A stretch of 64,000 nt of DNA from an uncultured bacterium (GTDB lineage Bacteria; Oederibacteriota; JAAXVQ01; JAUVAV01). Below the pieces are notes generated by a model, which worked only from the letters and a program-made list of their open reading frames with translations, made no database searches and was not told where the DNA came from. The stretch covers positions 885,211-949,210 of the forward strand of contig CAVQBK010000003.1 of the NCBI GenBank assembly GCA_963710755.1. The letters are read 5' to 3'. Below are positions 1 through 64,000 of the stretch, piece after piece. The position numbers and the translations under genes are program-made. The first letter of the stretch is position 1, and every line of letters starts with the position of its first letter.

Positions 1-1869
1 GATAGCACGGGCGCGCGGATCACTTTTTGATCTTTTATATCCACTATATTGTATTTCAATTAAATTATTTCCCGATATCCATTTGGCATTTCCCAGATCA
101 ATTTTATAATCATGCCAACCTTTGTTTATATATTCTTGAGTAATTAATTCATTATTGACATACAATTTTATTTGTTGAGGTTTTATAGGCATGACACGCA
201 TAAACAGATATTTTGGTTTTTTATCTTTTAACGGTATTACTAATGTTGATTCTTTTCCCAATCCCCAAACGAAATCAACTCCATCATCTGCTTTTTCATC
301 GCCGCTCCATCCTTTAGCCAAAAAACTTCTTGCTGTAATTTTACCGAAATCTACCTGTGTACAATTATTATTTTGACGGGCACTTGCCACAGCTAGTTGT
401 ACTGCAAATGCATCAAAAAAAACAGCTTTGGTAGAACTCTTCATTCTTTGCTCAAACCATTTGCGATCAGTAGAATTTAATCGCTTGAAGAATCCCCCTT
501 GGATCCCACCGTCTACAAACCAATATTCCTTGTAACAGCTTTGTTTGATTATTTCTGAAATTATATTTGTATTTGAAATATTCATTACTGGCATATTAAT
601 TTGGCCAGTTTGTTGTTCCAGATAATATTCGAAACAATCTTTCACCCAGCCATCTAAACAAAATATTGCAGATTGCGGATCCGCGTTTTTAAGAACATAC
701 TGTACAGATAAAGCCCATTCTGGTTTTTTTTTGCCAAATAATTTATCATCGGTGATTTTATAATTAAGCAAGGCCGGTAAAAATATCAAAATGCTCAAAG
801 TAATTCCGGTCACAATTTTTAAAATGTTGAACCTTGAAAATTCCCATTTATTATAAATTAATTTCAAGATCATATTTGTTGCCTCAGATATACTACTAGC
901 CATTAAAAGCAGAACAAGTGGTTGCAAAAATATTAATTGGCGAAAATGGAAAAAATATCCGCGCCATTTATCTAAGCTTAAAACAACTCCTCCGGCAAAT
1001 AGGACAGACAAAAATATAAACCAATTATTTATTTTGACTTCTTTATCTTTATTAAATAATCCAAAAATAATTAGTGCACCTGGCCAAACGGAATAGCCAA
1101 CAATCAGGACTTTAATGATCTGATGCCAGCTGACATTAAATGTGCTATGAAACTCGCTATGCGGTTTATAAAATATAGCAGCAGGTAAAAATACCAATAA
1201 TGAAATTAAACAAGAATAAAAAAAATATTTTATCTTATGGAAATCAATATTGTGGGTTACTATTGAATTTCGAATTGACTTTACGCTTAAAATTAATCCA
1301 TGGCACAACAGCACAATCAAGGTATAAAAATGCTGATAACTGGAAACTATAGTTATAATAGAATAAATAATCCAATCTTTTTTTTGATTATTATTTATAG
1401 CTTTGAAAAAAGCCCACCAATGCAAAGTAGTTAAAAAGACAAAAACAGCATAAAATCTTGCTTCCTGGGCATACTGAATTTGCAGCACAGAAATAGCCAT
1501 TAAAATCATTGCAATCCATGCAATGGCTTTTTCAGGTTTGTAAATTTGTCTAGCTAAATAAAATGTTGAAATTACAGCTAAATTGCTAAAAATAAACGCG
1601 TGTAACCTTACCCAGAATTCACTATTGCCAAATTGCAAAAATAAATGCATTATTAAATAATCTAGAGGCAAAGCGGCAGCATGGTACCTGACATTTAATA
1701 ATAGGCCTTTCAAATCCATTTGAGCTACCATCATTTGCCTGATTTCATCGATCCACAAATTTTCTGTTGTTAGCCCATGTAACCGCAGTAAAAACCCTAT
1801 TAGGAAAATGATCATCAAAGGTGTTTTTTCATTTTTAAAGATCTCAGATGTTTTCACTGAATTCTCCAT
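1..1869 (-). CDS. GT39/PMT_2 (ArnT-like) family membrane glycosyltransferase with a C-terminal soluble extension. It is partial and the C-terminus runs off the window start.
   Basis: Hand translation of the minus strand from the ATG at 1869..1867 gives MENSVKTSEIFKNEKTPLMIIFLIGFLLRLHGLTTENLWIDEIRQMMVAQ... It stays open to position 1, and codon checks at 60, 960 and 1440 were consistent. The N-terminal pattern (short cytosolic start, TM helix, DE motif in the first loop, many TM helices) is typical of GT-C/ArnT/PMT-like transferases. It is absent from the ORF track because no stop lies inside the window. The locus is very AT-rich compared with the rest of the window. Confidence 0.6.
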   Translation of the reverse strand, partial: MENSVKTSEIFKNEKTPLMIIFLIGFLLRLHGLTTENLWIDEIRQMMVAQMDLKGLLLNVRYHAAALPLDYLIMHLFLQFGNSEFWVRLHAFIFSNLAVISTFYLARQIYKPEKAIAWIAMILMAISVLQIQYAQEARFYAVFVFLTTLHWWAFFKAINNNQKKDWIIYSIITIVSSYQHFYTLIVLLCHGLILSVKSIRNSIVTHNIDFHKIKYFFYSCLISLLVFLPAAIFYKPHSEFHSTFNVSWHQIIKVLIVGYSVWPGALIIFGLFNKDKEVKINNWFIFLSVLFAGGVVLSLDKWRGYFFHFRQLIFLQPLVLLLMASSISEATNMILKLIYNKWEFSRFNILKIVTGITLSILIFLPALLNYKITDDKLFGKKKPEWALSVQYVLKNADPQSAIFCLDGWVKDCFEYYLEQQTGQINMPVMNISNTNIISEIIKQSCYKEYWFVDGGIQGGFFKRLNSTDRKWFEQRMKSSTKAVFFDAFAVQLAVASARQNNNCTQVDFGKITARSFLAKGWSGDEKADDGVDFVWGLGKESTLVIPLKDKKPKYLFMRVMPIKPQQIKLYVNNELITQEYINKGWHDYKIDLGNAKWISGNNLIEIQYSGYKRSKSDPRARAI

Positions 1870-1913
1870 TATGAAAATATATTTCATTAATCAGTTGTCT
1901 TAATTTTGACATG

Positions 1914-1938
1914 AAACAAACCCTCCTTTGGGTGAGGG
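1914..1938 (-). terminator. Putative intrinsic terminator for the minus-strand secreted-protein gene
   Basis: The inverted repeat CCCTC..GAGGG (1921-1938) reads on the minus strand as ccctcacccaaaggaggg followed by tttgttt. It sits about 160 nt downstream of the stop of the 2101..2967 gene. Confidence 0.4.
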
Positions 1939-2100
1939 ATATTTCATTATTTTCAAATCTAGATATCCCGATAATTGAATGACCAAAATGGAACCTTGGA
2001 ATAAATTATCGGGGACAAACCAAATGGATATAGTTATTCAAACGGGTAGAACGAATTTCGCGAAAGTTTACTTTAATTTAGACAAATTTATAATTGCTTA

Positions 2101-2967
2101 TTATCTGTAATTGACCTGAACAACCATAATATGTTGGTCAGTCTTGAAGTCAACACCATAATGTACAACGTCGAGCTGTAATCTAAGGTTATATGTTCCT
2201 TTGGAACAATCCCGACCGACCAAAATAAAAGCAGTTCCCAAATCATTGGTGCGATGACTTCTTACCGCCGACATATCCGTCCAAGAATTATTTATATACA
2301 ATGTCCATGTGGCAACCGCGTCTGTGGCCTGCAAACTGTTAAAATTACCTTTAGCCATAATTATTAAGTAACCATCATAATCGAGAGTGATGTTTTCATT
2401 AAACAAGGTGATGCTTTGGGTTTGAGTATGGGTTATAGGATTGTGATAAGAATTGTAACTTTTAGTTACGGTATGTGGTTGAATTTTAGTAGTCGTAATT
2501 GCATTATCTTGGATTTTCGCTGTTGTTATTGCGGAATCACTGATTTTTGCGGTGACTACTGAACTATCCACCAGTTTTGCAGTTGATATCGTCCCATCCG
2601 CCACATTCATGGCATAAGCTGCGCTGTCAAGCTTGAGGCGGGGGCTAAGGGGCGTGCCGTCGGTGTTACTGGTTACAGCCAACCAAAGGGGCTGATTGAA
2701 AATGGTAGCATCATTAAAAGGGCCGAGTTCCAGGCTGTAATAGCCATTTTTGACGGCAACGTTATAGGCGGTTGTGGGCCAGACCATTTGACCACCTGTC
2801 TCGGCATTCCAAAGTTCAAACGTCAATCCATAGCTGGGATTATCAGGTATCGGATTTCCGCTCAAATCCGTCAACCGCCCCTGGAAATGGATGGTTTTGG
2901 GAATGTCGGCTTGGGTTATACTAAAGGTTGCAAAGAGGATAAGAAGTAATGATAGTGTTTTTTTCAT
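2101..2967 (-). CDS. Secreted protein of unknown function with heptad-like TAKIxDxAIT repeats
   Basis: 288-aa ORF with signal peptide MKKTLSLLLILFATFSITQA, a conserved N-terminal module (IHFQGRLTDLSGNPIPDNPSYGLTFELWNAETGG...) and a repeat stretch (TAKLVDSSVVTAKISDSAITTAKIQDNAITTTKIQ). A paralogous copy lies immediately upstream. Confidence 0.6.
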   Translation of the reverse strand: MKKTLSLLLILFATFSITQADIPKTIHFQGRLTDLSGNPIPDNPSYGLTFELWNAETGGQMVWPTTAYNVAVKNGYYSLELGPFNDATIFNQPLWLAVTSNTDGTPLSPRLKLDSAAYAMNVADGTISTAKLVDSSVVTAKISDSAITTAKIQDNAITTTKIQPHTVTKSYNSYHNPITHTQTQSITLFNENITLDYDGYLIIMAKGNFNSLQATDAVATWTLYINNSWTDMSAVRSHRTNDLGTAFILVGRDCSKGTYNLRLQLDVVHYGVDFKTDQHIMVVQVNYR

Positions 2968-2996
2968 TAGAAAAATCTCCGTTGGAAATAAAATTC

Positions 2997-3894
2997 TTAC
3001 TTATAAATGGCTTGAATTATCAATTTTGAAAATCTGATTTCAACAGGGTTATTTATTGACGTTGTTTGAACAACACCTTTAATATTTACTGTACCGGGTG
3101 AAAGATCTCTTTCTACCATTAAAGTTGTACCGTCCACATCAGACGTTCGATTAATTTGGCGTTCTGTCCAATCATCAAAGCCATTGTTAATTGACAATTT
3201 CCATGAAATTGTTCCTGCACTGCAACTGTGACTATGAAGTTCAGATCTAAATGTTACTATTAAAGCAGCATTTTTAGTTATATTCAAATTAACATCAAAA
3301 AGATTGTAAGTAGTAGCGGTAGTAATATTATAAGAATTGTTCACATATTCCCATACTTGAGTCGTTGCATTAGTTGCTATTTTATCCATTGTGACGGCAC
3401 CATTATTTATCTTTGCCGTTGTTACTGCATTATCTTGAATTTTCGCTGTTGTTATTGCGGAATCACTGATTTTTGCGGCTGATTACCGAACTATCCACAA
3501 GTTTTGCAGTTGATATCGCCCCATCTGCCACATTTAAGGCATAAGCGGAGCTATCGAGTTTAATACGTGGGCTTAGGGGCGTACCATCAGTATTGCTGGT
3601 TACAGCCAACCAAAGGGGCTGATTGAAAATGGTAGCATCATTAAAAGGCCCGAGTTCCAGGCTGTAATAGCCATTTTTGACGGCAACGTTATAGGCGGTT
3701 GTGGGCCAGACCATTTGACCACCTGTCTCGGCATTCCAAAGTTCAAACGTCAATCCATAGCTGGGATTATCAGGTATCGGATTTCCGCTCAAATCCGTCA
3801 ACCGCCCCTGGAAATGGATGGTTTTGGGAATATCGGCCTGGGCTAAGCTAAAAGTAGCAAAGATCAGCAAGCATAATACAAACAATTTCTTCAT
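2997..3894 (-). pseudogene. Frameshifted tandem paralog of the 2101..2967 secreted protein (ORFs 3463..3894 and 2997..3389)
   Basis: The first 125 aa of ORF 3463..3894 are about 95% identical to the downstream paralog. A 1-bp insertion (gcggCtgattaccgaac versus gcggtgactactgaac) breaks the frame at the repeat stretch. The rest continues as ORF 2997..3389 with a divergent C-terminal domain. Confidence 0.5.
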
Positions 3895-3939
3895 AATTCA
3901 AAGTCTCCCTTTATAAAAATTAAATTCCATACAACAAAA

Positions 3940-4620
3940 GTAAACCTCACGCCAAGTCCGTCTGGAGTTAAACCTAAACCCTTTAAAGACGGAAAGAAAA
4001 ATCTGTCTCACGCCAAGCTCGCCAAGCCGCAAAGAAAGATTAAATCGTTCTGGGGTTAAACCTAAACCCTTTAAAGACGGAAAGAAAGATCTGTCTCACG
4101 CCAAGCACGCCAAGCCGCAAAGAAAGATTAAATCGTTCTGGGGTTAAACCTAAACCCTTTAAAGACGGAAAGAAAGATCTGTCTCACGCCAAGCACGCCA
4201 AGCCGCAAAGAAAGATTAAATCGTTCTGGGGTTAAACCTAAACCCTTTAAAGACGGAAAGAAAGATCTGTCTCACGCCAAGCACGCCAAGCCGCAAAGAA
4301 AGATTAAATCGTTCTGGGGTTAAACCTAAACCCTTTAAAGACGGAAAGAAAGATCTGTCTCACGCCAAGCACGCCAAGCCGCAAAGAAAGATTAAATCGT
4401 TCTGGGGTTAAACCTAAACCCTTTAAAGACGGAAAGAAAGATCTGTCTCACGCCAAGCACGCCAAGCCGCAAAGAAAGATTAAATCGCTCTGGGGTTAAA
4501 TCCAAAACCCCGTAAAAACGGAAACAAAAGATCTGTCTCACGCCAAGCACGCCAAGCCGCAAAGAGAGATAAAATCCTGCTATGGTAAAAACCCTTAGTC
4601 CATTTAAAGTTCTTTTTTTA
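3940..4620. repeat. Tandem array of about 7.5 copies of an 88-bp unit, near-identical, with the last copies degenerate
   Basis: ctgtctcacgccaag recurs at 4003, 4091, 4179, 4267, 4355, 4443 and 4533, so the period is 88 (90 for the last). Each unit is tcacgccaagcacgccaagccgcaaagaaagattaaatcgttctggggttaaacctaaaccctttaaagacggaaagaaagatctg. There are no unique spacers, so this is not CRISPR. Confidence 0.9.
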
Positions 4621-4730
4621 CCTTTGCGCCTTTGCGTGCTTTGCGTGAGACATGTTTTAAAAATATTTTTCACGCCAAGCTCGCCTGCCCTCCGGGCACA
4701 GGCAGCCGCAAATAAAGATCAGATGCTAAA
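4621..4730. repeat. Structured repeat element E1: an inverted copy of the 30-bp array core followed by a conserved tail motif
   Basis: cctttgcgcctttgcgtgctttgcgtgagaca (4622-4653) is the near-reverse-complement of the array core tgtctcacgccaagcacgccaagccgcaaag about 50 nt upstream, predicting a long hairpin. It is followed by gttttaaaaa...cacgccaagctcgcctgccctccgggcacaggcagccg. The same architecture recurs at 6090-6262. Confidence 0.7.
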
Positions 4731-4738
4731 AATATGAA

Positions 4739-5116
4739 CTACAGGCCATTGACTACTCTATGAATACCATCTTTTATTAGATTTTCACCGAAATTTATAA
4801 GTAGACCAAGTTTTTTATTACTTAACCTCAAGTATGTTAATAACTGCTTTTTGTGGACTTGAGCGATTTTTTCGATGGACTTCAATTCAACGATGACTGA
4901 ATTATTGACCATTAAATCCGCTCTAAATCCTTGGTCAAAAATGTGGTTGTTGTACTCAATTGGTATTGCCTTTTGAGTATGAACATCAAAACCAAGATTT
5001 ATAAGTTCATTTGCTAAAATCGTTTCATAAACTGATTCCAACAATCCCGGCCCAATATTTTTATGAATAGAATAAACTTTATCCACTATACTTCTAGCAA
5101 TTTCATTTTCATTCAT
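4739..5116 (-). CDS. GxxExxY family protein (PD-(D/E)XK nuclease-like fold)
   Basis: 125 aa with the signature GPGLLESVYE (GxxExxY). This family is recurrently multi-copy and repeat-associated. The gene overlaps the upstream gene's stop by 1 nt (ATGA). Confidence 0.75.
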   Translation of the reverse strand: MNENEIARSIVDKVYSIHKNIGPGLLESVYETILANELINLGFDVHTQKAIPIEYNNHIFDQGFRADLMVNNSVIVELKSIEKIAQVHKKQLLTYLRLSNKKLGLLINFGENLIKDGIHRVVNGL

Positions 5117-6042
5117 TATTTCGGCTTCTCTTTTGTGCCTTGGCGTCCTGCTTGTGCCCGGGACGGGTAGGCGTGAGACAAGTTCTTATTCAGTTTTGAA
5201 GGAAGATAATTTTTGCCGGTAACTACTTTGTTACCCGTATCTGCCTCAAACACCAAACGAGATTTTTTGGCCACAGCTCCTCCTTTTTTACCGGCATCGG
5301 CATTCTGATCCAATCCCGTTGCATTTGTTCCTTCAGCAATCTGTCTTGTGGAAAGCTCTGCCAGTGCCGTAAAAATTAATTCCGCTTCACTCATATGATC
5401 GCGCAGATTTTGAGATTTTAGGCCCTTCAGTTCTTTGTGTTCCTTTACGGAAAGACCGCTCCATTCCTGGTGGATAATAGTGGTTAAAATTGCAAATTCA
5501 TCCTCTGTGCCAACATCATGGGTTTTCCAATAATCGGTCAGTTTATTCCGGGTTTCCTGACCCATCATACGCTGTTGAATCCACTTATCGCTGCGGCCAT
5601 GTTTTTTCCAATATTCTCTTGCCCGGTCCAGGGAGCGGGCGGGATCGGACATGTCCTGGATACGTTCATAGCCTACCTTAGCCAGCCAGAGTTTGATTGG
5701 TTCCGCTTTTGAGCTTGGCACGGACTGTACAAGCCGAAGAATAGTCTCGGGGGAAGCCACGTCGGTAAGGCGCATCTTCCCGTCATCAGCCGGCATTTTC
5801 AACTGGTGACAATTTGTCACCAGTTGACTTCCTTCTTTTTTCAGCCGTTCTTTCAATTTATTCCAGTATTTTCTGGCCGTTTGATAATCGGGCTGTTGAA
5901 TCAGGACCTGAATAATATCGACGACCGAAAAATACCAAGTTTCAGTTTTTTCATCATAGATCCGCCGGATTTGGCGGTCTTCAAATAGTGCGACGCTTGT
6001 TTTCATCATAAAAACCCTTTTTTCAAGACAGGGGTTTAACAT
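5116..6042 (-). CDS. DinD/RhuM-like protein with an N-terminal Bro-N (KilA-N-like) domain
   Basis: 308 aa. The N-terminus FEDRQIRRIYDEKTETWYFSVVDIIQVL...KLWLAKVG fits the Bro-N pattern. The C-terminal helical region resembles DNA-damage-inducible protein D-type proteins. A partial copy of the flanking repeat motif (cgcctacccgtcccgggcacaagcag, about 5140-5180) lies inside the 3-prime end of the gene. Confidence 0.55.
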   Translation of the reverse strand: MLNPCLEKRVFMMKTSVALFEDRQIRRIYDEKTETWYFSVVDIIQVLIQQPDYQTARKYWNKLKERLKKEGSQLVTNCHQLKMPADDGKMRLTDVASPETILRLVQSVPSSKAEPIKLWLAKVGYERIQDMSDPARSLDRAREYWKKHGRSDKWIQQRMMGQETRNKLTDYWKTHDVGTEDEFAILTTIIHQEWSGLSVKEHKELKGLKSQNLRDHMSEAELIFTALAELSTRQIAEGTNATGLDQNADAGKKGGAVAKKSRLVFEADTGNKVVTGKNYLPSKLNKNLSHAYPSRAQAGRQGTKEKPK

Positions 6043-6059
6043 GTTGAACCCCTACAGCT

Positions 6060-6262
6060 TATCTCACCAATAGCGGCAGAGCCGGAATAAAAAGATGCCT
6101 CACGTCAAGTCCGCCAAGCCGCAAAGAAAGATTGAGATATTAAGAAATAATTTCTTATAAAAAATGTTTTATCTTACCTTTGCGCCTTTGCGTGCTTAGC
6201 GAGAAAGATGTTTTAAAAAAACATCGCGCTAAGACGCCTCCCCTGTGAGCACAAGCAGCCGT
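6060..6262. repeat. Structured repeat element E2: direct core, about 45-nt AT-rich spacer, inverted core, conserved tail
   Basis: cctcacgtcaagtccgccaagccgcaaagaaagat (about 6095-6130) and its inverted partner acctttgcgcctttgcgtgcttagcgagaaagatg (about 6173-6207) are followed by gttttaaaaaaacatcgcgctaagacgcctcccctgtgagcacaagcagccg. It is collinear with E1, and the left arm ttattccggctctgccg (6066-6090) has an inverted copy at 29008-29030. Confidence 0.7.
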
Positions 6263-6265
6263 TTG

Positions 6266-6859
6266 TTATTTAATAATCGCCAGCCGTTTAATTAACTTGG
6301 TGGTTTTGCGCTCATTGCTGGCTTTGATCAGCATCAAATACACGCCGTTGGCCATGTTGGACACATTCCAGTTCCAGATATTTTCGCCGGCGGGCATGCT
6401 GTCCCACTGCTTCTCGATCACCAGGCGATGGCCGGTGGTGTAAATCTTAATCTCTACTTTGGCTGGTTCGGCCAGGTGATAGTGAATGTGGGCTTCCGGG
6501 CCGCGGATGGGGTGGGGAGCCGGGTAGACGTACTGCTTGTCGAGCAATTCGCCGTTGAAGCTGCGAATGGGGGTGGCGGTGACCGTCACCGTGGGAGTGA
6601 CCGTCGGAGTCGGTTTGGCAATAAAATAATTATTGAAAAATCCGGCCTGGGTGGAGGTCTGGTTGCTGTAATTCTGGCCCACGGCTGCTTCGCCCATGGA
6701 ACTGATATGGAGGCGCATGCTGTGATTTTGCGCTTGGCCGGTTTGGGTGTTGCCGGCCGTATTGAACAGATATTCATTCAGCTGGTATTGGCCGGATTGA
6801 GCGGCATGCAGCAGCCCGGCAGTGGAGAGAAATAGAAAGGTAAGGATAAATTTTTTCAT
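6266..6859 (-). CDS. Secreted protein with a C-terminal beta-sandwich sorting-domain-like region (T9SS CTD / FlgD-Ig-like)
   Basis: Signal peptide MKKFILTFLFLSTAGLLHA, a TPTVTPTVTVTATP linker, and a C-terminal roughly 80 aa (...VEIKIYTTGHRLVIEKQWDSMPAGENIWNWNVSNMANGVYLMLIKASNERKTTKLIKRLAIIK) resembling Por/T9SS C-terminal sorting domains. Confidence 0.55.
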   Translation of the reverse strand: MKKFILTFLFLSTAGLLHAAQSGQYQLNEYLFNTAGNTQTGQAQNHSMRLHISSMGEAAVGQNYSNQTSTQAGFFNNYFIAKPTPTVTPTVTVTATPIRSFNGELLDKQYVYPAPHPIRGPEAHIHYHLAEPAKVEIKIYTTGHRLVIEKQWDSMPAGENIWNWNVSNMANGVYLMLIKASNERKTTKLIKRLAIIK

Positions 6860-7147
6860 TGGGTCAGCTCCTCTTGGAATGAACGGTAATTATATCAAAA
6901 AAAGGATCAAAGTCAAAGGATTGGAAAAAATCGCCCTTTGGCTGCCAATGATCGTCTTATCATCGGCAGGTTCGCCTTGTATCCACAGGCTGGGTCCTTT
7001 TGAGTGATCAATGGCTTGTAAAAGCATTGGACATGGAGGCGCAGACTGGTCTAATTCAGGAGTAGTTGACCATATAATTATGCAATTGCTCTCTATATAA
7101 TAATATGGTAAAACTCTGAGTCATCATCATTATCCAAGGGAAAGCTA

Positions 7148-8524
7148 ATGTTTAAACGCCGGAACCACATCATCATCACACTGGGCCTAATGGTTATTGA
7201 TTTACTGACGTTAGCCGCGGCTTTTTGGCTGTCTTACTTCTTACGACTGCGGTTGCATTTGTTCGCCAATGTACAGCCCATATCTGATTACTATCTGGCT
7301 TTTGCCGTTTTTACGGTCATTACCCTCTTCTTTTTTGGGCAACAAGGACTTTACCGCGACATCCGCGATCTGTCCATGATCGAGGAGTATGCCAGTATTA
7401 TCAAGTCCCTTACCTATGCTTTTTTAATCGCCTTGGCACTAACCTTTTTCTTCAAATTTTATGAACGGTCGCGGGTACTGGTCTTTCTTTTCTGGGCTTT
7501 GGCCAATTTGTTTGTCATTACCGTTCGTTTCTTTTGGTACCGCTTTTTAAAATTCCTTCATTGGCGGCGCCTGGATCTGCTGAATGTGGCGGTGGTAGGA
7601 TCAGAGCAAAAAAGCAAGGCCGTGCGCCAACTTTTAAAACAGCATCCGCAATTGGGGTACCATATTGTGGCTACGGTGGTGCTGCCCCGGGGTATTTCAC
7701 CTAAAAGCGGAAGCCTGCAGCAAAAGTTGGAACGTGAGATTGTGGCCCGTTTTCAAAAAGGCGAGATCGACGGGGTGATCATCTCCGATTCCGTTAAAAA
7801 TTACCAGCAAACCCTGGAAGTTAATGAATTATTCACGGAATATGAGATTCCGCACCGTAACGTGACCGAAGCTTTTGATCTGACCGGCTTTAAGACGCCG
7901 GCAGGGGAAGGGCTGGAAGGCTTGCTCACCAGTCTCAAAGAAGGTCAGATCGGCGGAGGCTACAAGGTCTTCAAACGCTTTATGGATGAAATTGTTTCCC
8001 TGACTGCATTGCTGGTCACCTTGCCCTTATGGCTGCTGATCATGGCGGCTATCAAACTGGAATCCAAAGGCCCGGTTTTTTTCAAGCAGGAACGGGTGGG
8101 ATATCATGGCCGCAAGTTTTTGATTTACAAATTCCGCTCCATGGTTGTGACTGCACCCCAATATGCCAAAACCCCCAAGGGCACCCATGATCCCAGAATC
8201 ACGGCCCTGGGCCGGATTTTGAGGCGGACCAGTTTGGATGAACTGCCTCAACTCCTCAATGTTATTAAAGGCGACATGAGTCTGGTGGGACCCAGGCCGG
8301 AGATGCCTTTTTTGGTGGAAAAATATAAACCTATTTACCGCTATCGGCTGTTGGTACTCCCCGGAGTCACCGGGCTGTGGCAGGTATCGGGCCGCACGGA
8401 CAAGCCTTTGGAAGAAAACGTTAAATACGACTTGTACTATATAAAAAATCAATCCTTCCTACTCGATCTGGTTATCATTCTGCGCACGGTTCCGGCTGTC
8501 CTGTTCGGCAAAGGAGCTTATTGA
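7148..8524 (+). CDS. Polyprenyl-phosphate hexose-1-phosphate transferase (bacterial sugar transferase, WbaP/WcaJ-like initiating enzyme)
   Basis: 458 aa with N-terminal TM helices and a C-terminal catalytic domain carrying ...KFRSM...DELPQL...KGDMSLVGPRPE... Confidence 0.85.
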   Translation: MFKRRNHIIITLGLMVIDLLTLAAAFWLSYFLRLRLHLFANVQPISDYYLAFAVFTVITLFFFGQQGLYRDIRDLSMIEEYASIIKSLTYAFLIALALTFFFKFYERSRVLVFLFWALANLFVITVRFFWYRFLKFLHWRRLDLLNVAVVGSEQKSKAVRQLLKQHPQLGYHIVATVVLPRGISPKSGSLQQKLEREIVARFQKGEIDGVIISDSVKNYQQTLEVNELFTEYEIPHRNVTEAFDLTGFKTPAGEGLEGLLTSLKEGQIGGGYKVFKRFMDEIVSLTALLVTLPLWLLIMAAIKLESKGPVFFKQERVGYHGRKFLIYKFRSMVVTAPQYAKTPKGTHDPRITALGRILRRTSLDELPQLLNVIKGDMSLVGPRPEMPFLVEKYKPIYRYRLLVLPGVTGLWQVSGRTDKPLEENVKYDLYYIKNQSFLLDLVIILRTVPAVLFGKGAY

Positions 8525-9855
8525 TGACCTTGGCCTTGATTATTCTCCTTTGTTTGCTGGCGGGCATCAGCATTTACCGCTACCCCTTGTTGGCCCCGAT
8601 ATGGCTGGTCATGGCCATCCCCTTTGATCTGCCCTTGGAATGGGGGATGACCATTTACACGGACGAACTTCTGCTGGTCGTGGTCACGGCGGCCGTGCTG
8701 CTTAAAAATGTTGCCAGCGGTTATTACAAACATTTGTTTTCCGTGAAATGGTTTTTCGTCCTGCTGCCTTTTATCCTGGCCACCTTGCTCTCGGGCCTCC
8801 ATGCCCATTATTTCCCGGATGTGATCAAACAACTCTTGCGCTGGATGGAAATCGTGGTGATGGCCTGGATTGTCGTCAATACGGTCAAAACCAGAAAAGA
8901 ATTGAGAACAGTCATCATGGTGATTATTTTCACGGCCACCGTGGTATCCATCATTGGTTTGGTGCAAACCATTGCCGGACCCACGGCTTCATTTAATGTG
9001 GGGAAGGATTTATTCACCGTGGACAACGGCGCCACCATGCGCGCCTACAGCACCTTCGGTCATCCCAACCAGTTTGCCGGCTATCTTATTTTAATGATTC
9101 CGTTGGCCTTCATCCAATTCGTGGAGACCAGGGACTGGAGAAAGCGCACGCTGGTCGGGCTGCTGACGGTGATCATGATTACAGCCCTGGTGTTTACTTT
9201 TTCCCGCGGAGGGTGGGTGGCCATGGGCCTGGTCGGCGCCGGGCTGATATACCTGAATATCCCCAAAAAAATGCTCATGATTATCTCGTTGATCACGGCG
9301 CTGGCTCTGACCATTGTCATTCTGAACGTGGGCCCCTTGGAGAAAACCAGAAGCGCAGTCCTGGGCCGGATGATGTCCTTCAGCCAACCGGAGAAAGAAG
9401 ACTCGGTGAATTTTCGCGAGGTCTGTTACGAAACCGCCTTTAAAATGTTCAAACGAAATCCCATCTTTGGTTTTGGCGCCGGCGAGTATGCTGAAAATAT
9501 TAAAATATATTTTAATGAGCATTATTACGCCTGGTCCGCGATCAGCAAACATATCCACAATTGGTACGTTCAAATTTTAATTGAAACCGGACTGTTGGGC
9601 TTGCTCACTTTTCTTATCGCGCTGGGAGCAGTGCTGGTCAGGTTGTTCTTGACTTTTCTCAGCATGGTGCATAATTATGAACGTCAGATCCTCTCCGGCG
9701 TAATCGGCGGTATTGTGGCCTTTTTATTACACAACCTCTTTGATGTGCTGACCATCTACGGCCGCGGGATCGATTTTGGCCTCTTAATCGGGTTGGGTCT
9801 TACGATCAGCAGCATGGCCAGGCAAACCAGCAAACTAAGGGTAAAGGACCGATGA
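8524..9855 (+). CDS. O-antigen ligase/polymerase (Wzy_C) family membrane protein
   Basis: 444 aa, about 10-12 TM helices, with a periplasmic loop containing FTFSRGGWVAMGLVG typical of O-antigen ligase-like proteins. The ATG overlaps the previous stop (ATGA). Confidence 0.7.
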   Translation: MTLALIILLCLLAGISIYRYPLLAPIWLVMAIPFDLPLEWGMTIYTDELLLVVVTAAVLLKNVASGYYKHLFSVKWFFVLLPFILATLLSGLHAHYFPDVIKQLLRWMEIVVMAWIVVNTVKTRKELRTVIMVIIFTATVVSIIGLVQTIAGPTASFNVGKDLFTVDNGATMRAYSTFGHPNQFAGYLILMIPLAFIQFVETRDWRKRTLVGLLTVIMITALVFTFSRGGWVAMGLVGAGLIYLNIPKKMLMIISLITALALTIVILNVGPLEKTRSAVLGRMMSFSQPEKEDSVNFREVCYETAFKMFKRNPIFGFGAGEYAENIKIYFNEHYYAWSAISKHIHNWYVQILIETGLLGLLTFLIALGAVLVRLFLTFLSMVHNYERQILSGVIGGIVAFLLHNLFDVLTIYGRGIDFGLLIGLGLTISSMARQTSKLRVKDR

Positions 9856-10580
9856 CCCAGACCAAGGCACCTGTCCAGATATCAGTGGTGATACCGGCCT
9901 ACAATGAAAAAGAGCGCATCGTCCAATCCATTGAACGCATTCTGGCTTTCCTGGAAAAGCAGTCCTGGACGCACGAAGTCATCATTGTGGACGACGGCAG
10001 CCAAGACGGCATGGCCGACCGGATAAGAACTCAATTTGAGCGCCAGCCGGGACTGCGGATTCTGCGCAATCGCAAGAACCGCGGCAAGGGTGCTTCCATC
10101 CGGCGTGGCATGGCCGTTGCCAGAGGTGAGCTGAATTTGTTTACCGATGCCGACTTGTCCACGCCCATCGAAGAACTGGCGCCCTTAAAACAAGCGATTG
10201 AGAACGGCGCTGACGTCGCCATTGCTTCCCGCGATTTGCCGGGCGCGGTGGTTGAAGTTGCCCAGCCTCTTTACCGGGAGTTGATGGGCAAGAGCTTTAA
10301 TGTGCTGGTGCAGGCGATCGTCCTGCCCGGGATTCATGATACCCAATGCGGTTTCAAGCTCTTTCGGCGCGCCGTGGCACGGCAGGTATTTCAACGCATC
10401 ACCATCACGGGATTCGGTTTTGACGTGGAAGCCTTGTTTGTGGCTAAAAAAATGGGCGCCACCATCCAAGAAGTGCCGGTACGCTGGCGTAATGCCTTGG
10501 GCTCCAAAGTCTCGCCCTTCAAGGATGCCGTGCAGATGTTTGTCGACCTCTTTCTGGTTCGGTGGCGTCATCGGCGGTAA
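9852..10580 (+). CDS. GT2 family glycosyltransferase (polyprenyl-phosphate sugar synthase-like)
   Basis: VVIPAYNEKERI, IIVDDGSQDG and a TDADL (DXD) motif. Confidence 0.8.
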   Translation: MTQTKAPVQISVVIPAYNEKERIVQSIERILAFLEKQSWTHEVIIVDDGSQDGMADRIRTQFERQPGLRILRNRKNRGKGASIRRGMAVARGELNLFTDADLSTPIEELAPLKQAIENGADVAIASRDLPGAVVEVAQPLYRELMGKSFNVLVQAIVLPGIHDTQCGFKLFRRAVARQVFQRITITGFGFDVEALFVAKKMGATIQEVPVRWRNALGSKVSPFKDAVQMFVDLFLVRWRHRR

Positions 10581-10806
10581 ACCGTGAGCTTGGGTAGGGC
10601 GTCATAACTATCTTTCCGACGGTCACCCCGGCATGATGGTAGCCAGAGTCCAGGAAAAGCTCTTTAAGAACGACCATTAATGGTTACCGGTTAAAATCGT
10701 GACGAAATGACGATTAAACTTTGAAGTTATGCGAATAAATTTCCTTTGCAGAGGCTCAACAGGCTGAGCCCCTGCATACGCTAAGGAAAACAACCGGAAG
10801 AAGGCT

Positions 10807-12246
10807 ATGCAAGAACAAAACCCTCTGGCCCGTAAAATCGCCAATAATGCTTTTTTCAAAACCGTAGGCGAACTAAGCATTCGCCTGCTTTCTTTTGTGT
10901 TTATTGTGGTGGTGGCCCGCACTCTGGGGGACAAGCAATTCGGCGTCATCAATTTTGCCTATTCCTTTTCCTTGCTCTTTGTGGTGGTCGTGGATTTTGG
11001 ACTTAATCCCTTGATGGTGCGCGATAGCGCCCGTACCCCCGGTCAAACGGCCAATCTGTTTTTCAATTTGCTGACTATCAAAGTACTGCTCGCCTTGCTA
11101 TACAGTCTGGCCCTGTTCATCGGCCTGCAGGTGGTGGCCCCCTCGGCTCAGATGAAAGCCGTGACCTATTGGCTGGGGGCCTTTGTGCTGCTCAATTCCT
11201 TTACCGAATTTATTAGTGCAGTTTTTCACGGCCATCAAAAAATGCACCTGGAAGCCATGGCCATGGTGGCGCAAAAAATGGGACTGGTCCTGTTTGGGTT
11301 GACCGCCTTGGCTTACGGTAAGGGACTGTTGGGCGTGGCCCAAGCTTATACGGCCGCCGGCCTGATTGGTTTGCTGCTGGGACTTTTATTTCTCAGCCGC
11401 AACCGGCTGCTGCAAGGCCCGTGGCGGCTGGATTTCCAATTTTTAAAACAGGCCTTCCACCAGGCGTTGCCCCTGACACTCACCACCTTGTTTATCAATA
11501 TTTACTTCCGGATTGACATGACCCTGCTGGCCAAAATGACCAATCAAGCCCAGGTGGGGTGGTATGGAGCAGCCCACAAATGCATCGAAGTGCTCATGGT
11601 CTTGCCGGCCGTGCTGGTGGTGGCCACCTTTCCCGGGTTTTCAACCTTGTACTGGCAGGACAAAGCGCGCATGGCCCGGGCGGCTAAAAAAATCCTGCGC
11701 TTGCTGCTGATGATGGGGCTGCCCATTGCCATTGGCGCGCTGCTGGTGGGCACGTCGCTGGTGAGGTTGATATTCGGGACTGATTATCTTCCCGCTGGTC
11801 CGGCCTTGGGACTGCTCAGTGTGGCCTTGTGTTTTATTTTTCTCAATTATGCGCTCTCTTACTTTTTAATCGCTGCCGAAAGACAGGCGGTCAATGCCAT
11901 TGTTTCCGGCGTGGCGGTGGCCGTCAGCGTGGGCGCCAATTTCGTGTTGATTCCCCAATGGGGGTATATGGGTGCTGCTGTATCAGCGGCCATTACCGAG
12001 GCGTTTTTGTTTGTGGCTTATTACAGCATGGTGCAGCGGTATTTGTTCACGATTCCGTGGTGGAAAGAAGCTCTGAAAATTGTGGGCGCAGCCCTGATCA
12101 TGGCTCTGGTACTTTGGCCCCTGCGCTTCTTGGTGCCATGGGTCACCATCCCGGTGGGGGGACTGGCCTATGGCCTGGCCTTGTGGCTGCTGCGGGCCGT
12201 GGGAAAAGAAGATTTGGATTTGATACGGAAAATGGTAAAACGATAA
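10807..12246 (+). CDS. Wzx-type oligosaccharide flippase (polysaccharide biosynthesis protein, MOP superfamily)
   Basis: 479 aa, about 12-14 TM helices, with the N-terminal KNAFF..LS.R......ARTLG..QFG pattern typical of Wzx/RfbX. Confidence 0.75.
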   Translation: MQEQNPLARKIANNAFFKTVGELSIRLLSFVFIVVVARTLGDKQFGVINFAYSFSLLFVVVVDFGLNPLMVRDSARTPGQTANLFFNLLTIKVLLALLYSLALFIGLQVVAPSAQMKAVTYWLGAFVLLNSFTEFISAVFHGHQKMHLEAMAMVAQKMGLVLFGLTALAYGKGLLGVAQAYTAAGLIGLLLGLLFLSRNRLLQGPWRLDFQFLKQAFHQALPLTLTTLFINIYFRIDMTLLAKMTNQAQVGWYGAAHKCIEVLMVLPAVLVVATFPGFSTLYWQDKARMARAAKKILRLLLMMGLPIAIGALLVGTSLVRLIFGTDYLPAGPALGLLSVALCFIFLNYALSYFLIAAERQAVNAIVSGVAVAVSVGANFVLIPQWGYMGAAVSAAITEAFLFVAYYSMVQRYLFTIPWWKEALKIVGAALIMALVLWPLRFLVPWVTIPVGGLAYGLALWLLRAVGKEDLDLIRKMVKR

Positions 12247-12298
12247 GCCAACTCAGGATGAGCATGTCAACGTACGCTTATGTTGCAAAAAAATCACC

Positions 12299-13351
12299 AT
12301 GATAAAGCTTAAGACAATACGTTTTTTGGAAATATTAACAGGAATTAAGGATGATCCATCAGTGAAAAAACTATCCATCATTATTCCAACCTATAATCGA
12401 AAAGTTCTTTTGAACCAGATGCTTGACTCGCTGGTTAAAGTCGTCATGCCTTTTGAAGAAGTGGAGGTGCTGGTCATTGACGATGGGTCTACGGACCAGA
12501 CCATGGCTGCGCTGTTGCACCAGAGAGATCCTTTTGAATTGCGGATGCTTCGCCACGAACAATCCCAAGGCCCGGCCCGGGCCCGCAACCTGGGCGCACG
12601 GCAAGCCCAGGGTGAGCTTTTAGCTTTTTTGGATTCCGATATTATCGTGGACCCAAATTGGTGGCAGGCCGCGGCGCCACATTTTGATGATCCCCAAGTG
12701 GCCGGGGTGGAAGGCGCCACCATTCCCTTGGCAAGCACCACCGTCCCAACGCCGTTCACCCACATTGTGGCCAATGGCAAAGGCGGACAATTTCTGACCT
12801 GCAATATGCTTTTTCGGCGTGACCGGTTTTTGAAAATCGGGGGGTTTGACGAACGTTTCCTCAGAGCCAATCGGGAAGATTCGGATTTAGGGTTTTCTTT
12901 TCTGGAGCGCGGCTATAAACTCATTTTCGAACCGCAATGCGTGGTGCGCCACCCTATTGTTCAGTCAACGCGTACGGTTTATTTCAAGGAAGCCCGCTTT
13001 GGGTTGCATGAAGCCTTACTGCGACGCAAGCACCCATTGCTTTACCGGCGCCACCTTAAATGGATCGATGGCCGGGCTTTTCCGGTTTTTTACTGGGGTG
13101 TGTTTATAGGCCTGCCCGGATTTCTGCTGGGAGAGGTCTTGAGTTTGGTCTGGCTGATAGGGTTGGGGCTGTTGGCTTGGGCTGGCGGCACAGCCGGGTC
13201 AGTGTATGCGGTATGCAGAAAAAGAAAAGTGCGTTTTATGGATCTGGTCTGGCTGGTTCCGCAATTTTTAATTCTGCCCTGGGTGAGGTTGTTCTGGGTT
13301 TTAAAAGGGGAATGGCGCTACCGTCATGTCCGGCCACAAGTAGGCCGTTGA
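12299..13351 (+). CDS. GT2 family glycosyltransferase with C-terminal TM helices
   Basis: LSIIIPTYNRK, VIDDGSTDQT, a DSD motif and C-terminal hydrophobic helices. Confidence 0.75.
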   Translation: MIKLKTIRFLEILTGIKDDPSVKKLSIIIPTYNRKVLLNQMLDSLVKVVMPFEEVEVLVIDDGSTDQTMAALLHQRDPFELRMLRHEQSQGPARARNLGARQAQGELLAFLDSDIIVDPNWWQAAAPHFDDPQVAGVEGATIPLASTTVPTPFTHIVANGKGGQFLTCNMLFRRDRFLKIGGFDERFLRANREDSDLGFSFLERGYKLIFEPQCVVRHPIVQSTRTVYFKEARFGLHEALLRRKHPLLYRRHLKWIDGRAFPVFYWGVFIGLPGFLLGEVLSLVWLIGLGLLAWAGGTAGSVYAVCRKRKVRFMDLVWLVPQFLILPWVRLFWVLKGEWRYRHVRPQVGR

Positions 13352-13449
13352 CCAGGGGCGGCTGATTTTTTAAAATGAACAGCAGGGGACAGGTCTGTCT
13401 GTCCCTACACTTGATGAGATGGATTCCTATATCACAGGCAGGTTAAACT

Positions 13450-13914
13450 ATGAAATTTCACTGGACTATACGCTGGTGGGACCTGATGGCCCTGTTGACG
13501 TCAGTCGTAATTGCCGTTTTTGTCGTGCAATTCACGATCGTGAAAAGCGGCTTGCAAGGGACCATGGTCAACACTGCCCAGGTGGTGGTACGCATTCCCC
13601 AGCCTTTGCCGGAAGTGGCCTCGCAGCTGACGGCCGGGACTGATTTGGTCAATAGCCGGCAGGAAAAGATCGGAACCATTCAGGACGTGCACAACGTGCC
13701 TGCCCAAGGGGGCGCTTGGCCCATGACCTGGTCCGGGCCTGAAGATGTGGTGGTCAAGGCTGATATCAACGGAGATCTGCGTTTGGTTCGCGATCTACCG
13801 GGCTTCACCAAGGAACCTGCCCCTCTGCGTGTTGGCGTCTGGTGTTTACTCACCACAGACAAGGTGGAAGTATCGGGCATGATTACCCAAGTCTTGCCGG
13901 AGAGAGGCCGTTGA
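13450..13914 (+). CDS. Hypothetical membrane-anchored protein
   Basis: 154-aa ORF with one N-terminal TM helix (MALLTSVVIAVFVVQFTIV) inside the polysaccharide locus. No recognisable family. Confidence 0.35.
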   Translation: MKFHWTIRWWDLMALLTSVVIAVFVVQFTIVKSGLQGTMVNTAQVVVRIPQPLPEVASQLTAGTDLVNSRQEKIGTIQDVHNVPAQGGAWPMTWSGPEDVVVKADINGDLRLVRDLPGFTKEPAPLRVGVWCLLTTDKVEVSGMITQVLPERGR

Positions 13915-13976
13915 CACGGACCTTGCCACCTTTATCTCCATTGGTGACCAATCTGCTGGCGCCATTGGTGGTCATC

Positions 13977-16019
13977 ATGGTGGCTATGCTTTGGCCATGG
14001 ACCAGAAGTCAGCCCTCCATGAGCGCTGTGGTGGTCCTGGCGGGAATGCTGCTGGCCTGGGCATCACCAGCTTGGTCCTTGGTGCTGCTGGCCTTGGTGG
14101 CGCCTTTTGAAACTGCCCTGGAAATGCCGGTTTTAGGCACGGTTTATACGAGCGAACTGCTGCTGCTGGCTTTTGTGCCCGGCTGGTTTTGGAATGGGAT
14201 AACCCACCCCTCCTGGAGAAAACCTTTGGCCCCGGTGTGGTGGTGGGCTGCTCCTTTTCTCGTGCTGTTATTCTCCCAACTCCTTATTCATCCTGCTTCG
14301 GTTACCATCAAAGCTACCCTGCGTTGGCTTGAGTTTTTTATGGTGTTGCTGGCAGGCGTGCATTGGCTGCGCCGGCCTGGGCAAGCCTGGGCGGTATGGT
14401 GGGCCTTGTTGCTGGCCTTCAGCCTTAACAGTCTCATGGGCCTTGGACAAACCTGGCAGGGCCGGCTGCATTGGCCCGGATTGCTGACCTGGTCCACCGC
14501 TTTTGGCGAAGTGGTGCGTGCTTCCGGAGAATATGGTCCCAACACCCTGGCAGGGGTAATTGCCTTGGTGTTGCCCTTGGGGTTGGCCTTTTTTTTATTT
14601 CATCCCAGCCAAGCGGTTAAACGGCTGAGTTATGTGCTGGTGCTCTTATTGGCAGCTGGATTGGCAGCTACTTTTTCCGTTATCGGCTATACCAGCGCAG
14701 CACTGGGCGTGGTCTTTTTGGCACTGATGCTCAACCCCAAGCCGCGCCGTATGGCTGTTTATGCAGGCTTACTGGTGCTGCTGGGCCTGACGTTGGTGGT
14801 GGCCCTGAATTCTGAAGCCGCCCTTGCAGCCCTCATTAAAATCAAGAGCGCCTCTTTGGCGGACCGGCTGGGCTATATGCAAGTGGCCGGCCATTTGCTG
14901 GCTGGCCATCCCTGGTGGGGTATTGGGCCAGGGTGGTATAAAACCCTGGCCTTGACCTGGCGCCATCAGGAGTTGAACATCATTGGGCTCATTACTCATC
15001 CTCATGCCTTGTGGCTGTTGGTGTTGGTTGAAAACGGCATCCTCGGATTGGCGGCATTGCTCTGGGGTTTGGGACAGGCGGCTTCCTATATTATAAGAAA
15101 AGCTGCTCACCGTCGTAACCCCATGCTTTGGGCCGCTTGCGCCGGTTTAGTGGCTGTGGCTTTCCTTAATCTGGGAGAGCAGGGCCTGGTCCATGACCGG
15201 GGCGTGCACGTGGCCCTGGCCTTGGCCGCGACGTTGGTGTTGGTTACTAAAAAGGCCTTCCCCCAAGCCATGGCAGCAAAGCATTGTTTTGAGCACCAGT
15301 GGCGGCAGCATGGGCAACACCTTGACTGGGCCAAACAACTGGAAGAGCGCCGTCAAGGCCGGCAGGTGCTCTATAAAGTGCTGGATCAGGCCCTGGCCGG
15401 ACCGAGGCCGGCCAAAGTCTTGGAATTGGGTTGTGGACCGGCGCTGGATGCATTGCATCTTTCACAACGCAACCGTCTGGACGTACATGGTCTGGACAGC
15501 TCTCCGGCAGCCTTACAACTGGCCAGGGAAGCTTCCCAAAAGGTGCAAAGGCCGCTGACACTGCACCACGGTGATGCGCGCTGCACGGGATTGGCGGCCC
15601 AAAGCTTTGACCTGATCTTTTCCCAAGGCCTGTTGGAACATTTTAAAGATCCTGACCCGGTGTGGCAGGAGATGGACCGGCTGCTTAAGCCGGGCGGCGC
15701 GGTGGTGGTGGATGTGCCTCAGACCTTTAATCCCTATACCCTTATCAAATGGGGTCATCGCCTGAAAGGCACCTGGCCCTGGGGCTGGGAAACCCAATAT
15801 ACGCTAGGGCAGCTCAAACGTGCTGGTCAGATTCTGGGGTGGAAAGTTAAAACCGCGCATGGCTACGGCTATCGTCAAGGTGCATGGGACATCACTTATA
15901 GAATTAGACAATGGGCACAGCCGTACTGTCCCCGCTGGTGGGCCCGGATGGAGCAAACCACGGGCGCATGGTGGATGATGAATGTGGTGGTGCTCTTTGA
16001 AAAAGGAAAATGCTCATGA
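13977..16019 (+). CDS. Fusion protein: Wzy/O-antigen-ligase-like polytopic membrane domain plus a C-terminal class I SAM-dependent methyltransferase
   Basis: The longest ORF runs 13842..16019 but overlaps the upstream ORF. The first in-frame ATG after the upstream stop is at 13977 (IMVAMLW). The N-terminal roughly 430 aa are Trp-rich with about 10 TM helices. The C-terminal roughly 250 aa carry VLELGCGPALDALHL (motif I) and ...LLKPGGAVVVD (Methyltransf_11/25-like). Confidence 0.6.
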   Translation: MVAMLWPWTRSQPSMSAVVVLAGMLLAWASPAWSLVLLALVAPFETALEMPVLGTVYTSELLLLAFVPGWFWNGITHPSWRKPLAPVWWWAAPFLVLLFSQLLIHPASVTIKATLRWLEFFMVLLAGVHWLRRPGQAWAVWWALLLAFSLNSLMGLGQTWQGRLHWPGLLTWSTAFGEVVRASGEYGPNTLAGVIALVLPLGLAFFLFHPSQAVKRLSYVLVLLLAAGLAATFSVIGYTSAALGVVFLALMLNPKPRRMAVYAGLLVLLGLTLVVALNSEAALAALIKIKSASLADRLGYMQVAGHLLAGHPWWGIGPGWYKTLALTWRHQELNIIGLITHPHALWLLVLVENGILGLAALLWGLGQAASYIIRKAAHRRNPMLWAACAGLVAVAFLNLGEQGLVHDRGVHVALALAATLVLVTKKAFPQAMAAKHCFEHQWRQHGQHLDWAKQLEERRQGRQVLYKVLDQALAGPRPAKVLELGCGPALDALHLSQRNRLDVHGLDSSPAALQLAREASQKVQRPLTLHHGDARCTGLAAQSFDLIFSQGLLEHFKDPDPVWQEMDRLLKPGGAVVVDVPQTFNPYTLIKWGHRLKGTWPWGWETQYTLGQLKRAGQILGWKVKTAHGYGYRQGAWDITYRIRQWAQPYCPRWWARMEQTTGAWWMMNVVVLFEKGKCS

Positions 16020-17119
16020 ACATCTGTTTGATCAGCGGTTCTTTTCCGCCCGCTCGTTGCGGCGTGGGCGATTATACGGCGCGGCTGGCCAGCGCCCTGG
16101 CCCAAGAAAAACATCAGGTGGTGGTGATCACGTCCGCAGGCCGGCCAACCGCGGATTTCACGGCCATGACCGTAAGACCGGTGGTGAAACATTGGGGCCT
16201 GGCAGGCATGAGGTCTTTGTTCGCGGTGCTCCAACCGCTCCATCCTGATGTGGTGCATGTGCAGTATCCCAGCACCGGCTATGGTAGGGCCCTGGGCATT
16301 AATATGTTGTTTATATTATTAAAATTAATGCTGCCCCATGTCCAGCGGGTGATCACCCTGCATGAATACGAGGTCTTTTCCTGGAAAGGGCGCCTGCGGC
16401 TTTGGCTGACCGTGAAAACCGCTCATAAGGTAATATGCACCAATCATCACGATGCCACGCTCCTGAAAAAACGCATGCCGCGCCTTAAGCTGCAGGTGAT
16501 TCCCATTGGTAGCAATGTGGGTGAAAAAAACCAGGCTCAGCAACCCCTGCCGGCAAACGGTGAAGTCATGCAATTGCTGCATTTCGGCACGGTCATGCCC
16601 AACAAAGGCTGGGCCACAATGATCGCCGCCTTGGAAGCCCTTGCCGCCCGCGGTCTTCAAGCCAGACTGACCGTGATGAGCAGCCTCGAGGGCAAAGCCT
16701 ATCTTTATCACCAAGAGGTGGCAAGCATGATCGAGCGGTCCTCCGTGGCTGCCTGGATTAGGTTTACAGGGTACTTGGATGAAGCAGCCCTTGCTGCTTT
16801 GGCCGGGAATGACGACATTGTGGTGCTGCCCTTCAGCAACGGCCTGCGTCTTAACCGGGGCAGTTTTGTGGCCATGCTGGCCTATGGCAAAGCCATTATC
16901 ACCACCGAGCCGCCCTTTGAAATTGAAGGTATGGCCCATGGCCAGATCTGCTGGATGGTGCCGCCTGGTGATGCCGCAACCTTGGCTGAAACCATCATAC
17001 GGCTATGGCATGACCCTCAGACGCGCCGGCAACTGCGCGCCCGGGCGGCGGTGGCGGCCAAGCGGTTTGCCTGGCCGGTCATTGCTCAAAAGACACTTGC
17101 GGTCTACGGCGCCATGTAA
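16010..17119 (+). CDS. GT4 family glycosyltransferase
   Basis: 369 aa with N-terminal MNICLISGSFPPARCGVGDY and a C-terminal Glycos_transf_1 region (...VVLPFSNGLRLNRGSFVAMLAYGKAIITT). Confidence 0.8.
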   Translation: MLMNICLISGSFPPARCGVGDYTARLASALAQEKHQVVVITSAGRPTADFTAMTVRPVVKHWGLAGMRSLFAVLQPLHPDVVHVQYPSTGYGRALGINMLFILLKLMLPHVQRVITLHEYEVFSWKGRLRLWLTVKTAHKVICTNHHDATLLKKRMPRLKLQVIPIGSNVGEKNQAQQPLPANGEVMQLLHFGTVMPNKGWATMIAALEALAARGLQARLTVMSSLEGKAYLYHQEVASMIERSSVAAWIRFTGYLDEAALAALAGNDDIVVLPFSNGLRLNRGSFVAMLAYGKAIITTEPPFEIEGMAHGQICWMVPPGDAATLAETIIRLWHDPQTRRQLRARAAVAAKRFAWPVIAQKTLAVYGAM

Positions 17120-17218
17120 GTGCGGATACCACACAACGCTATCTTCTTTCCCCGTTAAGCGGGCTCCTAGGAGCCTGTCGGACTTTTTCGTTTGATGATA
17201 TGGTATAATAACGAAGTT

Positions 17219-17257
17219 TCCCCCTTTTGCAAAGGGGGACCAAGGGGGATTTGATAA
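17219..17257. repeat. Left terminal inverted repeat of the insertion sequence (contains the palindrome ccccc-tttgcaaa-ggggg)
   Basis: See the mobile_element entry. The internal hairpin is cccccttttgcaaaggggg. Confidence 0.6.
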
Positions 17258-17632
17258 ATGATTTTAACCTACCATCGCGGCCTCAAACGAAACTCGCAGG
17301 TTCTCAGGAATAACATGACCGAAGCTGAAAAGCATCTATGGAAACGGCTTCGCGGAAAACAAATTGGCGGTTTGCAATTCTATCGGCAAAAAATCATCGG
17401 CAACTACATCGTGGATTTTTTCTGTCCCAAAGCAAGCCTGGTAATTGAACTGGATGGCGGTCAGCATTATACCGACGATGGAATCCTCCGCGATGCGGAA
17501 CGTGACCGTTATTTGAAAACGCAAGGCTTGCAGATATTGCGTTTTTCCGATCGCGACGTGTTCATAAACACGGAAGGCGTCTTGAAGCAAATCCTGGCTC
17601 AAGCTTGCCTGCAAAGCAGGGAGGCATTATGA
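17258..17632 (+). CDS. DUF559 (Vsr-like, very-short-patch-repair-type) endonuclease domain protein
   Basis: 124 aa: ...NMTEAEKHLWKRLRGKQIGGLQFYRQKIIGNYIVDFFCPKASLVIELDGGQHY... matches the DUF559 consensus. Its stop overlaps the transposase ATG (ATGA at 17629-17632), implying co-transcription and translational coupling. Confidence 0.8.
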   Translation: MILTYHRGLKRNSQVLRNNMTEAEKHLWKRLRGKQIGGLQFYRQKIIGNYIVDFFCPKASLVIELDGGQHYTDDGILRDAERDRYLKTQGLQILRFSDRDVFINTEGVLKQILAQACLQSREAL

Positions 17633-18993
17633 GTTTTGTTCCCTGCGATCGTGATACGAATTTTTTACTGCCGCCATCGTTGAATGATTGGCTCCCAGTC
17701 AATCATTTGGCGCGGTTTGTAACGGAAATTGTCGCCTAACTTGACTTGACGAAGTTAAAAGAATCATATGCGGGGCGGGGATCGTCGGCCTATCATCCTG
17801 AAATGTTGCTGGCTGTGCTGGTGTATGGATATGCCACGGGCCTATTCTCGGGCCGTCAGCTGGAACGCAGCACTTATGATTCGATAGCTTTTCGTTATCT
17901 GGCGGCAAACACCCATCCCGATCATGATACAATAGCCCAATTCCGCAAACGATTTCTCCCCGAATTGGAATCATTATTCGTACAAGTCCTGGTCCTGGCT
18001 CAGGACATGAAACTATTGAAGCTCGGTAAAATCAGTTTGGACGGGAGCAAGGTTCATGCGAATGCATCAAAACATCGTGCCCTTTTCTGGGGACATGCCA
18101 ACAAGATAGAGAAGCAACTCCGGGCGGAAGTGAATCGCCTATTGCAACTGGCCGAAGCAGCCGATGAGGCCGACCAGCCTGACGGGATGAACCTGCCCGA
18201 TGAGCTGGCTCGTCGCGAAGATCGCTTGGCTGCTATTGCCAAAGCCAAAGCAGCCATCAAGCAACGAGCCGTTGAACGTGACCAACAAGCCCAAAAAGAG
18301 TATGAACAGAAGCTGACCGAGCGTCGTGAGCGTGAAAATAAAAGAGGTCAAAAATCCCGCGGTCCAGAACCACAACCGCCAAGCGATAAAGGCCCACAAG
18401 CAAAAGATCAGGTTAACCTGACCGACGGCGAGTCGCGCATCATGCCTGTTTCCGGTGGCGGGTTCGAACAAGCTTATAATGCGCAAGCCGGGGTGGACAT
18501 GGAAACGATGTTGATAGTCACTGAGCATGTTACTCAAGCGACCAATGATAAAGAACAACTTGAGCCTGCACTTGTGCAATTAACCGCTCTTCCAGAAGAG
18601 CTGGGAAAGGCAAAAGCATTGGTGGCAGACAGCGGATACTTTAGCCAAAGCAATGTTAAACTTTGCGAATCCAAGGGGATCAAACCATATATTGCCAACA
18701 GGCGGGAGCAACACTACCCATCGCTAAAAAAACGTTTTTCAGGACCACCGCCGTTGCCTGAACGTGCTGATGCGGTGGAAAGAATGAAGAGGCGGTTGCA
18801 AATGCCAGCTGGCCGAAAACTGTATGCCCGACGTAAAAGCACGGTTGAGCCGGTATTTGGAATTATTAAATCTGCCATGGGCTTTCGCCAGTTCATGCTG
18901 CGAGGTTTGCAAGCTGTCAGCAGCGAATGGACTTTGGTCTGTCTGGCTTGGAACATGAAGCGGCTGCACGGGCTGAAATCATCTCAGGTATAA
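17629..18993 (+). pseudogene. IS1182/IS5-family DDE transposase interrupted by an in-frame TAA at 17737-17739
   Basis: The ATG at 17629 gives MSFVPCDRDTNFLLPPSLNDWLPVNHLARFVTEIVA*. The same frame then continues as LDLTKLKESYAGRGSSAYHPEMLLAVLVYGYATG... (listed ORF 17746..18993, TTG start). Family consensus here is ...EIVEQLDLSEL..., so a Gln codon (CAA) appears mutated to TAA. A C-terminal DDE region (DSGYFSQSNV...) is present. Confidence 0.7.
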
Positions 18994-19029
18994 TCAAATC
19001 CCCCTGTATCCCCCTTTGCAAAAGGGGGA
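18990..19029. repeat. Right terminal inverted repeat of the insertion sequence
   Basis: ttatcaaatcccccctgtatccccctttgcaaaaggggga. It is the inverse of the left repeat. Confidence 0.6.
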
Positions 19030-19163
19030 AAAAGCATATAGGTGCAGTTATTAATGGAGACGCAACATACATAAGGTTTTTAATGATTTTAAGTCCGACA
19101 GACTCCTGGACAATAAACTAGACAATAACTATACGATATGCTATAGTCCGGCATGGAGGGAAC

Positions 19164-20171
19164 ATGTATAAACCGACCTACCGGATAACGGAAATTTTTC
19201 TGGCTTGTATTGAAAAAATTGCAACCCTGCAAGCAGAGATCAAAAAAAGTCATATCCATCTGCCCCTGTTGCTGCGCTTGCAAAAAGAAGCCTTTAACCG
19301 CAATGTTCATTCTTCAACCTGGATTGAAGGTAATCAACTATCACTCCAACAAGTTGCGGCCTTACAGGAAGAAAAGGCGGTCCGGGCCGACGAACGCCAG
19401 AAAAAAGAAGTAAAGAACTATATTAACGCGCTTCACTGGGTAATAGACCATGCTGCCCAAAAAATTGATGAGCGTGATTTATTGAGATTGCACAAGATGA
19501 TTACCCAGGATCTGGTGCCCGAAGAAAAATGTGGAAAATACCGCAAAGTTCAAAACTATGTTGTTGATGGACAAAAAAAGGTTGTTTACACACCGCCGCG
19601 AGCTTCTTTGGTTCCCAAAGTGATGCATGAATTAATTGAATGGCTTGAGAAAGAAAAAAAGCTGAATGCCGTTATTGCCAGCGCTATTTTTCATCATCAG
19701 TTTGTGACGATACATCCTTTCTCGGATGGGAATGGTAGAGTGGCCCGGGCGGTATCATTATGGATCTTATATCAAAGGAAATATGATCCTGTTCATATCA
19801 TGGCGCTCGATGAATACTTCGCTAATGATCGTGAGGCCTATTACCTGAAAATAACACAAGCCAGAGAACGGGATGAAGATCTTACTTATTGGCTTGATTA
19901 TGTGGCTAAAGGTGTTTTGGAAACTCTGGAAAATACGGTGCGCCGAATTTACCAAATGGCCATATCGCCTAAACAAGATATTTCTCTTTCGGATAAGCAA
20001 GAACTGCTCATTAACTTTATTAAACAGAATGCAGGGTGCAGTTCCAAGGAGATTGGGCTAGCATTAAAGGTTAATCGGGCAAGAGTCAATCAATTGATTA
20101 CACCTTTGGTGAAAGCGGGCATTGTTAGTATGGAAGGAAAAGCAAGAATGACAAAATATTATTTACAGTGA
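19164..20171 (+). CDS. Fic family protein (class II: N-terminal inhibitory helix, Fic core, C-terminal winged-helix domain)
   Basis: Canonical Fic motif HPFSDGNGRVARAV. The inhibitory motif STWIEGN ((S/T)xxxE(G/N)) lies upstream of the core. A C-terminal wHTH-like tail is present (...KEIGLALKVNRARVNQLITPLVKAGIV). Local GC is about 40%, far below the flanks. Confidence 0.85.
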   Translation: MYKPTYRITEIFLACIEKIATLQAEIKKSHIHLPLLLRLQKEAFNRNVHSSTWIEGNQLSLQQVAALQEEKAVRADERQKKEVKNYINALHWVIDHAAQKIDERDLLRLHKMITQDLVPEEKCGKYRKVQNYVVDGQKKVVYTPPRASLVPKVMHELIEWLEKEKKLNAVIASAIFHHQFVTIHPFSDGNGRVARAVSLWILYQRKYDPVHIMALDEYFANDREAYYLKITQARERDEDLTYWLDYVAKGVLETLENTVRRIYQMAISPKQDISLSDKQELLINFIKQNAGCSSKEIGLALKVNRARVNQLITPLVKAGIVSMEGKARMTKYYLQ

Positions 20172-20324
20172 GTGTTTGCTGGTTTCCAGATAGGGCCGGT
20201 TTTATGAGAAGGATCAGTATAGGTGAAGAACGGAGCAGTGGAATAGATAACGCTATGGTTTTCGTAAAGATTAAAATAGTATCAATAACCATTGAGATTT
20301 ATCTTTAAAAGCAGAGGCCTTGTT

Positions 20325-21443
20325 ATGAAAATCGCCGTTATCTCCCACAGTGCGGTCGTGCCCTTATACCGTGAAAAATTTCATCTTCTGGCCCAACAAG
20401 GTCTGGAGGTGCACTTGATCCTGCCCGCAGGCTGGCCCGAGGGCAGTCGGTGGATCAGCGCGCCAGCGCCTGGCTTGGAAGCCGGTATCACGGTTCATGT
20501 GCTGCCAGGGTTGGGACTGGGCCGGGTCGGCGGTTTTTACTTGAAGGGCCTGGCCGGTTTGCTAAGGCGGTTGAAACCGGACTTAATTCATGTTGAAGAA
20601 GAACCGTACGGTGTGGCCTGCTGGCAGGCCATGCAGGCTGCCCGCCGGTTGGGCTGTCCCTGGCTGTTTTTTACGTGGGAAAATATTTTGCGGCCCTACC
20701 GCTGGCCCATGGCTGCCATTGACCGCCAGGTCATGAAAAAATGCCAGTGGGCCATTGCCGGTAATCAAGAGGCCAGGGACATCTTAATGCAGCGCGGTCA
20801 CCGGGGCACGCGAGTGGTCATTCCCCAGTATGGGGTAAATCCTGAAGTGTTTAAAAAACAAGACCAGTCAAGGCCAACCGCGGGCATGCCGCTTCGCCTG
20901 GCCTATTGCGGCCGTCTTTTAAAAGAAAAAGGCATTGAAACCCTGCTTCAGGCTGCGGCCAAACTGCAGGGTGAATGGCAATTAACCATCAGAGGCAACG
21001 GCCCTCATGCCATGGCGCTGCGCGCCCTGGTTCGTGACCTGGACCTGGACTCGAGGGTGAACTTTGAAGAGGCTGTGTCCAACAGCGCCATGCCGCAAGT
21101 GCTGAATCAAATCGATGTCCTTGTGCTGCCGTCCTTAACCACCACCCATTGGAAAGAACAATTCGGCCGCATATTGATTGAAGCCATGAGCTGTGAAGTG
21201 GCGGTTATCGGCAGCTATTGCGGTGAGATTCCGCATGTGATCGGGGAGGCAGGTCGACTGTTTCCGGAAGGCAATGTGCAGGTCTTGCATGACCAGCTTA
21301 AAGCCTTGAGGGAAGATTCGGCTTTGCGGGAAAACTTGGGACGCTTGGCCCGCCAACGGGTGGAAGCTCACTTTACCACCGCCAGGATCGTGGAAGCCAC
21401 CGTAGCGCTTTATCAAAAAATGATGGCAGGGCAGAATCCATGA
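20325..21443 (+). CDS. GT4 family glycosyltransferase
   Basis: The ATG at 20325 (MKIAVISHSAV) is preceded by GCAGAGG. A C-terminal Glycos_transf_1 region is present (...EAMSCEVAVIGSYCGEIPHVIG). Confidence 0.8.
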   Translation: MKIAVISHSAVVPLYREKFHLLAQQGLEVHLILPAGWPEGSRWISAPAPGLEAGITVHVLPGLGLGRVGGFYLKGLAGLLRRLKPDLIHVEEEPYGVACWQAMQAARRLGCPWLFFTWENILRPYRWPMAAIDRQVMKKCQWAIAGNQEARDILMQRGHRGTRVVIPQYGVNPEVFKKQDQSRPTAGMPLRLAYCGRLLKEKGIETLLQAAAKLQGEWQLTIRGNGPHAMALRALVRDLDLDSRVNFEEAVSNSAMPQVLNQIDVLVLPSLTTTHWKEQFGRILIEAMSCEVAVIGSYCGEIPHVIGEAGRLFPEGNVQVLHDQLKALREDSALRENLGRLARQRVEAHFTTARIVEATVALYQKMMAGQNP

Positions 21444-22594
21444 AAATTGCTTTGATCGCCCGGGGTGTGCAACCTGGAGCCGGGATTGAACGTTATACCT
21501 TTGAATTGGCCCGACGCCTGAGCGGCCGGCATGACGTAACGGTGATTACCCAGCCTCAGGAATATGCGGATTGCGGTGCGCGTCTGGTACCGGTGAATAC
21601 CGTAGCCCATCCCAAGTGGTTGTCCATCCTTGAGTTCAGCCGCCAGGCCGGGCTTTTAGCGCAGAAAGAAAAATTTGATATTGTCCACACCCAGGGATCG
21701 GATGGCTTTTGGGGAGATGTGGTAACTGCCCATTCCAGTCATAAGGCGGGCATGCGGGCCTCTTTGAAAGTAAAGCCCACCTGCGGCAATCATCTGAGAA
21801 AATGGTTAAGCCCTGCTCACCGCAGCGTACTTTGGCGCGAGCGCCAAGCGCTGACTTCGGCTTGGGCTATTGCCTCTGTGACCAAGCGTGTGGCCAGGCA
21901 GCTGCGGGCAGCTTATCCTGGACTGGACCATAAAAAAATGCATGTCGTTTATCCTGGGGTCAGCCCAGTGGGGCCGGACCAGCAGCAAGCAGTGATTGCA
22001 GGACAACAGCTTCGTCAACAGCTGGGCCTGTCGTCTCAGCATGTATTGTTCGTGTTGGTGGCCAATGATCCCAGGCTCAAAGGCGCCGTGCGCCTGATTC
22101 AAGGCCTGGCCCATTGTCAGCATCCTGGGACGCGGCTGCTCATCTGTTCAGCCAAGGGTCATCACCCTGACCTGCAGCAAGAGGCGGTCAGACAACAGGT
22201 GGCTAACAAGGTGTTTTTTTTAAACACTTCTGGCGGCGCCACTGCGGTTTATGCGGCTGCTGATGTGGTCACCAGCCTGCCTGATTATGAGTCCTTTGGC
22301 CTGGCACTGCTGGAAGGCATGGCTTGGGGCAAACCCCTGTTGACCAGCACCCAGGCAGGACTATTGGAAATCATCCACCATCAGCCGGACATTGGGCTGA
22401 TCTTGCCTGCTCAAGTGAAGTCTGCGCAACTTGGCGCAGCCATGACCATAATCAGCGAACAACAAAACAATCGTGTCCAATGGGGAAGACAGGCCCGACA
22501 TTTGGCTGAAAGTCATGGGTGGGATCGGATGGCTGCAACCTTGGAAGGGATTTATCAACAAGTGCTGGCGCTGAAGAAGGATCGCCATGGATAA
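21440..22594 (+). CDS. GT4 family glycosyltransferase
   Basis: 384 aa: MKIALIARGVQPGAGIERYTFELARRL..., with a C-terminal ...GLALLEGMAWGKPLLTS motif (E-x7-E-like). Confidence 0.75.
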   Translation: MKIALIARGVQPGAGIERYTFELARRLSGRHDVTVITQPQEYADCGARLVPVNTVAHPKWLSILEFSRQAGLLAQKEKFDIVHTQGSDGFWGDVVTAHSSHKAGMRASLKVKPTCGNHLRKWLSPAHRSVLWRERQALTSAWAIASVTKRVARQLRAAYPGLDHKKMHVVYPGVSPVGPDQQQAVIAGQQLRQQLGLSSQHVLFVLVANDPRLKGAVRLIQGLAHCQHPGTRLLICSAKGHHPDLQQEAVRQQVANKVFFLNTSGGATAVYAAADVVTSLPDYESFGLALLEGMAWGKPLLTSTQAGLLEIIHHQPDIGLILPAQVKSAQLGAAMTIISEQQNNRVQWGRQARHLAESHGWDRMAATLEGIYQQVLALKKDRHG

Positions 22595-24089
22595 TATAAC
22601 TCTTAACCGTCGCCCTCAGGTCTGGTTTTGGCCCCTGGTTTTAAGCGCCGGGGCGCTTGTGCGCTTTTTTCATTTGGGACAACGGGCCATCTGGCTTGAT
22701 GAAGCCTACAGTCTTAATCTGGCAGGGCACTCCTTTGGCGGAATCATCCACGGCGCGGCTATGGATATACATCCGCCTCTCTTTCATCTGCTCCTGGCAG
22801 TATGGATTAAGGTTTTTGGCAGCAGTGAATGGGGCCTAAGAAGCTTGTCCGCCTGCCTGGGCCTGCTCCTGATTCCAGTGGTTTATCAGTTGGTCAAAAG
22901 GTTGGCCAACCAGGGGGCCGCGCAACTGGCGGCCTTGCTGGCAGCTTTTTCACCCTACTTTATCGAACTCTCCCGGGTTGGACGCATGCCGGCCCTGCTG
23001 GCGCTGTTGCAGGCACTGGCCTTGTTATTTTTCTGGCGCTTTTTGGGTACGGGTAAGCTTAAAGACATGATCCTGTTTTTCATCATCATGTTGGCTGCGC
23101 TTTATACCCATTACTTTGCCTTTTTGCTGCTCGGCTCTTTTTATGTGTTTATCTTTATGGGTATTGGCAAATTAAAGCTCAGCCGCGACCTTCGCCAAAA
23201 ATGGTTCCTGCTGCAATTCGCCCTGATAGCAGGTTATGCTCCCTGGCTGGTAACCTTGTGGGATCATTTTCTAAAAGGCGGTCCTGGTTGGCGCGGCATG
23301 GGGGCAACCTGGACTGCACCGCTTAAGCTGATCTATCATCTGCTGCTTTCCACCAGTTGTTACACCAGTCTGCAAAAAGCCCTGGCCGCGGGACTGCTAC
23401 TGCTCGGCCTGGGGCTGACGACCTGGGCTTTGCGGCATCGCCTGCGGGTGCTTTATCAACAGCTGCCGGCCAGACTGTGGGGCTTGCTGGTCACGATTTT
23501 GCTGTTCACCATAGGGGTGGTATGGCTTTACTCCCGGCACAGACTTAATGTTTTTGACCATCGCTATCTCAGCAGCGTGGCCTTGGTGCTGGTGGTGATA
23601 TTCAGCACGGCTCTTAATCTCCTGGAGAGCAAGCGTAAAGCCGCAGGTTTACTTTTGGTACTGGCTGGTTTTGCCATTCCTGGGTATAATCAACTTTTCC
23701 ATCAACTTTACTTTGATGATTGGCGCGCGGCCGCCAGGGTCATCGGCCAGGAACACAGCGAACAAACCGTGGTGGCGGTTTATCCACCCTGGAATGAAAC
23801 GCCTCTTAATTATTATTTAAAAAACACAGTCAAGCTGGCCCCGTTGCCAGGCCGTTATGACGCCATCACAGGACTAACCGAGCCCTATTATATAATCAAC
23901 GAAGCGTCCCTGCCCCAAGTCAGTGCCAGGCTGCAAGGGGCGGATCAGGTGGTGCTGTTACTGGTCAATGAAGGTGGGGCGCAGGCGGTGCTGGCCCATT
24001 GGTTTGAACAGCATTATCATCTTGCCTGGCACAAAACCCTGGGCGGTCTCCATCTTTGGTCAGGCCGCCGCATGCAGGAGGAGCCATGA
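22587..24089 (+). CDS. GT-C fold glycosyltransferase (GT39/GT83, ArnT/PMT-like) polytopic membrane protein
   Basis: 500 aa. The first periplasmic loop carries DEAYSLNLAGHSF. About 11 TM helices precede a C-terminal soluble domain. It is the same superfamily as the gene at 1..1869. Confidence 0.65.
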   Translation: MDNITLNRRPQVWFWPLVLSAGALVRFFHLGQRAIWLDEAYSLNLAGHSFGGIIHGAAMDIHPPLFHLLLAVWIKVFGSSEWGLRSLSACLGLLLIPVVYQLVKRLANQGAAQLAALLAAFSPYFIELSRVGRMPALLALLQALALLFFWRFLGTGKLKDMILFFIIMLAALYTHYFAFLLLGSFYVFIFMGIGKLKLSRDLRQKWFLLQFALIAGYAPWLVTLWDHFLKGGPGWRGMGATWTAPLKLIYHLLLSTSCYTSLQKALAAGLLLLGLGLTTWALRHRLRVLYQQLPARLWGLLVTILLFTIGVVWLYSRHRLNVFDHRYLSSVALVLVVIFSTALNLLESKRKAAGLLLVLAGFAIPGYNQLFHQLYFDDWRAAARVIGQEHSEQTVVAVYPPWNETPLNYYLKNTVKLAPLPGRYDAITGLTEPYYIINEASLPQVSARLQGADQVVLLLVNEGGAQAVLAHWFEQHYHLAWHKTLGGLHLWSGRRMQEEP

Positions 24090-25216
24090 GTTTGAGATAC
24101 CCACGCGGCACCAGGCCCTATGTGTTTCAGTCGCCTTGGATGCAGCGGGCCATGGCTGCTGTTGACTTTATGGGGACCGTGATCACCGGCGGCGGCCTGA
24201 AAGTACCGGCGCCGGTACTGCATGATCCGCGTCACATTTTGGTGGTGCGCCTCGACCATTTGGGGGATTTACTTTTTTCCAGGCCTGCTTTGGAAGCTCT
24301 GCGCCTGGCCTATCCGCGGGCGCGCATCACCCTCATGCTCTCGCCAGCCACGGCGGACCTGATGCGCCTCGATCCTGCCATAGATGATCTGCTTATCTGG
24401 GAGGCACCCTGGTTCAGCCGCAGCGGCCGGCCTGGACGCGACTCCGGCTACCGCGAATTGGTCAAAGCCTTGCGGACGCTAAAATTGGATCTTTCCCTTG
24501 ATCTTAGAGGAGATCTACGGCATCATATACTGCTTTCTCTGGCAGGCGTTAAATGCCGCGTTGGCCATACCATCACTGGCGGCCGTTTTTTACTGCACCG
24601 GCCAGTGGCCTTGCGGCCCGGGGTGCATGAGGTGGAGCGCAATCTGGACGTGGTGCGCAGCCTGGGGCACAGCGCCAATCCGGTCAGTTATCCGCCTTTG
24701 GCCCTGAAGCAGGAGGAATCGGCTCAAGGCCGGCAATGGTGGGGCAAGGCCAGACGCAGAGTGGTGGTGCATACCAGTGCCGGTGATCCGCAAAAATGCT
24801 GGCCGCAAGACTATTTCCGCCTGCTTCTGGAAGGATTAAGCCAACGAGGCTGCGAAGTGGTGCTGGTGGGCACAGCCAATGAAAAACAGAGGAACGAGGC
24901 ATTGTTGAAAGCCTGCAGCTCAGCCAAAACCATTAAGAATGCCTGCGGGCAAACCAATTTAAGAAGCCTGGCGGCCTTGATAACCCATGCCCATTTGTTT
25001 ATTGGTCATGATTCCGGGCCGGCCCATATGGCCGTCACCCAGGGCACCAACACCATCATGCTTTGGAGTCAGACCAATGCGCCAGAAGAATGGGGTCCAT
25101 GGGGTGAGCAGGCCCGGGCTGTGGTCCTCAAGCAGGCTGATTTGGAGGCCACGACAGCCCAAATTCTGGCAACAGCAGATGATATGCTGAAGCCATTAAA
25201 ATCCTTTAACCCATGA
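24086..25216 (+). CDS. GT9 family glycosyltransferase (LPS heptosyltransferase-like)
   Basis: The ATG at 24086 is preceded by GCAGGAGGAG. GT9 signature ...LITHAHLFIGHDSGPAHMAVTQG. Confidence 0.8.
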   Translation: MSLRYPRGTRPYVFQSPWMQRAMAAVDFMGTVITGGGLKVPAPVLHDPRHILVVRLDHLGDLLFSRPALEALRLAYPRARITLMLSPATADLMRLDPAIDDLLIWEAPWFSRSGRPGRDSGYRELVKALRTLKLDLSLDLRGDLRHHILLSLAGVKCRVGHTITGGRFLLHRPVALRPGVHEVERNLDVVRSLGHSANPVSYPPLALKQEESAQGRQWWGKARRRVVVHTSAGDPQKCWPQDYFRLLLEGLSQRGCEVVLVGTANEKQRNEALLKACSSAKTIKNACGQTNLRSLAALITHAHLFIGHDSGPAHMAVTQGTNTIMLWSQTNAPEEWGPWGEQARAVVLKQADLEATTAQILATADDMLKPLKSFNP

Positions 25217-26391
25217 AACGTATCATTACTATTCTAATAAAATGGTTGGTCAAACTGCTGCTGCCGTCACGGCCTTTAGTGGCAGCCCACCTTCACAAGG
25301 TTTTGATTATCAAGCTCTGCTGCATTGGGGATGTGCTGTTCACCACGCCGCTGGTCAGAGCGCTCAAGGACTGGCAGCCCAGGCTGGAGCTGACCTACAT
25401 GGTAAGCTCCTGGTGCAGACCCCTGGCGGAGGCCATGCCGGAAGTGGCCCAGGTTCTGGAATTCAATGCCTATGAACGTCACAGCTGGTGGCAAAAGTTA
25501 AAGCTCAGTTGGGCTATGGTAAGCACCATCAGAAAACAAGGTTTTGATCTGGCCATTGTGCTTCACCGCACGTCTTTGGCCGGACTCTTGCCGGCCTTGG
25601 CCGGCGTGCCGGTGCGCATTGGGTTTGACTGGCAGGGTCAGGGCTTCAGCCATACTCATCCGGTTAAGTTTGATCCTAAGATGCATGAAATCGACCGGCA
25701 CTTGGCTTGCCTGCAGCCTCTGGGTATTGCCAGCCGGGATAAACAACCTCGTTTAGGGCCCGATGAGCCGGCCCGCCAGGCTGCGTGCGCGCTATTGCAG
25801 CCGGCCGGCAGCATGGCGACATCCGGGCCCATGATCGTGCTATTTCCCGGCGGGGGTATTAATCCGGGCACAGTGATGACCAGTAAACGGTGGACCCTGG
25901 AAGGCTACCGTACCTTGGGAACCCTGTTACAGGAACGCTATGGGGCCCGGCTGGTATTGGTTGGCAATGGGGACGACCGAAGTCTGAATGACCAGCTTTT
26001 AAAAGCAGCACCCTGGGCCAAGAATGTACTGCGGCTGGAGGGCCAAACCACGTTGATGACCCTGGCGGCGGTGCTCCAGCAATGCGACTTGTTTATTGGC
26101 GGGGATTCAGGTCCTCTGCATTTGGCGGATGCCGTGGGTTGCAGCACGGTCTCCTTGTTTGGACCGACTGATCCGAATTTGCTGGCACCCCGTGGAGCTC
26201 GTCACCGGGTGGTGCGTAAGGTCCTGCCGTGCTCGCCCTGTTTCACCCCCCTCGATCTGGACCGAACCACGTGCCGGCAAGGCGCCTTGCTGTGCATGAC
26301 CTCCATTGAGGCTGAAGAAGTTTTAGCAGCAGCGCAAGATTTATTACACGAGAAAGGATTTTTCGCCCGTGAAAGTAGCATTGGTTCATGA
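25213..26391 (+). CDS. GT9 family glycosyltransferase (LPS heptosyltransferase-like)
   Basis: ...LQQCDLFIGGDSGPLHLADAVGCSTVSLFGPTDP... GT9 signature. Confidence 0.8.
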   Translation: MKRIITILIKWLVKLLLPSRPLVAAHLHKVLIIKLCCIGDVLFTTPLVRALKDWQPRLELTYMVSSWCRPLAEAMPEVAQVLEFNAYERHSWWQKLKLSWAMVSTIRKQGFDLAIVLHRTSLAGLLPALAGVPVRIGFDWQGQGFSHTHPVKFDPKMHEIDRHLACLQPLGIASRDKQPRLGPDEPARQAACALLQPAGSMATSGPMIVLFPGGGINPGTVMTSKRWTLEGYRTLGTLLQERYGARLVLVGNGDDRSLNDQLLKAAPWAKNVLRLEGQTTLMTLAAVLQQCDLFIGGDSGPLHLADAVGCSTVSLFGPTDPNLLAPRGARHRVVRKVLPCSPCFTPLDLDRTTCRQGALLCMTSIEAEEVLAAAQDLLHEKGFFARESSIGS

Positions 26392-27472
26392 TTGGTTAAA
26401 TGGTATGCGTGGTGGCGAGAAAGTCCTGGAGGGCTTATGCAGTCTCTACCCGGAAGCTGATCTGTACACCCTGCTTTATGACCGTTCCAAATTATCGCCG
26501 ACGATCACCAGCCACAAGGTCTTTACCTCGTTTATCCAGCGCTTGCCGGGTGCTAAAAAATTCTATCGTCACTACCTGCCGTTGTTTCCCTCGGCCATCG
26601 AGCAGTTTGATCTACGCGCTTATGAACTGGTGATCTCCACCTCTCATTGCGTGGCCAAAGGCGTGCTGACGGCACCGGGCACGCTTCACCTGTGTTACTG
26701 CCATACGCCCATGCGCTATGCCTGGGAGCAATATCATGAATATTTTCCGTCCGCCAAAATGAATTGGCTTCAAAAACTGGTGGTGCCCGCAGCCATGACC
26801 GGTCTGAGGCAGTGGGATGTGGTTTCCAGCCAACGGGTGGATCGCTTTTTTGCCAATTCCCGTCATGTGGCCAAGCGCATTAAAAAATATTACGGACGGG
26901 AAGCCCAGGTGGTGCACCCGCCGGTAGAGGGCGGGCGCTTTTACATCAGTGACCAGCCCAAGACCTACTATCTGGTGGTTTCGGCTATGGTGCCCTATAA
27001 ACGGCTGGACCGGGCGGTAAGGGCTTTCAACCAGTTGAAAAAGCCTTTAGTTATGGTAGGCCACGGTCCGGAAATGAAGGCTTTGAAAAAAATGGCCGGT
27101 CCGACCATCACCTTTGTGCCCAAATGTGATGATCAGGCTTTGACGGATTATTATGCCAACTGCAAGGCTTTTATTTTCCCGGGAGAAGAAGACTTTGGCA
27201 TTACCCCGCTCGAGGCTATGGCCGCGGGCCGGCCGGTCATTGCCCTCGGTCAGGGCGGAGCTCTGGAAACCGTGGTGCCCGGCAAAACCGGTCTTTTCTT
27301 TCAGGAACCCACGGCCGAGGCTTTGGCCCGGGCGGTAACTGAAGCCGAGGCCATAAACTGGCAGCCCCTGCTTATTCGCGAACATGCCCTGCATTTTGAC
27401 CGCGCGATGTTTCAGGAACAGTTGCACCGGGCTATTGAGCAGGCCAGGCTTGAACTGAAGGAGCAAGACTGA
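26369..27472 (+). CDS. GT4 family glycosyltransferase
   Basis: MKVALVHDWLNGMRGGEKV start, with a C-terminal EDFGITPLEAMAAGRPVIA motif. Confidence 0.8.
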   Translation: MKVALVHDWLNGMRGGEKVLEGLCSLYPEADLYTLLYDRSKLSPTITSHKVFTSFIQRLPGAKKFYRHYLPLFPSAIEQFDLRAYELVISTSHCVAKGVLTAPGTLHLCYCHTPMRYAWEQYHEYFPSAKMNWLQKLVVPAAMTGLRQWDVVSSQRVDRFFANSRHVAKRIKKYYGREAQVVHPPVEGGRFYISDQPKTYYLVVSAMVPYKRLDRAVRAFNQLKKPLVMVGHGPEMKALKKMAGPTITFVPKCDDQALTDYYANCKAFIFPGEEDFGITPLEAMAAGRPVIALGQGGALETVVPGKTGLFFQEPTAEALARAVTEAEAINWQPLLIREHALHFDRAMFQEQLHRAIEQARLELKEQD

Positions 27473-28878
27473 TGGCCAGACAAGGACTGAACAAGGTTTT
27501 TTTTAATCTGACCTGGATGGCTGATCTGTTGGCCCTCTGGCTGGCAGTGACCGCTGCTTACTTCATCCGCTTTTCCGGGTGGCCCATTCCTTTAAGCCAT
27601 GATGTGCCTTCCTTGCACCTTTATCTCAGGACTTACCCGGTCATTGGACTGGTTCTGCTCATGTGCAATCAATATACCGGCATGTACCAGCAACGCCGCG
27701 GTATTTCAGGTATTGACGAATTGTCCCGCATCACCCGCGCCGTGACCGTGGCCTTTTTGCTGATTACAGGGTTCACCTATTTTTACAGCCGCGTAACTTA
27801 TTCCAGGATCGTCGTGGTATACGGCTGGGTATTGACCATCGCTGCTGTGACCCTACTGCGCTCTTGGCTTAGGCGCTTGCAGGTGACCTTGCGTCGCCGT
27901 GGGGTAGGGGTGGCGCGCCTGGCGGTGGTGGGTCTGACGCCGGGCGCCGCGTCTTTGGCTCAGCAGATCAAGCGCCGGCCCGGTTTGGGCTACCGCATAA
28001 TCGGCTTTATTGCTGAAACCGCAGGCAGCCCCAGGCAATGGCAGCAAATGCCGGTGTTGGGGACCATGACCAAATTGGATAAGATTATCGCTGATCATCA
28101 TTTGGATGAGATTATCTTTGCCTTGCCGGCGGGTGCGCACGCCAAAATGCAGGCGCTGCTTATTAATCCCAAGCACCAGGAGGTTAAATTTAAAATTTTG
28201 TCCGATTTGTTCGGACTGATTACCAACCCTGCCACTGTGGATGACATTGCCGGCATTCCCATTTTCGCCCTGAAGGAAACACCGCTGGCACAGATGAGCG
28301 CCCGCATCCAGAAACGCCTCTTTGATCTGGCGCTTACCGTGCCGGCCCTGGTGCTGCTGTCGCCGCTGCTGTCGGTCATTGCCCTGGCGGTCAAACTCTC
28401 TTCACCGGGACCGGTGTTATATAAACAGGAACGCATCAGCCGCGGCAACAAGCCCTTCATGGTCTGGAAGTTCCGCTCCATGCGCCAGAACGCGGAAAAA
28501 AAGACAGGTCCTGTGTGGGCGACCAAAAAGGACAGCCGCGTGACCCTGGTGGGGGGCTTTTTACGCAAGACCTCGCTTGACGAATTGCCGCAACTCTTTA
28601 ATATATTGAAAGGCGAAATGAGCCTGGTTGGCCCCAGGCCGGAGAGGCCTCATTTTGTGGAGCAGTTCAAGGATGCTATTCCTCATTACCTGGAGCGTCA
28701 TCAGGTCAAGGCCGGGCTGACCGGTTGGGCACAAGTGCATGGCCTTAGGGGCAACACGCCTATTGAGGAGCGCACCACCTATGATTTGTGGTATGTGGAG
28801 AACTGGTCGCTCATTTTGGACCTTAAAATCATCATCCGAACGGCCCTGGAATTTCTCCATCATTCGGATGCCTATTAG
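27472..28878 (+). CDS. Second polyprenyl-phosphate sugar-phosphate transferase (exopolysaccharide-type polyprenyl glycosylphosphotransferase)
   Basis: 468 aa with N-terminal TM helices, a central Rossmann-like region and C-terminal ...KFRSM...DELPQLFNILKGEMSLVGPRPERP... It is paralogous to 7148..8524. Confidence 0.85.
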   Translation: MARQGLNKVFFNLTWMADLLALWLAVTAAYFIRFSGWPIPLSHDVPSLHLYLRTYPVIGLVLLMCNQYTGMYQQRRGISGIDELSRITRAVTVAFLLITGFTYFYSRVTYSRIVVVYGWVLTIAAVTLLRSWLRRLQVTLRRRGVGVARLAVVGLTPGAASLAQQIKRRPGLGYRIIGFIAETAGSPRQWQQMPVLGTMTKLDKIIADHHLDEIIFALPAGAHAKMQALLINPKHQEVKFKILSDLFGLITNPATVDDIAGIPIFALKETPLAQMSARIQKRLFDLALTVPALVLLSPLLSVIALAVKLSSPGPVLYKQERISRGNKPFMVWKFRSMRQNAEKKTGPVWATKKDSRVTLVGGFLRKTSLDELPQLFNILKGEMSLVGPRPERPHFVEQFKDAIPHYLERHQVKAGLTGWAQVHGLRGNTPIEERTTYDLWYVENWSLILDLKIIIRTALEFLHHSDAY

Positions 28879-28974
28879 CGTCTATGTCCCAAGGCTATAA
28901 GCTTTTGGCGCAGATAATACCCGGATCAAGATCAAAAGTATTCTTACGCAAAGCAAGACCCTAGTATAGATCTT

Positions 28975-29030
28975 TTTCTTTGGTGGGCGGCTTGGCGTGA
29001 GGCCAATTTTTTATTCCGGCTCTGCCGGAT
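28975..29030. repeat. Short repeat: an inverted copy of the left arm of element E2
   Basis: tttctttggtgggcggcttggcgtgaggccaattttttattccggctctgccg. Compare the reverse complement of 6060-6125: ...cggcttggcg...gtgaggcatctttttattccggctctgccg. Confidence 0.6.
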
Positions 29031-29046
29031 CAAAGGAGGTTGAACA

Positions 29047-29982
29047 ATGAAAATTTTAGTAACCGGTGGGGCGGGGTTTATTGCTTCCCATGTCGTGGAT
29101 GCCTATGTTCAGGCCGGTCATGAAGTGGCGGTGGTGGATGATCTCTCGTCAGGCAACATTGATTATGTCAATCCGCGGGTGCGGTTTTACCAGGTGGATA
29201 TTGCCAATCCCAAATTGGAGGAAATTTTTGCCGATTTTAAACCCCAGCTGGTCAATCATCACGCCGCTCAGATTTCAGTGCCTCATTCCGTGGATGCGCC
29301 CCAGGAGGACGCCCGGGTCAACGTGATAGGCGTGGTCAATTTACTGGAATGCTGCCGCAAGCATAAAGTGGCCAAGGTCATTTACGTCTCGTCCGGTGGC
29401 GTGGTTTACGGGGAGCCGGAGCGGCTGCCGGCGGAGGAGAGTTTTCCCTTGCAGCCGGCTTCGCCCTATGGCATTTCCAAATATGCCGGTGAGCTTTATC
29501 TTAGTTTTTTTGCCCGCCAATGCGGTCTGCGCTATGTGGTTTTTCGTTACAGCAATGTGTACGGCCCCAGGCAAATGCCGCATGGGGAAGCAGGGGTGGT
29601 CTCCATTTTTATTAAAACCCTGTTGGCCGGCAAAACACCGGTTATTTACGGTGACGGTTCTTGTGTACGCGACTATGTTTTTGTGGGCGACGTGGTGGAG
29701 GCCAATTTAAAAGCCGTGGAAAAGGGTGAAAATATTGCCCTCAATATCGGCACCGGCCAGCCGACCAATGTCAATCAGCTATACGCCAGTATTAAACAAG
29801 TGATGGCGACCAGCGTGGAGGCAGATCATGGCCCGGCGCGGCGCGGTGATTTACAGGCCAACTACCTTAATGCCGATTTAGCCCGGGAAAAACTCGGTTG
29901 GCGTCCTAAAACCAGTTTGGCCGAAGGCATTGGCCTCACTTATGATTATTTTAAAAATCAGCTGGAAGGAGCGCGCCCGTGA
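29047..29982 (+). CDS. NAD-dependent epimerase/dehydratase (UDP-hexose 4-epimerase-like SDR)
   Basis: MKILVTGGAGFIASHV (Rossmann GxxGxxG) and the catalytic Yxxx K context (...YGISKYAGELY...YSNVYGPRQ). Confidence 0.85.
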   Translation: MKILVTGGAGFIASHVVDAYVQAGHEVAVVDDLSSGNIDYVNPRVRFYQVDIANPKLEEIFADFKPQLVNHHAAQISVPHSVDAPQEDARVNVIGVVNLLECCRKHKVAKVIYVSSGGVVYGEPERLPAEESFPLQPASPYGISKYAGELYLSFFARQCGLRYVVFRYSNVYGPRQMPHGEAGVVSIFIKTLLAGKTPVIYGDGSCVRDYVFVGDVVEANLKAVEKGENIALNIGTGQPTNVNQLYASIKQVMATSVEADHGPARRGDLQANYLNADLAREKLGWRPKTSLAEGIGLTYDYFKNQLEGARP

Positions 29983-31052
29983 GAGCCATCATTTTGGTGG
30001 GCGGGGAAGGCACCCGTCTTCGGCCTCTGACCCTGAACCGTCTCAAGGGCATGGTCACCATGGCCGGCCATCCTTTTCTGAAATATCAGTTTGAATTTTT
30101 AAAACAACATGGCGTTAAAAACGTAACCCTCTCCATCTGCCATATGCCGGAAAAAATCAAGCGTACTTACGGCACAGGCCAAGCTTTTGGCATGCGTCTG
30201 AATTATGCAGTGGAACAAGAACCCCTGGGCACAGGCGGGGCCATTAAAAACGCTTTCACCCAATTCCGGTCCCCTAACCAGGAACCGGTGGTGGTCATGA
30301 ACGGCGATATTTTAACGGCCATTGATTTAACCAAGATGCTGGAGCAGCACCGCCGGAAAAAAGCAGCGCTCAGCATTGGTCTGACCTGGGTGGAAGATCC
30401 CTCAGCTTACGGGGTGGTACAGTTTAACAAAGACAAGCGTATCCTGAAATTCATCGAGAAACCTGCGCCCAGTGAAGATGTGAGTCACTGGATTAATGCC
30501 GGGGTGTACCTTTTTAGCCCGCCGGCTTTTGCCGCCATTCCCGACGGGGTCAATTATTCGGCTGAACGCGCCTTGTTTCCCGGACTCTTGAATGAGGACC
30601 AGCGGCTGTGGGCTTTTCCTGACCGGGGCTATTGGAATGACATCGGCACGCCGCAGAAATATCTGCAATCCAACATCGACATATTGGAAGGCCGCATGTT
30701 CATGCTCAAGGTGGGCCGGGCCTTTAAGGGTAGAGACCATATCCGCCTCGGCCGTCATTGCCGGATACACGGCAGTGTGGAATTAATCGCGCCCTGTGTT
30801 ATTGACGACCACTGCAGTATGGAGAATGATATTTTAATCAGCCAGGCTACCGTGATCGGCAGCCATGTGACTATTGGCAGTCATACCCAAATCGCTCGTT
30901 CTGTCATTGGCGACAAGGTGCATATTGGCAATACGACGTCTATTGAGGGCGCAGTTATAGGCAAGGGTTCCAAGATCGGCAGGCATGTCATCATCTCAGC
31001 CGGCACGGTGCTGGCGGATCATTCGGTGGTGCCTGATTACAGCCGGTTGTAA
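29979..31052 (+). CDS. Sugar-1-phosphate nucleotidyltransferase with a C-terminal left-handed beta-helix domain (mannose-1-P guanylyltransferase-like)
   Basis: MRAIILVGGEGTRLRPLT signature. The C-terminal hexapeptide-repeat region carries ...IGSHVTIGSHTQIARSVIGDKVHIGNTTSIEGAVIG... Confidence 0.8.
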   Translation: MRAIILVGGEGTRLRPLTLNRLKGMVTMAGHPFLKYQFEFLKQHGVKNVTLSICHMPEKIKRTYGTGQAFGMRLNYAVEQEPLGTGGAIKNAFTQFRSPNQEPVVVMNGDILTAIDLTKMLEQHRRKKAALSIGLTWVEDPSAYGVVQFNKDKRILKFIEKPAPSEDVSHWINAGVYLFSPPAFAAIPDGVNYSAERALFPGLLNEDQRLWAFPDRGYWNDIGTPQKYLQSNIDILEGRMFMLKVGRAFKGRDHIRLGRHCRIHGSVELIAPCVIDDHCSMENDILISQATVIGSHVTIGSHTQIARSVIGDKVHIGNTTSIEGAVIGKGSKIGRHVIISAGTVLADHSVVPDYSRL

Positions 31053-31076
31053 ATGACCCGGCAACAGCGGGCGTGC

Positions 31077-31793
31077 TTAGGCAAACTGGTCTTTGCGCTG
31101 GCGTAATTCAGCGAAGGCTTGAGGTGACGGCGCCTGAAGAAAAGGATTGGTAGTTTTTTCCATGGCAATGGTGGTGGGTACGGTAGCGCCTTCCATATGC
31201 AGCCGGTCGGCCAACTGTTGTTGACGTTCCACCAACCGGGCATTGTCAGGATCGCGGCTGATTAAAAATTGATAATTGGCCAAGGTGTACTCGTGGCCAG
31301 GATAGACCAGCGTATGGTCAGGCAAATGGCGAATGAGATTAAGCGATGACCATAACTGGGCGGCATGGCCGTCCAGCAACCGACCGCAACCGCCTACAAA
31401 CAACGTATCGCCCGTGAAGAGCAAACCCGGATGGCCGGGAAGGTAATAACAGACGTGGTCACGGGTATGACCGGGCGTGCCCATTACGTCGATCTGATAA
31501 TTGCCAAAAGCAATGGTGTCGCCATGGGCTACCAGGCGGCTGACATCAGGAATCATGGGACTGCTGGCAATGATGGGGCAGCCAAAGGCCCGCTGCAAGG
31601 TGTGATTGCCGGCAATATGGTCAAAATGATGATGGGTATTCAGGATTAATTTGAGTTTCAGGTGATGGCGGTAAAGCACATGTTCCACCGGCTCCGCGGC
31701 CGTGGGGTCCACCACACAAGCCTCTTGCCCGTTTAAAATCAGATAAATATAATTGTCACCCAAGGTGGTATGCAATACGGTTGGGGTTATCAT
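31077..31793 (-). CDS. gloB: Hydroxyacylglutathione hydrolase-like metallo-beta-lactamase-fold protein (glyoxalase II/GloB type)
   Basis: THHHFDHIAGN (THxHxDH) and a C-terminal ...EKTTNPFLQ, which closely resembles the GloB C-terminal signature. The proposed start is the internal MITPTVLHTTLGDNYIYLI (ATG at 31793), matching the GloB N-terminus (..DNYIW.L). The longest ORF extends to 31862. Confidence 0.75.
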   Translation of the reverse strand: MITPTVLHTTLGDNYIYLILNGQEACVVDPTAAEPVEHVLYRHHLKLKLILNTHHHFDHIAGNHTLQRAFGCPIIASSPMIPDVSRLVAHGDTIAFGNYQIDVMGTPGHTRDHVCYYLPGHPGLLFTGDTLFVGGCGRLLDGHAAQLWSSLNLIRHLPDHTLVYPGHEYTLANYQFLISRDPDNARLVERQQQLADRLHMEGATVPTTIAMEKTTNPFLQAPSPQAFAELRQRKDQFA

Positions 31794-31860
31794 GATTGCA
31801 TTATAGCATAGCCCTGCGGCGGTTAAACTCATTTTTCCCGGCCATGGATGAAAGGAAAGC

Positions 31861-33435
31861 ATGTCCCAATTGTTGACTGTTCATTATGAAATCAGCTGCC
31901 GTCCCGGCGAATCCATTGAACAATTAAGCCAAAGCGTGGCCCTGGAACAAAGTGTGGAAGTTCCGGAAGCCGTGATAACCGGCAAGGCCTTCCAACAACA
32001 GGTCTTGGGCGAAGTGAAGGCTGTGACACCCCTGGATGAGGCTGACCGTTATTTGGTTAAAATTGCTTTTCCTGCAGCCATTATCAGCCAGGCGGTTCCG
32101 CAATTGTTCAACGTGCTTTTTGGAAATATCTCCATTAAAAATAACATTAAACTGGTGGACCTGGAAGCGCCGCCACAACTGATGCAAGTGTTAAAAGGCC
32201 CGCGTTACGGTCTGGACGGGGTGCGCAGCCGCCTTGGTCTGGGAGGCAGGCCTCTGGCCGCATCAGCCTTAAAACCTTTGGGATCTTCGGCTCATGATTT
32301 TGGCATGCTGGCCAAAGCCTTGGCCCTGGGCGGTCTGGATATTATCAAGGATGACCATGGCCTGGCAGATCAGGGATTTTGCCCCTTTGAAGAACGGGTG
32401 CGGATCGTGCAAACCGCGCTCGACCAAGTCAGCCAGCAAACCGGTAAGGCCAGCCTTTATTTTCCCAATCTTATCTGTGCCCGGGAAAAGGTGGATGCGC
32501 AGCTGGAGTTTGTGTTGCGCCACGGCGTTCAGGGCATTTTGATCTCGCCGTTTCTGATGGGTCCGGATATGGTGCGCTATATTCGCGACCATTATCCCTT
32601 GATGATCATGGTTCATCCCGCCTTAACCGGTACGCACTTTAACGATCCTCGTCACGGCATCAAACCGGCAGTGCTGCTGGGCAAGCTCATGCGTCTCTTG
32701 GGCGCGGATATATCGGTGTTTCCCAACAGCGGTGGTCGATTTGGTTTTACGGAACAAGACTGCCAGGATATCAAGCAGGCCTTGCACCAGCCTTGGAAAG
32801 AAATCTTACCCTCGTGGCCTGCCCCGGCAGGAGGCATGACCCTGGATAAAATGGAGACCCTGGTTGCCCAATATGGTCGGGATGCGGTTTACTTGCTCGG
32901 TGGTGCCTTGCTGTTTCCCCAAAAACATGTTCAAGCCAACAGCCGGCGCTTCATGGAGATTATCAGCCACCATTATAAAGAAGAACAGCTTCCCCCAACA
33001 CCCTTGATCTCAGCCTGTGAGATAAAAACCCCGGGGATCCAGGATCAACAGCAGCGCTTATTGCCGTATCAGGGGCAAGGCTGGCAGGGGCGAACCACCC
33101 AACGCTATAAGCAAAGTCAGGAATTGCCCTTCCAAGGCATCAGCCGCACTGAATTGGTGGGATCCCACGGGGAGCAGACTCAATTTGACCTGCGCTATTT
33201 TGAAATTGAAGCCCAAGGGTATTCCAGTTTGGAAAAACATCAGCATACCCATGTTATTATAGGTGTCCGCGGCCAGGGACAATTGCAGATGAACGAAGAC
33301 AGCCTCTCTATTCGTCCTCATGACGTGGCCTACATACCGCCTATGACCGTACATCAGTTCCGCAATCCCTTTGATGATCCCTTTGGTTTTTACTGCATAG
33401 TGGATCACGAGCGTGACCGTCCCCAAGCTCCTTAA
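31861..33435 (+). CDS. RuBisCO-like protein (form IV RLP) fused to a C-terminal cupin domain
   Basis: Residues 1 to about 400 show the RuBisCO large-subunit fold with GGLDIIKDDHG (canonical KDDE(N) becomes KDDH) and downstream ...HPALTG.. and ..NSGGRFG.. motifs, as in RLPs. Residues from about 410 (HQHTHVIIGVRGQGQLQMNEDSLSIRPHDVAYIPPMTVHQFRNP) form a cupin_2-type barrel. Confidence 0.75.
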   Translation: MSQLLTVHYEISCRPGESIEQLSQSVALEQSVEVPEAVITGKAFQQQVLGEVKAVTPLDEADRYLVKIAFPAAIISQAVPQLFNVLFGNISIKNNIKLVDLEAPPQLMQVLKGPRYGLDGVRSRLGLGGRPLAASALKPLGSSAHDFGMLAKALALGGLDIIKDDHGLADQGFCPFEERVRIVQTALDQVSQQTGKASLYFPNLICAREKVDAQLEFVLRHGVQGILISPFLMGPDMVRYIRDHYPLMIMVHPALTGTHFNDPRHGIKPAVLLGKLMRLLGADISVFPNSGGRFGFTEQDCQDIKQALHQPWKEILPSWPAPAGGMTLDKMETLVAQYGRDAVYLLGGALLFPQKHVQANSRRFMEIISHHYKEEQLPPTPLISACEIKTPGIQDQQQRLLPYQGQGWQGRTTQRYKQSQELPFQGISRTELVGSHGEQTQFDLRYFEIEAQGYSSLEKHQHTHVIIGVRGQGQLQMNEDSLSIRPHDVAYIPPMTVHQFRNPFDDPFGFYCIVDHERDRPQAP

Positions 33436-33710
33436 GCATAATCTTGCCTTCGATTGGACCTCGTCATTCATAAGTATTTTAATAAAGTATTCTCTTTACT
33501 TTGCTTAAAAACGCTGGAAAAAACCTAAAAAGCCTCCATAAAAACCATCAGTTTTAAAGCTAGATAAGTATATATATATGTAAATAGCATCATTAAGATT
33601 CTAAAACAAATGCTTGTTTTCAGGGTCAAACAATGATACCTTACAAAAAGAATGTAATTACTAATATTTAATTGTGTCTTTATCAAGACGGCGAGTGAAG
33701 AAGGGGTGTT

Positions 33711-34961
33711 ATGAAAACAATCGCGATTTTGGGTTCAGGGACTGCTGGCACCATGATGGCTGCTCATCTTACGAAAAAGCTCGATCAACGGCAATGGCAG
33801 ATAGTCCTAATCGATGAGGTGGCTCATCATTATTATCAACCGGGATTTCTTTTTATCCCTTTTGGGCTCTATGATGAAAAACATGTGGTCAAGCATAAGG
33901 AGATGTTTATTCCCAAAGGTGTGAAGTTTATCCTGGCGCCAATTGAGCGTATTGACCATGCCAAGCAGCGGGTGCTGGTGCAAGGCCAGCCGGAAGTGCC
34001 CTATGATCTGCTCATTATTGCCACGGGCTCCAAAATCAGGCCGGAGGAAGTGGCGGGCATGAAGGAGGAAGGCTGGCATAAAACCATCTTTGATTTTTAT
34101 ACTTTTGAGGGGGCCATGGCCCTGAGGAAAAAGCTGGCTCACTTTGAAGGCGGTGACCTGGTCATTCATATTACGGAAATGCCTATTAAATGTCCGGTGG
34201 CGCCCCTGGAATTTGCCTTTCTCATGGATTGGTGGCTTACCACCAAAAGGTTGCGTCACAAAACCAATTTAACCTATGTTACCCCTCTTTCGGGGGCGTT
34301 CACCAAACAAAATTGTTCGACTGTGCTGGGCTATATGCTGGAAAAGAAAAAAATTCACATGATTCCTGATTTTGCGGTGGAGAAGATCGATCCTGCCCGG
34401 CAAGTACTATCCAGCTATGATGAACAGGACGTGCCCTATGATTTGCTGATCACCGTACCCACCAATATGGGAGACGAGGTGATTGCGCGCTCAGGTCTGG
34501 GCGATGATCTCAATTTCGTACCTACGGACAAAGGCACGCTGCAGGCTCAGGGGTTTGACAATATCTTTGTAATTGGTGATGCAACCAATGTACCGGCTTC
34601 CAAGGCCGGATCAGTGGCGCATTTTGAATCGGAGATTTTGACGGCTAATATTCTGGATTATATTGCCGGTAAACCCCTTCGGCATCACTTCGACGGGCAT
34701 GCCAATTGCTTTATTGAATCCGGGTTTGGCAAGGCCGTGCTGATTGATTTTAATTATGACCTGGAGCCTGTGGAAGGAAAGTTTCCCCTGCCGTTGCTGG
34801 GTCCCTTGCCCCTGTTAAAAGAGAGCAGGCTCAACCATCTGGGCAAACTGGCCTTTCGCTATATCTATTGGAACCTATTGCTCAAAGGCCTGGCCCTGCC
34901 CCTGGTGGGAGCCGCGATGAGCAGGGCAGGTAAAAAAGTACAAACCTTAAATAAAAAGTAG
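33711..34961 (+). CDS. FAD-dependent pyridine nucleotide-disulfide oxidoreductase of the sulfide:quinone oxidoreductase (SQR) type
   Basis: MKTIAILGSGTAGTMMAAHL (FAD-binding GxGxxG), a second Rossmann motif ...IFVIGDATNVPASKAG..., and C-terminal amphipathic helices. Confidence 0.7.
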   Translation: MKTIAILGSGTAGTMMAAHLTKKLDQRQWQIVLIDEVAHHYYQPGFLFIPFGLYDEKHVVKHKEMFIPKGVKFILAPIERIDHAKQRVLVQGQPEVPYDLLIIATGSKIRPEEVAGMKEEGWHKTIFDFYTFEGAMALRKKLAHFEGGDLVIHITEMPIKCPVAPLEFAFLMDWWLTTKRLRHKTNLTYVTPLSGAFTKQNCSTVLGYMLEKKKIHMIPDFAVEKIDPARQVLSSYDEQDVPYDLLITVPTNMGDEVIARSGLGDDLNFVPTDKGTLQAQGFDNIFVIGDATNVPASKAGSVAHFESEILTANILDYIAGKPLRHHFDGHANCFIESGFGKAVLIDFNYDLEPVEGKFPLPLLGPLPLLKESRLNHLGKLAFRYIYWNLLLKGLALPLVGAAMSRAGKKVQTLNKK

Positions 34962-34972
34962 GAGGAGAGAAG

Positions 34973-35299
34973 GTGTTAGCCATGGCCAAGAAAAATTATG
35001 CAGGACAAGAGGTGGAGGTGGATGAACAGGGCTACCTGACCAACTTGAATCAGTGGAATGAGACTATAGCTGCTGCTATTGCCCAAGAGGAAGGCATTGG
35101 TCCCTTAACCGACCAGCATTGGCAAGTCATCCACTATGTGCGCAAAGAAACCGAAGATACAGGAGCATCGCCTACCATCAGGAAAATCAGCAAATTCAGC
35201 GGTGTTAATACCAAGGAATTATATACGCTGTTTCCCGGCGGTCCCGGCAAGAAAGCTTCCAAAATAGCGGGCGTCCCCAAGCCGGTAGGTTGTATCTAA
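34973..35299 (+). CDS. TusE/DsrC family sulfur-relay protein (single C-terminal cysteine, TusE-type)
   Basis: 108 aa ending ...GVPKPVGCI, the family C-terminal P-K-P-x-G-C-(V/I) arm. There is no second cysteine about 10 residues upstream. Confidence 0.7.
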   Translation: MLAMAKKNYAGQEVEVDEQGYLTNLNQWNETIAAAIAQEEGIGPLTDQHWQVIHYVRKETEDTGASPTIRKISKFSGVNTKELYTLFPGGPGKKASKIAGVPKPVGCI

Positions 35300-35394
35300 G
35301 TTCTGCAGGTGCAGGTATTGATTCTCTGAGATAAGCTTGGGAAAGAGAATCACCGTGGGAAGGTGCTTTACTAAAAACCATTGAGGTGAGTGGC

Positions 35395-35865
35395 ATGGCT
35401 GAAGATAGTGTTAAAAAAGTTTCGATTATTATTTCCAAAGGGTCTTTAGATGGAGTATACCCGGGCTTGATCATGGCCAACGGGGCCCGTATGGAGGGCA
35501 TAGAGGCTACGTTGTTTTTTACCTTTTTCGGACTCGACGCGATTGTAAAAAAAAGTATGGGTAAGATCAAAGTAGCCACCGTGGGTAATCCGGGCATGCA
35601 TATGCCCACTTGGCTGGGAGCCATACCGGGTATGTCGGCCATGGCAACAGCCATGATGAACAAGAAAATGGACGCCCTCGATATTCCGCCTATTCCGGAG
35701 TTCGTCGAAATGGTTCATGATGCCGGCGCCGGGCTCTATGCCTGCAGGGCCACCGTGGATATGTTCGGTTTGAAAAAGGAAGATTTCTGCGAACAAGTGG
35801 ATTCCATTATCACGGTGGGCGATTTTTATGAACTCTCTGCCGGCGCCCAAATTATTTTTACGTAA
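35395..35865 (+). CDS. DsrE/DsrF-like family protein (YchN fold)
   Basis: The ATG at 35395 (MAEDSVKKVSIIISKGSLDG...) is preceded by GAGGTGA. The family pattern has conserved Cys residues (..LYACRATV..). Confidence 0.65.
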   Translation: MAEDSVKKVSIIISKGSLDGVYPGLIMANGARMEGIEATLFFTFFGLDAIVKKSMGKIKVATVGNPGMHMPTWLGAIPGMSAMATAMMNKKMDALDIPPIPEFVEMVHDAGAGLYACRATVDMFGLKKEDFCEQVDSIITVGDFYELSAGAQIIFT

Positions 35866-35923
35866 GGTCCGGTTGCCAACAGAAAATCAAGGGGAAGGAA
35901 GCGTCAAAAAAATAAATTAAAAA

Positions 35924-36205
35924 ATGGCGTTCCTCGTCGATACTAGGGATAGGAAAATTCAACCCAGGAGATCGATAATGCCCGAAGCGGAGTGGATATC
36001 GCGCGATCAAGCCTTGATTAAAGCCAAGGACTTTTTACGACAACAGTCCTGGTCTCATGAATTCGACGAACAAACAGCCCGGGTAATTGAAAGCAATGAG
36101 TGTATTAATGTGCTTTTTCGGTACCGGGAACCGCGCAAGCCTCCTGAAATCCTGGTGAGTGTGGAAAAAATTGGCGGCAAAGTTGATGTGGTCAAATTAG
36201 GCTGA
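35924..36205 (+). CDS. Small hypothetical protein
   Basis: 93-aa ORF between the sulfur genes and acpS. No recognisable motif. Confidence 0.3.
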   Translation: MAFLVDTRDRKIQPRRSIMPEAEWISRDQALIKAKDFLRQQSWSHEFDEQTARVIESNECINVLFRYREPRKPPEILVSVEKIGGKVDVVKLG

Positions 36206-36360
36206 TCTTCAGGTGCGGCATTCAACAGGTTCCTCCAAGTTTGGTTAAACTCAGCCATCCATCCTTCATTAAAAAACAGGGAAAACTTCCGAAGCTATGG
36301 TAAACTATGGGCTTTTAATGCCTCCTGCAGGTAGTCCGCCATAATGAAGAAGAGGACCTA

Positions 36361-36744
36361 ATGATCATTGGGATTGGTACGGATATTCAGGCCATTGAAC
36401 GGGTGCAACAAGCCATTGAACGCACGGGAGAGGCTTTTTTAAAAAAGACCTTCAGCAATGAGGAAATGGCCTATTGCCGCCAGCAACGCCGTTGGGCCCA
36501 GCATTTTGCCGTGCGTTTTTGTGCCAAAGAAGCTTTTCTGAAAGCCTTGGCCACAGGTTGGAGTCAGGGTATCCGCTGGACCGAAGTGGAAGTCGCTAAG
36601 ACCGCCTCCGGCTGCCCGGCGCTTAAATTAAGCGGCAAGGCTGCTGAGTTGGCGGCAACACGGGGGGTTAAAAAAACCTGGGTGACCTTGGCCCATAGTG
36701 ATGATTATGCCACAGCCACGGTGATATTGGAGGGCGAGGGATGA
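36361..36744 (+). CDS. acpS: Holo-[acyl-carrier-protein] synthase
   Basis: MIIGIGTDIQAIERV N-terminus, about 127 aa, 4-prime-phosphopantetheinyl transferase family. Confidence 0.85.
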   Translation: MIIGIGTDIQAIERVQQAIERTGEAFLKKTFSNEEMAYCRQQRRWAQHFAVRFCAKEAFLKALATGWSQGIRWTEVEVAKTASGCPALKLSGKAAELAATRGVKKTWVTLAHSDDYATATVILEGEG

Positions 36745-37916
36745 GGCGGTGTGTGATCAGGGCCAGGGCCCTGGCGTTGGACAATCAGGCTTTGGAAGAT
36801 AAACTGATTGTGATTTCAGGCAAGCGCATTGAAAGCATTGTGGCCTCGTCCGCTTCCCACCGGTTCAGTCCCAAGGATTTTATCAGCAACAAGCGCTATC
36901 TGGTGGCCCCAGGGCTGGTGGATATTCACGTGCATGGCGGTGGTGGCGCGCATCCTGATACCCTGGGCGGACTGCTGGCGGCCAGTTATTATCATGCGGC
37001 TCATGGCACCACGGCGCTCCTGTTGACGATTTTCTTTCGCGATCTGGAGCATCTCACCAAAATGGCCAAGCTGGTTCAGGACAGCCGCAGCCAAACCAAC
37101 TGCCATATCCTGGGACTCAATCTGGAAGGCCCGCATATCAATCCTCAGGCCAAAGGTGCTATTGACGGCCGTTACGTGTATAAATTGACTGCTGATCATG
37201 TACGCGCCATGGTCGCGGCAGCAGACGGGGAATTAAAAGTGGTTACCGTGGCGCCCGAGATGCCGGGCGCAGAGGAGGTCATTAAGACCTTCGTTGACGA
37301 AGGGGTGGTTGTATCTTTGGGTCATTCCCTGGCTACCAGTGAAGAGGCGGCGCGGGCTGTGGATTGGGGCGCCAAACTGGTTACTCATCTGGGCAATGCC
37401 ATGGCGCCATTTCATCAGCGCCAGCCGGGGCTGATCGGCACAGCCTTGACGGACAAACGTCTTATTCCGGAAATCATCGCTGACGGCCACCATTTGGCGC
37501 CGGAATCAGTCAATATGTTTTTAAAAGCCAGGGCGCAGGAAGCGATCCTGGTTTCCGATTGCCGTTGGGTGGCAGGCTTGCCGGAAGGCCAGCACACACC
37601 GGCTGACGGCCCGCCCCTGATGGTTAAAAACGGCATGGCCTATTTGCCCGACGATACCATGGCCGGTGGAACGCATGCTTTGTGGCATAGTGTGGTTCAG
37701 GTGGCGCAAACCACGTCCTTTTCTTTTTGGGAAGCCCTTACCATGGCCACCAAATATCCGGCTAAACTCCTGGGCAAACGACCCTTGGGCAAATTGGCGG
37801 TGGGTGGCCGGGCCGATCTGGTGCTGGCCGGGCCGGACTTGACCATCAAACGGGTTTTTTTTGCAGGCGAGGAGATTTACCACGCCGAGGGGGAGCCGCC
37901 TTGGTCTTCCGTTTAG
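36741..37916 (+). CDS. nagA: N-acetylglucosamine-6-phosphate deacetylase (amidohydrolase superfamily)
   Basis: GLVDIHVHGGGG metal-binding motif, 391 aa, NagA-like layout. Confidence 0.7.
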   Translation: MRRCVIRARALALDNQALEDKLIVISGKRIESIVASSASHRFSPKDFISNKRYLVAPGLVDIHVHGGGGAHPDTLGGLLAASYYHAAHGTTALLLTIFFRDLEHLTKMAKLVQDSRSQTNCHILGLNLEGPHINPQAKGAIDGRYVYKLTADHVRAMVAAADGELKVVTVAPEMPGAEEVIKTFVDEGVVVSLGHSLATSEEAARAVDWGAKLVTHLGNAMAPFHQRQPGLIGTALTDKRLIPEIIADGHHLAPESVNMFLKARAQEAILVSDCRWVAGLPEGQHTPADGPPLMVKNGMAYLPDDTMAGGTHALWHSVVQVAQTTSFSFWEALTMATKYPAKLLGKRPLGKLAVGGRADLVLAGPDLTIKRVFFAGEEIYHAEGEPPWSSV

Positions 37917-38700
37917 ATTGTGACCTTTTAGCCTGCTGCCAGAGCTCGAGCAACTGATCCTGGTTGAGATCGGTCAAGGCTTGTCCGCTTTTTTTGGTAA
38001 GCTGCTCTACTTTGGAAAAGCGCTTGATAAACTTGGTAACCGCCTGATGCAGGGCGTCTTCAGGATTTTTATCAGCGTAGCGGGCCAGATTGACCAGCGC
38101 AAACAGGGCATCACCCAATTCCTCCATGATGGCGCGGGAGCGCTGTTTGACAATGGCTTCCTCCAATTCTTCAATCTCTTCCGCGACTTTAGCCATGGCT
38201 TGATTCACATGGACCCAATGAAACCCAACCCGGGCGGCCTTGGATTGCACGCGGTGAGCCCGCAGCAGAGCCGGCAGGGAACGGGGTACGCCGTCCAACA
38301 ACAATTTGCCTGAACCTTTACGTTCCCGCTTTTTGATCTCCTCCCAATTTTCCAGGACTTGTGCAGATGAATGCAGCCGTGTTTGCCCAAAGATATGGGG
38401 ATGACGGCGGGTCATTTTGGCCACGCTGCCTTCAATCACATCATAGATATCAAACTGGCCGGCTTCCTCGGCAATCCGGGCATGGAAGATGATTTGAAAC
38501 AGCAAATCCCCCAGTTCGTCCTTGACCTGGTCCGGATCTTTTTTGTCAATGGCTTCCAATACCTCATGGGCTTCCTCCAGCAAATAAGGCCGCAAACTGC
38601 GATGGGTTTGTTGCCGGTCCCAGGGGCAGCCATTAGGGGCGCGTAACTTGGCCATCAAGGCCACCAATTGATCAAAACGCTTGGATTTGGGTTTCATCAT
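37846..38700 (-). CDS. mazG: Nucleoside triphosphate pyrophosphohydrolase MazG
   Basis: Tandem MazG domains (..LLEEAHEVLEAIDKKD...ELGDLLFQIIFHARIA.. and ..EEIEELEEAI..ELGDALFALVNLARY..). The start at ATG 38700 is preceded by AAGGAG on the minus strand. The longest ORF (to 38811) would overlap nagA more deeply. The convergent overlap with nagA is about 70 nt. Confidence 0.85.
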   Translation of the reverse strand: MMKPKSKRFDQLVALMAKLRAPNGCPWDRQQTHRSLRPYLLEEAHEVLEAIDKKDPDQVKDELGDLLFQIIFHARIAEEAGQFDIYDVIEGSVAKMTRRHPHIFGQTRLHSSAQVLENWEEIKKRERKGSGKLLLDGVPRSLPALLRAHRVQSKAARVGFHWVHVNQAMAKVAEEIEELEEAIVKQRSRAIMEELGDALFALVNLARYADKNPEDALHQAVTKFIKRFSKVEQLTKKSGQALTDLNQDQLLELWQQAKRSQSKRKTKAAPPRRGKSPRLQKKPV

Positions 38701-39037
38701 AAATCTCCTTTGACGTCTCCCCTTAACCCAGGGAAGGATAGTTTGGACTAAGCTGACCAAAAGCGGGCCCATTATACGCTGTAGGCCTGGTGATGGGAAC
38801 TGCATAATCATTAGCCGGTTGCTGGCAGACTAGAGGGTGTGTTAAGATGCAGGTCAGGGCGCAACCCATCGAGCTGACGGTGTGCCTGCCGGTCGCCCTC
38901 TCCCAGGTGACCGCCCATTGCCGGGGTTGTTAGAGGCTTTTTTCCCTTGAAGAAAGGCCGCCATGCACACCCCTTCCGGAGGCGCAGGTTATGCCAGCAG
39001 GACAGCGCAGGTGTTGAGAAAAAAGACCGCGATCACC

Positions 39038-39475
39038 ATGGCCATGCTCATGGTGGGCCTAAGCGGGTGCAGCAGCCTCATGATCTCCCCACCTGATCGG
39101 GAGACCTCCCAGGCCATCGTGGCGTTGGCCAGGACCCAAATAGGCAAGCCCTACCGATATGGGGGCCGTGGGCCTGCCGGGTTTGATTGCTCCGGGCTGG
39201 TGTATTATGTGTACAAAAAAATCATGAAAATGCGTCTGCCCAGGACCAGCGCCGGTCTGTATGCCTATTCCAAACCAATTCCCTTGGGCCAGGAACAACC
39301 GTCGGACTTGCTTTTTTTCCGCATTAACGGGAACCGTATTTCCCACGTGGGCATCTATTTGGGCAAAGGTCGATTCGTTCATGCCCCTTCACGTGGAAAG
39401 CATGTAACCATCTCCAATGCCAATGACCGCTACTGGCGGAAACGTTTCGCCGGTGTGCGGCGTCTGTTGAGGTAA
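39038..39475 (+). CDS. NlpC/P60 (C40) family peptidoglycan endopeptidase lipoprotein
   Basis: The start at MAMLMVGLSGCSS (lipobox LSGC) is preferred. It carries the catalytic Cys in GFDCSGLVYYVY and a downstream His (ISHVGIYLG). Confidence 0.8.
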   Translation: MAMLMVGLSGCSSLMISPPDRETSQAIVALARTQIGKPYRYGGRGPAGFDCSGLVYYVYKKIMKMRLPRTSAGLYAYSKPIPLGQEQPSDLLFFRINGNRISHVGIYLGKGRFVHAPSRGKHVTISNANDRYWRKRFAGVRRLLR

Positions 39476-39486
39476 TCATTCAACCC

Positions 39487-40095
39487 ATGTCCCGGTCTTT
39501 GACCCATCGTCTAATTTTAGCCTCGGCCTCACCGCGCCGGCAGCAGCTTTTACAGCAGATTGGTGTGACCTTCGAGGTACACCCGTCCCGGTATGAAGAA
39601 GGCCGGCCGGCGATTCCTGCTGATGCTTTTACCCTTGCCGCTGCCTTGGGCAAGGCCCGGGAGGTGGCCGACAGACTGAGGGTTAAAGAAGGATGCGTGC
39701 TGGCAGCGGATACCATCGTGGTCCGAGGCCGGCAGGTCTTTGGCAAACCCCGCGATGAAGACCACGCCCGAAGTATGCTGCTGGCCCTGGCAGGGAAGAC
39801 CCACCAGGTGGTCACGGGAGTGGTACTTTTGGAATTGGGCTCCAACCGGATGACGCATTGGGCCGAACATACCCGGGTAAGCCTGCGTTCTTTTCTACCC
39901 GGGGAACTCAAGATTTACCTTGGCACCCAAAGCTGGAAAGGAAAAGCCGGTGGATACGGCATCCAAGACCAGGCGGCGGCTTGGGTGACGGCCATTAGCG
40001 GTTGTTACTACAATGTGGTCGGTCTGCCCTTGGCGCGCTTGGCCGGTTGGTTATGGTCGCACGGCTATGGATATGCACATGCACCTCAAGCTTAA
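39487..40095 (+). CDS. maf: Maf-like nucleotide pyrophosphatase (septum formation protein)
   Basis: LILASASPRRQQLLQQIGVTFEV... Maf family signature, 202 aa. Confidence 0.85.
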   Translation: MSRSLTHRLILASASPRRQQLLQQIGVTFEVHPSRYEEGRPAIPADAFTLAAALGKAREVADRLRVKEGCVLAADTIVVRGRQVFGKPRDEDHARSMLLALAGKTHQVVTGVVLLELGSNRMTHWAEHTRVSLRSFLPGELKIYLGTQSWKGKAGGYGIQDQAAAWVTAISGCYYNVVGLPLARLAGWLWSHGYGYAHAPQA

Positions 40096-40774
40096 ACTCA
40101 TTCTGCTGCTGGGAGTGGCGTTGGCAGGATGGCCGCTGACTTCGGAGGCCACCACTTGGAAAGTCAATGGTAAAATTGGCTTGGCAGCTTTTACCGCCCA
40201 GATGGACGACAGCCGTGATCCGGTCATGGTCATGATCAGGCTGGACAATCAAGCCCTGGTCAATCCTCTGAACATTACGTCCTATTTCGTGCAGATGACC
40301 GATGCCAATCGTGAACTCTGCCGCCAAGTTAGTGCCGATGAAATGGTGTCCGACGACCTCGATCAATTAAGGCGTCTCATGCCCCAGCATGAAAAGGATA
40401 TCGATGAGCTGTTGGCCAGTATTCGAGCTGATTATCCCCAGGAAAAGATTGTCAAAGTTTATGCGCAATTGAAACGCTATATGGATAAAGGCCGTCCCAT
40501 TCAGTGGCGGGCCAAGGTGGAAAATTTCTTGTTGGGCAAACCGCCTTCCAGCGGCAGTGATATCCAGGAGGCCAACCGGTTAATCGAGTCCATCGGCGAG
40601 TTGTCCCATAATTATTTTTGGCCCGGCAGCATCGCCCCGGGGGAAAGCAAAACAGGGATCTTGTTTTTCAAACGACCGGTTAAGCAACCGGCCTCCTTGT
40701 TTCTTCAGGTGGGCACGGATTTTATAGGCCTGCCTTTTGAAGTGGAGAAAAGCAATCACGATTTGAACCCTTAA
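40067..40774 (+). CDS. Hypothetical secreted protein
   Basis: The start at MDMHMHLKLKLILLLGVALAGWPLTSEA (signal peptide) was chosen. No recognisable domain. Confidence 0.4.
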   Translation: MDMHMHLKLKLILLLGVALAGWPLTSEATTWKVNGKIGLAAFTAQMDDSRDPVMVMIRLDNQALVNPLNITSYFVQMTDANRELCRQVSADEMVSDDLDQLRRLMPQHEKDIDELLASIRADYPQEKIVKVYAQLKRYMDKGRPIQWRAKVENFLLGKPPSSGSDIQEANRLIESIGELSHNYFWPGSIAPGESKTGILFFKRPVKQPASLFLQVGTDFIGLPFEVEKSNHDLNP

Positions 40775-41039
40775 TAGGTTTTTGCAAACTTCCGGCATGT
40801 TAAGAATGGGGCACCATGCATGGCCCTCACAGGAATACCCCTTCTACCTCCATCAACCAACGACTTACTATCTCCATAAAAAACGTATAGCTACTATCCA
40901 GCCTTTCTGTTTGCCTTAACCTGATTGGCTCCTCCCCCGATAATAGCAGCGGTGCCAGGAGGAGGCTGTCAGGCTCCACAGGCATCAGGAACGGCTAAGC
41001 CTCATTTTGCTCATTATGGTTACCCCATTAAGAAACTGA

Positions 41040-43073
41040 TTGGACTTTATACCCATGCCTTCTGCTTACTATGGCCGCGCCCGCAACAGTTTGGCGCAGC
41101 AAATAAATCCGTTTTTGGTTGCCCGGAGCACCAGTCCCATCCAATGGCAGACTTGGGGTAAAGCTGCTGTGGCCCGCGCCCGCCGGCAAATCAAACCACT
41201 GCTTTTGTCAATAGATCAAGCTGGTCCCGACCGGATGGCCGCGCAGGAAGCAGCCTTGGAACGTGATTCTTCCCTGGTCCGGATGATCAACAAGCACTTC
41301 GTGCCTGTTAAAGTGGACCGCGAAGAATATCCGGAAGTGGATTATTATTGCAGCCAGGCTGTATCAATGCTGGCGGGGCGGCAGCACTGGCCCTATCTGA
41401 TTTGTCTTACCCCTCAGGGTCATCCCTGGACGGCCTGGTATAGTGATGGGGATAATAACCTTAAAGCGTTGGTTGAGCGTTTGATCCTTTTGTGGCAAGA
41501 AAAGCGTGCGCATATCGAAGTTCAGGCCCAGGCCTTAACCATGACCCTGGGAAAAATAGAGAACGCTTTTATTGGCGTTAATGCCATGCCCCTTAACCAT
41601 GAGTTGATGGAGCAGTATTGGTTTAACTTAAAGCGGAACATGCAAGGCCGCTTCAGCCGCGCAGCTTTGGCTGCTGGTCAGCAACTGGAGTTGTTCCTAT
41701 TTGAAATTGAACGCACCGGTGATGAGCAAGTGGCCCATTTGGTCAGAACCGTGTTGGATGAGCTGGCCCTGGGGGATACTCATGATGAGTTGAACGGCGG
41801 CTTTTTCTCCCAGGCAGAGACCGGAACGGATGCTCACCGGGAAAAATTGCTGAGGGTGAACCTGCAGGCGGCCCGGTGCTTTACCCATGCCTATCGCTTG
41901 CTGGGCAAACAAAGCTATGCCAAAACAGCGCTACAAACCATGTCATGGATACTCAGGACCTTGCGTTTGAAAAACGGCTTTTTAGGCCGGGCCTGTTGGG
42001 TGCAACAGGAAAATCCAGCTTCCGCTCTTTTGGACAAACGCTGGCCGTTGGGCGCCAATGCTTTGGCGGTCACGACCCTGTTGGATATGGGCCGTTATCT
42101 CAACCGGTTGGATTATCTCCGACAGGCCGAGACCTTGCTGCAGGCTCTGGCCAATAATTTTAAGCATGGTGAGGGCTATCATCGTCTTGGCAGTGAGCGT
42201 GGCTATTTTGGCAAGGCCACGCTTCAAGATTGGGCCTTGCTGAGTGGGGCCATGCTGGATATGGCTAAGATAAATCCTTCCGGTCCCTGGCTTAGACGCG
42301 GCCGTAATCTGGTGGATAGAATAAGTAAACATTTTGCCGTACCCCAAGCCTCATGGGGTATGGGAAATTACGCCCCCGTGCTTGCTGACCCGCTTTTCCA
42401 GACGCAGCATCCTTTTGACGATGGGCTGGCTTCGGGTCAGGCCCTGGTAGCCCAGCAATGGTTGTCTTTGGCGCAACGTACCAAAATGGCCACCTACCAG
42501 GAAAAAGTCTTTAATCTGCTCAACGCCTACTACCATGTTGCCTTGAATAACCATCATGGCTTGAACGGCCTGATGCTGGTCTACGCACGCTTTCTGGATC
42601 AGCACGTTTTGACCGTTCTGCCCGATGCTTTTATCTATGGACGGCAATGGACCAAAAAAATGGGGCCGGCGACCGCTTGCCTGCGGCTGGCGCGTCCGAC
42701 CATTTATGCCGGGGGATACCTGGCTTTTGATTTTACCTTGACACCCGGTCCCAAGCAGGAAGTGGTGATGACCATGGACAAGTCGAACGGGCCCAATACG
42801 TTCATCCTGAGCCTTGCCCCCGAAGCACACGTGGAAATCAGACGCCTAAGCCTTTCGCCGCCGGAAGGCTTGGGATGGCAGGGGGAATGTGTTAAAGAAA
42901 AAATTTATCGGCAGCGGTTTGAGCTGAAGGGATTTATTAAATTCAAGGATGGGTTTACGCCGGGAAAAATGATCTTGCATTGGCGGCTATGTCTGAATCT
43001 GCGGCAGGCAGACCGAAAACCCGCCACTGCCTGCTTGCAGTTCAAAGTGCCCGTGCTGATTAAAAGCGGATGA
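41040..43073 (+). CDS. YyaL/COG1331-type protein: thioredoxin-like DUF255 N-domain lacking the CXXC motif, plus a six-hairpin (alpha/alpha)6 glycosidase-like domain
   Basis: The N-terminus aligns with YyaL-type proteins (NSLAQQINPFLVARSTSPIQWQTWGKAAVARARRQIKPLLLSIDQAGPDRM...VPVKVDREEYPEVD). The canonical SIGYS(S/T)CHWCHVM is replaced by SIDQAGPDRMAAQ. The rest is about 550 aa and helical. Confidence 0.7.
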   Translation: MDFIPMPSAYYGRARNSLAQQINPFLVARSTSPIQWQTWGKAAVARARRQIKPLLLSIDQAGPDRMAAQEAALERDSSLVRMINKHFVPVKVDREEYPEVDYYCSQAVSMLAGRQHWPYLICLTPQGHPWTAWYSDGDNNLKALVERLILLWQEKRAHIEVQAQALTMTLGKIENAFIGVNAMPLNHELMEQYWFNLKRNMQGRFSRAALAAGQQLELFLFEIERTGDEQVAHLVRTVLDELALGDTHDELNGGFFSQAETGTDAHREKLLRVNLQAARCFTHAYRLLGKQSYAKTALQTMSWILRTLRLKNGFLGRACWVQQENPASALLDKRWPLGANALAVTTLLDMGRYLNRLDYLRQAETLLQALANNFKHGEGYHRLGSERGYFGKATLQDWALLSGAMLDMAKINPSGPWLRRGRNLVDRISKHFAVPQASWGMGNYAPVLADPLFQTQHPFDDGLASGQALVAQQWLSLAQRTKMATYQEKVFNLLNAYYHVALNNHHGLNGLMLVYARFLDQHVLTVLPDAFIYGRQWTKKMGPATACLRLARPTIYAGGYLAFDFTLTPGPKQEVVMTMDKSNGPNTFILSLAPEAHVEIRRLSLSPPEGLGWQGECVKEKIYRQRFELKGFIKFKDGFTPGKMILHWRLCLNLRQADRKPATACLQFKVPVLIKSG

Positions 43074-43169
43074 CCACCAGCCCGGCATTGACATTTAGCA
43101 GCTGCTCTGTACACTGGGATCGAAGTCTTGCGCTGCCGCGATCAGAGGTTGTTCCCAAAAGGAGGACAC

Positions 43170-43544
43170 ATGGCCAGAGAAATAAAACCAGTACAAAATT
43201 ATCAAGATCGTTTGCTCAAGTTAATTCCCAGCGAGATCGTGGGGGCTTATATTTTTTTGCAGGGCGTTATTCCCCAAGCTTACGGCAAATGGGGCACCAC
43301 GGTGGTGGCCTTGATTCTGCTGATCATGACACCTCTATATTTGGACCGGATCCAAAAGGTCAAGCGCAACGATCAAGTGATCATTACCAGCATTAGCTTT
43401 GTGGTTTGGTTATATTCGTTGGGAGGGCCCTTTCGATTTTGGGGTGTTTATGAAGCCTGGATCAGTTCGGTGATTTTGGTGTTGTGGACCTTGGCCGTAC
43501 CCCTGCTGGTTCAGCCGCAGGCAGCCCAAGCTGCCAAGGGCTAG
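43170..43544 (+). CDS. Small integral membrane protein of unknown function
   Basis: The ATG at 43170 is preceded by AAGGAGG. It has three predicted TM helices. Confidence 0.4.
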   Translation: MAREIKPVQNYQDRLLKLIPSEIVGAYIFLQGVIPQAYGKWGTTVVALILLIMTPLYLDRIQKVKRNDQVIITSISFVVWLYSLGGPFRFWGVYEAWISSVILVLWTLAVPLLVQPQAAQAAKG

Positions 43545-43628
43545 ACGCCTGAGCGGATAACGCCCATACCTCCAGCCCTTGATGGTGGACCATAGCTTTG
43601 AAATGAAAAATGCGAAGACCGATCGGGC

Positions 43629-45164
43629 TCAGGGCACGGCCGGGGCTGGTGTCTCGTCGCCGGTCGGTGCTGTTTCAGAAGCAGCCTCGGCCTGAATATT
43701 GTTGGTAATCGTGCTTTCAGCCCGGGCTTGGGCCAACCAGGCATCGCGTGCCTGAATGCCCAAGATGTTTTTAAGCTTGTCGGTTAATTTGTCTTTTTCC
43801 AATTGGAAGATGGTGGCATTAAAAGGTTGGGCCTCGGCAGCTGTGATTTCTGCGAAAACAATATTCTCGCGGTCAAAAATGGCACCGCTGGGCTGTCCGG
43901 TTTTCAAATCCAAAACCTGATCCCACAATTGATCGGTGGTGCTTAACCCTTTGACCGCATCACCTTCCCGTACCCAGCTTGTTTTCAGCACCGGAATTTT
44001 TTGGGCCTGGGCAGTGGCGGTAAGCTGGCCGCTCGCCTTAAGGGCTTTGGCAAAAACCAAGGCTTCGCTTTGGACTTTGGCTTTGGCTTTTTCTTCGCGT
44101 AGTTGTTTTAGGATATCCGGTCGGGCCTGGGCATACTTGGTTTTCCGGCTTGGTTTTTTATCGAGCACCTTGATGAGATGAAAGCCGAAGTTGGTTTCCA
44201 CAATTTTGGAAAGCTCCCCTTTTTTCAATGCAAAGGCCGCGTTTTCAAAAGGCGGCACCATCATACCCTTGTGGAAATAACCGAGATCACCGCCCTGATC
44301 TTTGCTGCCCGGATCTTCCGAATATTTTTTGGCCATCTTGGCAAAATCCGCGCCGGCCACAATCTGATTACGGATGTCTTCCAGTTTTAATTTGATAGCG
44401 GTTTTGTCCGCCTCGGACGCTTTGGGATCCACCTTTAATAAGATATGAGCGGCTTTGACTTCTTCGGTTTTTTCAAATTGCGAAGGATGGCTGTCGTAAT
44501 AATTTCGCAGTTCTTCTTCCGGGATGGTGATCTTGGGGGCTTCTTTTTCCCAGTCAAAGGCGACGTAAGCCAGTTTGACTTTGCGCGTACGCAGAGCGAA
44601 ATAATCTTTGAGATCAGCATCCGTGGTCAAAATAGTATTTTTCAGATATTGGCTGACTTTAATAAAAAGAATGGCTTCCTTTTGCTCGTTTTCGAATGCT
44701 TCAGGGGTAATGTGATTATATTGCAGCAGCGTCAGATATTTCTGGCGGGAAAATTGGTTATTTTCCTGGAAACTGGGAATGGCGGCAATGCGGGCGGCCA
44801 CCTCCTGGGGGAAAACCTTAAGCCCGACCTTTTTAGCCAGTTGTTTCATCAAAACGCCGTCAATCATGTCTTGGATTAGGTCCTGACGCATGCTGTTGAT
44901 TTCAGCCTGGGAGGGTTCCTGCTCGCTATCCTTGAAAATTTGGCGGAACCGTTGCTCCCAAAGACGGCCAAAGGCATCATAGGAAATAGGCTCTCCATTG
45001 ACCACCGCAGCCGAGGTTTTTTCATTGATTTCCTGACGTTTGGTGGACCCCATTCCCCAGACTAAGAATATGGTACTCAAAAATGCGATTACCACCACCC
45101 ATAAAATAATTTTGGTATGCTTGCGCATGGCATTCATCATAACGGCTAAAAGTCCTTTCTCCAT
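43629..45164 (-). CDS. ppiD: Membrane-anchored periplasmic chaperone/peptidyl-prolyl isomerase of the SurA/PpiD family (parvulin domain)
   Basis: N-terminal TM anchor (KIILWVVVIAFLSTIFLVWGMG), a SurA_N-like region, a parvulin PPIase core (...AAHILLKV...GGDLGYFHKGMMVPPFENAAFAL...) and a C-terminal chaperone domain. The start is uncertain (45164 or 45140/45128). Confidence 0.75.
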   Translation of the reverse strand: MEKGLLAVMMNAMRKHTKIILWVVVIAFLSTIFLVWGMGSTKRQEINEKTSAAVVNGEPISYDAFGRLWEQRFRQIFKDSEQEPSQAEINSMRQDLIQDMIDGVLMKQLAKKVGLKVFPQEVAARIAAIPSFQENNQFSRQKYLTLLQYNHITPEAFENEQKEAILFIKVSQYLKNTILTTDADLKDYFALRTRKVKLAYVAFDWEKEAPKITIPEEELRNYYDSHPSQFEKTEEVKAAHILLKVDPKASEADKTAIKLKLEDIRNQIVAGADFAKMAKKYSEDPGSKDQGGDLGYFHKGMMVPPFENAAFALKKGELSKIVETNFGFHLIKVLDKKPSRKTKYAQARPDILKQLREEKAKAKVQSEALVFAKALKASGQLTATAQAQKIPVLKTSWVREGDAVKGLSTTDQLWDQVLDLKTGQPSGAIFDRENIVFAEITAAEAQPFNATIFQLEKDKLTDKLKNILGIQARDAWLAQARAESTITNNIQAEAASETAPTGDETPAPAVP

Positions 45165-45395
45165 CCGGTTATTCCGGAAAAATTGATGGTTCACCGCGGC
45201 CAAAGTAGTATGCTACCCTTCCGGACGTCTGCGGGAGCGCGGGTCCTGAGGCCTTAGCCCTGGCCGGAGGCGGTGACATGAAGTGATTTAAAAACTTGGA
45301 AACAATTTATGCAGCATAGTTCGGCGGTCATTATAACAAAATGAGGCGGTCATTCAATGCAATTATTTATTTTACCCTGGCTTTTAAAAAAGCTA

Positions 45396-45424
45396 TTGCC
45401 CCGGAAGATGGGCATTGGTATAAT
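45396..45424 (+). promoter_or_regulatory. Sigma-70-like promoter (TTGCCC, 17-nt spacer, TATAAT) upstream of the cell-shape operon
   Basis: ttgccc (45396-45401), a 17-nt spacer, tataat (45419-45424). The next plus-strand gene starts about 200 nt downstream (45623), which implies a long leader. Confidence 0.45.
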
Positions 45425-45622
45425 TCAGCCTTACTATTGTTGCGAAGATTATTTGCGGCAGCTTGCATCGCTGTTTTTAAATAGCAGTATTTAAATAGTT
45501 GTGCTCTTAGAATGCTAATTTCCTGATCGCGGTTGGGGCATCTTTCTGCCTGCGGCTAAGGTCGGTCTTCATGTCCCCGACCGGGGGTGCACCTCCCGGT
45601 GGGCAGCTTTCATTGCTAAACT

Positions 45623-47016
<1,394 letters not shown>

Positions 47017-47139
47017 ATTACCCTGAAGCTGGTGCAGGGTGATTGGATAGGGAAGCAATTTTATTATAGTACTTCCTGTTTCTGACCCGGGAGGAATAGG
47101 AAGGTATTTAAGTGGACGAGGGAATGACTGGAGGAAAGG

Positions 47140-47967
47140 GTGCCTGAATTTTTATGGAGATGGCGGCGTGAAATTGTCTTTACGCTATTGTTACTGGTAT
47201 CCCTGGGCATGCTGGTCTCTCACCATGAACCCGGTTTAATTACCCGGTCCGTTCGTCAGGGCGTGGCTTTTGTGGTGATGCCCTTTCAAAAAATCTCCCA
47301 TGGCGTGGTGGACAAGAGCCGCCAGGTCTTCACCCTGTTTACATCCATGCGTGTTTTAAGAAAAGAAAATGATGCGCTAAGACAAAAAGTGGAAAAATTA
47401 ATGCTGCGCAACGCCCAGCTTAGTGACCTGAACCAGGAGAACCAGGCTCTGCGGGAAGCCTTGGGCTACCGGGAGCGTACCCACCATGAATTCATTCCTG
47501 CTGATATCGTAGGGCGCGATGCCTCCAGCTGGTTGAAACGGGCGGTGGTGGACCGTGGCCAGGCCGACGGGGTGATGGCGGGCGCCGGGGTGGTTATGCC
47601 CAACGGGGTGGTGGGCCGCATCACAGATGTTAATTATTATTCGGCCACGGTGATGTTGTTGCCGGACACGCAAAGTGCCGTAGCCGGGACAGTGGAACGT
47701 TCCGGTATTTCGGGTACCATCAAAGGCAACAATGACCGCACCTTGAGCATGATGTATGTGTCCAATGAGGACGATGTCAAAGTAGGAGATACGATTATCA
47801 CCTCAACCCTGAGTACGCTTTTCCCGCCGGGGTTGCCGATCGGGGAAGTCATCAGTGTCCATCCTTCCGAGAACGGGCTGATGCTTGATATTAAAGTCAA
47901 ACCGCGAATCAACTTTAAAACCCTCAACCGAGTTCTCATTCTGAAAGTCAATGCTGAGGAAGGATAG
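47140..47967 (+). CDS. mreC: Rod shape-determining protein MreC
   Basis: N-terminal TM helix, a coiled coil (LRQKVEKLMLRNAQLSDLNQENQALREAL) and C-terminal beta domains (..VVMPNGVVGRITDV...GTIKG..). Confidence 0.85.
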   Translation: MPEFLWRWRREIVFTLLLLVSLGMLVSHHEPGLITRSVRQGVAFVVMPFQKISHGVVDKSRQVFTLFTSMRVLRKENDALRQKVEKLMLRNAQLSDLNQENQALREALGYRERTHHEFIPADIVGRDASSWLKRAVVDRGQADGVMAGAGVVMPNGVVGRITDVNYYSATVMLLPDTQSAVAGTVERSGISGTIKGNNDRTLSMMYVSNEDDVKVGDTIITSTLSTLFPPGLPIGEVISVHPSENGLMLDIKVKPRINFKTLNRVLILKVNAEEG

Positions 47968-47970
47968 GCT

Positions 47971-48504
47971 ATGGAAAAAATTTGGATCCCGTTGTTGGCC
48001 TTCCTGGCGGTTCTGCTGCAGACCACGGTACTCTATTCATGGCGCATTGCCGGCCTGGCTCCGGACTTGGTTTTTTTAGTGGTCATTTTCCTGGCCCTGC
48101 AAAAACCCAATACCGTGGGCCTGTGGATCGCTTTTGCTGTGGGTCTATTCGAGGATGTGGCCGGCGGCGGGCCCTTGGGGATGAACGCTTTGGTACTGGT
48201 GGGACTGGCTTATCTGGTGGGGCATTTGCGTAAACAATTTTTTAAGGAAAATTACACCAGCCAGATGCTGATCGTACTCATTTTTACCATGGCCCATCAA
48301 TTCCTGATGTTCTTTTGGATGAACACCATGATGAATATGCAATTCCCCCTGTTTTCCTGGGTCGGCCGGGCTTTGCTGCTCAGCCTCATCCACGCTTTGT
48401 TGGCGCCGGCTTTGTTTTCCTGGTTGTCCCGGATGGTGCCGGGAGATGACATTTACAAACATCTCGTCAGCCAGCGCAGTCTCAAATTTACCCGTCGGAC
48501 GTAG
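47971..48504 (+). CDS. mreD: Rod shape-determining protein MreD
   Basis: 177-aa polytopic membrane protein immediately after mreC. Confidence 0.75.
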   Translation: MEKIWIPLLAFLAVLLQTTVLYSWRIAGLAPDLVFLVVIFLALQKPNTVGLWIAFAVGLFEDVAGGGPLGMNALVLVGLAYLVGHLRKQFFKENYTSQMLIVLIFTMAHQFLMFFWMNTMMNMQFPLFSWVGRALLLSLIHALLAPALFSWLSRMVPGDDIYKHLVSQRSLKFTRRT

Positions 48505-48506
48505 TC

Positions 48507-50312
48507 ATGCTTTGGGATCATTTTATATTAAAAAAAGAAGAACAATTTCAAAACCGCATCAAGCTTCTGGCCATTGTTATCATTATTCCCATCGTCACTA
48601 TTGTTGCCCGCTTGGTTTATTTGCAACTCATTCAAGGTGACCGTTATCTGAACCTGTCCTCCAAGAACCGGGTACGGCTAGTGCCCATTAAGGCCCAGCG
48701 GGGGCTGATTTATGACCGCAACGGCGAACTGTTGGTGGGGAATGTACCGGCATTCAATGTTTCTGTCATTCCTGCGGCCCTGCCCAAAAGCAAGGCTGAC
48801 AAGCAAAAAGTGTTGGATCTGCTCCAACAATTGTTGGTGCTCGAACCGGAGGTTCTGGAAGAAAAAATTGAACGCCGTCGGCTGCGTTATTTTGAACCCA
48901 TCCGTATCTTAGGCAACATTGATCGCAAAACCGCAGCCCTCATTGAGGAACATAAGCCGCAGTTGCCGGGAGTGGTGATCCTGACCGAATCGCGGCGCCA
49001 TTATAAATTTAACCAGCTGGCCTTTCATGCCTTAGGGTATGTGGGGGAAATTTCTGAACATGAACTGGCTTTGCGCGAAGGCTACCAAGCCGGCGATGTC
49101 ATCGGCCAATCGGGTGTGGAAAAGGTTTACGATCATTATCTGAAAGGCCGCAATGGATGGCTGCACATCGAAGTCGATGCCCTGGGCCGGCAGATGGGGA
49201 TTTTGGGCAGGGAAGATCCCTGGGTCGGCCACAATCTGGTGTTGACCCTTGACCGCCAATTGCAGGAACAGGCTGAACACATTCTGGGTGATCGTACCGG
49301 CGTGATCATTATGGAAGATGTGCGTAATGGCGAGATATTGGCCATGGCCTCATCGCCAACCTATGATCCCAACCGGTTCGCCGAGGGCATATCACGGAAA
49401 GATTGGAAAAAATTGCGCAATGACAAGCGCTATCCGTTGACTAACCGTGCCACCCAGGGGATGTATTCGCCGGGATCCATTTTTAAAGTGGTCTCCCTTA
49501 TGGCCGGACTGGAAGAAAAAGCAGTCACCCCGGCCACGCAATTTCTCTGCAAAGGGGTTTACTGGATTTCCACCTGGCCTTACCGTTGTTGGAATGACCG
49601 CGGTCATGGTCTGGTCAGGGCCCGGTACTCTCTGATCCAATCCTGCGATATTTATTATTATCAACTCGGCCTGAAATTGAAGGTGGACAAACTGGGGAAA
49701 TGGGCCAGGGAATTCGGTTACGGTAAAATCAGCGGCATTGATTTGCCCAATGAACGGGCGGGGCTGGTGCCCAGTCCGCAGTGGAAGGAAAGAACACAGA
49801 ACATGCCCTGGTTCCCGGGGAACACGGTGATGATGGCTATCGGTCAGGGTTACATTCTGGCCACGCCTCTGCAGATCATGGACATGATGGCGGCCGCGGC
49901 CAATGACGGCGTGATTTACCGGCCCCATTTACTCAAACTGGTAACCAGCCAGTCCGGCCGGGTCATCCATGAGGTCAAACCGGAAATTATTCATAAGATC
50001 AATGCCGACATTCGACACTGGCAATTAATTAAAAGCAGTCTCAAGGATGTTGTCAATCACCGTAAGGGTACGGGCAAGGCCGCCCGCCTAAAAGGTATCT
50101 ACGCGGCCGGCAAGACCGCCACGGTCCAGAATCCGCATGGTGAAGACCACGCCGGGTTTGCGGCCTTTGCGCCCTACGATCATCCTGAGATAGCCGTGGT
50201 GATATATTTGGAGAATGCGGGCGGCGGTGGTGCGGAAGCAGCGCCTTTGTGCCGGCAAATGATGGAGGCTTATTTTGGCATTAATACAGAGAAGTCCGTG
50301 GAAGAAAAATAG
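48507..50312 (+). CDS. mrdA: Penicillin-binding protein 2 (elongasome transpeptidase)
   Basis: 601 aa with an N-terminal TM helix, a PBP dimerisation domain, and transpeptidase motifs (STFK equivalent GSIFKVVS, SxN, KTG(T) = KTGT at ..GKTATVQ..). Confidence 0.9.
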   Translation: MLWDHFILKKEEQFQNRIKLLAIVIIIPIVTIVARLVYLQLIQGDRYLNLSSKNRVRLVPIKAQRGLIYDRNGELLVGNVPAFNVSVIPAALPKSKADKQKVLDLLQQLLVLEPEVLEEKIERRRLRYFEPIRILGNIDRKTAALIEEHKPQLPGVVILTESRRHYKFNQLAFHALGYVGEISEHELALREGYQAGDVIGQSGVEKVYDHYLKGRNGWLHIEVDALGRQMGILGREDPWVGHNLVLTLDRQLQEQAEHILGDRTGVIIMEDVRNGEILAMASSPTYDPNRFAEGISRKDWKKLRNDKRYPLTNRATQGMYSPGSIFKVVSLMAGLEEKAVTPATQFLCKGVYWISTWPYRCWNDRGHGLVRARYSLIQSCDIYYYQLGLKLKVDKLGKWAREFGYGKISGIDLPNERAGLVPSPQWKERTQNMPWFPGNTVMMAIGQGYILATPLQIMDMMAAAANDGVIYRPHLLKLVTSQSGRVIHEVKPEIIHKINADIRHWQLIKSSLKDVVNHRKGTGKAARLKGIYAAGKTATVQNPHGEDHAGFAAFAPYDHPEIAVVIYLENAGGGGAEAAPLCRQMMEAYFGINTEKSVEEK

Positions 50313-51405
50313 TTCGCCCATACGGCTGGCCAGGGAATTGGATCTTACCATCCTGTTGCCCTCTCTGACGCTGGCCCTCATCGGCATTGCCATGATTTAC
50401 TCGGCCACTAACGGGAAGACGGAGTTTTCCATTTTATATTTAAAACAGGGGTTTATGCTCTCTGTGGGCCTGCTGGCCATGCTCTTTTTCGCTTCCTTTA
50501 ATTATCAAGTGCTCATGGAACGGTATGGCACCTTTTTTTACTGGGCTGTGATTGTGGTGCTGGCGGTGCTCTTGGCCGCTGGGGAACAAATCTCCGGCTC
50601 CAAGCGCTGGCTTTCGTTGGGTCCTGTGGGTATTCAACCCTCTGAATTTGCCAAGATTACCACTATTTTGGTACTGGCCCGTTTTCTCGGTCACCGCACC
50701 GACAAGGTCAAGGAATGGGGCACCATTGCCGGGGCGTTGGCCATTGTGGCGCTGCCCATGCTCCTGATTCTGCGGGAGCCCGACTTGGGCACTACCTTGG
50801 TGTTTATCCCCGCAGTCTTTGCTATGCTCTATGTGCTGGGCGTGCCGGTACAACGCATGGTGGCTATTGTAGGCTCGGGGTTGTTGACTTCGCCTCTGGT
50901 CTTTTTTCTGCTCAAGGATTATCAGCGGGAAAGGCTGATGGTTTTTTTAAACCCTTCGTCTGATTCCCTGGGGGCAGGGTATAATGTGATTCAGTCCAAG
51001 ATTGCCATTGGTTCAGGAGGTGTGCTGGGTAAGGGCTGGCTGCACGGCACCCAGGGGCAGCTGCGTTTTGTGCCTGAGCATCACACGGACTTTATTTTTT
51101 CTGTTTTGGCAGAAGAATGGGGGTTTGTGGGGGCCATGGTGTTGTTGGTTTTATTTGTTATCCTATTGCTTCAATGCCTGCGGATTGCCCGGTCTGCCCG
51201 GGATATGCAGGGCAGCCTGCTGGCCGTGGGCCTGACGGTGGTCATCTTTACCCAACTTAGCATCAATCTGGGTGTGGCTACAGGTATCATGCCGGTCACC
51301 GGCATGACCTTGCCGCTCATTTCTTATGGCGGGTCATCCATCATCGTGGTGATGAGTATGATGGGTATTTTAATGAGCATCTGGTCAGGGAGAAAAGTGA
51401 AATAA
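50275..51405 (+). CDS. rodA: Rod shape-determining protein RodA (SEDS family glycosyltransferase)
   Basis: TTG start at 50275. A 10-TM FtsW/RodA/SpoVE protein (..IGIAMIYSAT...QPSEFAKI...LILREPDLGT...). It directly follows mrdA. Confidence 0.85.
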   Translation: MALIQRSPWKKNSSPIRLARELDLTILLPSLTLALIGIAMIYSATNGKTEFSILYLKQGFMLSVGLLAMLFFASFNYQVLMERYGTFFYWAVIVVLAVLLAAGEQISGSKRWLSLGPVGIQPSEFAKITTILVLARFLGHRTDKVKEWGTIAGALAIVALPMLLILREPDLGTTLVFIPAVFAMLYVLGVPVQRMVAIVGSGLLTSPLVFFLLKDYQRERLMVFLNPSSDSLGAGYNVIQSKIAIGSGGVLGKGWLHGTQGQLRFVPEHHTDFIFSVLAEEWGFVGAMVLLVLFVILLLQCLRIARSARDMQGSLLAVGLTVVIFTQLSINLGVATGIMPVTGMTLPLISYGGSSIIVVMSMMGILMSIWSGRKVK

Positions 51406-51409
51406 GCCT

Positions 51410-54025
51410 ATGAGTCAACCGACGTCTTTGCCAACTGTTGTTTTGGAAAAATTGCTTTCCCAGGTGGAAAAACCGGCCCGATACCTCGGGGGGGAATGGA
51501 ACCAAAGCCGGAAACCCTGGGATCAGGCCAAGCTTAGGGTTGCCTTGGCTTTTCCTGATGTTTATGAAATCGGCATGTCCTATCTTGGTTACCAAATCCT
51601 TTATGAACTGATCAATGAAACGCCGGACTTTTTGGCGCAACGTTGTTACAGCCCCCGGAGAGACATGGAAGCCCTGCTCCGTCACGAGCAGCTGCCGCTG
51701 TTTACGGTGGAAGAACAAAGACCGCTGGCTGCCTTCGATGTGGTGGGCATTACCTTGCAGCATGAAATGGCCTATACCAATGTGCTCAATCTGTTGGACC
51801 TGGGGCAACTTACATTGGAACGCGAGGCGCGCAAGGAGAATCATCCCGTGGTGATCGGTGGCGGACCTTGCAGTTTTAATCCCGAACCCATTGAACCAGT
51901 CTTTGATTTGCTGGTGCTCGGTGATGGGGAAGGGGTGATGCTGGAGATTCTGGAATGGTTAAAAACACATCCAAACCTGGATCGCCGCGAAAAAATTAAA
52001 CAGTTGGGCCTTTTACCCGGGGTCTATGCCCCTGGTCATTATCAGGTTCATTACAGCGATTCAGGCAAACTGACAAGCATCACCGCTGATGAGGGGTTTG
52101 CCTTGCCTGTCAAGCGCCGGGTGGAACCACCGCAAGCCCGTCCCCGCAGGCCGTTGGTGCCCTTTGTAGCGCCTATTCATGATCGCGTGACCACCCAGCT
52201 CTTTCGCGGGTGTACCCGGGGTTGTCGCTTTTGCCAGGCCGGCATGACCACCCGGCCGGTGCGGGAAATGGACCCTGAGGTCAGCCGGGATCATCTAATT
52301 AGCGCCCTCCAAGCCAGCGGTTATGAGGAAGCCTCTTTGACCTCCCTTTCTTCAGGGGACTATTCGCAATTGTTGCCTCTGGTTAAGCAGTTGGTGGATT
52401 ATGGCCGGCGCCATGATGTGGCGCTTTCCCTGCCTTCTTTGCGGTTGGATTCCTTTGAACCTTCCTTGGCTCAATATATTCGCCAGGTGCGCAAAACAGG
52501 CTTGACCTTTGCCCCCGAGGCAGGCAGCACGCGCCTGCGTCAGGTGATCAATAAGGGCCTCGATGAAGATGATTTTGTACAGCGGTTGGGCCAGGTATTT
52601 CAGGAAGGCTGGGATCTGGTTAAACTCTATTTCATGATTGGCCTGCCCACGGAAAGCGACGAGGATATAGACGCCATCAGTCAATTGGTGCGCCGCATCC
52701 TGAAGACCGCCAACCAACAGCCGGGTGCGCCCAAGTCCAGAAAGCGCAGCGCCCGTGTGAATCTGGGCATTAACCTCTTTATTCCCAAACCCCATACGCC
52801 CTTTCAATGGGAGCCGCAATTGGACCGCGCCACCGCTCTGCAACGGTTGTCCCGGGTGGAGGCTCAGATGCCCAAGGCCGCCGGCTTTCGGCTGGGCAAA
52901 CGGGTACAGGAAGAATTGGACCGCAGTTATTTGGAGGCGGTGTTGGCCCGCGGTGACCGACGCCTATGGCCGGTCATCAAACAAGCCTGGATTTTGGGAG
53001 CAACCTTCGACAGTTGGGGCGATTTGTTTGATTTCAGCAAGTGGCAGCAGGCTTTTAGCGAGACCGGTATAGATCCCGACACCTATGTGTTACAGGCGCG
53101 TGCCTTGGAAGACCGGCTGCCCTGGGATCACCTGGACAGTGGTGTAAGCAAGGCATTTTTAAAACGGGAGCTGGAAAGAGCCCGGCAAGGGCTCTTGACG
53201 CCCGACTGTTGCCGTGAGCAGCATTGTCAGACCTGTGGTTCCGCTAAGGAGCAGGATTGCCCGCTGCCGCCGGCCCGGCCCATGACAGAAACCCCGGACT
53301 TGCGGCACCGGCCGCCCCGGCCGGAGCGTCCGGTTCTGAGAATACGATTGTCTTATGAGAAAAATGATGTTATACGTTTCATAGGCCATTTGGATATGGT
53401 CAATACCTGGAGGCGCGCCGCCCGACGGGCGGGCTTACCAGTGCACTATTCGCAAGGCTTTCATCCTCAACCAGCCATAGGCTTTGGGCCACCGCTCCCC
53501 TTGGGGTACAGAGGATTTCAGGAATGGATGGACATTGGGTTGGATGCCGCCATGGCGCAGGCAGATGTGGTGACCAGGTTCAATGACTGTTTACCCAGCG
53601 GACTAAAAGTGCTGCAAGCCTATGCCATCGCTCTTTCCACTCCTTCCTTGAACGAATTGGTGAACGGCGGGGAGTACACTATCCGGTTGCTTACCGATTC
53701 TGATGAACAAGCGCTGATCATAAAGAAAATAGAGTCCTTTTGGTCCAGGACCGAGGTGCCACTGCCGCAATGGTCCAAAAAGGGCACGGTTACGGTCAAT
53801 GCTCGGGTCGGGGTTTTAAAATTGGAGGCAGCCAACCCAGGTCCGGACGTCCTGGAGCTCACATTGCTCCATCAAAGCGGACTGCAGGGCGGGGTAAAGG
53901 TACCGACCTTGATGACTTACCTGACCCAAGATCTTAGCCGGTCCTGGGCTATGGACGTGGTTCGGTCGAAAACCGGTCGGCTTCAGCAACAGAACCTGTT
54001 GATGCCCCTGGATAATGATCATTAG
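51410..54025 (+). CDS. Radical SAM protein (TIGR03960-like N-domain with the CxxxCxxC cluster) fused to a DUF2344/TIGR03936-like C-domain
   Basis: 871 aa. The radical-SAM motif is FRGCTRGCRFCQAGM. A DUF2344-like domain follows from about residue 640 (LRIRLSYEKNDVIRFIGHLDMVNTWRRAARRAGLPVHYSQGFHPQP..). Confidence 0.75.
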   Translation: MSQPTSLPTVVLEKLLSQVEKPARYLGGEWNQSRKPWDQAKLRVALAFPDVYEIGMSYLGYQILYELINETPDFLAQRCYSPRRDMEALLRHEQLPLFTVEEQRPLAAFDVVGITLQHEMAYTNVLNLLDLGQLTLEREARKENHPVVIGGGPCSFNPEPIEPVFDLLVLGDGEGVMLEILEWLKTHPNLDRREKIKQLGLLPGVYAPGHYQVHYSDSGKLTSITADEGFALPVKRRVEPPQARPRRPLVPFVAPIHDRVTTQLFRGCTRGCRFCQAGMTTRPVREMDPEVSRDHLISALQASGYEEASLTSLSSGDYSQLLPLVKQLVDYGRRHDVALSLPSLRLDSFEPSLAQYIRQVRKTGLTFAPEAGSTRLRQVINKGLDEDDFVQRLGQVFQEGWDLVKLYFMIGLPTESDEDIDAISQLVRRILKTANQQPGAPKSRKRSARVNLGINLFIPKPHTPFQWEPQLDRATALQRLSRVEAQMPKAAGFRLGKRVQEELDRSYLEAVLARGDRRLWPVIKQAWILGATFDSWGDLFDFSKWQQAFSETGIDPDTYVLQARALEDRLPWDHLDSGVSKAFLKRELERARQGLLTPDCCREQHCQTCGSAKEQDCPLPPARPMTETPDLRHRPPRPERPVLRIRLSYEKNDVIRFIGHLDMVNTWRRAARRAGLPVHYSQGFHPQPAIGFGPPLPLGYRGFQEWMDIGLDAAMAQADVVTRFNDCLPSGLKVLQAYAIALSTPSLNELVNGGEYTIRLLTDSDEQALIIKKIESFWSRTEVPLPQWSKKGTVTVNARVGVLKLEAANPGPDVLELTLLHQSGLQGGVKVPTLMTYLTQDLSRSWAMDVVRSKTGRLQQQNLLMPLDNDH

Positions 54026-54089
54026 CGGTTTTGCTGATGATATAAAAGATTAGTTGATGACTATTTTAAATGTTAAGAGAGGATAATGA

Positions 54090-55727
54090 ATGGTAAAAGG
54101 AAAACCCATTAGACGCACCCGGCCAATGTTGACACCATTGGCTTTGCAAGAACGGGAAATGATTATATCTGCTGATGATGAACTGACACGAATTGCTTTT
54201 TTAGAAAATGGGCGGTTGGCGGAATATTATGCCGAACGCCATGTGGAACGCACGGTGGTCGGCAATATCTACAAAGGCGTAGTCACGGCTGTGCTGCCTG
54301 GCCTGCAAGCTGCTTTTATTGATATGGGACTGGAGAAGAGCGGATTTTTGCATGCCCGCGATGTGCTTACGGGCACTATGACCATTGAGGATTATATCCA
54401 GGCCAAGCAGGCCAGCAAAAATGAAGAAACCTTGAGCGCCGAGGAAGCTGTCCAACAGGAAACCAGACAGGGGAAAGGTCTTAGTAGCAGCGGCCGGGGT
54501 GGGAAAGTCCTGATACAAAATGTGCTCAAAAAAGGCGACGAACTCCTGGTGCAAATTGAGAAAGAACCGATTTCCACCAAAGGGCCGCGTATTACCGGGC
54601 AAATCTCCCTGCCTTCACGTCTGGTGGTGCTTATTCCCCAAGCCGAGCATGTGGGGGTCTCTCATCGCATTGCCGATGAGAGTGAACGAACCCGCTTAAA
54701 AAAGATCCTGGATACCTTGGTGCCCAAGGATTTTGGGGTTATTGCCCGCACCTCCGCCGTGGGCGCCACGGAAAATGATCTTAAATCAGAAATTAATTAT
54801 TTGCTCAAGCTTTGGAAAAAAATCAAAGCCAAGGAAAAAAAAGTACGTGCCCCGGCGGTGATCCATGCAGAAGAAGGCTTGCTGCAGCGAGTGGCGCGGG
54901 ACATGCTCAGTAAGGAAGACAATCGCATTATCATCGACGCCGGGGCGGATAACCGCAAGTTAAAACAATCGCTGGGCTTCATGCTGTCGTCCATTAAACC
55001 CAATATTGAACTCTACAAAGGCGATCAGCCCATATTTGAGGTGCTCAATCTGGAGGCAGAGATTGAAAAAGCCCTGCGCCCCAAGGTGTGGCTGAAATGC
55101 GGCGGCTATCTGGTTATTGAAGAAACGGAAGCTTTGGTGGTGGTGGATGTCAACACCGGCCGCAATGTAGGCAAAGGTCATCAGGACGAAACCATTTTCA
55201 AAACCAATATGGAAGCAGCCGAGGAGATTGGACGGCAACTGCGTTTGCGTGATCTGGGCGGCATCATTGTCCTCGATTTTATTGACATGCGTCATGCTGA
55301 TCAAAAAGAACGGCTCTTTAAAACCTTGTCCAAAATATTAACCCGTGACCGGGCCAAGACCAGCATCCGGCGGTTGACAGATCTAGGGTTGATTGAGATG
55401 ACGCGCAAGCGGGTGAGAAGCAGCTTGCTTAGAACCTTGTGCGATCCCTGCCCGCTTTGCCAGGGACGGGGCTGGATCAGCTCCAAGGAAACGGTGCGGA
55501 TGAAATTAAAACGGGCCATGGAACGAGCCCGCCGGCTTACAGATGAAGCTGCCTTTCAGCTGGAGGTTTCGCCCCATTGGCGCTACCATATCGGGGAAGA
55601 AGCCCTGTTGGAACAAGGCAGGAAACAAAAAATCAAGTTGAGTGTGGCTACCAAAAGTGACCTTAGGAGTGAAGAATTCCGCCTGCTTTCCACGGCCACG
55701 GGCTTGGTAATTGTGGGGAACGATTAG
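54090..55727 (+). CDS. rng: Ribonuclease G (RNase E/G family, catalytic domain only)
   Basis: 545 aa with an S1 domain (NIYKGVVTAVLPGLQAAFIDMG), the DNase-I-like catalytic core (...VVDVNTGRNVG...) and a Zn-link CPxCxGxG (CDPCPLCQGRG). It is the right size for Rng and too short for Rne. The ATG at 54090 is preceded by AGAGAGGA. Confidence 0.85.
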   Translation: MVKGKPIRRTRPMLTPLALQEREMIISADDELTRIAFLENGRLAEYYAERHVERTVVGNIYKGVVTAVLPGLQAAFIDMGLEKSGFLHARDVLTGTMTIEDYIQAKQASKNEETLSAEEAVQQETRQGKGLSSSGRGGKVLIQNVLKKGDELLVQIEKEPISTKGPRITGQISLPSRLVVLIPQAEHVGVSHRIADESERTRLKKILDTLVPKDFGVIARTSAVGATENDLKSEINYLLKLWKKIKAKEKKVRAPAVIHAEEGLLQRVARDMLSKEDNRIIIDAGADNRKLKQSLGFMLSSIKPNIELYKGDQPIFEVLNLEAEIEKALRPKVWLKCGGYLVIEETEALVVVDVNTGRNVGKGHQDETIFKTNMEAAEEIGRQLRLRDLGGIIVLDFIDMRHADQKERLFKTLSKILTRDRAKTSIRRLTDLGLIEMTRKRVRSSLLRTLCDPCPLCQGRGWISSKETVRMKLKRAMERARRLTDEAAFQLEVSPHWRYHIGEEALLEQGRKQKIKLSVATKSDLRSEEFRLLSTATGLVIVGND

Positions 55728-55823
55728 GCGGTACTTGAAGTTTCCCTAAACTTCCCGCAAGGTCATTGGATAATATCCGCCCGGTGGCTCAAAAGGCTGA
55801 CCGTCAGGAAGGGGAGAAATCCC

Positions 55824-56549
55824 ATGTTTGAAAACATCAAAGCTATTTTTGAAAAAGATCCGGCCGCACGCAACCTGGTGGAAGTCATTTTTTGTTATCC
55901 CGGCTTGCATGCCCTTTGGTTGCATCGTTGCAGTCATTTTTTATGGGAAATCAAACTAAAAACCCTGGCCCGCATGCTGTCCAACTTTGGCCGGTTTCTC
56001 ACGGCCGTGGAGATCCATCCGGCGGCTAAAATCGGCAAGAGTGTGGTTATTGATCATGGTTTTGGCGTGGTCATCGGTGAAACCGCGGAAGTGGGGGACC
56101 GGGTGTTGATTTATCAGGGCGTGACCCTGGGCGGGACGTCCCTGGAAAAAGTGAAACGCCATCCTACCATTGAGTCCGATGTGGTCATCGGTGCCGGAGC
56201 CAAAGTGCTCGGTAATTTACGGGTGGGCATGGGCGCCAAGATCGGCACCATGGCCGTGGTGGTACGCGATGTGCCGGCAGGGTGCACGGTGGTGGGCAAT
56301 CCGGGTAAAGTGGTGCGCTTGGCTTCGGGCGAACGTCCGCCATCTCCCTTGGATCATAATAAACTGCCTGATCCGGTGGCCGATGTGGTGCACCATTTAG
56401 ATAACCGAATTAACGCGCTGACCAAATTAATGGAAGAAAAAGGATGTTTTACATCGGAAGAGTTTGAACGGCGCCACATGGCCGAAGAAGAAGTGTATGT
56501 TAATTCTTTCCTGGAGCAAGACGCTAACCACAGTTCGAAGAAAGAATAA
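55824..56549 (+). CDS. cysE: Serine O-acetyltransferase
   Basis: MFENIKAIFEKDPAARNLVEVIFCYPGLHALWLHRCSHFLW (SATase N-domain) plus the hexapeptide LbH region (..IGKSVVIDHGFGVVIGETAEVGDRVLIYQGVTLGGT..). Confidence 0.85.
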   Translation: MFENIKAIFEKDPAARNLVEVIFCYPGLHALWLHRCSHFLWEIKLKTLARMLSNFGRFLTAVEIHPAAKIGKSVVIDHGFGVVIGETAEVGDRVLIYQGVTLGGTSLEKVKRHPTIESDVVIGAGAKVLGNLRVGMGAKIGTMAVVVRDVPAGCTVVGNPGKVVRLASGERPPSPLDHNKLPDPVADVVHHLDNRINALTKLMEEKGCFTSEEFERRHMAEEEVYVNSFLEQDANHSSKKE

Positions 56550-56908
56550 ACTCAGGGTTGTGTCTCACGCATTTAGTATATTATACCGCTTTTTTTGAGA
56601 TCCTGCGCGCCATCAGCAAAGTTGCTTTTTCGGTCCCAAAAGCAGGCTCGCGGAACAAGCCATGGGCCCTCTCCTTGGCGCCCTACCACAAAAGCCTTGA
56701 AATCATGGATGAGCCACGTTGATAAAGCTGAGCAACTAATGGCTCAGCCTCCTAGTGCCTGACCGTCCCAAAATCAGAAATTCCATGGGAGAAACACACT
56801 TTTGCTTGCGCAGGTTCATGAATTCAGCTAAAGTTAAGTCCTTTGATGCGGTGATTTTTCCATGCCTGCCTTATGACTTTGACAAGCATTACATTGGGGA
56901 GAACGACC

Positions 56909-57688
56909 ATGATCAACCACAACCGTCCATCATTCAGGCAACTGATCAATTGGAAGCTTTTTTTTGTGCTATGGGGTGCAGCCCTGGTCAGTGTGGCCGC
57001 GCTCTTTCCTTATTTATTAGCCTTGCAAAAGGATGCTTTGGCCCATATTCCCTTACCTTTACCCCTGTTGCTGGTCCTAACCCTGGCTCAAAACGGTATT
57101 ATCTTTGCCCTGGTTATCTTTGGGGGCTTATGGTTCGCCAAACAAGTAGGGTTGGGCCTGCCCTTGTTGGAACAGGTCCTGCAAAAGCAGATACCCAGTC
57201 GTACTTGGTGGCCGAGGTTGGTTGTAAGTTTGGTCCTGGGGCTGGCCACGGGCGTGGTGATTGCTATCCTCGATCGCTGGTTTCATCATTTGGGGGTCAC
57301 TCTGTCCTTGGGTCGAGAATCCCATCTTGTATGGCAAGGCCTGTTGGCGTCCTTTTACGGGGGCATTGGTGAAGAGTTATTAATGCGCCTGGGGCTGATG
57401 TCTTGCTTTATCTGGTTGTTTGTGAAGGTGTTCCACCCGCGCGATAACCGGGCCGTTATTTGGTTGTCCATTTTCATCACAGCATTGTTATTTGGCCTGG
57501 GACACTTACCGGTTACAGCGTCCCTTTTGACGTTGACCCCACTAGTTATCATTAGAGCTCTGGTGCTCAACGGTCTGGGAGGATTGGTTTTTGGGTGGTT
57601 GTTCTGGAAACAGGGGCTGGAAGCCGCCATGGTGGCCCATTTTTCTGCGGATATCATTTTACATGTCTTTGCACCGTTGCTGGGATAG
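56909..57688 (+). CDS. CPBP family intramembrane metalloprotease (CAAX protease/Abi-type)
   Basis: The start at MINHNRPSF (ATG 56909) is preceded by GGGGAG. The motifs are EELLMRLGL (EExxxR), FGLGH and a later H (VAHFSADIILH). Confidence 0.7.
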   Translation: MINHNRPSFRQLINWKLFFVLWGAALVSVAALFPYLLALQKDALAHIPLPLPLLLVLTLAQNGIIFALVIFGGLWFAKQVGLGLPLLEQVLQKQIPSRTWWPRLVVSLVLGLATGVVIAILDRWFHHLGVTLSLGRESHLVWQGLLASFYGGIGEELLMRLGLMSCFIWLFVKVFHPRDNRAVIWLSIFITALLFGLGHLPVTASLLTLTPLVIIRALVLNGLGGLVFGWLFWKQGLEAAMVAHFSADIILHVFAPLLG

Positions 57689-57815
57689 TGATCTTGATGG
57701 CGGACCAACATCCGGTTATAAAGAAAAAAGGTATTGTATTAATTTTTGGACAGGCAGATAATTACGCCGTGGGCCATTCAGTACAGGGTCCCGGTTACTT
57801 TGGGAGGTGAATGAT

Positions 57816-58238
57816 ATGACAATTACCAAAGAAGAATTAATTGCAGGGTTAAACAAGGATCTGGAATGGGAGTATGCCGCAGCCGTTCAGTATGTGCAGC
57901 ATGCGGCCGTGATTACGGGTCCTCAGTATGAAGGTATCCAGAAAGAACTGATTATTCATTCCCAGGAAGAAATGGCCCATGCGGTTATGGTCTCGGAACA
58001 AATTGATTTTTTGGGCGGGGTCCCCACGGTGGATGTGGAAGCCCGGGAAGTCTCGGCTCAAGGCAAAACCATGTTGGAACAGGATTTAAAAGGTGAAGAA
58101 GATGCCATCAGCCGATATAAAACCCGTATTGCCCAGGCTGAAGCCTTAAAGGAATACGGCCTGCGCCGGGTATTGGAAGATATTCTTTTACAGGAAGAAG
58201 AACATAAGCGCGACCTTCTGACCGCTTTGGAAAAATAA
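57816..58238 (+). CDS. Ferritin-like (rubrerythrin/bacterioferritin-like four-helix-bundle) protein
   Basis: The start at MTITKEELIAG (ATG 57816) is preceded by GGGAGG. Paired E..H-like metal-ligand contexts (..LEWEYAAAVQYVQHA.., ..EEMAHAVM.., ..EEEHKRDL..) are present. Confidence 0.55.
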   Translation: MTITKEELIAGLNKDLEWEYAAAVQYVQHAAVITGPQYEGIQKELIIHSQEEMAHAVMVSEQIDFLGGVPTVDVEAREVSAQGKTMLEQDLKGEEDAISRYKTRIAQAEALKEYGLRRVLEDILLQEEEHKRDLLTALEK

Positions 58239-58502
58239 GGTTTTTTAGCCGGCTTACGGAATGCTGCCGCCAGGAGTCAATCCGCCTCCTGGCGGGCATT
58301 AAGCTTGATGGAAATCCACTTTCCTTCATTGACAACCCTTTAAAAAACTGTAAAATTCTTGTTTATTCTTCCCGGAGGGCGTGGGCAGAGGCCTGCAGGG
58401 GCAAGGCCTATATGGCCATGATCTTGATCAGCTCGGAAATCAACACCGGGCAGTAAGCTGCCCGGTGTTTTATATTTAAAACCAATCATAGAGGTGTATG
58501 CA

Positions 58503-60845
58503 ATGGATCTTTTCGATAAGGCTTTTGAGTTTAATCGCCCCCAAGAGGTGATGGACCTGGGCCTTTATCCCTATTTTCGAATGAACGAGACCGCGGTGGA
58601 TACGACCACCATCATGAATGGCCGCAAAACCGTGATGATCGGATCCAATAATTACCTGGGATTAACCGCGCATCCGGAAGTTAAGGAAGCGGCCATGAAA
58701 GCTGTGGAGAAATACGGTACCGGTTGTACGGGTTCGCGCTTCCTGAACGGTACCATTGATCTGCATGTGGAATTGGAAGAAAAGCTGGCCAAGTTTATGA
58801 AAAAAGAGGCTGCTTTGGTTTATACCACAGGTTTTACCACCAATCAGGGCGTAATCTCCACTTTGGTACAGCGGGGCGATGTGGTCATATCAGACCGTAC
58901 CAACCATGCGTCTATTCTGGACGGATGCCGTCTTTCCTACGGCAAACTGATTAAATTCCGTCATAATGATATGGAGGATCTGGAACGTATTTTAAAAAGC
59001 CTGGAAGGCAAAGATGTGGGGAAATTGATTGTGGTCGATGGCGTATTTTCCATGGAAGGCGATCTGGCTGATCTCCACCATATTGTACCCTTGGCTAAAA
59101 AATACGGCGCCCGGCTTATGGTGGATGAAGCCCATGGCTTGGGAGTGCTGGGTAAACGGGGCCGTGGCACCTGTGAGGAATTGGGGGTGCTGGATCAGGT
59201 GGATCTAGTCATGGGCACCTTCTCTAAGTCTTTTGCCAGTCTGGGTGGTTTTGTGGTAGGGGAAAAGAAAGTCATCAGCTACCTCAAACATACGTCACGA
59301 GCTTTTATCTTTCAAGCTGCACCGCCACCATCGGCTGTGGCGGCGGCCTTGAAGGCTCTGGAAATTCTGCAACGCGAGCCGGAACGGCTGACTAAATTGA
59401 AAGAAAACGTGTCCTACATGCTCAAAGAGATCAAGGCTGCCGGGTTTAGAACCTGGCCGACCGAGTCGGCTATTATTCCCATCATTGTTGGCGATGATCT
59501 CAAAACCTTCCAATTTTCCAAAATGCTCGAGATGGAAGGCGTCTATGTTAATCCTGTAGTCTCGCCCGCCGTACCTGCGGGATTCTCGGCTTTGCGAACT
59601 TCCTATACTGCCAAACATTCCCGGGAAGAGCTGGATTTTGCCTTGGAAAAATTAAAAAAAGTCGGTAAAGCCTTGGGCCTGATTGGGCCCAATGCGCCGG
59701 GCGCACCTGTAGATGTGATCCCGGTCACCAGCAGCAGCAAGGATAAAGAAAAAAACAAACGGTTGCAAAAGCAATTCATCCAATTGCCCTGGACTATTTA
59801 CAAGCAGGATCCTCATTGGGTGCCGCAGGTGATTTCCGATGCAGAACGCATTTTTGACAAAGAGGACAACATTTTTTATAAACACGGTGATGCCCAAGCC
59901 TTTGTGGTTCGACGGGGTGACAAGGTGGTGGGGCGTATTGTGGCGGCTATTGATTATCGAGCCAATGACCAGCTCAAGGAAAAAGCAGGGTTTTTCGGAT
60001 TCTTTGAGGTCGATCATGATGTTAATGCGGCCCAGGCCCTGCTTCAAGCAGCACGAGATTGGCTGACTGAGCGGCATATGACCGTAATGCGAGGGCCCAT
60101 GCCCTTTTCGTCCTTCGACGGGCTGGGTTGCCTGGTAGAAGGCTTTGAGGCTGGGCCGGCCATTATGATGCCCTACAATCCGGCTTATTACGCCGAGTTT
60201 TTTGAAAAATTCGGGTTGGAAAAAAAGCAGGATTTGTATGCCTACTGGATCGATGCGCGCAAGTCCTTGTCGGACCGCTTGGAAAAGCTGGCCATACGCA
60301 CTGAGGAAAAAGAAGGGGTTAAAGTACGTCGTCTGCGGGCCAGTCGTTTTCGCAAGGAAATGGCCAATATTATGGACATCTTTAATGATGCCAACAGTCA
60401 GGACAAACAGTACATTCCCCTAAGCCACAATGACCTGACCTTTTTAATTGCCAAGTTGAAACCAGTGATAGAACCGGAATTGGTGCATTTCGTGGAAGTA
60501 GATAAAAAGCCGGTAGCCTTCTCCGTCATTCTGCCTGATTACAATCAGGTGCTTAAGAAGATCGACGGCAAGATCGGTGTCACCAACTGGCTCAAATCTA
60601 TTTTCTATTCCAAGCAGATTAACAGCGTTCGTTTTGCCATGCTGGGTGTGCGTAAAGCTTATCGACGTCGCGGCTTGGAAACGCTCTTGTATGTAGAATC
60701 TTTTAAAGCAGCCAAGGCCTTGGGCTACACAGGAGGGGAATTGTCCTGGGTACCTCAGGAAGACAAAGTAGTCTCCAAAACCATTGAAAAAAACGGCGGG
60801 CAGCATACCAAAACCTACCGGCTTTATGAAATTTCCATTGCCTGA
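58503..60845 (+). CDS. Two-domain protein: N-terminal PLP-dependent alpha-oxoamine synthase (AONS/serine palmitoyltransferase family) and C-terminal GNAT/FemAB-like (BioF2-like) acyltransferase domain
   Basis: The N-terminal roughly 395 aa carry ..GSNNYLGL.., ..DEAHGLGVLG.. and ..GTFSKSFASLGGFV.. (PLP-Lys). The C-terminal roughly 380 aa resemble BioF2-like/FemAB-like N-acyltransferase domains (..FFGFFEVDHD.., ..FAMLGVRKAYRRRGLETLLY..). An ATG at 58503 is preferred over the upstream GTG. Confidence 0.7.
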   Translation: MDLFDKAFEFNRPQEVMDLGLYPYFRMNETAVDTTTIMNGRKTVMIGSNNYLGLTAHPEVKEAAMKAVEKYGTGCTGSRFLNGTIDLHVELEEKLAKFMKKEAALVYTTGFTTNQGVISTLVQRGDVVISDRTNHASILDGCRLSYGKLIKFRHNDMEDLERILKSLEGKDVGKLIVVDGVFSMEGDLADLHHIVPLAKKYGARLMVDEAHGLGVLGKRGRGTCEELGVLDQVDLVMGTFSKSFASLGGFVVGEKKVISYLKHTSRAFIFQAAPPPSAVAAALKALEILQREPERLTKLKENVSYMLKEIKAAGFRTWPTESAIIPIIVGDDLKTFQFSKMLEMEGVYVNPVVSPAVPAGFSALRTSYTAKHSREELDFALEKLKKVGKALGLIGPNAPGAPVDVIPVTSSSKDKEKNKRLQKQFIQLPWTIYKQDPHWVPQVISDAERIFDKEDNIFYKHGDAQAFVVRRGDKVVGRIVAAIDYRANDQLKEKAGFFGFFEVDHDVNAAQALLQAARDWLTERHMTVMRGPMPFSSFDGLGCLVEGFEAGPAIMMPYNPAYYAEFFEKFGLEKKQDLYAYWIDARKSLSDRLEKLAIRTEEKEGVKVRRLRASRFRKEMANIMDIFNDANSQDKQYIPLSHNDLTFLIAKLKPVIEPELVHFVEVDKKPVAFSVILPDYNQVLKKIDGKIGVTNWLKSIFYSKQINSVRFAMLGVRKAYRRRGLETLLYVESFKAAKALGYTGGELSWVPQEDKVVSKTIEKNGGQHTKTYRLYEISIA

Positions 60846-61057
60846 TTGGGGTTTATTGCTAAAAAGCTCATGGGCATGAAAGCTTTCCATGGTGCGGTAC
60901 ATGTCATAGGCAATATGAAAAAAATATTTCCAGGGTAACGGCTATTTGTCCGGTGCCGAGGGGAAGCCTGTATCCTGCGCTGCAACATCTCTTTTCACCG
61001 ACATGAAATCTTGGATCTACCGCCACCACCGTAGGCTCTATAACATGAGGAGCGTCT

Positions 61058-61747
61058 ATGAAAATCGTTGGCCTGGCCGCTTCGCCGCGGCGACAGGGTA
61101 ATACGCACCGGCTTTTGGCGTACTTTCTTGACAGCTGCAGCCGGCTGGGAGCACAAACTACATTTTACAGCACCTGTGACTATCGCGTGGACTTTTGCCG
61201 GGCCTGCGAGCAGTGCATGCGTCGCGGCGACTGCCCGGTGCCAGATGATTACCTGCCCCTGCTACCCGCGATTATGGAAGCCGATGCCTTGGTGTTGGCC
61301 ACCCCCAATTATGCCTTTGACTGGTCCGGTCAACTCAAAACGGTTATTGATCGCAGCCATGCTTTTCTTTATTATACCCAGGCCTTAAAGGGCAAGTACG
61401 GTGTGGGTATTTGCGTGGCCGGCCATCCGGCCATGAGCAAAGCCATTGCCAAGCGGTGCGGCCAAGCGGTCTGGTTATGCGGAGGGGCCTATGTAGGCGC
61501 CTTGACCGGTATTTCCAAACACCGTGATAAAAAAGGATTTATCCACGAAAAAAAAGTCTATGCCCAAGCAGATAAAATAGCCCAACGCCTGGTTCATGCC
61601 ATTCAAACTCACCGGCCCTATGGCCTCCAACAATGGTTGCGTGAAACCTTCATTGTTTCCAAATTAAAAAAAATATTTACCCGACGGCAACAGGAATTTC
61701 CTTATGTCTATCAGCGTTTGTGCCAAAGCGTGAAGTACCAGGATTAA
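61058..61747 (+). CDS. Flavodoxin-like NAD(P)H-dependent FMN reductase / iron-sulfur flavoprotein family protein
   Basis: MKIVGLAASPRRQGNTHRLL (flavodoxin-like fold) with a Cys cluster, CDYRVDFCRACEQCMRRGDC. Confidence 0.6.
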   Translation: MKIVGLAASPRRQGNTHRLLAYFLDSCSRLGAQTTFYSTCDYRVDFCRACEQCMRRGDCPVPDDYLPLLPAIMEADALVLATPNYAFDWSGQLKTVIDRSHAFLYYTQALKGKYGVGICVAGHPAMSKAIAKRCGQAVWLCGGAYVGALTGISKHRDKKGFIHEKKVYAQADKIAQRLVHAIQTHRPYGLQQWLRETFIVSKLKKIFTRRQQEFPYVYQRLCQSVKYQD

Positions 61748-61881
61748 CCTGGTGCCCAGGAGAAGCGCCTGGGGAAGTTATTTTTTCCTGGCCAATCGGG
61801 AAATAGCTTTGTAAAGTGAATCTGATTTAAGCGGCCTTGTCAGGAGAGACACCAGCAACCATCGGGAGGAAAAAAACCATG

Positions 61882-62745
61882 AACATCCGGCTATCTGTAG
61901 CAGGGCTTTTTTTACTGGCTTTTTTCGGCGGACTTTCAGTAGTACAAGGGGAAGAATCGCAAACCAATGGGTCTGGTCCCTGGGATCGGGAATTGATTAT
62001 TCAGATTAACCTGGCGCAAAACAGTTTTGATAACTGGGTGAGCGGCGGCGACAATGCCCTGACCTGGCAAGGGCTGATAAGAGGTCATCTCAATTACAAC
62101 CAAGACGCTTGGAGCTGGAAGCAGCGTACTCGGCTTGTATACGGTCAAACCCAGGTGAACAATGACGCTGTGAAAAAAAACGGCGATGAAATCATGGTGG
62201 AGGAAATGGGAACTTACCGCTTGAAATCTTGGCTGACGCCCTTTATGGCGGTCAAATGGCAAACTCAATTTACGGAAGGCTACGATTACAGCCAGACACC
62301 GGCCGTGGCCGTCTCGAATTTTATGGATCCCGGGTATCTGACGGAAAGCATTGGACTCAGCTATGAAATAAAAAAAGTTTTTTCCACCCGCCTGGGTTTT
62401 GCAGCCAAGCAAACCTTTGCCAACCAATTTGCCGCTCTATATAGTGACCGCAAAGACACCACTCAGGTGGAACAGGTAAAAAATGACTTGGGTATGGAAT
62501 CCGTGACCACCGTAGCCTGGCAACTCGACGATCACACGCTGTTGACCTCGGGTCTGACTTTGTTTTCATCGCTGGATGCCATTGACCGCACTGATGTGAA
62601 TTGGGAAAATCAACTGGTGGCTCAACTCAACAGTTTTTTGAATGTCAATTTCAGTGTCGATCTGGTCTATGACCATGATATCTCCGCCAAACGTCAGCTC
62701 AAGGAAATTTTGGGCCTGGGCCTAACCTATACCCTGATTAAGTAG
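61882..62745 (+). CDS. Outer-membrane beta-barrel protein (DUF3078-like)
   Basis: The start at MNIRLSVAGLFLLAFFGGLSVVQG is preceded by GGAGG. It has alternating-hydrophobic beta-strand character and a C-terminal ...GLTYTLIK. Confidence 0.5.
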   Translation, partial: NIRLSVAGLFLLAFFGGLSVVQGEESQTNGSGPWDRELIIQINLAQNSFDNWVSGGDNALTWQGLIRGHLNYNQDAWSWKQRTRLVYGQTQVNNDAVKKNGDEIMVEEMGTYRLKSWLTPFMAVKWQTQFTEGYDYSQTPAVAVSNFMDPGYLTESIGLSYEIKKVFSTRLGFAAKQTFANQFAALYSDRKDTTQVEQVKNDLGMESVTTVAWQLDDHTLLTSGLTLFSSLDAIDRTDVNWENQLVAQLNSFLNVNFSVDLVYDHDISAKRQLKEILGLGLTYTLIK

Positions 62746-62758
62746 TTTTTTTTAAAAG

Positions 62759-63787
62759 CTAAGGCAGACGCTGGGAGCCGTGGAGATGTTGAAGGACCTC
62801 CTGATAACGGCGATGCAAGGATTGGTAGCGTTGAGCCTCGGCCGGGAAATGTTCCTGATAAATAGCCAAGGCCCGGCGGAACAAGCTGGCCGCCTCGGAC
62901 CATTGGTTCTGGCTGGAAAAAATAGAACCCAAGAGCTCCATATCCTGAGCCACCCGGGGATGCAATTTACCGCGGTAGTCCTGGTCAAAGGTGAGCAATT
63001 GTTCTGCAAGTGGCCGGGCTTGCTGGAAACGCCGATCTTGCACATAGAGACTTACCAGATTAAACAGAGACTGGCTGTAATTCTCAACGTTCATTATGGG
63101 CGCGGCTACACTGAGTAATTGAAAGCGCCGGGTGGCCAGGGCGATGGCCTCCTTGAGACGGTTTTGGCGACGGTAGATATTTTCCAAACTTAAAAGATAA
63201 CTGTTTAACTCAGGATGATTTGGACCCAACCGTTTTTCCTGCTCCTGCAGCAGGGTTTGGTATAATGACTCAGCCTGTTTATCTTTGTTCTGAGCTTCAT
63301 AAATAACGGCCAAGTTAGACATGACCTCCAGCAGTAACGGATGGTGGGCCGGAAACTGGGCGGTAATTATGCTCAAGCCCCGCTGGCCATAGGCCTCAGC
63401 CTTGCCATAATGGCCTTCATAACGAAGCAATTCGGACAGTCGCAGACACAATAAGCCCACTTGGGCATGCGTGGGGCCAAGGCGCATTTCTTCAGCTGTC
63501 AGCATCTGATAGAGCACCGCTTCTGCCTGCGGGTATTGTCCGGTAATGGAGTAAAGAAAAACCAGATTATTCATGGCCAAGTCCACATAAGCCTGGTCCT
63601 CGGCAAACAGGGTTCGGGCCAGGTCCAGGGATTGCCTGGCCAGGGCAATGGATTGCTGGTAATGGCCCTCGTGAAAGGCTTTGGCTGTGTCGCGGTTTAT
63701 TTTATTCCATTGCTCAAAGGGGGTGCAACCAACCATGATCATGGTTAAAGTCAGAATTAATGCTGGAAATAACCTGATTAAGCGCAT
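62759..63787 (-). CDS. Secreted tetratricopeptide-repeat (TPR) protein
   Basis: 342 aa with an N-terminal signal/anchor (MRLIRLFPALILTLTMIMVGC) followed by at least 6 TPR-like repeats (..YQQSIALARQSLDLAR.., ..YGKAEAYGQRGLSI..). Confidence 0.7.
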   Translation of the reverse strand: MRLIRLFPALILTLTMIMVGCTPFEQWNKINRDTAKAFHEGHYQQSIALARQSLDLARTLFAEDQAYVDLAMNNLVFLYSITGQYPQAEAVLYQMLTAEEMRLGPTHAQVGLLCLRLSELLRYEGHYGKAEAYGQRGLSIITAQFPAHHPLLLEVMSNLAVIYEAQNKDKQAESLYQTLLQEQEKRLGPNHPELNSYLLSLENIYRRQNRLKEAIALATRRFQLLSVAAPIMNVENYSQSLFNLVSLYVQDRRFQQARPLAEQLLTFDQDYRGKLHPRVAQDMELLGSIFSSQNQWSEAASLFRRALAIYQEHFPAEAQRYQSLHRRYQEVLQHLHGSQRLP

Positions 63788-64000
63788 GCCTGCTCCTGGA
63801 CGGAAAACTTGGCCCCTTCAATTAGACGCTGAGCATCTGTATTCCTAGGGTCGGCCATAACCCGGTCTTGAGTTAAGCTTTTGGGATTAAGGAAAATTAA
63901 AGAAAATTAAAGAAAAAGGTCAATGACGCTCATAAAATACTTGACTAAAAACCCGGCCTTGAGTATATTACTGTCTCTTTTGTCAGGAACGGTCGTCCCG

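Follow-up and report, generated by a model that had tools for sequence, protein, structure and literature searches.

The closest DNA-level analogy to the repeat system described here is that of REP elements and their RAYT genes. RAYT proteins are HUH Y1 transposases, and the REPs themselves are lineage-specific repeats that number in the hundreds. Integron attC sites follow the R''/R' consensus RYYYAAC/GTTRRRY and preserve structure rather than sequence. The GxxExxY unit at the centre of this work has its closest known architectural match in the ORF-bearing intervening sequences of 23S rRNA; that of Coxiella measures 428 nt, has a 28-bp terminal stem, is excised by RNase III and contains heptamer repeats that precede an ORF of ~120 amino acids (PMC4990558). 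For the Bro-N gene that adjoins the unit, the relevant described set is the PDC collection of candidate phage-defence genes, defined in the 2024 preprint of Payne et al., in which PDC candidates were found embedded in type I restriction-modification (RM) systems (bioRxiv 10.1101/2024.01.29.577857). The locus lies in a stretch of 64,000 nucleotides, hereafter the window, and an earlier note made from the letters of that stretch had interpreted the two genes and the flanking repeats, E1 and E2, as a single defence-type or selfish module.

Results

Genomic context of the locus

The two genes occupy a strain-variable slot that is filled by one repeat family. The conserved left anchor of the slot is a Por_Secre_tail gene (6266..6859; minus strand, as are all genes, arms and arrays given below) encoding a T9SS C-terminal sorting domain, and the right anchor is a gene of the secreted 'DIPKTIxFQGRLTD' family (3463..3894), which has paralogues downstream at 2101-2967 and 2997-3389. 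Orthologues of the Por_Secre_tail gene served as anchors for the comparison of loci L002, L196, L199, L201, L202 and L203. At L196, which belongs to the same species and has a Por_Secre_tail protein 99% identical, the slot holds a single hairpin and neither gene, and at the position of that hairpin the window presents E2, the Bro-N gene, the GxxExxY gene, E1 and a tandem array; the DNA is thus accessory, as the earlier note had supposed. The same slot holds GxxExxY without Bro-N in the relative L002, while the layout of L001, an independent short-read assembly whose contig ends at the tandem array, is identical to that of the window. Upstream of the Por_Secre_tail gene, a sigma-70-like promoter (6889..6916, minus strand, TTGACT-16-TATAAT with TG) agrees with 11 of 12 consensus positions, as a consensus match only, and the remaining promoter-like matches in 3300-7300 reach 9/12; judged by sequence, no other strong promoter-like site could drive transcription across the locus. 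No recombinase was found within 5 kb of the locus or among the 25 commonest Pfam families (of 95 matched) in window ORFs. Similarly, CRISPR-Cas context was absent from the 64-kb window, no RM system surrounds the Bro-N gene in the window, E1 had no BLAST match in plasmid or phage collections, and no target-site duplication was obvious by eye at the L002 or Pontiellaceae junctions.

Repeat arms and hairpins

Two or three CGCAAAG heptads make up each repeat arm, and the outer ends are TCTCAC/GTGAGA. Starting 4 nt past the stop codon of the Por_Secre_tail gene, E2 opens with a right-type heptad arm without a left partner, R* (6225..6261), which carries an insert of ~20 nt, TCCCCTGTGAGCACAAGCAG, between …CGCC and CCG. 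The junction core ATGTTTTAAAAA (6208..6219) separates this arm from the L arm (6177..6204, minus-strand sequence CTCGCTAAGCACGCAAAGGCGCAAAGG), which pairs with the R arm (6098..6130) across an AT-rich loop (6134..6176) to give an ORF-less hairpin. The GxxExxY gene is placed between a left arm, L* (5130..5179), bearing an insert of ~22 nt, and a right arm that is the R* arm of E1 (4670..4717), with an insert of 18 nt. In E1 the identical junction core (4652..4663) again stands between the R* arm and an L arm (4621..4651, minus-strand sequence GTCTCACGCAAAGCACGCAAAGGCGCAAAGG); GTTTTAAAA likewise comes after an arm in L009. E1 then runs into a tandem array (3961-4576, 7 x 88 bp), in which each unit comprises one R arm and a 57-nt spacer homologous to the loop of the L196 hairpin at the same site; an eighth arm, at 3945-3960, is truncated. 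E1 has a single L arm, with which any of the array units can pair. A CRISPR array was rejected for the 88-bp repeats, as the units are 97% identical with their spacers included and there are thus no unique spacers. No arms were found outside 3945-6262 in the 64-kb window.

The extended E1 (4520-4740) and E2 (6085-6270) are collinear direct repeats with 79% column identity that flank the insertion, as the earlier note had described, and at only 79% identity any duplication or integration would not be recent. A 27-nt inverted core occurs at 4621-4647 and 6177-6203 and at no other site, and a 30-nt direct core gave 8 matches, all within 4009-4568 or at 6101; shuffles gave 0 matches. The direct cores had been recognised earlier, but the array of which they are part had been missed. 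On folding, the core pairs form the expected stems of ~30 bp, with -52 kcal/mol and a z score of -6.4 for E1 and -34 kcal/mol and a z score of -5.1 for E2. A MITE would combine terminal inverted repeats with a target-site duplication; inverted repeats are present, and the junctions viewed by eye, as given above, had no obvious duplication. Rfam searches at gathering and permissive thresholds returned nothing relevant in the window or 30 related loci, and no description of the arms was found in the literature searched on GxxExxY, PDDEXK_3, PDC-S13 and the arm sequences.

The GxxExxY nuclease

The GxxExxY/PDDEXK_3 gene (4739..5116) encodes a protein of 125 amino acids that matches TIGR04256 (E 6.6e-41, 139.3 bits against a cut-off of 35) and PF13366 (E 3.6e-39, 134.2 bits against a cut-off of 22) over the full length of the family profile (~116-117 positions) and above the curated cut-offs. 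The catalytic residues are intact, and G24-L-L-E27-S-V-Y30, D67, E77-L-K79 and Q91xxxY95 are invariant across 44 homologues. The predicted structure (pLDDT 94) has its best fold matches in Cas4 (4ic1 and 4r5q), LHK-Exo and lambda exonuclease. Both the family and the nuclease-like fold named in the earlier note were therefore recovered, and the protein is predicted to be a minimal RecB/Cas4-like PD-(D/E)XK nuclease core. A PDB sequence search revealed no solved relative, and a search of plasmid proteins retrieved distant GxxExxY genes only. With ~16,400 clusters at 50% identity, GxxExxY is among the largest uncharacterised PD-(D/E)XK families. The unit leaves no space for a promoter of its own and its ribosome-binding site lies inside the left arm; thus it is probably read from host transcripts.

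The sampled GxxExxY loci are relatives at 49-76% identity and not the whole family. Among the 26 full-length loci, 16, from at least 7 phyla, have two or more heptads on each side of the gene, no further than 100 nt from its start and stop codons; arms bracketing the gene were detected by local alignment in 18, and an arm or hairpin lies within 150 nt of the gene in 24. The background density of arms is 7 per 355 kb of Bro-N loci. The arm-enclosed form is the standard form of this gene family in many phyla. In addition, GxxExxY representatives at 50% identity or below carry N- or C-terminal extensions that resemble translated arms. Between Pontiellaceae and Nostocales the heptads are nearly identical, while the ORF DNA aligns at ~69% over 190 nt only. 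The flanks of the units are orthologous within Nostocales and within Pontiellaceae, and on this comparison the units look stable, with vertical inheritance and a static position over long periods. In Pontiellaceae, 8 loci, that of the cultured Pontiella desulfatans among them, have a unit that fits exactly between the stop codon of trpE and the ribosome-binding site of trpG; an 'empty' trpE-trpG junction was sought in this family, and L205, L208 and six earlier loci were all occupied.

The same arms also occur in other arrangements. One Nostoc carries the ORF in the opposite orientation within the same arm pair (L022 against L017). Tandem arm arrays are also found in L040 and L062, ORF-less hairpins adjoin units in L008, L024 and L009, the last being an array of toxin-antitoxin and GxxExxY genes with ~85-nt hairpins between them, and arms also occur singly. 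In 740 kb of viral contigs the arms stand between many unrelated genes and are present without any GxxExxY gene; thus the arms are not dependent on a linked GxxExxY copy. Single arms face co-directional genes 12 times in sense and 12 times in antisense orientation, without strand bias, and the idea that left arms are strand-specific 5' leaders of phage genes did not stand up to this 12 to 12 split. The refuting condition named in the earlier note, ubiquity of such repeats with no preference for the cassette, had a mixed outcome: repeats like E1 and E2 are widespread across phyla and in viral contigs, yet their association is strong with GxxExxY and does not extend to Bro-N, whose loci contain arms in only 6 of 80 cases.

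In the predicted transcript of the window, pairing of L* with R* closes the GxxExxY ORF in a loop. Similarly, 22-32 pairs join the left and right arms in the folds of all eight Pontiellaceae transcripts. The RNAalifold consensus for these transcripts has 25 pairs and an energy of -29.9 kcal/mol; beside heptad 1, an A-U pair is swapped for U-A. Swaps are restricted to the pair adjoining heptad 1, so that the check suggested by the earlier note gave consistent folds but covariation that is weak as proof of an RNA stem. Pairing within hairpins amounts to 84% against 78% for arms combined across loci, and heptad position 4 and the spacers have no excess pairing. Arm complementarity is imperfect, and selection on it is not clear.

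The Bro-N gene and its relation to GxxExxY

The Bro-N gene, a match to PADLOC PDC-S13 (5116..6009), encodes 297 amino acids when read from M12; its ORF extends to 6042, and the start is likely M12 at 6009 and not 6042. The Bro-N domain predicted by the earlier note is present (PF02498, E 2.7e-7, 31.6 bits against a gathering cut-off of 25.6, residues 25-122), although the accompanying label 'DinD/RhuM-like' found no Virulence_RhuM match in Pfam and no NCBIfam match at E <= 0.01. The protein aligns nearly full length with the PDC-S13 model (E 1.6e-118, with residues 14-286 covering positions 4-273 of a 286-position profile) and also matches phrog_15286 (E 3.3e-85), and more than 485 metagenomic relatives share 70-80% identity. 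HsdM, HsdS and ResIII are enriched in the neighbourhoods of its homologues, which are often type I RM loci. The window gene differs from this pattern in not being RM-embedded and in having a repeat-derived tail of ~20 amino acids. PDC-S13 is not mentioned in the searched literature. A palindrome, AGGGGTTNAACATGTTNAACCCCT (6030..6053), which may be an operator or terminator, lies immediately upstream of the Bro-N start, and a perfect palindrome of 17 nt, GGTGACAAATTGTCACC (5805..5821), falls within the coding sequence and is kept at nucleotide level in Bro-N homologues.

The C-terminus of the protein is where the gene meets the GxxExxY unit. The L* arm, the third partial repeat copy that the earlier note had suspected inside this gene, is real and is translated as the last ~20 codons (…LSHAYPSRAQAGRQGTKEKPK). 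The family profile ends at residue 286 of 308 and leaves the arm-derived tail outside, and Bro-N homologues terminate ~12 amino acids past the NYLPP motif. Bro-N has lost its own stop codon and reads on into L*, with the result that its stop TAA (5118-5116) and the GxxExxY ATG (5116-5114) share one base (TAATG). The one-base overlap is therefore confirmed, but its operonic look stems from this read-through.

The distribution of the two genes points in the same direction. GxxExxY genes were found in 0 of 80 Bro-N homologue loci (355 kb), in an HMM search whose positive control recovered the GxxExxY gene in 29 of 33 control loci, and Bro-N genes in 0 of 33 GxxExxY loci, so that the check on co-occurrence proposed in the earlier note revealed no conserved pair. 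Bro-N and GxxExxY are not a functional pair: with an unrelated gene captured, its own stop lost and its end at TAATG, the apparent operon is an accident of juxtaposition. The defence part of the earlier proposal survives for Bro-N, which is a passenger and a candidate single-gene phage defence, and does not extend to the pair.

Discussion

The explanation that we consider best as a whole, and on balance probable, combines an arm-enclosed GxxExxY unit, recombining arms and a Bro-N gene captured in a variable slot. The nuclease gene is enclosed by one inverted arm pair (L* 5130-5179, R* 4670-4717) and is probably expressed by read-through of host transcripts, in which the arms would pair and loop out the ORF in the manner of ORF-bearing 23S rRNA intervening sequences; stem formation in vivo and RNase III-type processing would be part of this, and the GxxExxY nuclease may itself act on the arms. 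At the DNA level the arms would be recombination substrates, and their recombination would have given rise to ORF-less hairpins (that of E2, and that formed by E1 together with the first array unit), to the 7-fold amplification of arm plus loop, and to the acquisition of additional DNA, now flanked by two direct copies of the composite R*-junction-L-loop-R. Bro-N would be an unrelated single-gene defence candidate that was captured in the slot, lost its own stop, extended ~20 codons into L* and ended at TAATG.

An account on REP/RAYT lines overlaps with this best explanation, is compatible with it and is possible, if doubtful. The GxxExxY nuclease would recognise the arms as DNA, cut or copy them and thereby maintain or spread ORF-less hairpins, the stems being by-products and E1, E2 and the array non-autonomous products. 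The architecture is indeed that of RAYT genes between inverted REPs with ORF-less doublets nearby, conservation lies in arm sequence and not in complementarity, single arms lack strand bias and the nuclease active site is intact. In contrast, the enclosed enzyme is a PD-(D/E)XK nuclease and not a HUH Y1 transposase, the arm sequence is common to many phyla where REPs are lineage-specific, viral contigs carry arms without a GxxExxY gene, arm copies in the 64-kb window are confined to this locus, and the units appear vertically inherited and static over long times. An integron-like history, in which the hairpins are attC-like sites and Bro-N and GxxExxY entered as a circular cassette at the ATGTTTTAAAAA junction, would accommodate the E2/E1 direct repeats that flank a strain-specific insertion with an identical 12-nt junction core, and also the L009 array of toxin-antitoxin and GxxExxY genes with their ~85-nt hairpins. 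It is nevertheless very improbable: by eye, the outer boxes TTAAAAC / GTTTTAA depart from the attC consensus, and no integrase or recombinase occurs within 5 kb or among the 25 commonest Pfam families (of 95) in the window, on which two grounds the attC reading was rejected; in addition, the arm sequence is conserved across phyla where attC sites conserve structure only, and most loci have the ORF inside a hairpin and not between hairpins.

The flanking A- and T-rich DNA of the stems, and their placement between many unrelated genes in viral contigs, would suit ordinary host intergenic elements, for instance terminators active in both directions or stabilisers of mRNA, with no particular tie to either gene. 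The association with GxxExxY is however strong and holds across phyla, the trpE-trpG unit sits where a terminator would harm, and stems of ~30 bp far exceed usual intrinsic terminators, with no call made by a terminator scan, all of which render such elements very improbable. That the two genes form a genuine defence or abortive-infection system, in which Bro-N senses or regulates and the GxxExxY nuclease is the effector, was suggested by the adjoining of the genes on one strand with overlap at TAATG, the match of Bro-N to a defence candidate and the intact nuclease site. It is extremely unlikely, being largely refuted by the co-occurrence of 0/80 and 0/33; moreover, the same slot contains GxxExxY alone in L002 and neither gene in L196, PDC-S13 is a single-gene candidate, and the overlap results from read-through into an arm.

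The defence pair can thus be removed as a false lead, and a very large nuclease family of uncharacterised role gains a testable context: the arms as a conserved DNA/RNA partner motif, an anatomy that is fixed and, in Pontiella desulfatans, a cultured organism whose trp operon contains the unit. If the arms loop the gene out or serve as nuclease substrates, this would explain the persistence of such genes in housekeeping operons and, if true, also the dispersed short hairpins that mark variable sites accepting defence genes. Translated arms inflate ORF calls, as in the Bro-N tail and the N-/C-terminal extensions of many database GxxExxY proteins, and annotation pipelines could mask them.

Comparison with known systems

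The GxxExxY protein has the fold of the Cas4 / RecB family and the same motifs, E…D…ExK…QxxxY, although Cas4 profiles match it at 17.1 bits against a cut-off of 22.7 (PF01930) and PADLOC Cas4 models at E 0.002-0.006. The protein has no cysteine in its 125 amino acids and therefore no Fe-S cluster, unlike Cas4 with its four cysteines. Integron arrays and L009 have in common imperfect hairpin sites between small accessory genes, including toxin-antitoxin pairs. With REP/RAYT (REPtron) and REPIN doublets the arm system shares a small nuclease-type gene between inverted short repeats, ORF-less inverted doublets as nearby hairpins, and repeat clusters and tandem arrays.

Compared with the ORF-bearing 23S rRNA intervening sequence, the GxxExxY unit has a similar size (~430-480 nt) and a stem of ~28 bp formed from terminal inverted repeats around a small ORF. 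Both contain tandem heptamers directly before an ORF of ~120 amino acids in the loop, have no promoter of their own and are inserted in a host transcript without destroying that transcript (PMC4990558). In contrast, the ORF of the Coxiella and Leptospira sequences encodes an S23p four-helix-bundle protein and that of the present unit a PD-(D/E)XK nuclease, the GxxExxY units lie between protein genes, and their arm sequence is conserved cross-phylum; membership in the 23S rRNA class itself was rejected, with no rRNA match in the window or 30 GxxExxY loci. We tentatively put forward, as a possibility and not as the expected outcome, that GxxExxY is the protein part of an ancient cross-phylum selfish element, whose conserved heptad arms would let it loop out of the transcript and so reside in operons without harm, and whose arm-seeded intergenic hairpins would be recombination hot spots that capture accessory or defence genes, here PDC-S13. 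Such an element would be the mRNA counterpart of the rRNA intervening sequence, combined with a DNA life cycle like that of REP/RAYT.

Arms and architecture of the window locus

Every gene of the locus lies on the minus strand. In the direction of transcription, a Por_Secre_tail gene (6859–6266) is followed by the structured repeat element E2 (6262–6098), a palindrome (6053–6030), the Bro-N gene (ORF 6042–5116, likely start M12 at 6009), the GxxExxY gene (5116–4739), a second structured element, E1 (4717–4621), a tandem array of seven 88-bp units (4576–3961) and the gene of a secreted 'DIPKTI…QGRLTD' protein (3894–3463). The independent assembly L001 displays an identical layout, its contig breaking at the array. 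The family assignments are firm by profile search: the GxxExxY protein matches TIGR04256 (E 6.6e-41) and PF13366 (E 3.6e-39), and the Bro-N protein matches PF02498 with 31.6 bits against a cut-off of 25.6 bits. The stop of Bro-N and the start of GxxExxY overlap in TAATG, extended E1 aligns collinearly with E2 at 79% identity and the core pairs of both form predicted stems of ~30 bp (z −6.4 and −5.1), which confirms the overlapping genes and bracketing repeats described in the earlier note. The two cores are confined to the locus, with 0 matches in shuffled sequence; thus the repeats are real and not a product of chance.

The repeats are composed of arms, each comprising two or three CGCAAAG heptads set 1–2 nt apart and ending on the outside in TCTCAC. 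Arms reading CGCAAAG are termed L, their reverse complements R, and an asterisk marks arms with an extra insert of ~18–22 nt. In gene orientation the order is R*-junction-L-loop-R (E2), Bro-N, L*, GxxExxY and again R*-junction-L-loop-R, the second composite being formed by E1 and the first array unit, after which follow six further loop-R units and a truncated arm (3945–3960). In the predicted transcript fold of the window, L*:R* pairing encloses the GxxExxY ORF in a loop. A similar insert (…CCC…GGGCACARGCAG) is seen in L*, in R* of both E1 and E2 and in R* of L196, a same-species relative (window 4685–4704, 5140–5168 and 6239–6258; L196 about 5725–5745). The inserts sit after CGCC, at different heptads from arm to arm, and look like nested micro-insertions targeting the heptad.

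The source organism is a relative of candidate division FCPU426, and window 1–7000 is a variable surface-protein region adjoining a polysaccharide-synthesis cluster. Its G+C content is 0.31–0.48, compared with 0.50–0.58 over most of the remaining window, and paralogous 'DIPKTI…QGRLTD' genes at 2101–2967, 2997–3389 and 3463–3894 differ in number and length from those of L196.

A conserved arm-GxxExxY unit

The more interesting result, beyond the frame of the earlier note, is a conserved unit in which an inverted arm pair encloses a GxxExxY gene; no description of it was found in the open literature searched. Scanning one genome per species gave 29 GxxExxY loci, 26 of them full-length, from Kiritimatiellota/Verrucomicrobiota, Cyanobacteria, Chloroflexota, Kapaibacteriota, Desulfuromonadota, Planctomycetota and Bacteroidota. 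Among the full-length loci, local alignment detected an inverted arm pair in 18, a regular-expression search found at least two heptads on both sides of the gene in 16, and an arm or hairpin lay within 150 nt of the gene in 24, background arm density being about one per 50 kb. The left arm usually ends 0–40 nt 5' of the ATG and the right arm usually starts 0–40 nt 3' of the stop. The heptads are more conserved than the gene they enclose, in a very large family that comprises 16,399 clusters at 50% identity (E ≤ 1e-3). Both arms read CACAAAG in Bacteroidota, Desulfuromusa and one verrucomicrobial locus (L021), and CGCAGAG, CACAGAG and CACGGAG occur elsewhere.

In diverged GxxExxY representatives, N- or C-terminal extensions resemble translated arms, for example HAETQRRRAK…LCVSASLRE. 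Such extensions (…LTQRTQNEAKAQ…, …LCVSASLRE…, …SPRLRVN…) are carried by the database proteins P0303, P0304, P0310, P0314, P0317, P0337, P0372 and others, and probably reflect artefactual gene calls that ran into the arms. At locus L032 (3001–3369) the GxxExxY gene is cut off after residue 33 and a group II intron domain (RF00029, 58 bits) comes next, perhaps because an intron inserted into the unit.

GxxExxY units outside the window are old and stable, with orthologous flanks within Nostocales and within Pontiellaceae. In eight Pontiellaceae loci (L007, L010–L014, L208 and L205, the cultured Pontiella desulfatans, GCA_900890425.1) the unit with its arms occupies the exact interval from the trpE stop codon to the ribosome-binding site of trpG, always in the orientation of the operon. 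Nostoc sp. B(2019) carries the ORF in inverted orientation between the same arms, at an orthologous Nostocales site (L022 2960–3450, compared with L017 2960–3460), which fits inversion by recombination between the arms and indicates that arms recombine.

The slot between the Por_Secre_tail gene and the secreted-protein gene varies among relatives. It holds a single L-loop-R* hairpin in L196 (Por protein 99% identical), with a loop homologous to the array spacer of the window, a clean L-GxxExxY-R unit in L002 (Por about 50% identical), other hairpins in L199 and an MNT/HepT toxin-antitoxin pair in L202, and is empty in L201 and L203. These differences mark the slot as a hot spot and the window content as a strain-specific gain. 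The gained DNA has a direct copy of R*-junction-L-loop-R on either side.

Bro-N and GxxExxY are not a pair

PADLOC model PDC-S13 (E 1.6e-118, residues 14–286) and phrog_15286 (E 3.3e-85) both match the Bro-N protein, which belongs to a large, well-conserved family with >485 metagenomic relatives at 70–80% identity. PDCs are 145 defence candidates defined by their embedding in BREX, DISARM or type I RM loci (bioRxiv 10.1101/2024.01.29.577857). HsdM (7), HsdS (6) and ResIII (3) are the genes most often found next to Bro-N homologues, and only 6 of 80 homologue loci carry arms. The functional pair proposed in the earlier note is refuted by the co-occurrence search suggested there, negative in both directions: GxxExxY is absent from the 80 Bro-N homologue loci (355 kb), searched with an HMM that recovered it from 29 of 33 control loci, and Bro-N is absent from 33 GxxExxY loci. 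The homologues, of 275–286 aa, terminate about 12 residues past NYLPP, and the window protein runs on as …LSHAYPSRAQAGRQGTKEKPK, which is L* translated. The C-terminus is thus repeat-derived, as had been proposed, over the last ~20 codons, and the overlap reflects a lost Bro-N stop codon with read-on into L*, not the conserved operon that it resembled. The view of the cassette as selfish or defence-type accessory DNA was correct in part, though the two reasons for it are unrelated.

[quoted passage not shown] Within the window's Bro-N gene, a perfect 17-nt palindrome, GGTGACAAATTGTCACC (5805–5821, within 5799–5827), encodes LVTNCHQ. It recurs at about +185 in 60 of the 80 homologues, its synonymous sites being at least 90% conserved, compared with about 50–70% in other parts of the gene, and some homologues have related palindromes (GGTTACAAAATGTAACC) in their upstream DNA. 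These features suggest that the gene contains an element at the nucleotide level, for example an operator or a target site.

Arms without GxxExxY

Arms are not exclusive to GxxExxY genes. The exact three-heptad pattern matches 81 viral contigs, as hairpins, R-L junctions between genes, tandem arm arrays (L040, L062, L053) and single arms, and the GxxExxY gene is absent from 740 kb of arm-bearing viral contigs. Single arms between co-directional genes split 12 to 12 between strands, a lack of preference that points to a DNA-level element. The IMG/VR contigs L053/L060, L084, L040 and L062 display long microsatellite-like NCRCAAAG octamer runs, together with tandem arm-spacer arrays followed by a single opposite arm, a design shared with the window's 7 x 88-bp array.

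Expression and possible roles of the arms

The GxxExxY unit leaves no room for a promoter, an AAGG(A) ribosome-binding site lies inside the left arm, and near the window locus just one strong promoter-like site (11/12) occurs, upstream of the Por gene. Most likely, the unit would be expressed by read-through, and pairing of its arms would make it loop out from the host transcript. Predicted folds pair L with R in all eight Pontiellaceae transcripts (22–32 pairs), with a consensus structure of 25 pairs (−29.9 kcal/mol) and A-U to U-A swaps beside heptad 1. Arms pair at 84% within hairpins versus 78% between loci, and excess pairing was not found at heptad position 4 or in spacers. Arm complementarity is therefore not clearly selected in the sequences compared, so that recognition of the heptads may depend mainly on their sequence, and the GxxExxY nuclease could itself be the protein that recognises them. 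This nuclease, which contains no cysteine, looks active: its RecB/Cas4-type active site is intact, and its confident structural model (pLDDT 94) has Cas4 and LHK/lambda exonucleases as nearest folds. An apparently active nuclease and heptads possibly read as sequence together raise a REP/RAYT-like alternative, which is compatible with looping-out and does not exclude it.

On a 2.9-kb Desulfuromusa MAG contig (L009 1–2916, JAGGWI010000233.1), an array of ~85-nt CACAAAG-type hairpins separates a PIN/VapBC pair, a ParE/RelE-like pair, a 75-aa ORF and a GxxExxY gene. This layout resembles an integron cassette array, although no integrase is visible on the contig. The looping-out proposed for the GxxExxY unit follows the pattern of rRNA intervening sequences that carry an ORF, such as that of Coxiella, which spans 428 nt, with a 28-bp stem and heptamer repeats before its ORF, and is excised by RNase III (PMC4990558).

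Follow-up and report, generated by a model that had tools for sequence, protein, structure and literature searches.

An IS1182-family insertion sequence that probably carries a captured DUF559 nuclease cassette between triplex-type repeats

Introduction

Where does an insertion sequence end when it contains two nested sets of inverted repeats, and to which of its genes do the inner repeats belong? This question is raised by a locus in a 64,000-nt stretch of the genome of an uncultured bacterium (hereafter the window), where a gene for a DUF559 endonuclease overlaps the gene of an IS1182-type transposase, and where a pair of hairpin-forming inverted repeats of about 40 bp brackets both genes. 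A preliminary description of the locus regarded these repeats as the terminal inverted repeats of the element and placed its limits at 17219-19029. DUF559 is among the commonest 'domains of unknown function'. Bacterial intrastrand triplex repeats, the class with which we compare the inner repeats below, have been known since the 1990s and are linked to genome instability.

Results

Ends and insertion sites of the element

Eight contigs that encode an identical DUF559 protein align to the window at 99.0-99.4% identity, and they do so solely between ~17165 and ~19110, the right limit of similarity falling at 19107-19110. The flanking sequences differ among L001-L006 and L008 (99.2-99.4% identity), which thus represent several insertion sites, and in L007 (99.0%) the right end of the element is joined to its left end. 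At these limits lies an outer inverted repeat (17169-17185 and 19091-19107; 16 of 17 positions matching) that encloses an element of ~1.9 kb. Its left arm, GAGCCTGTCGGACTT (17171-17185, plus strand; the match reaches 17169, giving a repeat of 15-17 bp), pairs with AAGTCCGACAGACTC at 19091-19105 on the minus strand. The core of the outer repeat, TGTCGGACTT, is conserved in relatives whose transposases are 56-66% identical, being present in nearly all of the 80 genome loci of this kind.

The left outer repeat is preceded by CTAG (17167-17170), either the target tetranucleotide or a target-site duplication. The same four bases stand at ~67 of the 72 left ends taken from the window, the other copies and the relatives, and at 44 of 46 right ends of relatives. 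On the right, the window reads CTGG (19106-19109), with an A-to-G change at 19108 as compared with the CTAG of the other copies. Nearly all copies and relatives have CTAG at either end; because this sequence is palindromic, a 4-bp duplication, a 2-bp duplication of TA and no duplication at all look alike.

The locus is one copy of an IS1182-family insertion sequence of 1,935 bp (17171-19105): near-identical copies occur at multiple sites, and the terminal repeats coincide with the limits of similarity, as is expected of an insertion sequence. The preliminary description was correct as to the type of element, which the family match of the transposase and the copies at multiple sites both bear out, and as to the inverted repetition, which on alignment covers 39 nt (17217-17255 and 18993-19031) at 92% complementarity. 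The ends, however, lie elsewhere. All eight further copies extend beyond 17219 and 19029, the terminal inverted repeats are the 15-17-bp outer repeats beside CTAG and not the 40-bp hairpin repeats, and the insertion target is CTAG and not the palindrome within the latter. By analogy with the IS1182 family, the outer repeats would be the sites on which the DDE transposase acts, so that the whole element would move as a single unit.

In L001, we also observed a MITE in which the outer repeats are combined with a doublet of the internal modules described below, a combination that may hint at a function of the modules at the ends of the insertion sequence. As for the surroundings, the element had been placed between two GT4 genes; on its right side a Fic/SoFic gene (19164-20171), located in a low-GC stretch, intervenes between the element and the right-hand GT4 gene.

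Internal modules

Each of the inner repeats contains a 34-nt module. The left module (17219-17252, plus strand) reads T-C5-T4-GC-A3-G5-A / CCA / A-G5-ATTT, that is, a hairpin followed by a mirror-image G-run, and its second G-run also serves as ribosome-binding site for the DUF559 gene. The right module (18996-19029, minus strand) is an inverted copy (AAAT-C5-T / GTA / T-C5-T3-GC-A4-G5-A) that starts 3 nt past the stop codon of the transposase gene. Both modules match a covariance model (59.3 bits for the left one; 59.0 bits, on the minus strand, for the right one), and both are picked by a sequence-agnostic triplex finder (n=8). For the hairpin part of the module, which is the part that the in silico folding covers, the predicted stability as single-stranded DNA is -9.1 kcal/mol on the left and -8.8 to -9.1 kcal/mol on the right. 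The 19-nt palindrome of the repeats forms a pair at this single locus, with no other occurrence in the 64 kb (0.07 chance matches expected). Intrinsic termination at the hairpins was considered and rejected, since no T-run follows the stem on either strand and the terminator scan lists none at the modules.

An alignment of 101 modules gave the consensus T-C5-T3-N3-A3-G5-AT-N2-A-G5-ATTT, with a linker of 2-3 nt. The hairpin is 97% paired, with compensatory changes in 5 of its 9 pairs, and none of 500 shuffles reached these values. The block beyond the hairpin varies together with it: compared in mirror register, the two purine runs share an A in 98 of the 110 cases where the first run has one (a value reached by none of 2000 shuffles). 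Sliding the register lowers the count to 12-30, and comparison as direct repeats gives 3 of the 110, which led us to reject an 'iteron' reading in which the second G-run directly repeats the first. Isomorphic triples, (C,G,G) versus (T,A,A), were found at positions 1, 2, 3, 4 and 6; the variants may be kin, in which case fewer independent events underlie these counts than the figures suggest, but the triple nonetheless changes at five different positions. Such three-way covariation is what an intrastrand DNA triplex would be expected to show, with a third strand joining the hairpin.

Modules at stand-alone DUF559 genes

Modules of this family also occur away from insertion sequences. Among 80 metagenome loci with a DUF559 gene, a module in plus orientation lies directly upstream of the gene in 49 and one in minus orientation downstream in 46, with both present in 37; 22 loci carry no flanking module. 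Within 250 bp of the gene there are 4.6 modules per kb, as compared with 0.14 per kb elsewhere on the same contigs, and modules facing inward outnumber those of the outward type by 50:9 upstream and 49:18 downstream of DUF559. Neither a transposase nor an outer repeat was found at any of these 80 loci. Modules accompany chromosomal DUF559 genes located between leuB and asd, and also between resB and ccsA, and the nearest homologues of the window DUF559 are stand-alone chromosomal genes of this sort, with no transposase. The module keeps a fixed distance from the start and the stop of DUF559, and not from any end of an insertion sequence, the second G-run being spaced 8-9 nt from the downstream ATG in the window and 4-13 nt from it elsewhere. 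Tandem arrays of modules surround stand-alone DUF559 genes, and gene-less module doublets occur in L001, L097 and L099. The 40-bp repeats, first taken for a feature of the element's ends, are thus internal modules whose family flanks DUF559 genes where no IS1182 element is present. On this evidence, which is one of association, we regard the module as a hallmark of DUF559 genes and not of IS1182 elements. Our literature search found no repeats linked to DUF559 or to ycjD, the DUF559 gene of E. coli K-12.

Just downstream of ycjD itself, we observed a repeat of the TM_ECO pattern (see Discussion), recognized by eye against the published pattern; the triplex finder gave no match in the ycjD region because the BoxC pyrimidine block includes a G. 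In other E. coli phylogroups, a whole efflux operon occupies the position of ycjD.

Among the relatives of the element, modules and nuclease gene occur in several combinations. In the window element the right module follows the transposase gene and not DUF559 directly, a nested arrangement. L091-L094 (in which a single element, found at three separate sites, accounts for L091, L092 and L093) retain both modules and are missing DUF559, so that modules can persist without the nuclease in cis, and L089, whose transposase is 81% identical, has neither modules nor DUF559, so that neither is needed by an insertion sequence of this clade. Among lineages whose transposases are 75-87% identical, some carry DUF559 and others do not, and neither modules nor DUF559 were found in any of the 80 IS1182 relatives with transposases of 56-66% identity.

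Upstream of the left module, an extended -10 promoter-like sequence, TGGTATAAT, can be read at 17201-17209 (plus strand), and TGnTATAAT occurs at the matching place in L089, L090, L091, L094 and L096; a consensus promoter scan, which required a -35 element, did not list this site. As a candidate promoter, the conserved extended -10 would drive a two-gene operon of DUF559 followed by the transposase gene, with a predicted transcript start at ~17216, at the foot of the left hairpin. We also tried to read the 51-nt leader of L091 and L094, which have no DUF559, as what is left of a deleted DUF559 gene; this was rejected, since in local alignment 43-472 of 500 shuffles scored equally well or better.

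The coincidence of predicted transcript start and hairpin foot suits a model in which the modules act in the mRNA, as a 5' stem-loop with a ribosome-binding site and a 3' stem-loop that together stabilize the transcript or control its translation. The second G-run just ahead of the ATG and the right module directly after a stop codon would fit the same model, and the inverted symmetry would permit pairing of the 5' and 3' ends. However, Watson-Crick folding of RNA leaves the mirror covariation of C:G:G versus T:A:A unexplained, and RNA is reported to form no purine-motif triplexes (PMC4666352). In addition, the DNA just ahead of the module in chromosomal cassettes contains no conserved promoter, UTR elements would not be expected to form tandem arrays or gene-less doublets, and no Rfam family matches the modules at E values up to 1. 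We consider a role at the mRNA level doubtful.

A second model assigns the modules to the insertion sequence itself, as subterminal cis sites of the clade that bind the transposase or a host factor, or control transposition; DUF559 would then be a passenger, and the chromosomal units would be decayed insertion sequences. This is unlikely given that module spacing is tied to the DUF559 start and stop, that 0 of 80 metagenome DUF559 loci hold a trace of transposase or outer repeat, that tandem arrays occur around stand-alone DUF559 genes, and that L089 and the 80 relatives at 56-66% identity have no modules, even though the modules are symmetric about the interior of the insertion sequence and are found both in the DUF559-less L091-L094 and in the outer-repeat MITE.

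The DUF559 gene

The DUF559 gene (17258-17632, plus strand) encodes a Vsr-like protein of 124 aa with a predicted PD-(D/E)XK fold. It matches PF04480 (E = 9e-35; 119.3 bits against a gathering score of 20.6) and PDB entry 3HRL, a DUF559 protein of Neisseria (E = 9e-20), and the DUF559 alignment profile also matches 3R3P, a mobile-intron protein (E = 0.0036). Residues D53, E64, D66, Q69 and H70 are invariant in 16 sequences and, judging from the fold family, are putative catalytic residues. A PADLOC search yielded no more than a weak local hit on DpdF, covering 55 residues (E = 5.5e-9), and a marginal hit on a methyl-directed restriction enzyme; on this basis we rejected assignment to a known defence system.

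The stop codon of DUF559 overlaps the start codon of the transposase gene (ATGA, 17629-17632), and the same coupling is found in L090, L095 and L096, whose transposases are ~79% identical to that of the window. Between the lineages, dN/dS is 0.08-0.14 for DUF559, similar to the 0.06-0.10 of the transposase, and DUF559 is under purifying selection in four diverged lineages. DUF559 had been described as an integral part of the mobile unit, and both its presence in all eight other copies and the coupling retained in the four lineages confirm this. A DUF559-transposase operon, for which a search across genomes had been proposed, is present in these four lineages and absent from the more distant IS1182 relatives, where 0 of 80 genome loci have DUF559 within 3 kb. 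Our literature search found no report of DUF559 as a passenger of an insertion sequence.

Coupling in four lineages, purifying selection and a PD-(D/E)XK-type fold are also what one might expect of a TnsA-like partner, which would cut the non-transferred strand or the target alongside the DDE transposase. We hold this to be very unlikely: L091, L092 and L093, with the same ends, transpose without DUF559, its nearest homologues are stand-alone genes that have no transposase beside them, and domain, structure-database and alignment-profile searches found no similarity to TnsA. An equally slender chance attaches to the possibility that DUF559 is a true T:G mismatch endonuclease, carried as host-beneficial cargo and unrelated to the repeats. 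Source databases do label the protein a 'very-short-patch-repair endonuclease', a Caulobacter DUF559 protein behaves as Vsr-like (PMC12907096), and the junctions of the insertion sequence read CTAGG, which fits the E. coli Vsr site CTWGG (the right junction of the window is CCAGG on the bottom strand). Yet the match of the protein is to PF04480, with none to the Vsr family proper (PF03852), a scan of the immediately flanking genes (16010-17119, 19164-20171 and 20292-21443) turned up no methyltransferase, cytosine-specific or otherwise, and the stereotyped flanking modules would be left unexplained.

The transposase gene and its nonsense codon

The transposase gene (17629-18993, plus strand; 454 codons) is preceded by a ribosome-binding site, GGGAGG (17619-17624). 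Scored with its in-frame stop replaced by Gln, the product reaches 366.1 bits against NF033551, the model of the IS1182 family (curated cutoff 270; E = 3e-109). PF05598, PF01609 (E = 6e-19) and PF13751 (E = 3e-15) all match, the DDE domain being called at the domain level from the latter two.

A single in-frame TAA, at 17737-17739, interrupts the frame at codon 37, where relatives have CAA (Gln), as had been noted at the outset. At the first base of this codon, the window and L005 share a T, whereas L001-L004, L006 and L008 have a C; thus six of the seven near-identical copies read retain CAA, and Gln is found in 6 of 6 aligned relatives. In L001-L004 the transposase is intact at 454 aa. The nonsense codon had been interpreted as a recent C-to-T inactivation. 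The CAA-to-TAA change stands, but it is not private to the window: L005, whose left flank is unlike that of the window, carries the same T, and the variant P0264, known from its ORF call, is listed with the same truncated ORF of 396 aa. The TAA allele is therefore common to at least two, and probably three, diverged copies. The change would remove the conserved N-terminus of the transposase and probably renders the window copy non-autonomous, such that it would move only with transposase supplied by intact copies. The interrupted frame concerns this copy and not its membership in the IS1182 family.

Discussion

In our view the locus is probably best explained as a CTAG-sited IS1182 element with a captured nuclease/triplex cassette, present here as a copy disabled by a stop codon. 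An IS1182 lineage would have merged with the cassette and retained it under selection, giving an operon bracketed by two inward-facing 34-nt modules, each consisting of a pyrimidine run, a loop, a purine run, a linker of 2-3 nt and a mirror purine run. As to what the cassette does in the element, we infer that DUF559 is most probably a structure-specific DNA endonuclease with the modules as its substrate, comparable to a REP-associated transposase with its REP hairpins or to a homing endonuclease with its site. The reading of the inner repeats as the element's termini, with their palindrome as recognized hairpin or insertion target, draws on their length and on their adjoining the coding region on both sides, but has next to nothing left in its favour, as the eight 99% identical copies continue for ~50 bp further left and ~80 bp further right, the 80 distant relatives share the outer repeat core and not the module, and L089 has no modules.

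As an IS1182 element the locus is ordinary in kind, and moving its ends is a routine correction. That the nuclease gene keeps its coupling to a DDE transposase gene, and is under purifying selection, over ~20% protein divergence is unusual for a passenger of an insertion sequence. The modules flank DUF559 in many unrelated metagenome contigs at fixed distance and orientation, and their covariation fits base triples and not base pairs alone. These features lead us to raise, tentatively, the possibility that DUF559 genes together with C5T3/A3G5/G5AT3 modules form a widespread and undescribed class of selfish cassette, in which the nuclease recognizes, nicks or spreads the repeats. If so, the orphan BoxC/PIT/TM triplex repeats would gain an enzyme partner, and in the window element two different mobile systems would be fused, with a nuclease/triplex cassette nested inside a DDE transposon. 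A pairing of nuclease and repeat would open triplex repeats to experiment and offer a function for DUF559.

Among the closest known systems is the IS1182 family itself, whose members span 1.33-1.95 kb in the ISfinder description, so that the 1.94-kb element lies near the top of the range. It shares with the family a transposase above the cutoff, the DUF772, DDE_Tnp_1 and DDE_Tnp_1_6 domains and short terminal inverted repeats, and differs from it in the coupled DUF559 ORF ahead of the transposase gene and in the two 34-nt triplex-type modules. Insertion sequences with passenger genes have reportedly been termed 'transporter IS' (tIS) by Siguier and colleagues. In these too, a non-transposase gene located within the inverted repeats moves with the insertion sequence, but the passenger in the window is a nuclease with conserved flanking repeats of its own, and these bracket both genes.

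In Tn7, a restriction-enzyme-fold nuclease gene, tnsA, likewise adjoins a DDE transposase gene, and TnsA together with TnsB alters the transposition pathway. DUF559, by contrast, has no detected relationship to TnsA, and close relatives of the element manage without the nuclease. Vsr, the homing endonuclease I-Bth0305I (3R3P) and DUF559 proteins such as 3HRL belong to one fold group (PMC3424549), and in DUF559 the acidic and histidine residues D53, E64, D66 and H70 do not vary. The window DUF559, known here from its sequence, differs from them in having neither an intron or intein context nor an adjacent methyltransferase.

The modules themselves resemble BoxC/PIT/TM_ECO, a class of intrastrand triplex repeats found in E. 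coli and in further bacteria (Holder et al. 2015, PMC4666352). On one strand, both run from a C-rich stem through a loop to a G-rich stem and then, by way of a 3-nt loop, to a second G-rich stem, and both occur between genes in multiple copies that sometimes cluster. The covariation of the modules fits the G.G-C and A.A-T triples of the TM_ECO motif class (PMC4666352). The three-block triplex architecture (a pyrimidine block, its Watson-Crick purine complement and a mirror purine block) is present in both window modules. The sequences belong to different families: C5T3/A3G5/G5AT3 does not match the TM_ECO consensus, CCCTCNCCC-N3-6-GGGNGAGGG-N3-GGGNGAGGG, though the architecture is equal. The 2015 survey found no enzyme or mobility function near TM_ECO (PMC4666352), whereas modules of the window type, for which the triplex is a prediction, form inward-facing pairs around a nuclease gene. 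This last arrangement recalls the REP/REPIN-RAYT (TnpA-REP) system, in which one small gene for a DNA-cutting enzyme is likewise flanked by inverted hairpin repeats, gene-less doublets occur, and the repeats cluster in intergenic DNA. DUF559 has a PD-(D/E)XK fold and not that of an HUH Y1 enzyme, and the module has a third, mirror block; the DUF559-module system is thus not a member of the REPIN-RAYT class, but by analogy it may work in a similar way.

Limits and gene content of the element

The preliminary description had placed an insertion sequence (IS) at 17219-19029, with hairpin-containing repeats as its termini. Inverted copies do surround two genes there: a repeat search returned an inner inverted repeat of 39 nt (17217-17255 and 18993-19031; complementarity 92%), each arm of which carries the near-palindrome CCCCCTTTTGCAAAGGGGG, found nowhere else in the 64 kb (0.07 chance matches expected). 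Between the arms, on the forward strand, lie a DUF559 gene (17258-17632, 124 codons; PF04480, E 9e-35) and, as also described, an IS1182-family transposase frame (17629-18993, 454 codons; NF033551, 366 bits, cutoff 270), which additionally matches PF05598, PF01609 and PF13751. The reported overlap between the DUF559 stop and the transposase start was found again (ATGA, 17629-17632), and GGGAGG lies 4 nt upstream of the latter.

The same search detected an outer inverted repeat (17169-17185 and 19091-19107; 16/17). Exact-sequence look-up of the window's DUF559 protein yielded eight short metagenome contigs with IS copies (L001-L008), four of them with an intact 454-aa transposase gene. These match the window at 99.0-99.4% identity from 17163-17168 to 19107-19110 (roughly 17165-19110) and nowhere beyond (blastn), the sequence outside the element varying between contigs. 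Every copy has CTAG directly before GAGCCTGTCGGACTT at its left end and AAGTCCGACAGACTC directly before CTAG at its right end; the right-hand tetranucleotide of the window is CTGG, an A-to-G difference at 19108. Because the similarity between copies stops at the outer repeats and CTAG, the element is 17171-19105, 1,935 bp long, with terminal repeats of 15-17 bp and a CTAG-type tetranucleotide on each side. The earlier observation was thus confirmed in part and its interpretation partly supported, with the ends in need of correction: the mobilised unit is limited by the outer repeats and CTAG, with DUF559 inside.

Among relatives from genomes and metagenomes, CTAG occurs 5' of about 67 of 72 left ends and 3' of 44 of 46 right ends, and of 80 genome loci with transposases of only 56-66% identity, nearly all retain the outer-repeat core TGTCGGACTT at their ends or close to them. 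CTAG is palindromic, and such flanks fit a 4-bp, a 2-bp or no duplication on insertion alike. The element is a new IS1182-family member with a passenger gene; judging from the family, the DDE transposase would move it by working on the outer repeats.

Surroundings of the insertion sequence

A Fic-domain gene with a C-terminal winged helix (19164-20171; SoFic anti-phage defence model, PADLOC, E 1.3e-60) lies directly to the right of the IS, and GC content is 0.38-0.44 from the IS to about 20300 versus 0.55-0.60 around, so that the IS is part of, or adjoins, a larger foreign insert between two glycosyltransferase (GT4) genes. A promoter-like TAGACA-17-TATAGT with an upstream TG (19119-19147) follows closely on the right end of the IS and precedes the Fic gene. 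The flanks are CTAG on the left (17167-17170) and CTGG on the right (19106-19109); on the bottom strand CTAGG has become CCAGG, the direction in which Vsr-type very-short-patch repair alters CTWGG. Coincidence, or a different original target, may account for this.

The 47 nt from the GT4 stop codon to the IS (17120-17166), ending in TTAAGCGGGCTC before CTAG, resemble a decayed right end of the same IS/MITE family (TTAAGTCCGACAGGCTC before CTAG). In L001, L002 and L006 the IS adjoins an end of a related MITE, and new copies may therefore prefer CTAG beside old ends. L007 (1-1237) shows the right IS end running into its own left end via a single CTAG (...GACAGACTC-CTAG-GAGCCTGTC...), a possible tandem dimer, circle junction or assembly artefact; this contig ends in a 77-nt repeat resembling an assembler artefact. 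In L001 (1-552) the IS and MITE directly follow a gene fragment whose sequence, read by eye, resembles the C-terminus of an IS66-type transposase, and in L089 and L091, two closer relatives, other IS ends adjoin the same CTAG; these contexts suggest mobile-element pile-ups.

A nonsense codon shared between copies

The transposase frame contains, as originally noted, a single in-frame stop (TAA, 17737-17739, forward strand) at a Gln position, Gln being present in 6/6 aligned relatives. The expectation of CAA in other copies held for L001-L004, L006 and L008, which have C at 17737, but failed for L005, which has T like the window. L005 has a different left flank and private differences of its own, and has 18624G, 18726A and 18764G in common with the window copy, which itself carries seven private transitions in its left half. 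The 90% cluster of the transposase holds three different ORF calls of 396 aa, the length that a gene caller assigns when it starts translation beyond the TAA. They comprise a sequence equal to that of the window on an NCBI contig of 1.47 Mb, another on a 368-kb contig, and that of L005. Given L005 and the other 396-aa calls, the TAA allele is neither a sequencing slip nor private to the window copy; either transposase provided in trans has copied it to other sites, or recombination has spread it. With this codon the transposase has probably lost its function, the conserved first 36 residues being severed from the remainder.

The nuclease gene within the IS lineage

DUF559 had been taken for an integral ORF of the element. 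Among closer relatives (L089-L096, transposase 75-81% identical to that of the window) its distribution is patchy: it occupies the same place in L090, L095 and L096, where its stop codon overlaps or adjoins the transposase start codon, but is missing from L091-L094, which keep the IS ends and internal modules and have a 51-nt leader instead, and from L089, which has the outer repeats only. No DUF559 gene was found within 3 kb in 80 distant IS1182 relatives. An attempt to demonstrate that the 51-nt leader is the remnant of a deleted DUF559 gene gave no significant result. Between DUF559-bearing IS lineages, DUF559 shows dN/dS of 0.08-0.14 at dS of about 0.6 or higher, values as low as those of the transposase (0.06-0.10) and of chromosomal DUF559 paralogues (0.10), indicating that the nuclease gene has retained its function within the IS while the lineages diverged considerably.

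Hairpin modules accompany stand-alone DUF559 genes

The nearest non-IS DUF559 homologues (63-67% identical, 115 aa) stand alone on the chromosome, between leuB and asd. The repeat of the IS recurs on both sides of them: a hairpin followed by GGGGGATTT precedes the start and is found again after the stop. We fetched 80 metagenome loci with the DUF559 alignment as query; 77 modules fitting a strict pattern lay no more than 250 bp from the gene (2.05 per kb), versus 14 in the other 306 kb (0.046 per kb). With this pattern, the upstream (+) module starts 33-58 nt before the aligned gene start, its GGGGGATT(T) sitting a few nt 5' of the ATG, and the downstream (-) module begins 2-35 nt past the aligned gene end. 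A sequence-agnostic search for a pyrimidine block with its Watson-Crick and mirror purine blocks detected an upstream (+) copy in 49 of the 80 loci, a downstream (-) copy in 46 and both in 37, with orientation ratios of 50:9 upstream and 49:18 downstream and a density of 4.6 per kb near DUF559 versus 0.14 per kb elsewhere. None of these loci contains an IS1182 transposase or outer repeat, and a reading of the modules as transposase sites is less well supported. The hairpin repeats, formerly regarded as the IS termini, are reassigned to DUF559-associated modules of triplex type.

In the window, the sequence-agnostic search returned the two IS modules and one marginal match, and a covariance model the two IS modules only. 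The marginal match (39075-39104; n=6, one mismatch) is unrelated to the modules in sequence and probably due to chance.

Between resB and ccsA, L183 carries three (+) modules, DUF559 and four (-) modules, and L156 has longer arrays; both are head-to-tail on both sides (L156, 4750-5810; L183, 2350-3010), with a period of about 45-47 nt, always facing DUF559, and in L156 hairpin-only units, repeated about every 30 nt, make up an additional array. L183 also encodes a Y1_Tnp (IS200/RAYT-type) protein (181-846), 1.6 kb upstream of the DUF559 cassette with its nested module arrays, and an HUH enzyme may act on the same hairpins. L001 contains a 160-bp MITE in which the IS outer repeats surround a gene-less module doublet, predicted to fold as single-stranded DNA at -42 kcal/mol (z -8). 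Four protein calls (P0129, P0131, P0135 and P0137) read through a module, with PPFAKGG- and GDEGGFD-type peptides before the DUF559 domain, and P0129 (216 aa) consists of two such domains joined across a module; these calls point to further cassette arrangements.

Triplex-type covariation in the modules

The consensus of 101 modules is T-CCCCC-TTT-NNN-AAA-GGGGG-AT-NN-A-GGGGG-ATTT. Pairing in the 9-bp hairpin amounts to 97.1% over the 150 best hits of the covariance model, and five pairs show C-G to U-A exchanges (90 cells), with 0/500 shuffles as high as the observed values. The second G-run covaries with the hairpin in mirror register: where the stem has T-A for C-G, the run has A at the corresponding position, counted from its 3' end. 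Triples of (C,G,G) versus (T,A,A) numbered 111 versus 24 at position 2, 136 versus 6 at position 4 and 64 versus 52 at position 6, and the next column (T14, A56, A77) also fits. An A in the first run coincided with an A in the second in 98/110 cases in the mirror register (reached by 0/2000 shuffles), 3/110 in the direct-repeat register and 12-30/110 in slid registers. Kinship of module variants may inflate these counts; the triple change still occurs at five positions, with intermediates rare. Two of the window copy's private transitions, 17219 and 17240, lie in the left module, and the C-to-T change at 17219 turns the (C,A,A) column of other copies into (T,A,A), restoring the outermost pair or triple.

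In a purine-motif triplex whose third strand runs antiparallel, C:G:G and T:A:A are the isomorphic triples; their equivalents on the complementary strand are C+.G-C and T.A-T. Purine-motif triplexes do not form in RNA, according to evidence cited in PMC4666352, and a reading of the modules as mRNA elements is less well supported. From their association, position and covariation, we infer that the modules are DNA-level structured sites belonging with DUF559.

Proposed working and relation to known systems

By sequence, DUF559 is a Vsr-fold nuclease; its alignment profile matches 3HRL (E 4e-26) and a homing endonuclease, I-Bth0305I (3R3P, E 0.0036), and D53, E64, D66 and H70 are invariant. A TnsA-like partner role and plain Vsr repair are less well supported than the working we propose, in which DUF559 would bind or cut the modules. 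The conserved coupling of nuclease and transposase genes, the internal triplex-type modules and the wider DUF559-module pairing go beyond known IS architecture; we found none of the three in the searchable literature.

Downstream of the E. coli K-12 DUF559 gene ycjD (L184, 21030-21850) lie CCCCTCGCCCCTCTGGGGAGAGGGTTAGGGTGAGGGG, about 170 nt away and in keeping with the TM_ECO/BoxC pattern, and a partial duplication of the 3' end of ycjD. The gene sits at the fabI-sapF site, which in other phylogroups holds the eefRABCD operon (PMC12817139). For about 38% of complete E. coli genomes, the best fabI-ycjD-sapF match covers <80% of the query; in the cases sampled the match is confined to the first 214 bases, and UPEC 536 has eef efflux genes in place of ycjD.

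TM_ECO adopts a triplex structure in vitro and has 23 copies in E. coli K-12. It has been linked to genomic instability, and the authors who described it report no mobility function associated with it (PMC4666352). [quoted passage not shown] The proposed action of DUF559 on the modules would resemble that of a REP-associated transposase on REP hairpins, or of a homing endonuclease on its own site.

Follow-up and report, generated by a model that had tools for sequence, protein, structure and literature searches.

The 524-aa open reading frame described here is a true fusion of a RuBisCO-like protein (RLP) of the DeepYkr clade with an Rru_A2000-type cupin. Judged from its sequence relationships, the protein is likely a single-chain 5-methylthioribulose-1-phosphate (MTRu-1P) isomerase and 1-methylthioxylulose-5-phosphate (MTXu-5P) methylsulfurylase, derived from an operon in which the RLP gene preceded the cupin gene and now apparently encoded by a stand-alone gene. 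[quoted passage not shown] The gene lies in a 64-kb window, the whole stretch of DNA that was analysed (64,000 nucleotides).

The fusion gene and its two domains

The gene, its domains and the residues discussed below were located as follows.

31861..33435, plus strand: RLP–cupin fusion gene, 524 aa with an ATG start (open reading frame, Pfam domains, full-length homologues, AF2 model)
31852..31859, plus strand: Shine-Dalgarno-like AAGGAAAG, read from the sequence just 5' of the fusion ATG
31861..32976, plus strand: RuBisCO-like domain, residues 1–372, predicted 5-methylthioribulose-1-P 1,3-isomerase (3qfw match, Foldseek, scores below the MtnW equivalog cut-offs)
32347..32358, plus strand: K163-D164-D165-H166, aligned with RuBisCO K201-D202-D203-E204; position 204 carries the His typical of DeepYkr (alignment; invariant in 120 fusions)
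33076..33432, plus strand: cupin domain, residues 406–524, predicted 1-methylthioxylulose-5-P methylsulfurylase (3kgz, 3ibm and 3jzv matches)
33232..33252, plus strand: E458-K-H460-Q-H462-T-H464, cupin motif 1 with putative metal ligands (motif common to Rru_A2000, 3kgz and 3ibm)
33352..33354, plus strand: H498 in cupin motif 2 (V-H-Q-F-R-N), candidate for the fourth metal ligand (aligned with the His of the Rru_A2000 WHQF motif; invariant)

Pfam models detected RuBisCO_large_N at residues 6–106 (27.6 bits), RuBisCO_large at residues 120–349 (95.8 bits) and Cupin_2 at residues 446–513 (36.8 bits), each above its curated cut-off. The GGLDIIKDDHG motif corresponds to residues 157–167. An AGGA-type ribosome-binding site is located 4–8 nt 5' of the ATG, and the start at 31861 is supported by homologue alignments, which begin at residues 1–5. 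The AF2 model was confident for both domains (mean pLDDT 91, pTM 0.78). A Rfam scan at the gathering threshold, covering the window and six homologous loci with their upstream regions, returned one tRNA and no SAM-type or other riboswitch near the gene; promoter and terminator scans gave counts not above those of shuffled controls.

At least 120 database proteins of 511–591 aa matched 95–100% of the query length, and a single reading frame covered both domains in the 58 loci fetched for comparison; the fusion is therefore not an assembly or frameshift artefact. Split RLP–cupin pairs with gaps down to 0–6 nt do exist, so that one sequencing error could mimic a fusion; misassembly and read-through of adjacent genes were weighed as well. 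The probability of such an origin is nevertheless virtually nil: the 58 single-frame loci come from independent assemblies and many phyla, and the fused forms possess a dedicated linker of ~30 residues that carries a conserved motif of its own and has no counterpart in the split forms. The comparative data thus refute this reading, and the original prediction of an RLP joined to a C-terminal cupin is borne out.

The N-terminal domain is a member of the isomerase (DeepYkr) clade rather than of the YkrW/MtnW or Photo clades, as indicated by sequence comparison and by structural matching. Its best solved relative is 3qfw, RLP1 of R. palustris (1.9e-70, 241 bits, residues 9–371), compared with 161 bits for the MtnW enolase 2oek and 104 and 97 bits for the Photo-clade proteins 2qyg and 1ykw. 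RLP1 is an MTRu-1P 1,3-isomerase in vivo and in vitro (PMC5893883). Foldseek superimposed the RLP domain on 3qfw with a target-normalised TM score of 0.94 and an rmsd of 2.0 Å. In a neighbour-joining tree calculated without bootstrap, the query grouped with 3qfw and the operon-type relatives, with MtnW as the outgroup. The fused proteins formed one large clade in this tree, apart from the characterised split enzymes.

Active-site positions were numbered with a validated spinach RuBisCO ruler aligned with 3qfw and 2oek. The RuBisCO positions N123, K175, K201, D203 and H294 and the Arg at 334 are kept, and position 204 is His, as in RLP1. The corresponding residues N89, K138, K163, D165, H166, H252 and R293 are the same as in 3qfw and invariant in the 120 homologues. 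Among the 21 canonical positions checked, only those of T65 and K177 differ from 3qfw, by conservative changes; 18 of the 21 are invariant or nearly so across the 120 fusions, and the positions of T65, K177 and H327 are variable. The domain has the fold of the RuBisCO large subunit (N-domain plus TIM barrel), but P, V and A stand in place of the carboxylase residues R295, H327 and S379, respectively (RuBisCO numbering).

Together with the bit scores, the tree and the structural match, this pattern upholds the predicted placement in the isomerase clade. MtnW/YkrW, the 2,3-diketo-5-methylthiopentyl-1-P enolase of Bacillus and Geobacillus, belongs to the same superfamily, also serves methionine salvage and provided the second-best matches. 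The fusion protein, however, lacks the enolase Lys at position 123, where it has Asn, and carries His instead of Glu at 204. It also fell short of both MtnW/enolase equivalog cut-offs (NF007095, 208 against 409; TIGR03332, 161 against 514).

The C-terminal domain is specifically a cupin of the Rru_A2000 type by sequence. It matched 3kgz (6e-26), 3ibm (1.6e-25) and 3jzv, which is Rru_A2000 itself (7.7e-25), from end to end with 38–43% identity; the next-best cupin after this group was TM1459, at 1e-4. Compared with Rru_A2000, RPA2170 (3kgz) and the H. halophila protein 3ibm, the L-E-[KR]-H-x-H-x-H and HQF motifs are kept, as are Cys512 and the C-terminal R-D-x-P-Q-x-P. E458, H460, H462 and H464 are invariant across the 120 fusions. 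In the TM1459 alignment, three His of that protein stand opposite E458, H460 and H464; we take these to be its Mn ligands H52, H54 and H58, and the His aligned with H498 is presumably its ligand H92. The assignment of metal ligands among E458, H460, H462, H464 and H498 is accordingly putative and follows this alignment. With the ~1e-25 matches and the invariant E-x-H-x-H-x-H...H pattern, the expectation of an Rru_A2000-type cupin with its putative metal ligands proved correct. The ARD/MtnD family was also considered for this domain and rejected, as no such Pfam hit was obtained and the specific match was to the Rru_A2000 group.

Split relatives and the proposed reaction sequence

In more distant relatives, the RLP and the cupin are encoded by separate genes. 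Of 24 related loci with separate genes, 23 have them next to each other in the order of the fusion, with the cupin gene 0–102 nt 3' of the RLP gene. The hosts were Meiothermus, Nitrococcus, Alphaproteobacteria, Balneolaceae and Chitinophagales. North et al. likewise observed adjacency of RLP and cupin genes for homologues of the MTA-isoprenoid shunt (PMC4958253), and experiments have established the pairing for R. rubrum and R. palustris (PMC5893883, PMC4958253). Because the distant relatives carry the two as adjacent genes in the same order, the fusion is a genuine Rosetta-stone case for this pairing, as was predicted. It confirms known biology and reveals nothing new about the pairing, since the latter had already been proven biochemically.

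The closest functional parallels are Rru_A1998 of R. rubrum and RPA2169 (RLP1) of R. palustris, which share with the fused RLP domain the fold, the DeepYkr clade and the active-site pattern. They too partner an Rru_A2000-type cupin, which here is covalently joined through the ~30-residue linker. In contrast, the fused RLP domain is only ~35% identical to the characterised isomerases and forms a separate sub-clade, and the hosts of the fused form are uncultured, mostly anaerobic and non-proteobacterial. A precedent for consecutive methionine-salvage enzymes in one chain is provided by MtnBD and MtnAK of Tetrahymena thermophila (PMC3698126); these, however, involve other enzymes, other folds and another branch, the oxygen-dependent canonical route of a eukaryote.

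By analogy with these systems, the RLP domain would bind MTRu-1P through carbamylated Lys163 with Mg2+ and convert it to MTXu-5P by a 1,3-proton transfer. MTXu-5P would then be held in the cupin on a divalent metal via E458, H460, H464 and H498. Attack of a thiol on the methylthio sulfur would yield DXP as its enolate together with a methyl disulfide; the disulfide may subsequently be reduced to methanethiol for methionine resynthesis. Conversion of the RLP-then-cupin operon into a fusion would keep the two activities together and fix their ratio at 1:1, and the intermediate might be channelled between them, as was originally proposed.

A rather unlikely alternative is that the folds and chemistry are the same but the fused clade acts on another sugar-phosphate, such as a 5-deoxyribulose-1-P derivative from 5'-deoxyadenosine salvage or another thioether sugar, with products other than DXP and methanethiol. 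Drift in substrate is possible because identity to the characterised enzymes is ~35% for the RLP and 38–43% for the cupin. The separate position of the fused clade in the tree points the same way, as do the lack of linkage to salvage genes and the nature of the hosts, presumably for the most part anaerobes with many radical-SAM enzymes. However, the catalytic and ligand residues compared match those of the proteins characterised in R. palustris and R. rubrum. A 5-deoxy substrate would moreover give DXP directly and make the cupin needless; the cupin has been retained, and its sole known role is removal of the methylthio group, which argues that the RLP product is still a thioether. MTRu-1P is therefore the substrate we favour.

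Regarding the salvage genes, mtnP, mtnN/mtnK and mtnA were not found in the 64-kb window, where the screen for mtnA and mtnP compared 37 of the 57 candidate ORFs with Pfam, covering all those of mtnA/mtnP size. None of the same genes occurred within 10 kb of the RLP gene in 78 loci. This absence counts against the proposed role. In R. rubrum, the mtn genes are also unlinked to the RLP and cupin genes (Rru_A0360/0361; PMC4958253). The shunt had been called anaerobic in the original prediction; in R. rubrum it is oxygen-independent and runs under both aerobic and anaerobic conditions (PMC5893883), so this label needs correction.

The linker and its conserved cysteine

Between the two domains, the following features were identified.

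32977..33075, plus strand: inter-domain linker, residues 373–405, variable in sequence and length (conservation profile; AF2 pLDDT)
33010..33021, plus strand: S384-A385-C386-E387, conserved Cys motif of the linker, in fused proteins only (conservation counts)

The AF2 pLDDT fell below 50 at linker residues 384–396. C386 lies ~22 residues before the start of the cupin barrel, within flanking sequence that is variable and predicted to be disordered. A Cys at this position was present in 112 of the 120 fusions and in 46 of the 51 distinct fused loci. It was absent from the C-termini of split RLPs, the N-termini of split cupins and RLP-only proteins. Free cupins (~150–165 aa) thus lack both the S-A-C-E Cys and the tether to an RLP that the cupin N-terminus has here.

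To our knowledge, many host lineages of the fused form are not known glutathione producers, and the conserved linker Cys bears on the choice of thiol in these organisms. In R. rubrum, the thiol used by the cupin is glutathione (PMC4334135). C386 could, in a quite improbable scenario built on sequence conservation, be a swinging thiol that attacks the methylthio sulfur of MTXu-5P within the cupin site. The methylthio group would then be carried on the protein as Cys-S-S-CH3, to be resolved by a cellular reductant. If so, lineages that do not synthesise glutathione would not need it for the methylsulfurylase step. The Cys is missing from 5 of the 51 fused loci, among them three of the four from FCPU426, and hence is not strictly essential; its candidacy as an essential catalytic residue was downgraded for this reason.

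Neighbouring genes and distribution

The genes flanking the fusion in the window were assigned as follows.

31077..31793, minus strand: GloB (hydroxyacylglutathione hydrolase), context gene (TIGR03413; probable start M24)
33711..35865, plus strand: SQR (type III), DsrC/TusE and DsrE2, context genes (NCBIfam and Pfam)

The divergent ORF was listed as 31077..31862 on the minus strand (261 aa), overlapping the fusion start codon by 2 nt. Its product contains an HAGH_C domain and scored 251 bits against the NCBIfam GloB equivalog TIGR03413 (cut-off 200.8). As the family model matches from residue 33, the start is probably M24 (ATG at 31793, minus strand), which would leave a divergent intergenic gap of ~67 bp. 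On the other side, the type III SQR (NF049943, 626 bits) follows the fusion gene after a gap of 275 nt.

It had been suggested that the GloB-like hydrolase fits glutathione-dependent chemistry of the fusion protein and that the downstream sulfur genes are connected with it. Such a module, with GloB treating the glutathione adduct and SQR, DsrC and DsrE2 handling the released sulfur, draws on physical adjacency, including a GloB–fusion gap of at most 67 bp, and on the hydroxyacylglutathione hydrolase Rru_A2371 of R. rubrum, which was up 2.74-fold on MTA (PMC4334135); the authors of that study attributed this rise to pyruvate metabolism.

We regard such a module as very improbable. BLASTP searches of the window's GloB, SQR, DsrC and DsrE2 against 87 other loci, which fall into 78 distinct groups and were covered for up to 10 kb per side, produced no convincing homologue, the sole hit being a 59-residue match with an E-value of 2.4e-4. 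When 4,276 ORFs from the 87 loci and the window were clustered all against all, no neighbour family was shared by more than 6 of the 78 locus groups. What did recur was limited to antisense shadow ORFs and to housekeeping genes whose synteny is confined to particular lineages (response regulator, ABC ATPase, KAS III, PurA, SecDF, TypA).

The chemistry also argues against a common module. GloB enzymes hydrolyse thioesters. The cupin product is the glutathione-methylthiol mixed disulfide GS-SCH3 (PMC4334135, PMC5893883), which, being a disulfide and not a thioester, is not a glyoxalase II substrate. SQR, DsrC and DsrE2 act on sulfane sulfur derived from sulfide, not on methanethiol, and the 275 nt before SQR likewise speak against a shared unit. 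With the adjacency to both GloB and the sulfur genes unique to this window among 78 other distinct loci, neither tie could be maintained. The GloB and sulfur-gene neighbours are probably unrelated to the fusion gene and adjacent by coincidence; the fusion gene itself appears to stand alone and to have a housekeeping role.

The Photo-clade RLPs of Chlorobaculum tepidum and R. palustris (RLP2) belong to the same superfamily and matched the query much more weakly, with 97–104 bits. Sulfur-oxidation phenotypes have reportedly been seen for this clade; they echo the adjoining SQR, DsrC and DsrE2 genes, an adjacency that is not conserved. RLP2 of R. palustris has no part in MTA metabolism (PMC5893883).

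The fused form was represented by at least 120 protein clusters and 51 distinct genome loci. Its hosts included Planctomycetota (among them the anammox Scalindua and Brocadiaceae), magnetotactic Nitrospirota, Fibrobacterota, FCPU426, KSB1, Chloroflexota, Sumerlaeota and Desulfuromonas. RLP–cupin fusions are thus by no means rare in public data, in disagreement with the original prediction, which knew of none described. [quoted passage not shown] The occurrence of predicted fused shunt enzymes across many phyla suggests that recovery of methanethiol and DXP from MTA by an oxygen-independent route is widespread among anaerobes. The assignment offers a testable function for proteins that genome studies of these lineages leave as 'type IV RuBisCO' with an unknown role or one in 'sulfur metabolism' (PMC3655542, PMC10278575), and a compact enzyme with the two predicted activities could serve an engineered, Dxs-independent route to DXP. 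Some members are already annotated by JGI pipelines as 'S-methyl-5-thioribulose 1-phosphate isomerase'.

Architecture and active-site residues of the fusion protein

ORF calls together with Pfam and NCBIfam searches recovered the arrangement described in the original prediction: a 524-aa fusion of a RuBisCO-like protein (RLP) with a cupin, a divergent GloB-type hydrolase, and sulfur genes downstream. As read from the sequence, AAAGGAAAG upstream of the fusion ATG is a good ribosome-binding site.

Fusion gene and adjacent features (Pfam domains all above curated cut-offs)
31077-31862, minus strand: GloB ORF as listed, 261 aa, divergent from the fusion
31861-33435, plus strand: fusion ORF, 524 aa
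Residues 6-106 of the fusion: RuBisCO_large_N (Pfam)
Residues 120-349 of the fusion: RuBisCO_large (Pfam)
33010-33021 (residues 384-387 of the fusion): S-A-C-E motif
Residues 446-513 of the fusion: Cupin_2 (Pfam)
33711-35865, downstream of the fusion: type III sulfide:quinone reductase (SQR), DsrC/TusE protein and DsrE2 protein (NCBIfam/Pfam)

With 251 bits, the divergent ORF exceeded the cut-off of the NCBIfam GloB equivalog (200.8 bits), and it contains a HAGH_C domain. As listed, it overlaps the fusion ATG by 2 nt; with the family model aligning only from residue 33 onward and an in-frame start candidate (the ATG of M24) at 31793, the intergenic gap is probably ~67 bp. On the other side, 275 nt separate the fusion from SQR, which scored 626 bits with the NCBIfam model "type III SQR, selenoprotein subtype". 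Although this family is defined by selenoproteins, the ORF has no in-frame TGA and is thus presumably a Cys-containing version.

The N-terminal domain is an isomerase-type RLP. In a search of all PDB sequences, residues 9-371 matched 3qfw, an R. palustris RLP that we take to be RLP1 (RPA2169), at 1.9e-70 and 241 bits, versus 134-161 bits for MtnW enolases and 97-104 bits for the Photo-clade RLPs 2qyg and 1ykw. RLP1, of the DeepYkr clade, acts as a 5-methylthioribulose-1-P (MTRu-1P) 1,3-isomerase in vivo and in vitro (PMC5893883). The fusion fell far below the cut-offs of both NCBIfam MtnW equivalogs, scoring 208 bits for one (cut-off 409) and 161 for the other (cut-off 514). Active-site residues were aligned across the fusion, 120 homologues, and 3qfw and 2oek (the latter two from the PDB-search alignments), with numbering taken from spinach rbcL, in which 18 of 18 canonical residues fell at their canonical numbers.

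Active-site positions of RuBisCO and their counterparts in the fusion
E60: E29
N123: N89
K175: K138
K201: K163
D203: D165
E204: H166 (His replaces Glu)
H294: H252
R295: Pro
H327: Val
K334: R293
S379: Ala

At all 11 positions the fusion carries the same residue as 3qfw, and all are invariant in the 120 homologues except H327 (Ile or Val). In contrast, the diagnostic positions 123 and 204, Asn and His in the fusion, are occupied by Lys and Glu in the Geobacillus enolase. The best structural match of the AlphaFold2 model (mean pLDDT 91, pTM 0.78) was also 3qfw, with a target-normalised TM of 0.94 and an rmsd of 2.0 Å. The predicted assignment to the isomerase group, as opposed to MtnW enolases or the Photo clade, was therefore borne out by both the search scores and the active-site pattern.

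The C-terminal domain likewise belongs specifically to the predicted Rru_A2000 group. Residues ~396-524 aligned end to end with 3kgz (R. palustris), 3ibm (H. halophila) and 3jzv (Rru_A2000 itself) at E-values of 6e-26 to 8e-25 and 38-43% identity, while the next cupin, TM1459, followed at 1e-4. The L-E-[KR]-H-x-H-x-H signature, the H-Q-F motif, the conserved Cys of F-G-F-x-C and the C-terminal R-D-x-P-Q-x-P are all kept. E458, H460, H462, H464 and H498 are invariant across the fusion family; E458, H460, H464 and H498 are putative metal ligands, aligning with H52, H54, H58 and H92 of TM1459, which we take to be its Mn ligands.

Relatives and origin of the fusion

At least 120 full-length fused proteins (511-591 aa, RuBisCO_large plus Cupin_2, 42-50% identity to the fusion) were found in a large protein database. 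Their named hosts include candidate division FCPU426, Nitrospirae, Candidatus Magnetobacterium/Magnetoovum, Scalindua, Planctomycetaceae, Chitinispirillaceae, Fibrobacter and Geothermobacter ehrlichii. The protein itself sits in a 90%-identity cluster (P0241/P0242) represented by a 53-aa fragment, which explains why there was no self-match and why the best database match was only 50% identical.

Species-representative genomes held 577 relatives, the best 80 of which were taken for locus analysis; ORFs were re-called on 88 loci (these 80, seven earlier loci and the window). A single ORF spanned both domains in 58 of the 88 loci (51 distinct groups), and RLP and cupin were separate genes in 24. 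The cupin lay directly downstream of the RLP in 23 of the 24 split loci, with a gap of 0-102 nt or a short overlap; in the remaining one, L081, it was ~2 kb upstream. [quoted passage not shown] The fusion thus joins in one chain what these operons encode as neighbouring genes.

When RLP domains were placed in a neighbour-joining tree, built without bootstrap, the fused proteins formed one large clade with a few secondary splits or losses, and the split-operon proteins, including 3qfw, fell outside it. The same tree placed one fused protein (locus L060) among the split forms, perhaps as the product of a separate fusion event. Most simply, an operon with the RLP gene followed by the cupin gene fused once, early, and then spread widely.

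Two Chloroflexia loci inside the fused clade (L063, 9962-11615, and L072, 9962-11603) have separate RLP and cupin ORFs overlapping by 101 and 68 nt, respectively; possible explanations are secondary fission, a frameshift, whether programmed or accidental, and sequencing error. Five of the 88 loci (L054, L059, L067, L083 and L085) encode an RLP with up to 50% identity to the fusion N-domain and lack any cupin gene within 10 kb; one further locus, its gene cut by the contig end, was unclassified. The isomerase evidently can persist without an adjacent methylsulfurylase, raising the question of the fate of its expected product, 1-methylthioxylulose-5-P (MTXu-5P), in those organisms.

The original prediction knew of no described RLP-cupin fusion. 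No published description was found in the literature covered, but the fused architecture is common in public sequence data. Its database names are generic, such as "cupin domain-containing protein" or "ribulose-bisphosphate carboxylase large chain", and a few JGI entries are named "S-methyl-5-thioribulose 1-phosphate isomerase". Genome papers on Scalindua and magnetotactic Nitrospirota describe the gene as a form IV RuBisCO with either an unknown or a "sulfur" role, without mention of the cupin (PMC3655542, PMC10278575).

Proposed reaction and the linker cysteine

The comparisons establish the domain identities, the catalytic residues and the relationship between operon and fusion; the substrates, metal, thiol and any channelling are inferred. 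The RLP domain would convert MTRu-1P to MTXu-5P by 1,3-proton transfer at a carbamyl-Lys163/Mg2+ site, and the cupin domain would bind MTXu-5P on its metal. Thiol attack on the methylthio sulfur would then yield 1-deoxyxylulose-5-phosphate and a methyl disulfide, whose reduction would release methanethiol for methionine resynthesis. Because both the shunt and its enzymes date from work of 2012, the fusion confirms those findings and adds no new pathway. With it, the shunt's known range would widen to many anaerobic phyla, whose "type IV RuBisCO" genes gain a testable function.

The inter-domain linker (residues ~373-405), predicted to be disordered, is variable in sequence and length except for S-[AS]-C-[ED] at 384-387. 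Of 120 database fusions, 112 have the Cys of this motif, as do 46 of 51 distinct fused loci; the residue is absent from split RLP C-termini, split cupin N-termini and RLP-only proteins inside the fused clade. The Cys stands at the start of the only low-confidence AlphaFold segment (residues 384-396, pLDDT <50). Because the cupin reaction needs a thiol nucleophile, a tethered Cys ~22 residues from the barrel is suggestive, and the motif may provide a tethered thiol or serve in docking. Five fused lineages, three of the four FCPU426 loci among them, do without the Cys, so it is not essential; we consider the tethered-thiol hypothesis improbable.

Genomic neighbourhood

The functional link with GloB and the sulfur genes suggested in the original prediction does not hold. 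Clustering of the 4,276 ORFs of ≥80 aa called on the window and the other loci yielded no neighbour family shared by more than 6 of the 78 distinct groups; the families that did recur were housekeeping genes and mirror lineage synteny. Searching the other loci by BLASTP with GloB, SQR, DsrC, DsrE2, the nucleotidyltransferase and the 93-aa protein from the window gave no convincing match, and precomputed Pfam neighbourhoods of four homologues agreed. GloB was also rejected as a partner on chemical grounds: glyoxalase II enzymes hydrolyse thioesters, whereas the R. rubrum cupin product is a glutathione-methylthiol mixed disulfide (PMC4334135, PMC5893883, PMC13474568). The only point in favour is a 2.74-fold rise of an R. 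rubrum hydroxyacylglutathione hydrolase with MTA feeding, assigned by its authors to pyruvate metabolism (PMC4334135). Given the mismatch and the lack of conserved neighbours, we regard the adjacency as coincidental.

The window is otherwise ordinary chromosome, with a polysaccharide-synthesis cluster, AcpS, MazG, Maf, PpiD, mreBCD-PBP2-rodA and RNase G among others. The RNase G is 100% identical to a protein on a 1.47-Mb NCBI contig; after it come matches at 89% and 77% identity and then a group at 58-66% in which some proteins are labelled candidate division FCPU426, so the host is an uncultured relative of FCPU426. The window contains no tRNA or Rfam elements and no mtnP, mtnK, mtnN or mtnA; the absence of these last genes says little, as in R. 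rubrum mtnP and mtnA likewise lie apart from the RLP gene. A 351-aa ORF without a Pfam match (46003-47058, minus strand), the longest in its stretch, is the antisense shadow of mreB (45973-47016, plus strand, 347 aa), so longest-ORF calls mislead in this genome. The 783-aa protein at 58494-60845 has a class I/II aminotransferase domain only at residues 47-387; its C-terminal ~400 residues matched no Pfam family at 1e-5. The left end (1-6500; G+C 0.32-0.43 against ~0.52 elsewhere) encodes a BRO-N domain protein at 5116-6042, and a DDE transposase (17746-18993) and a Fic/DOC protein (19164-20171) lie inside the glycosyltransferase/polysaccharide cluster. Both regions are probably mobile or horizontally acquired insertions.
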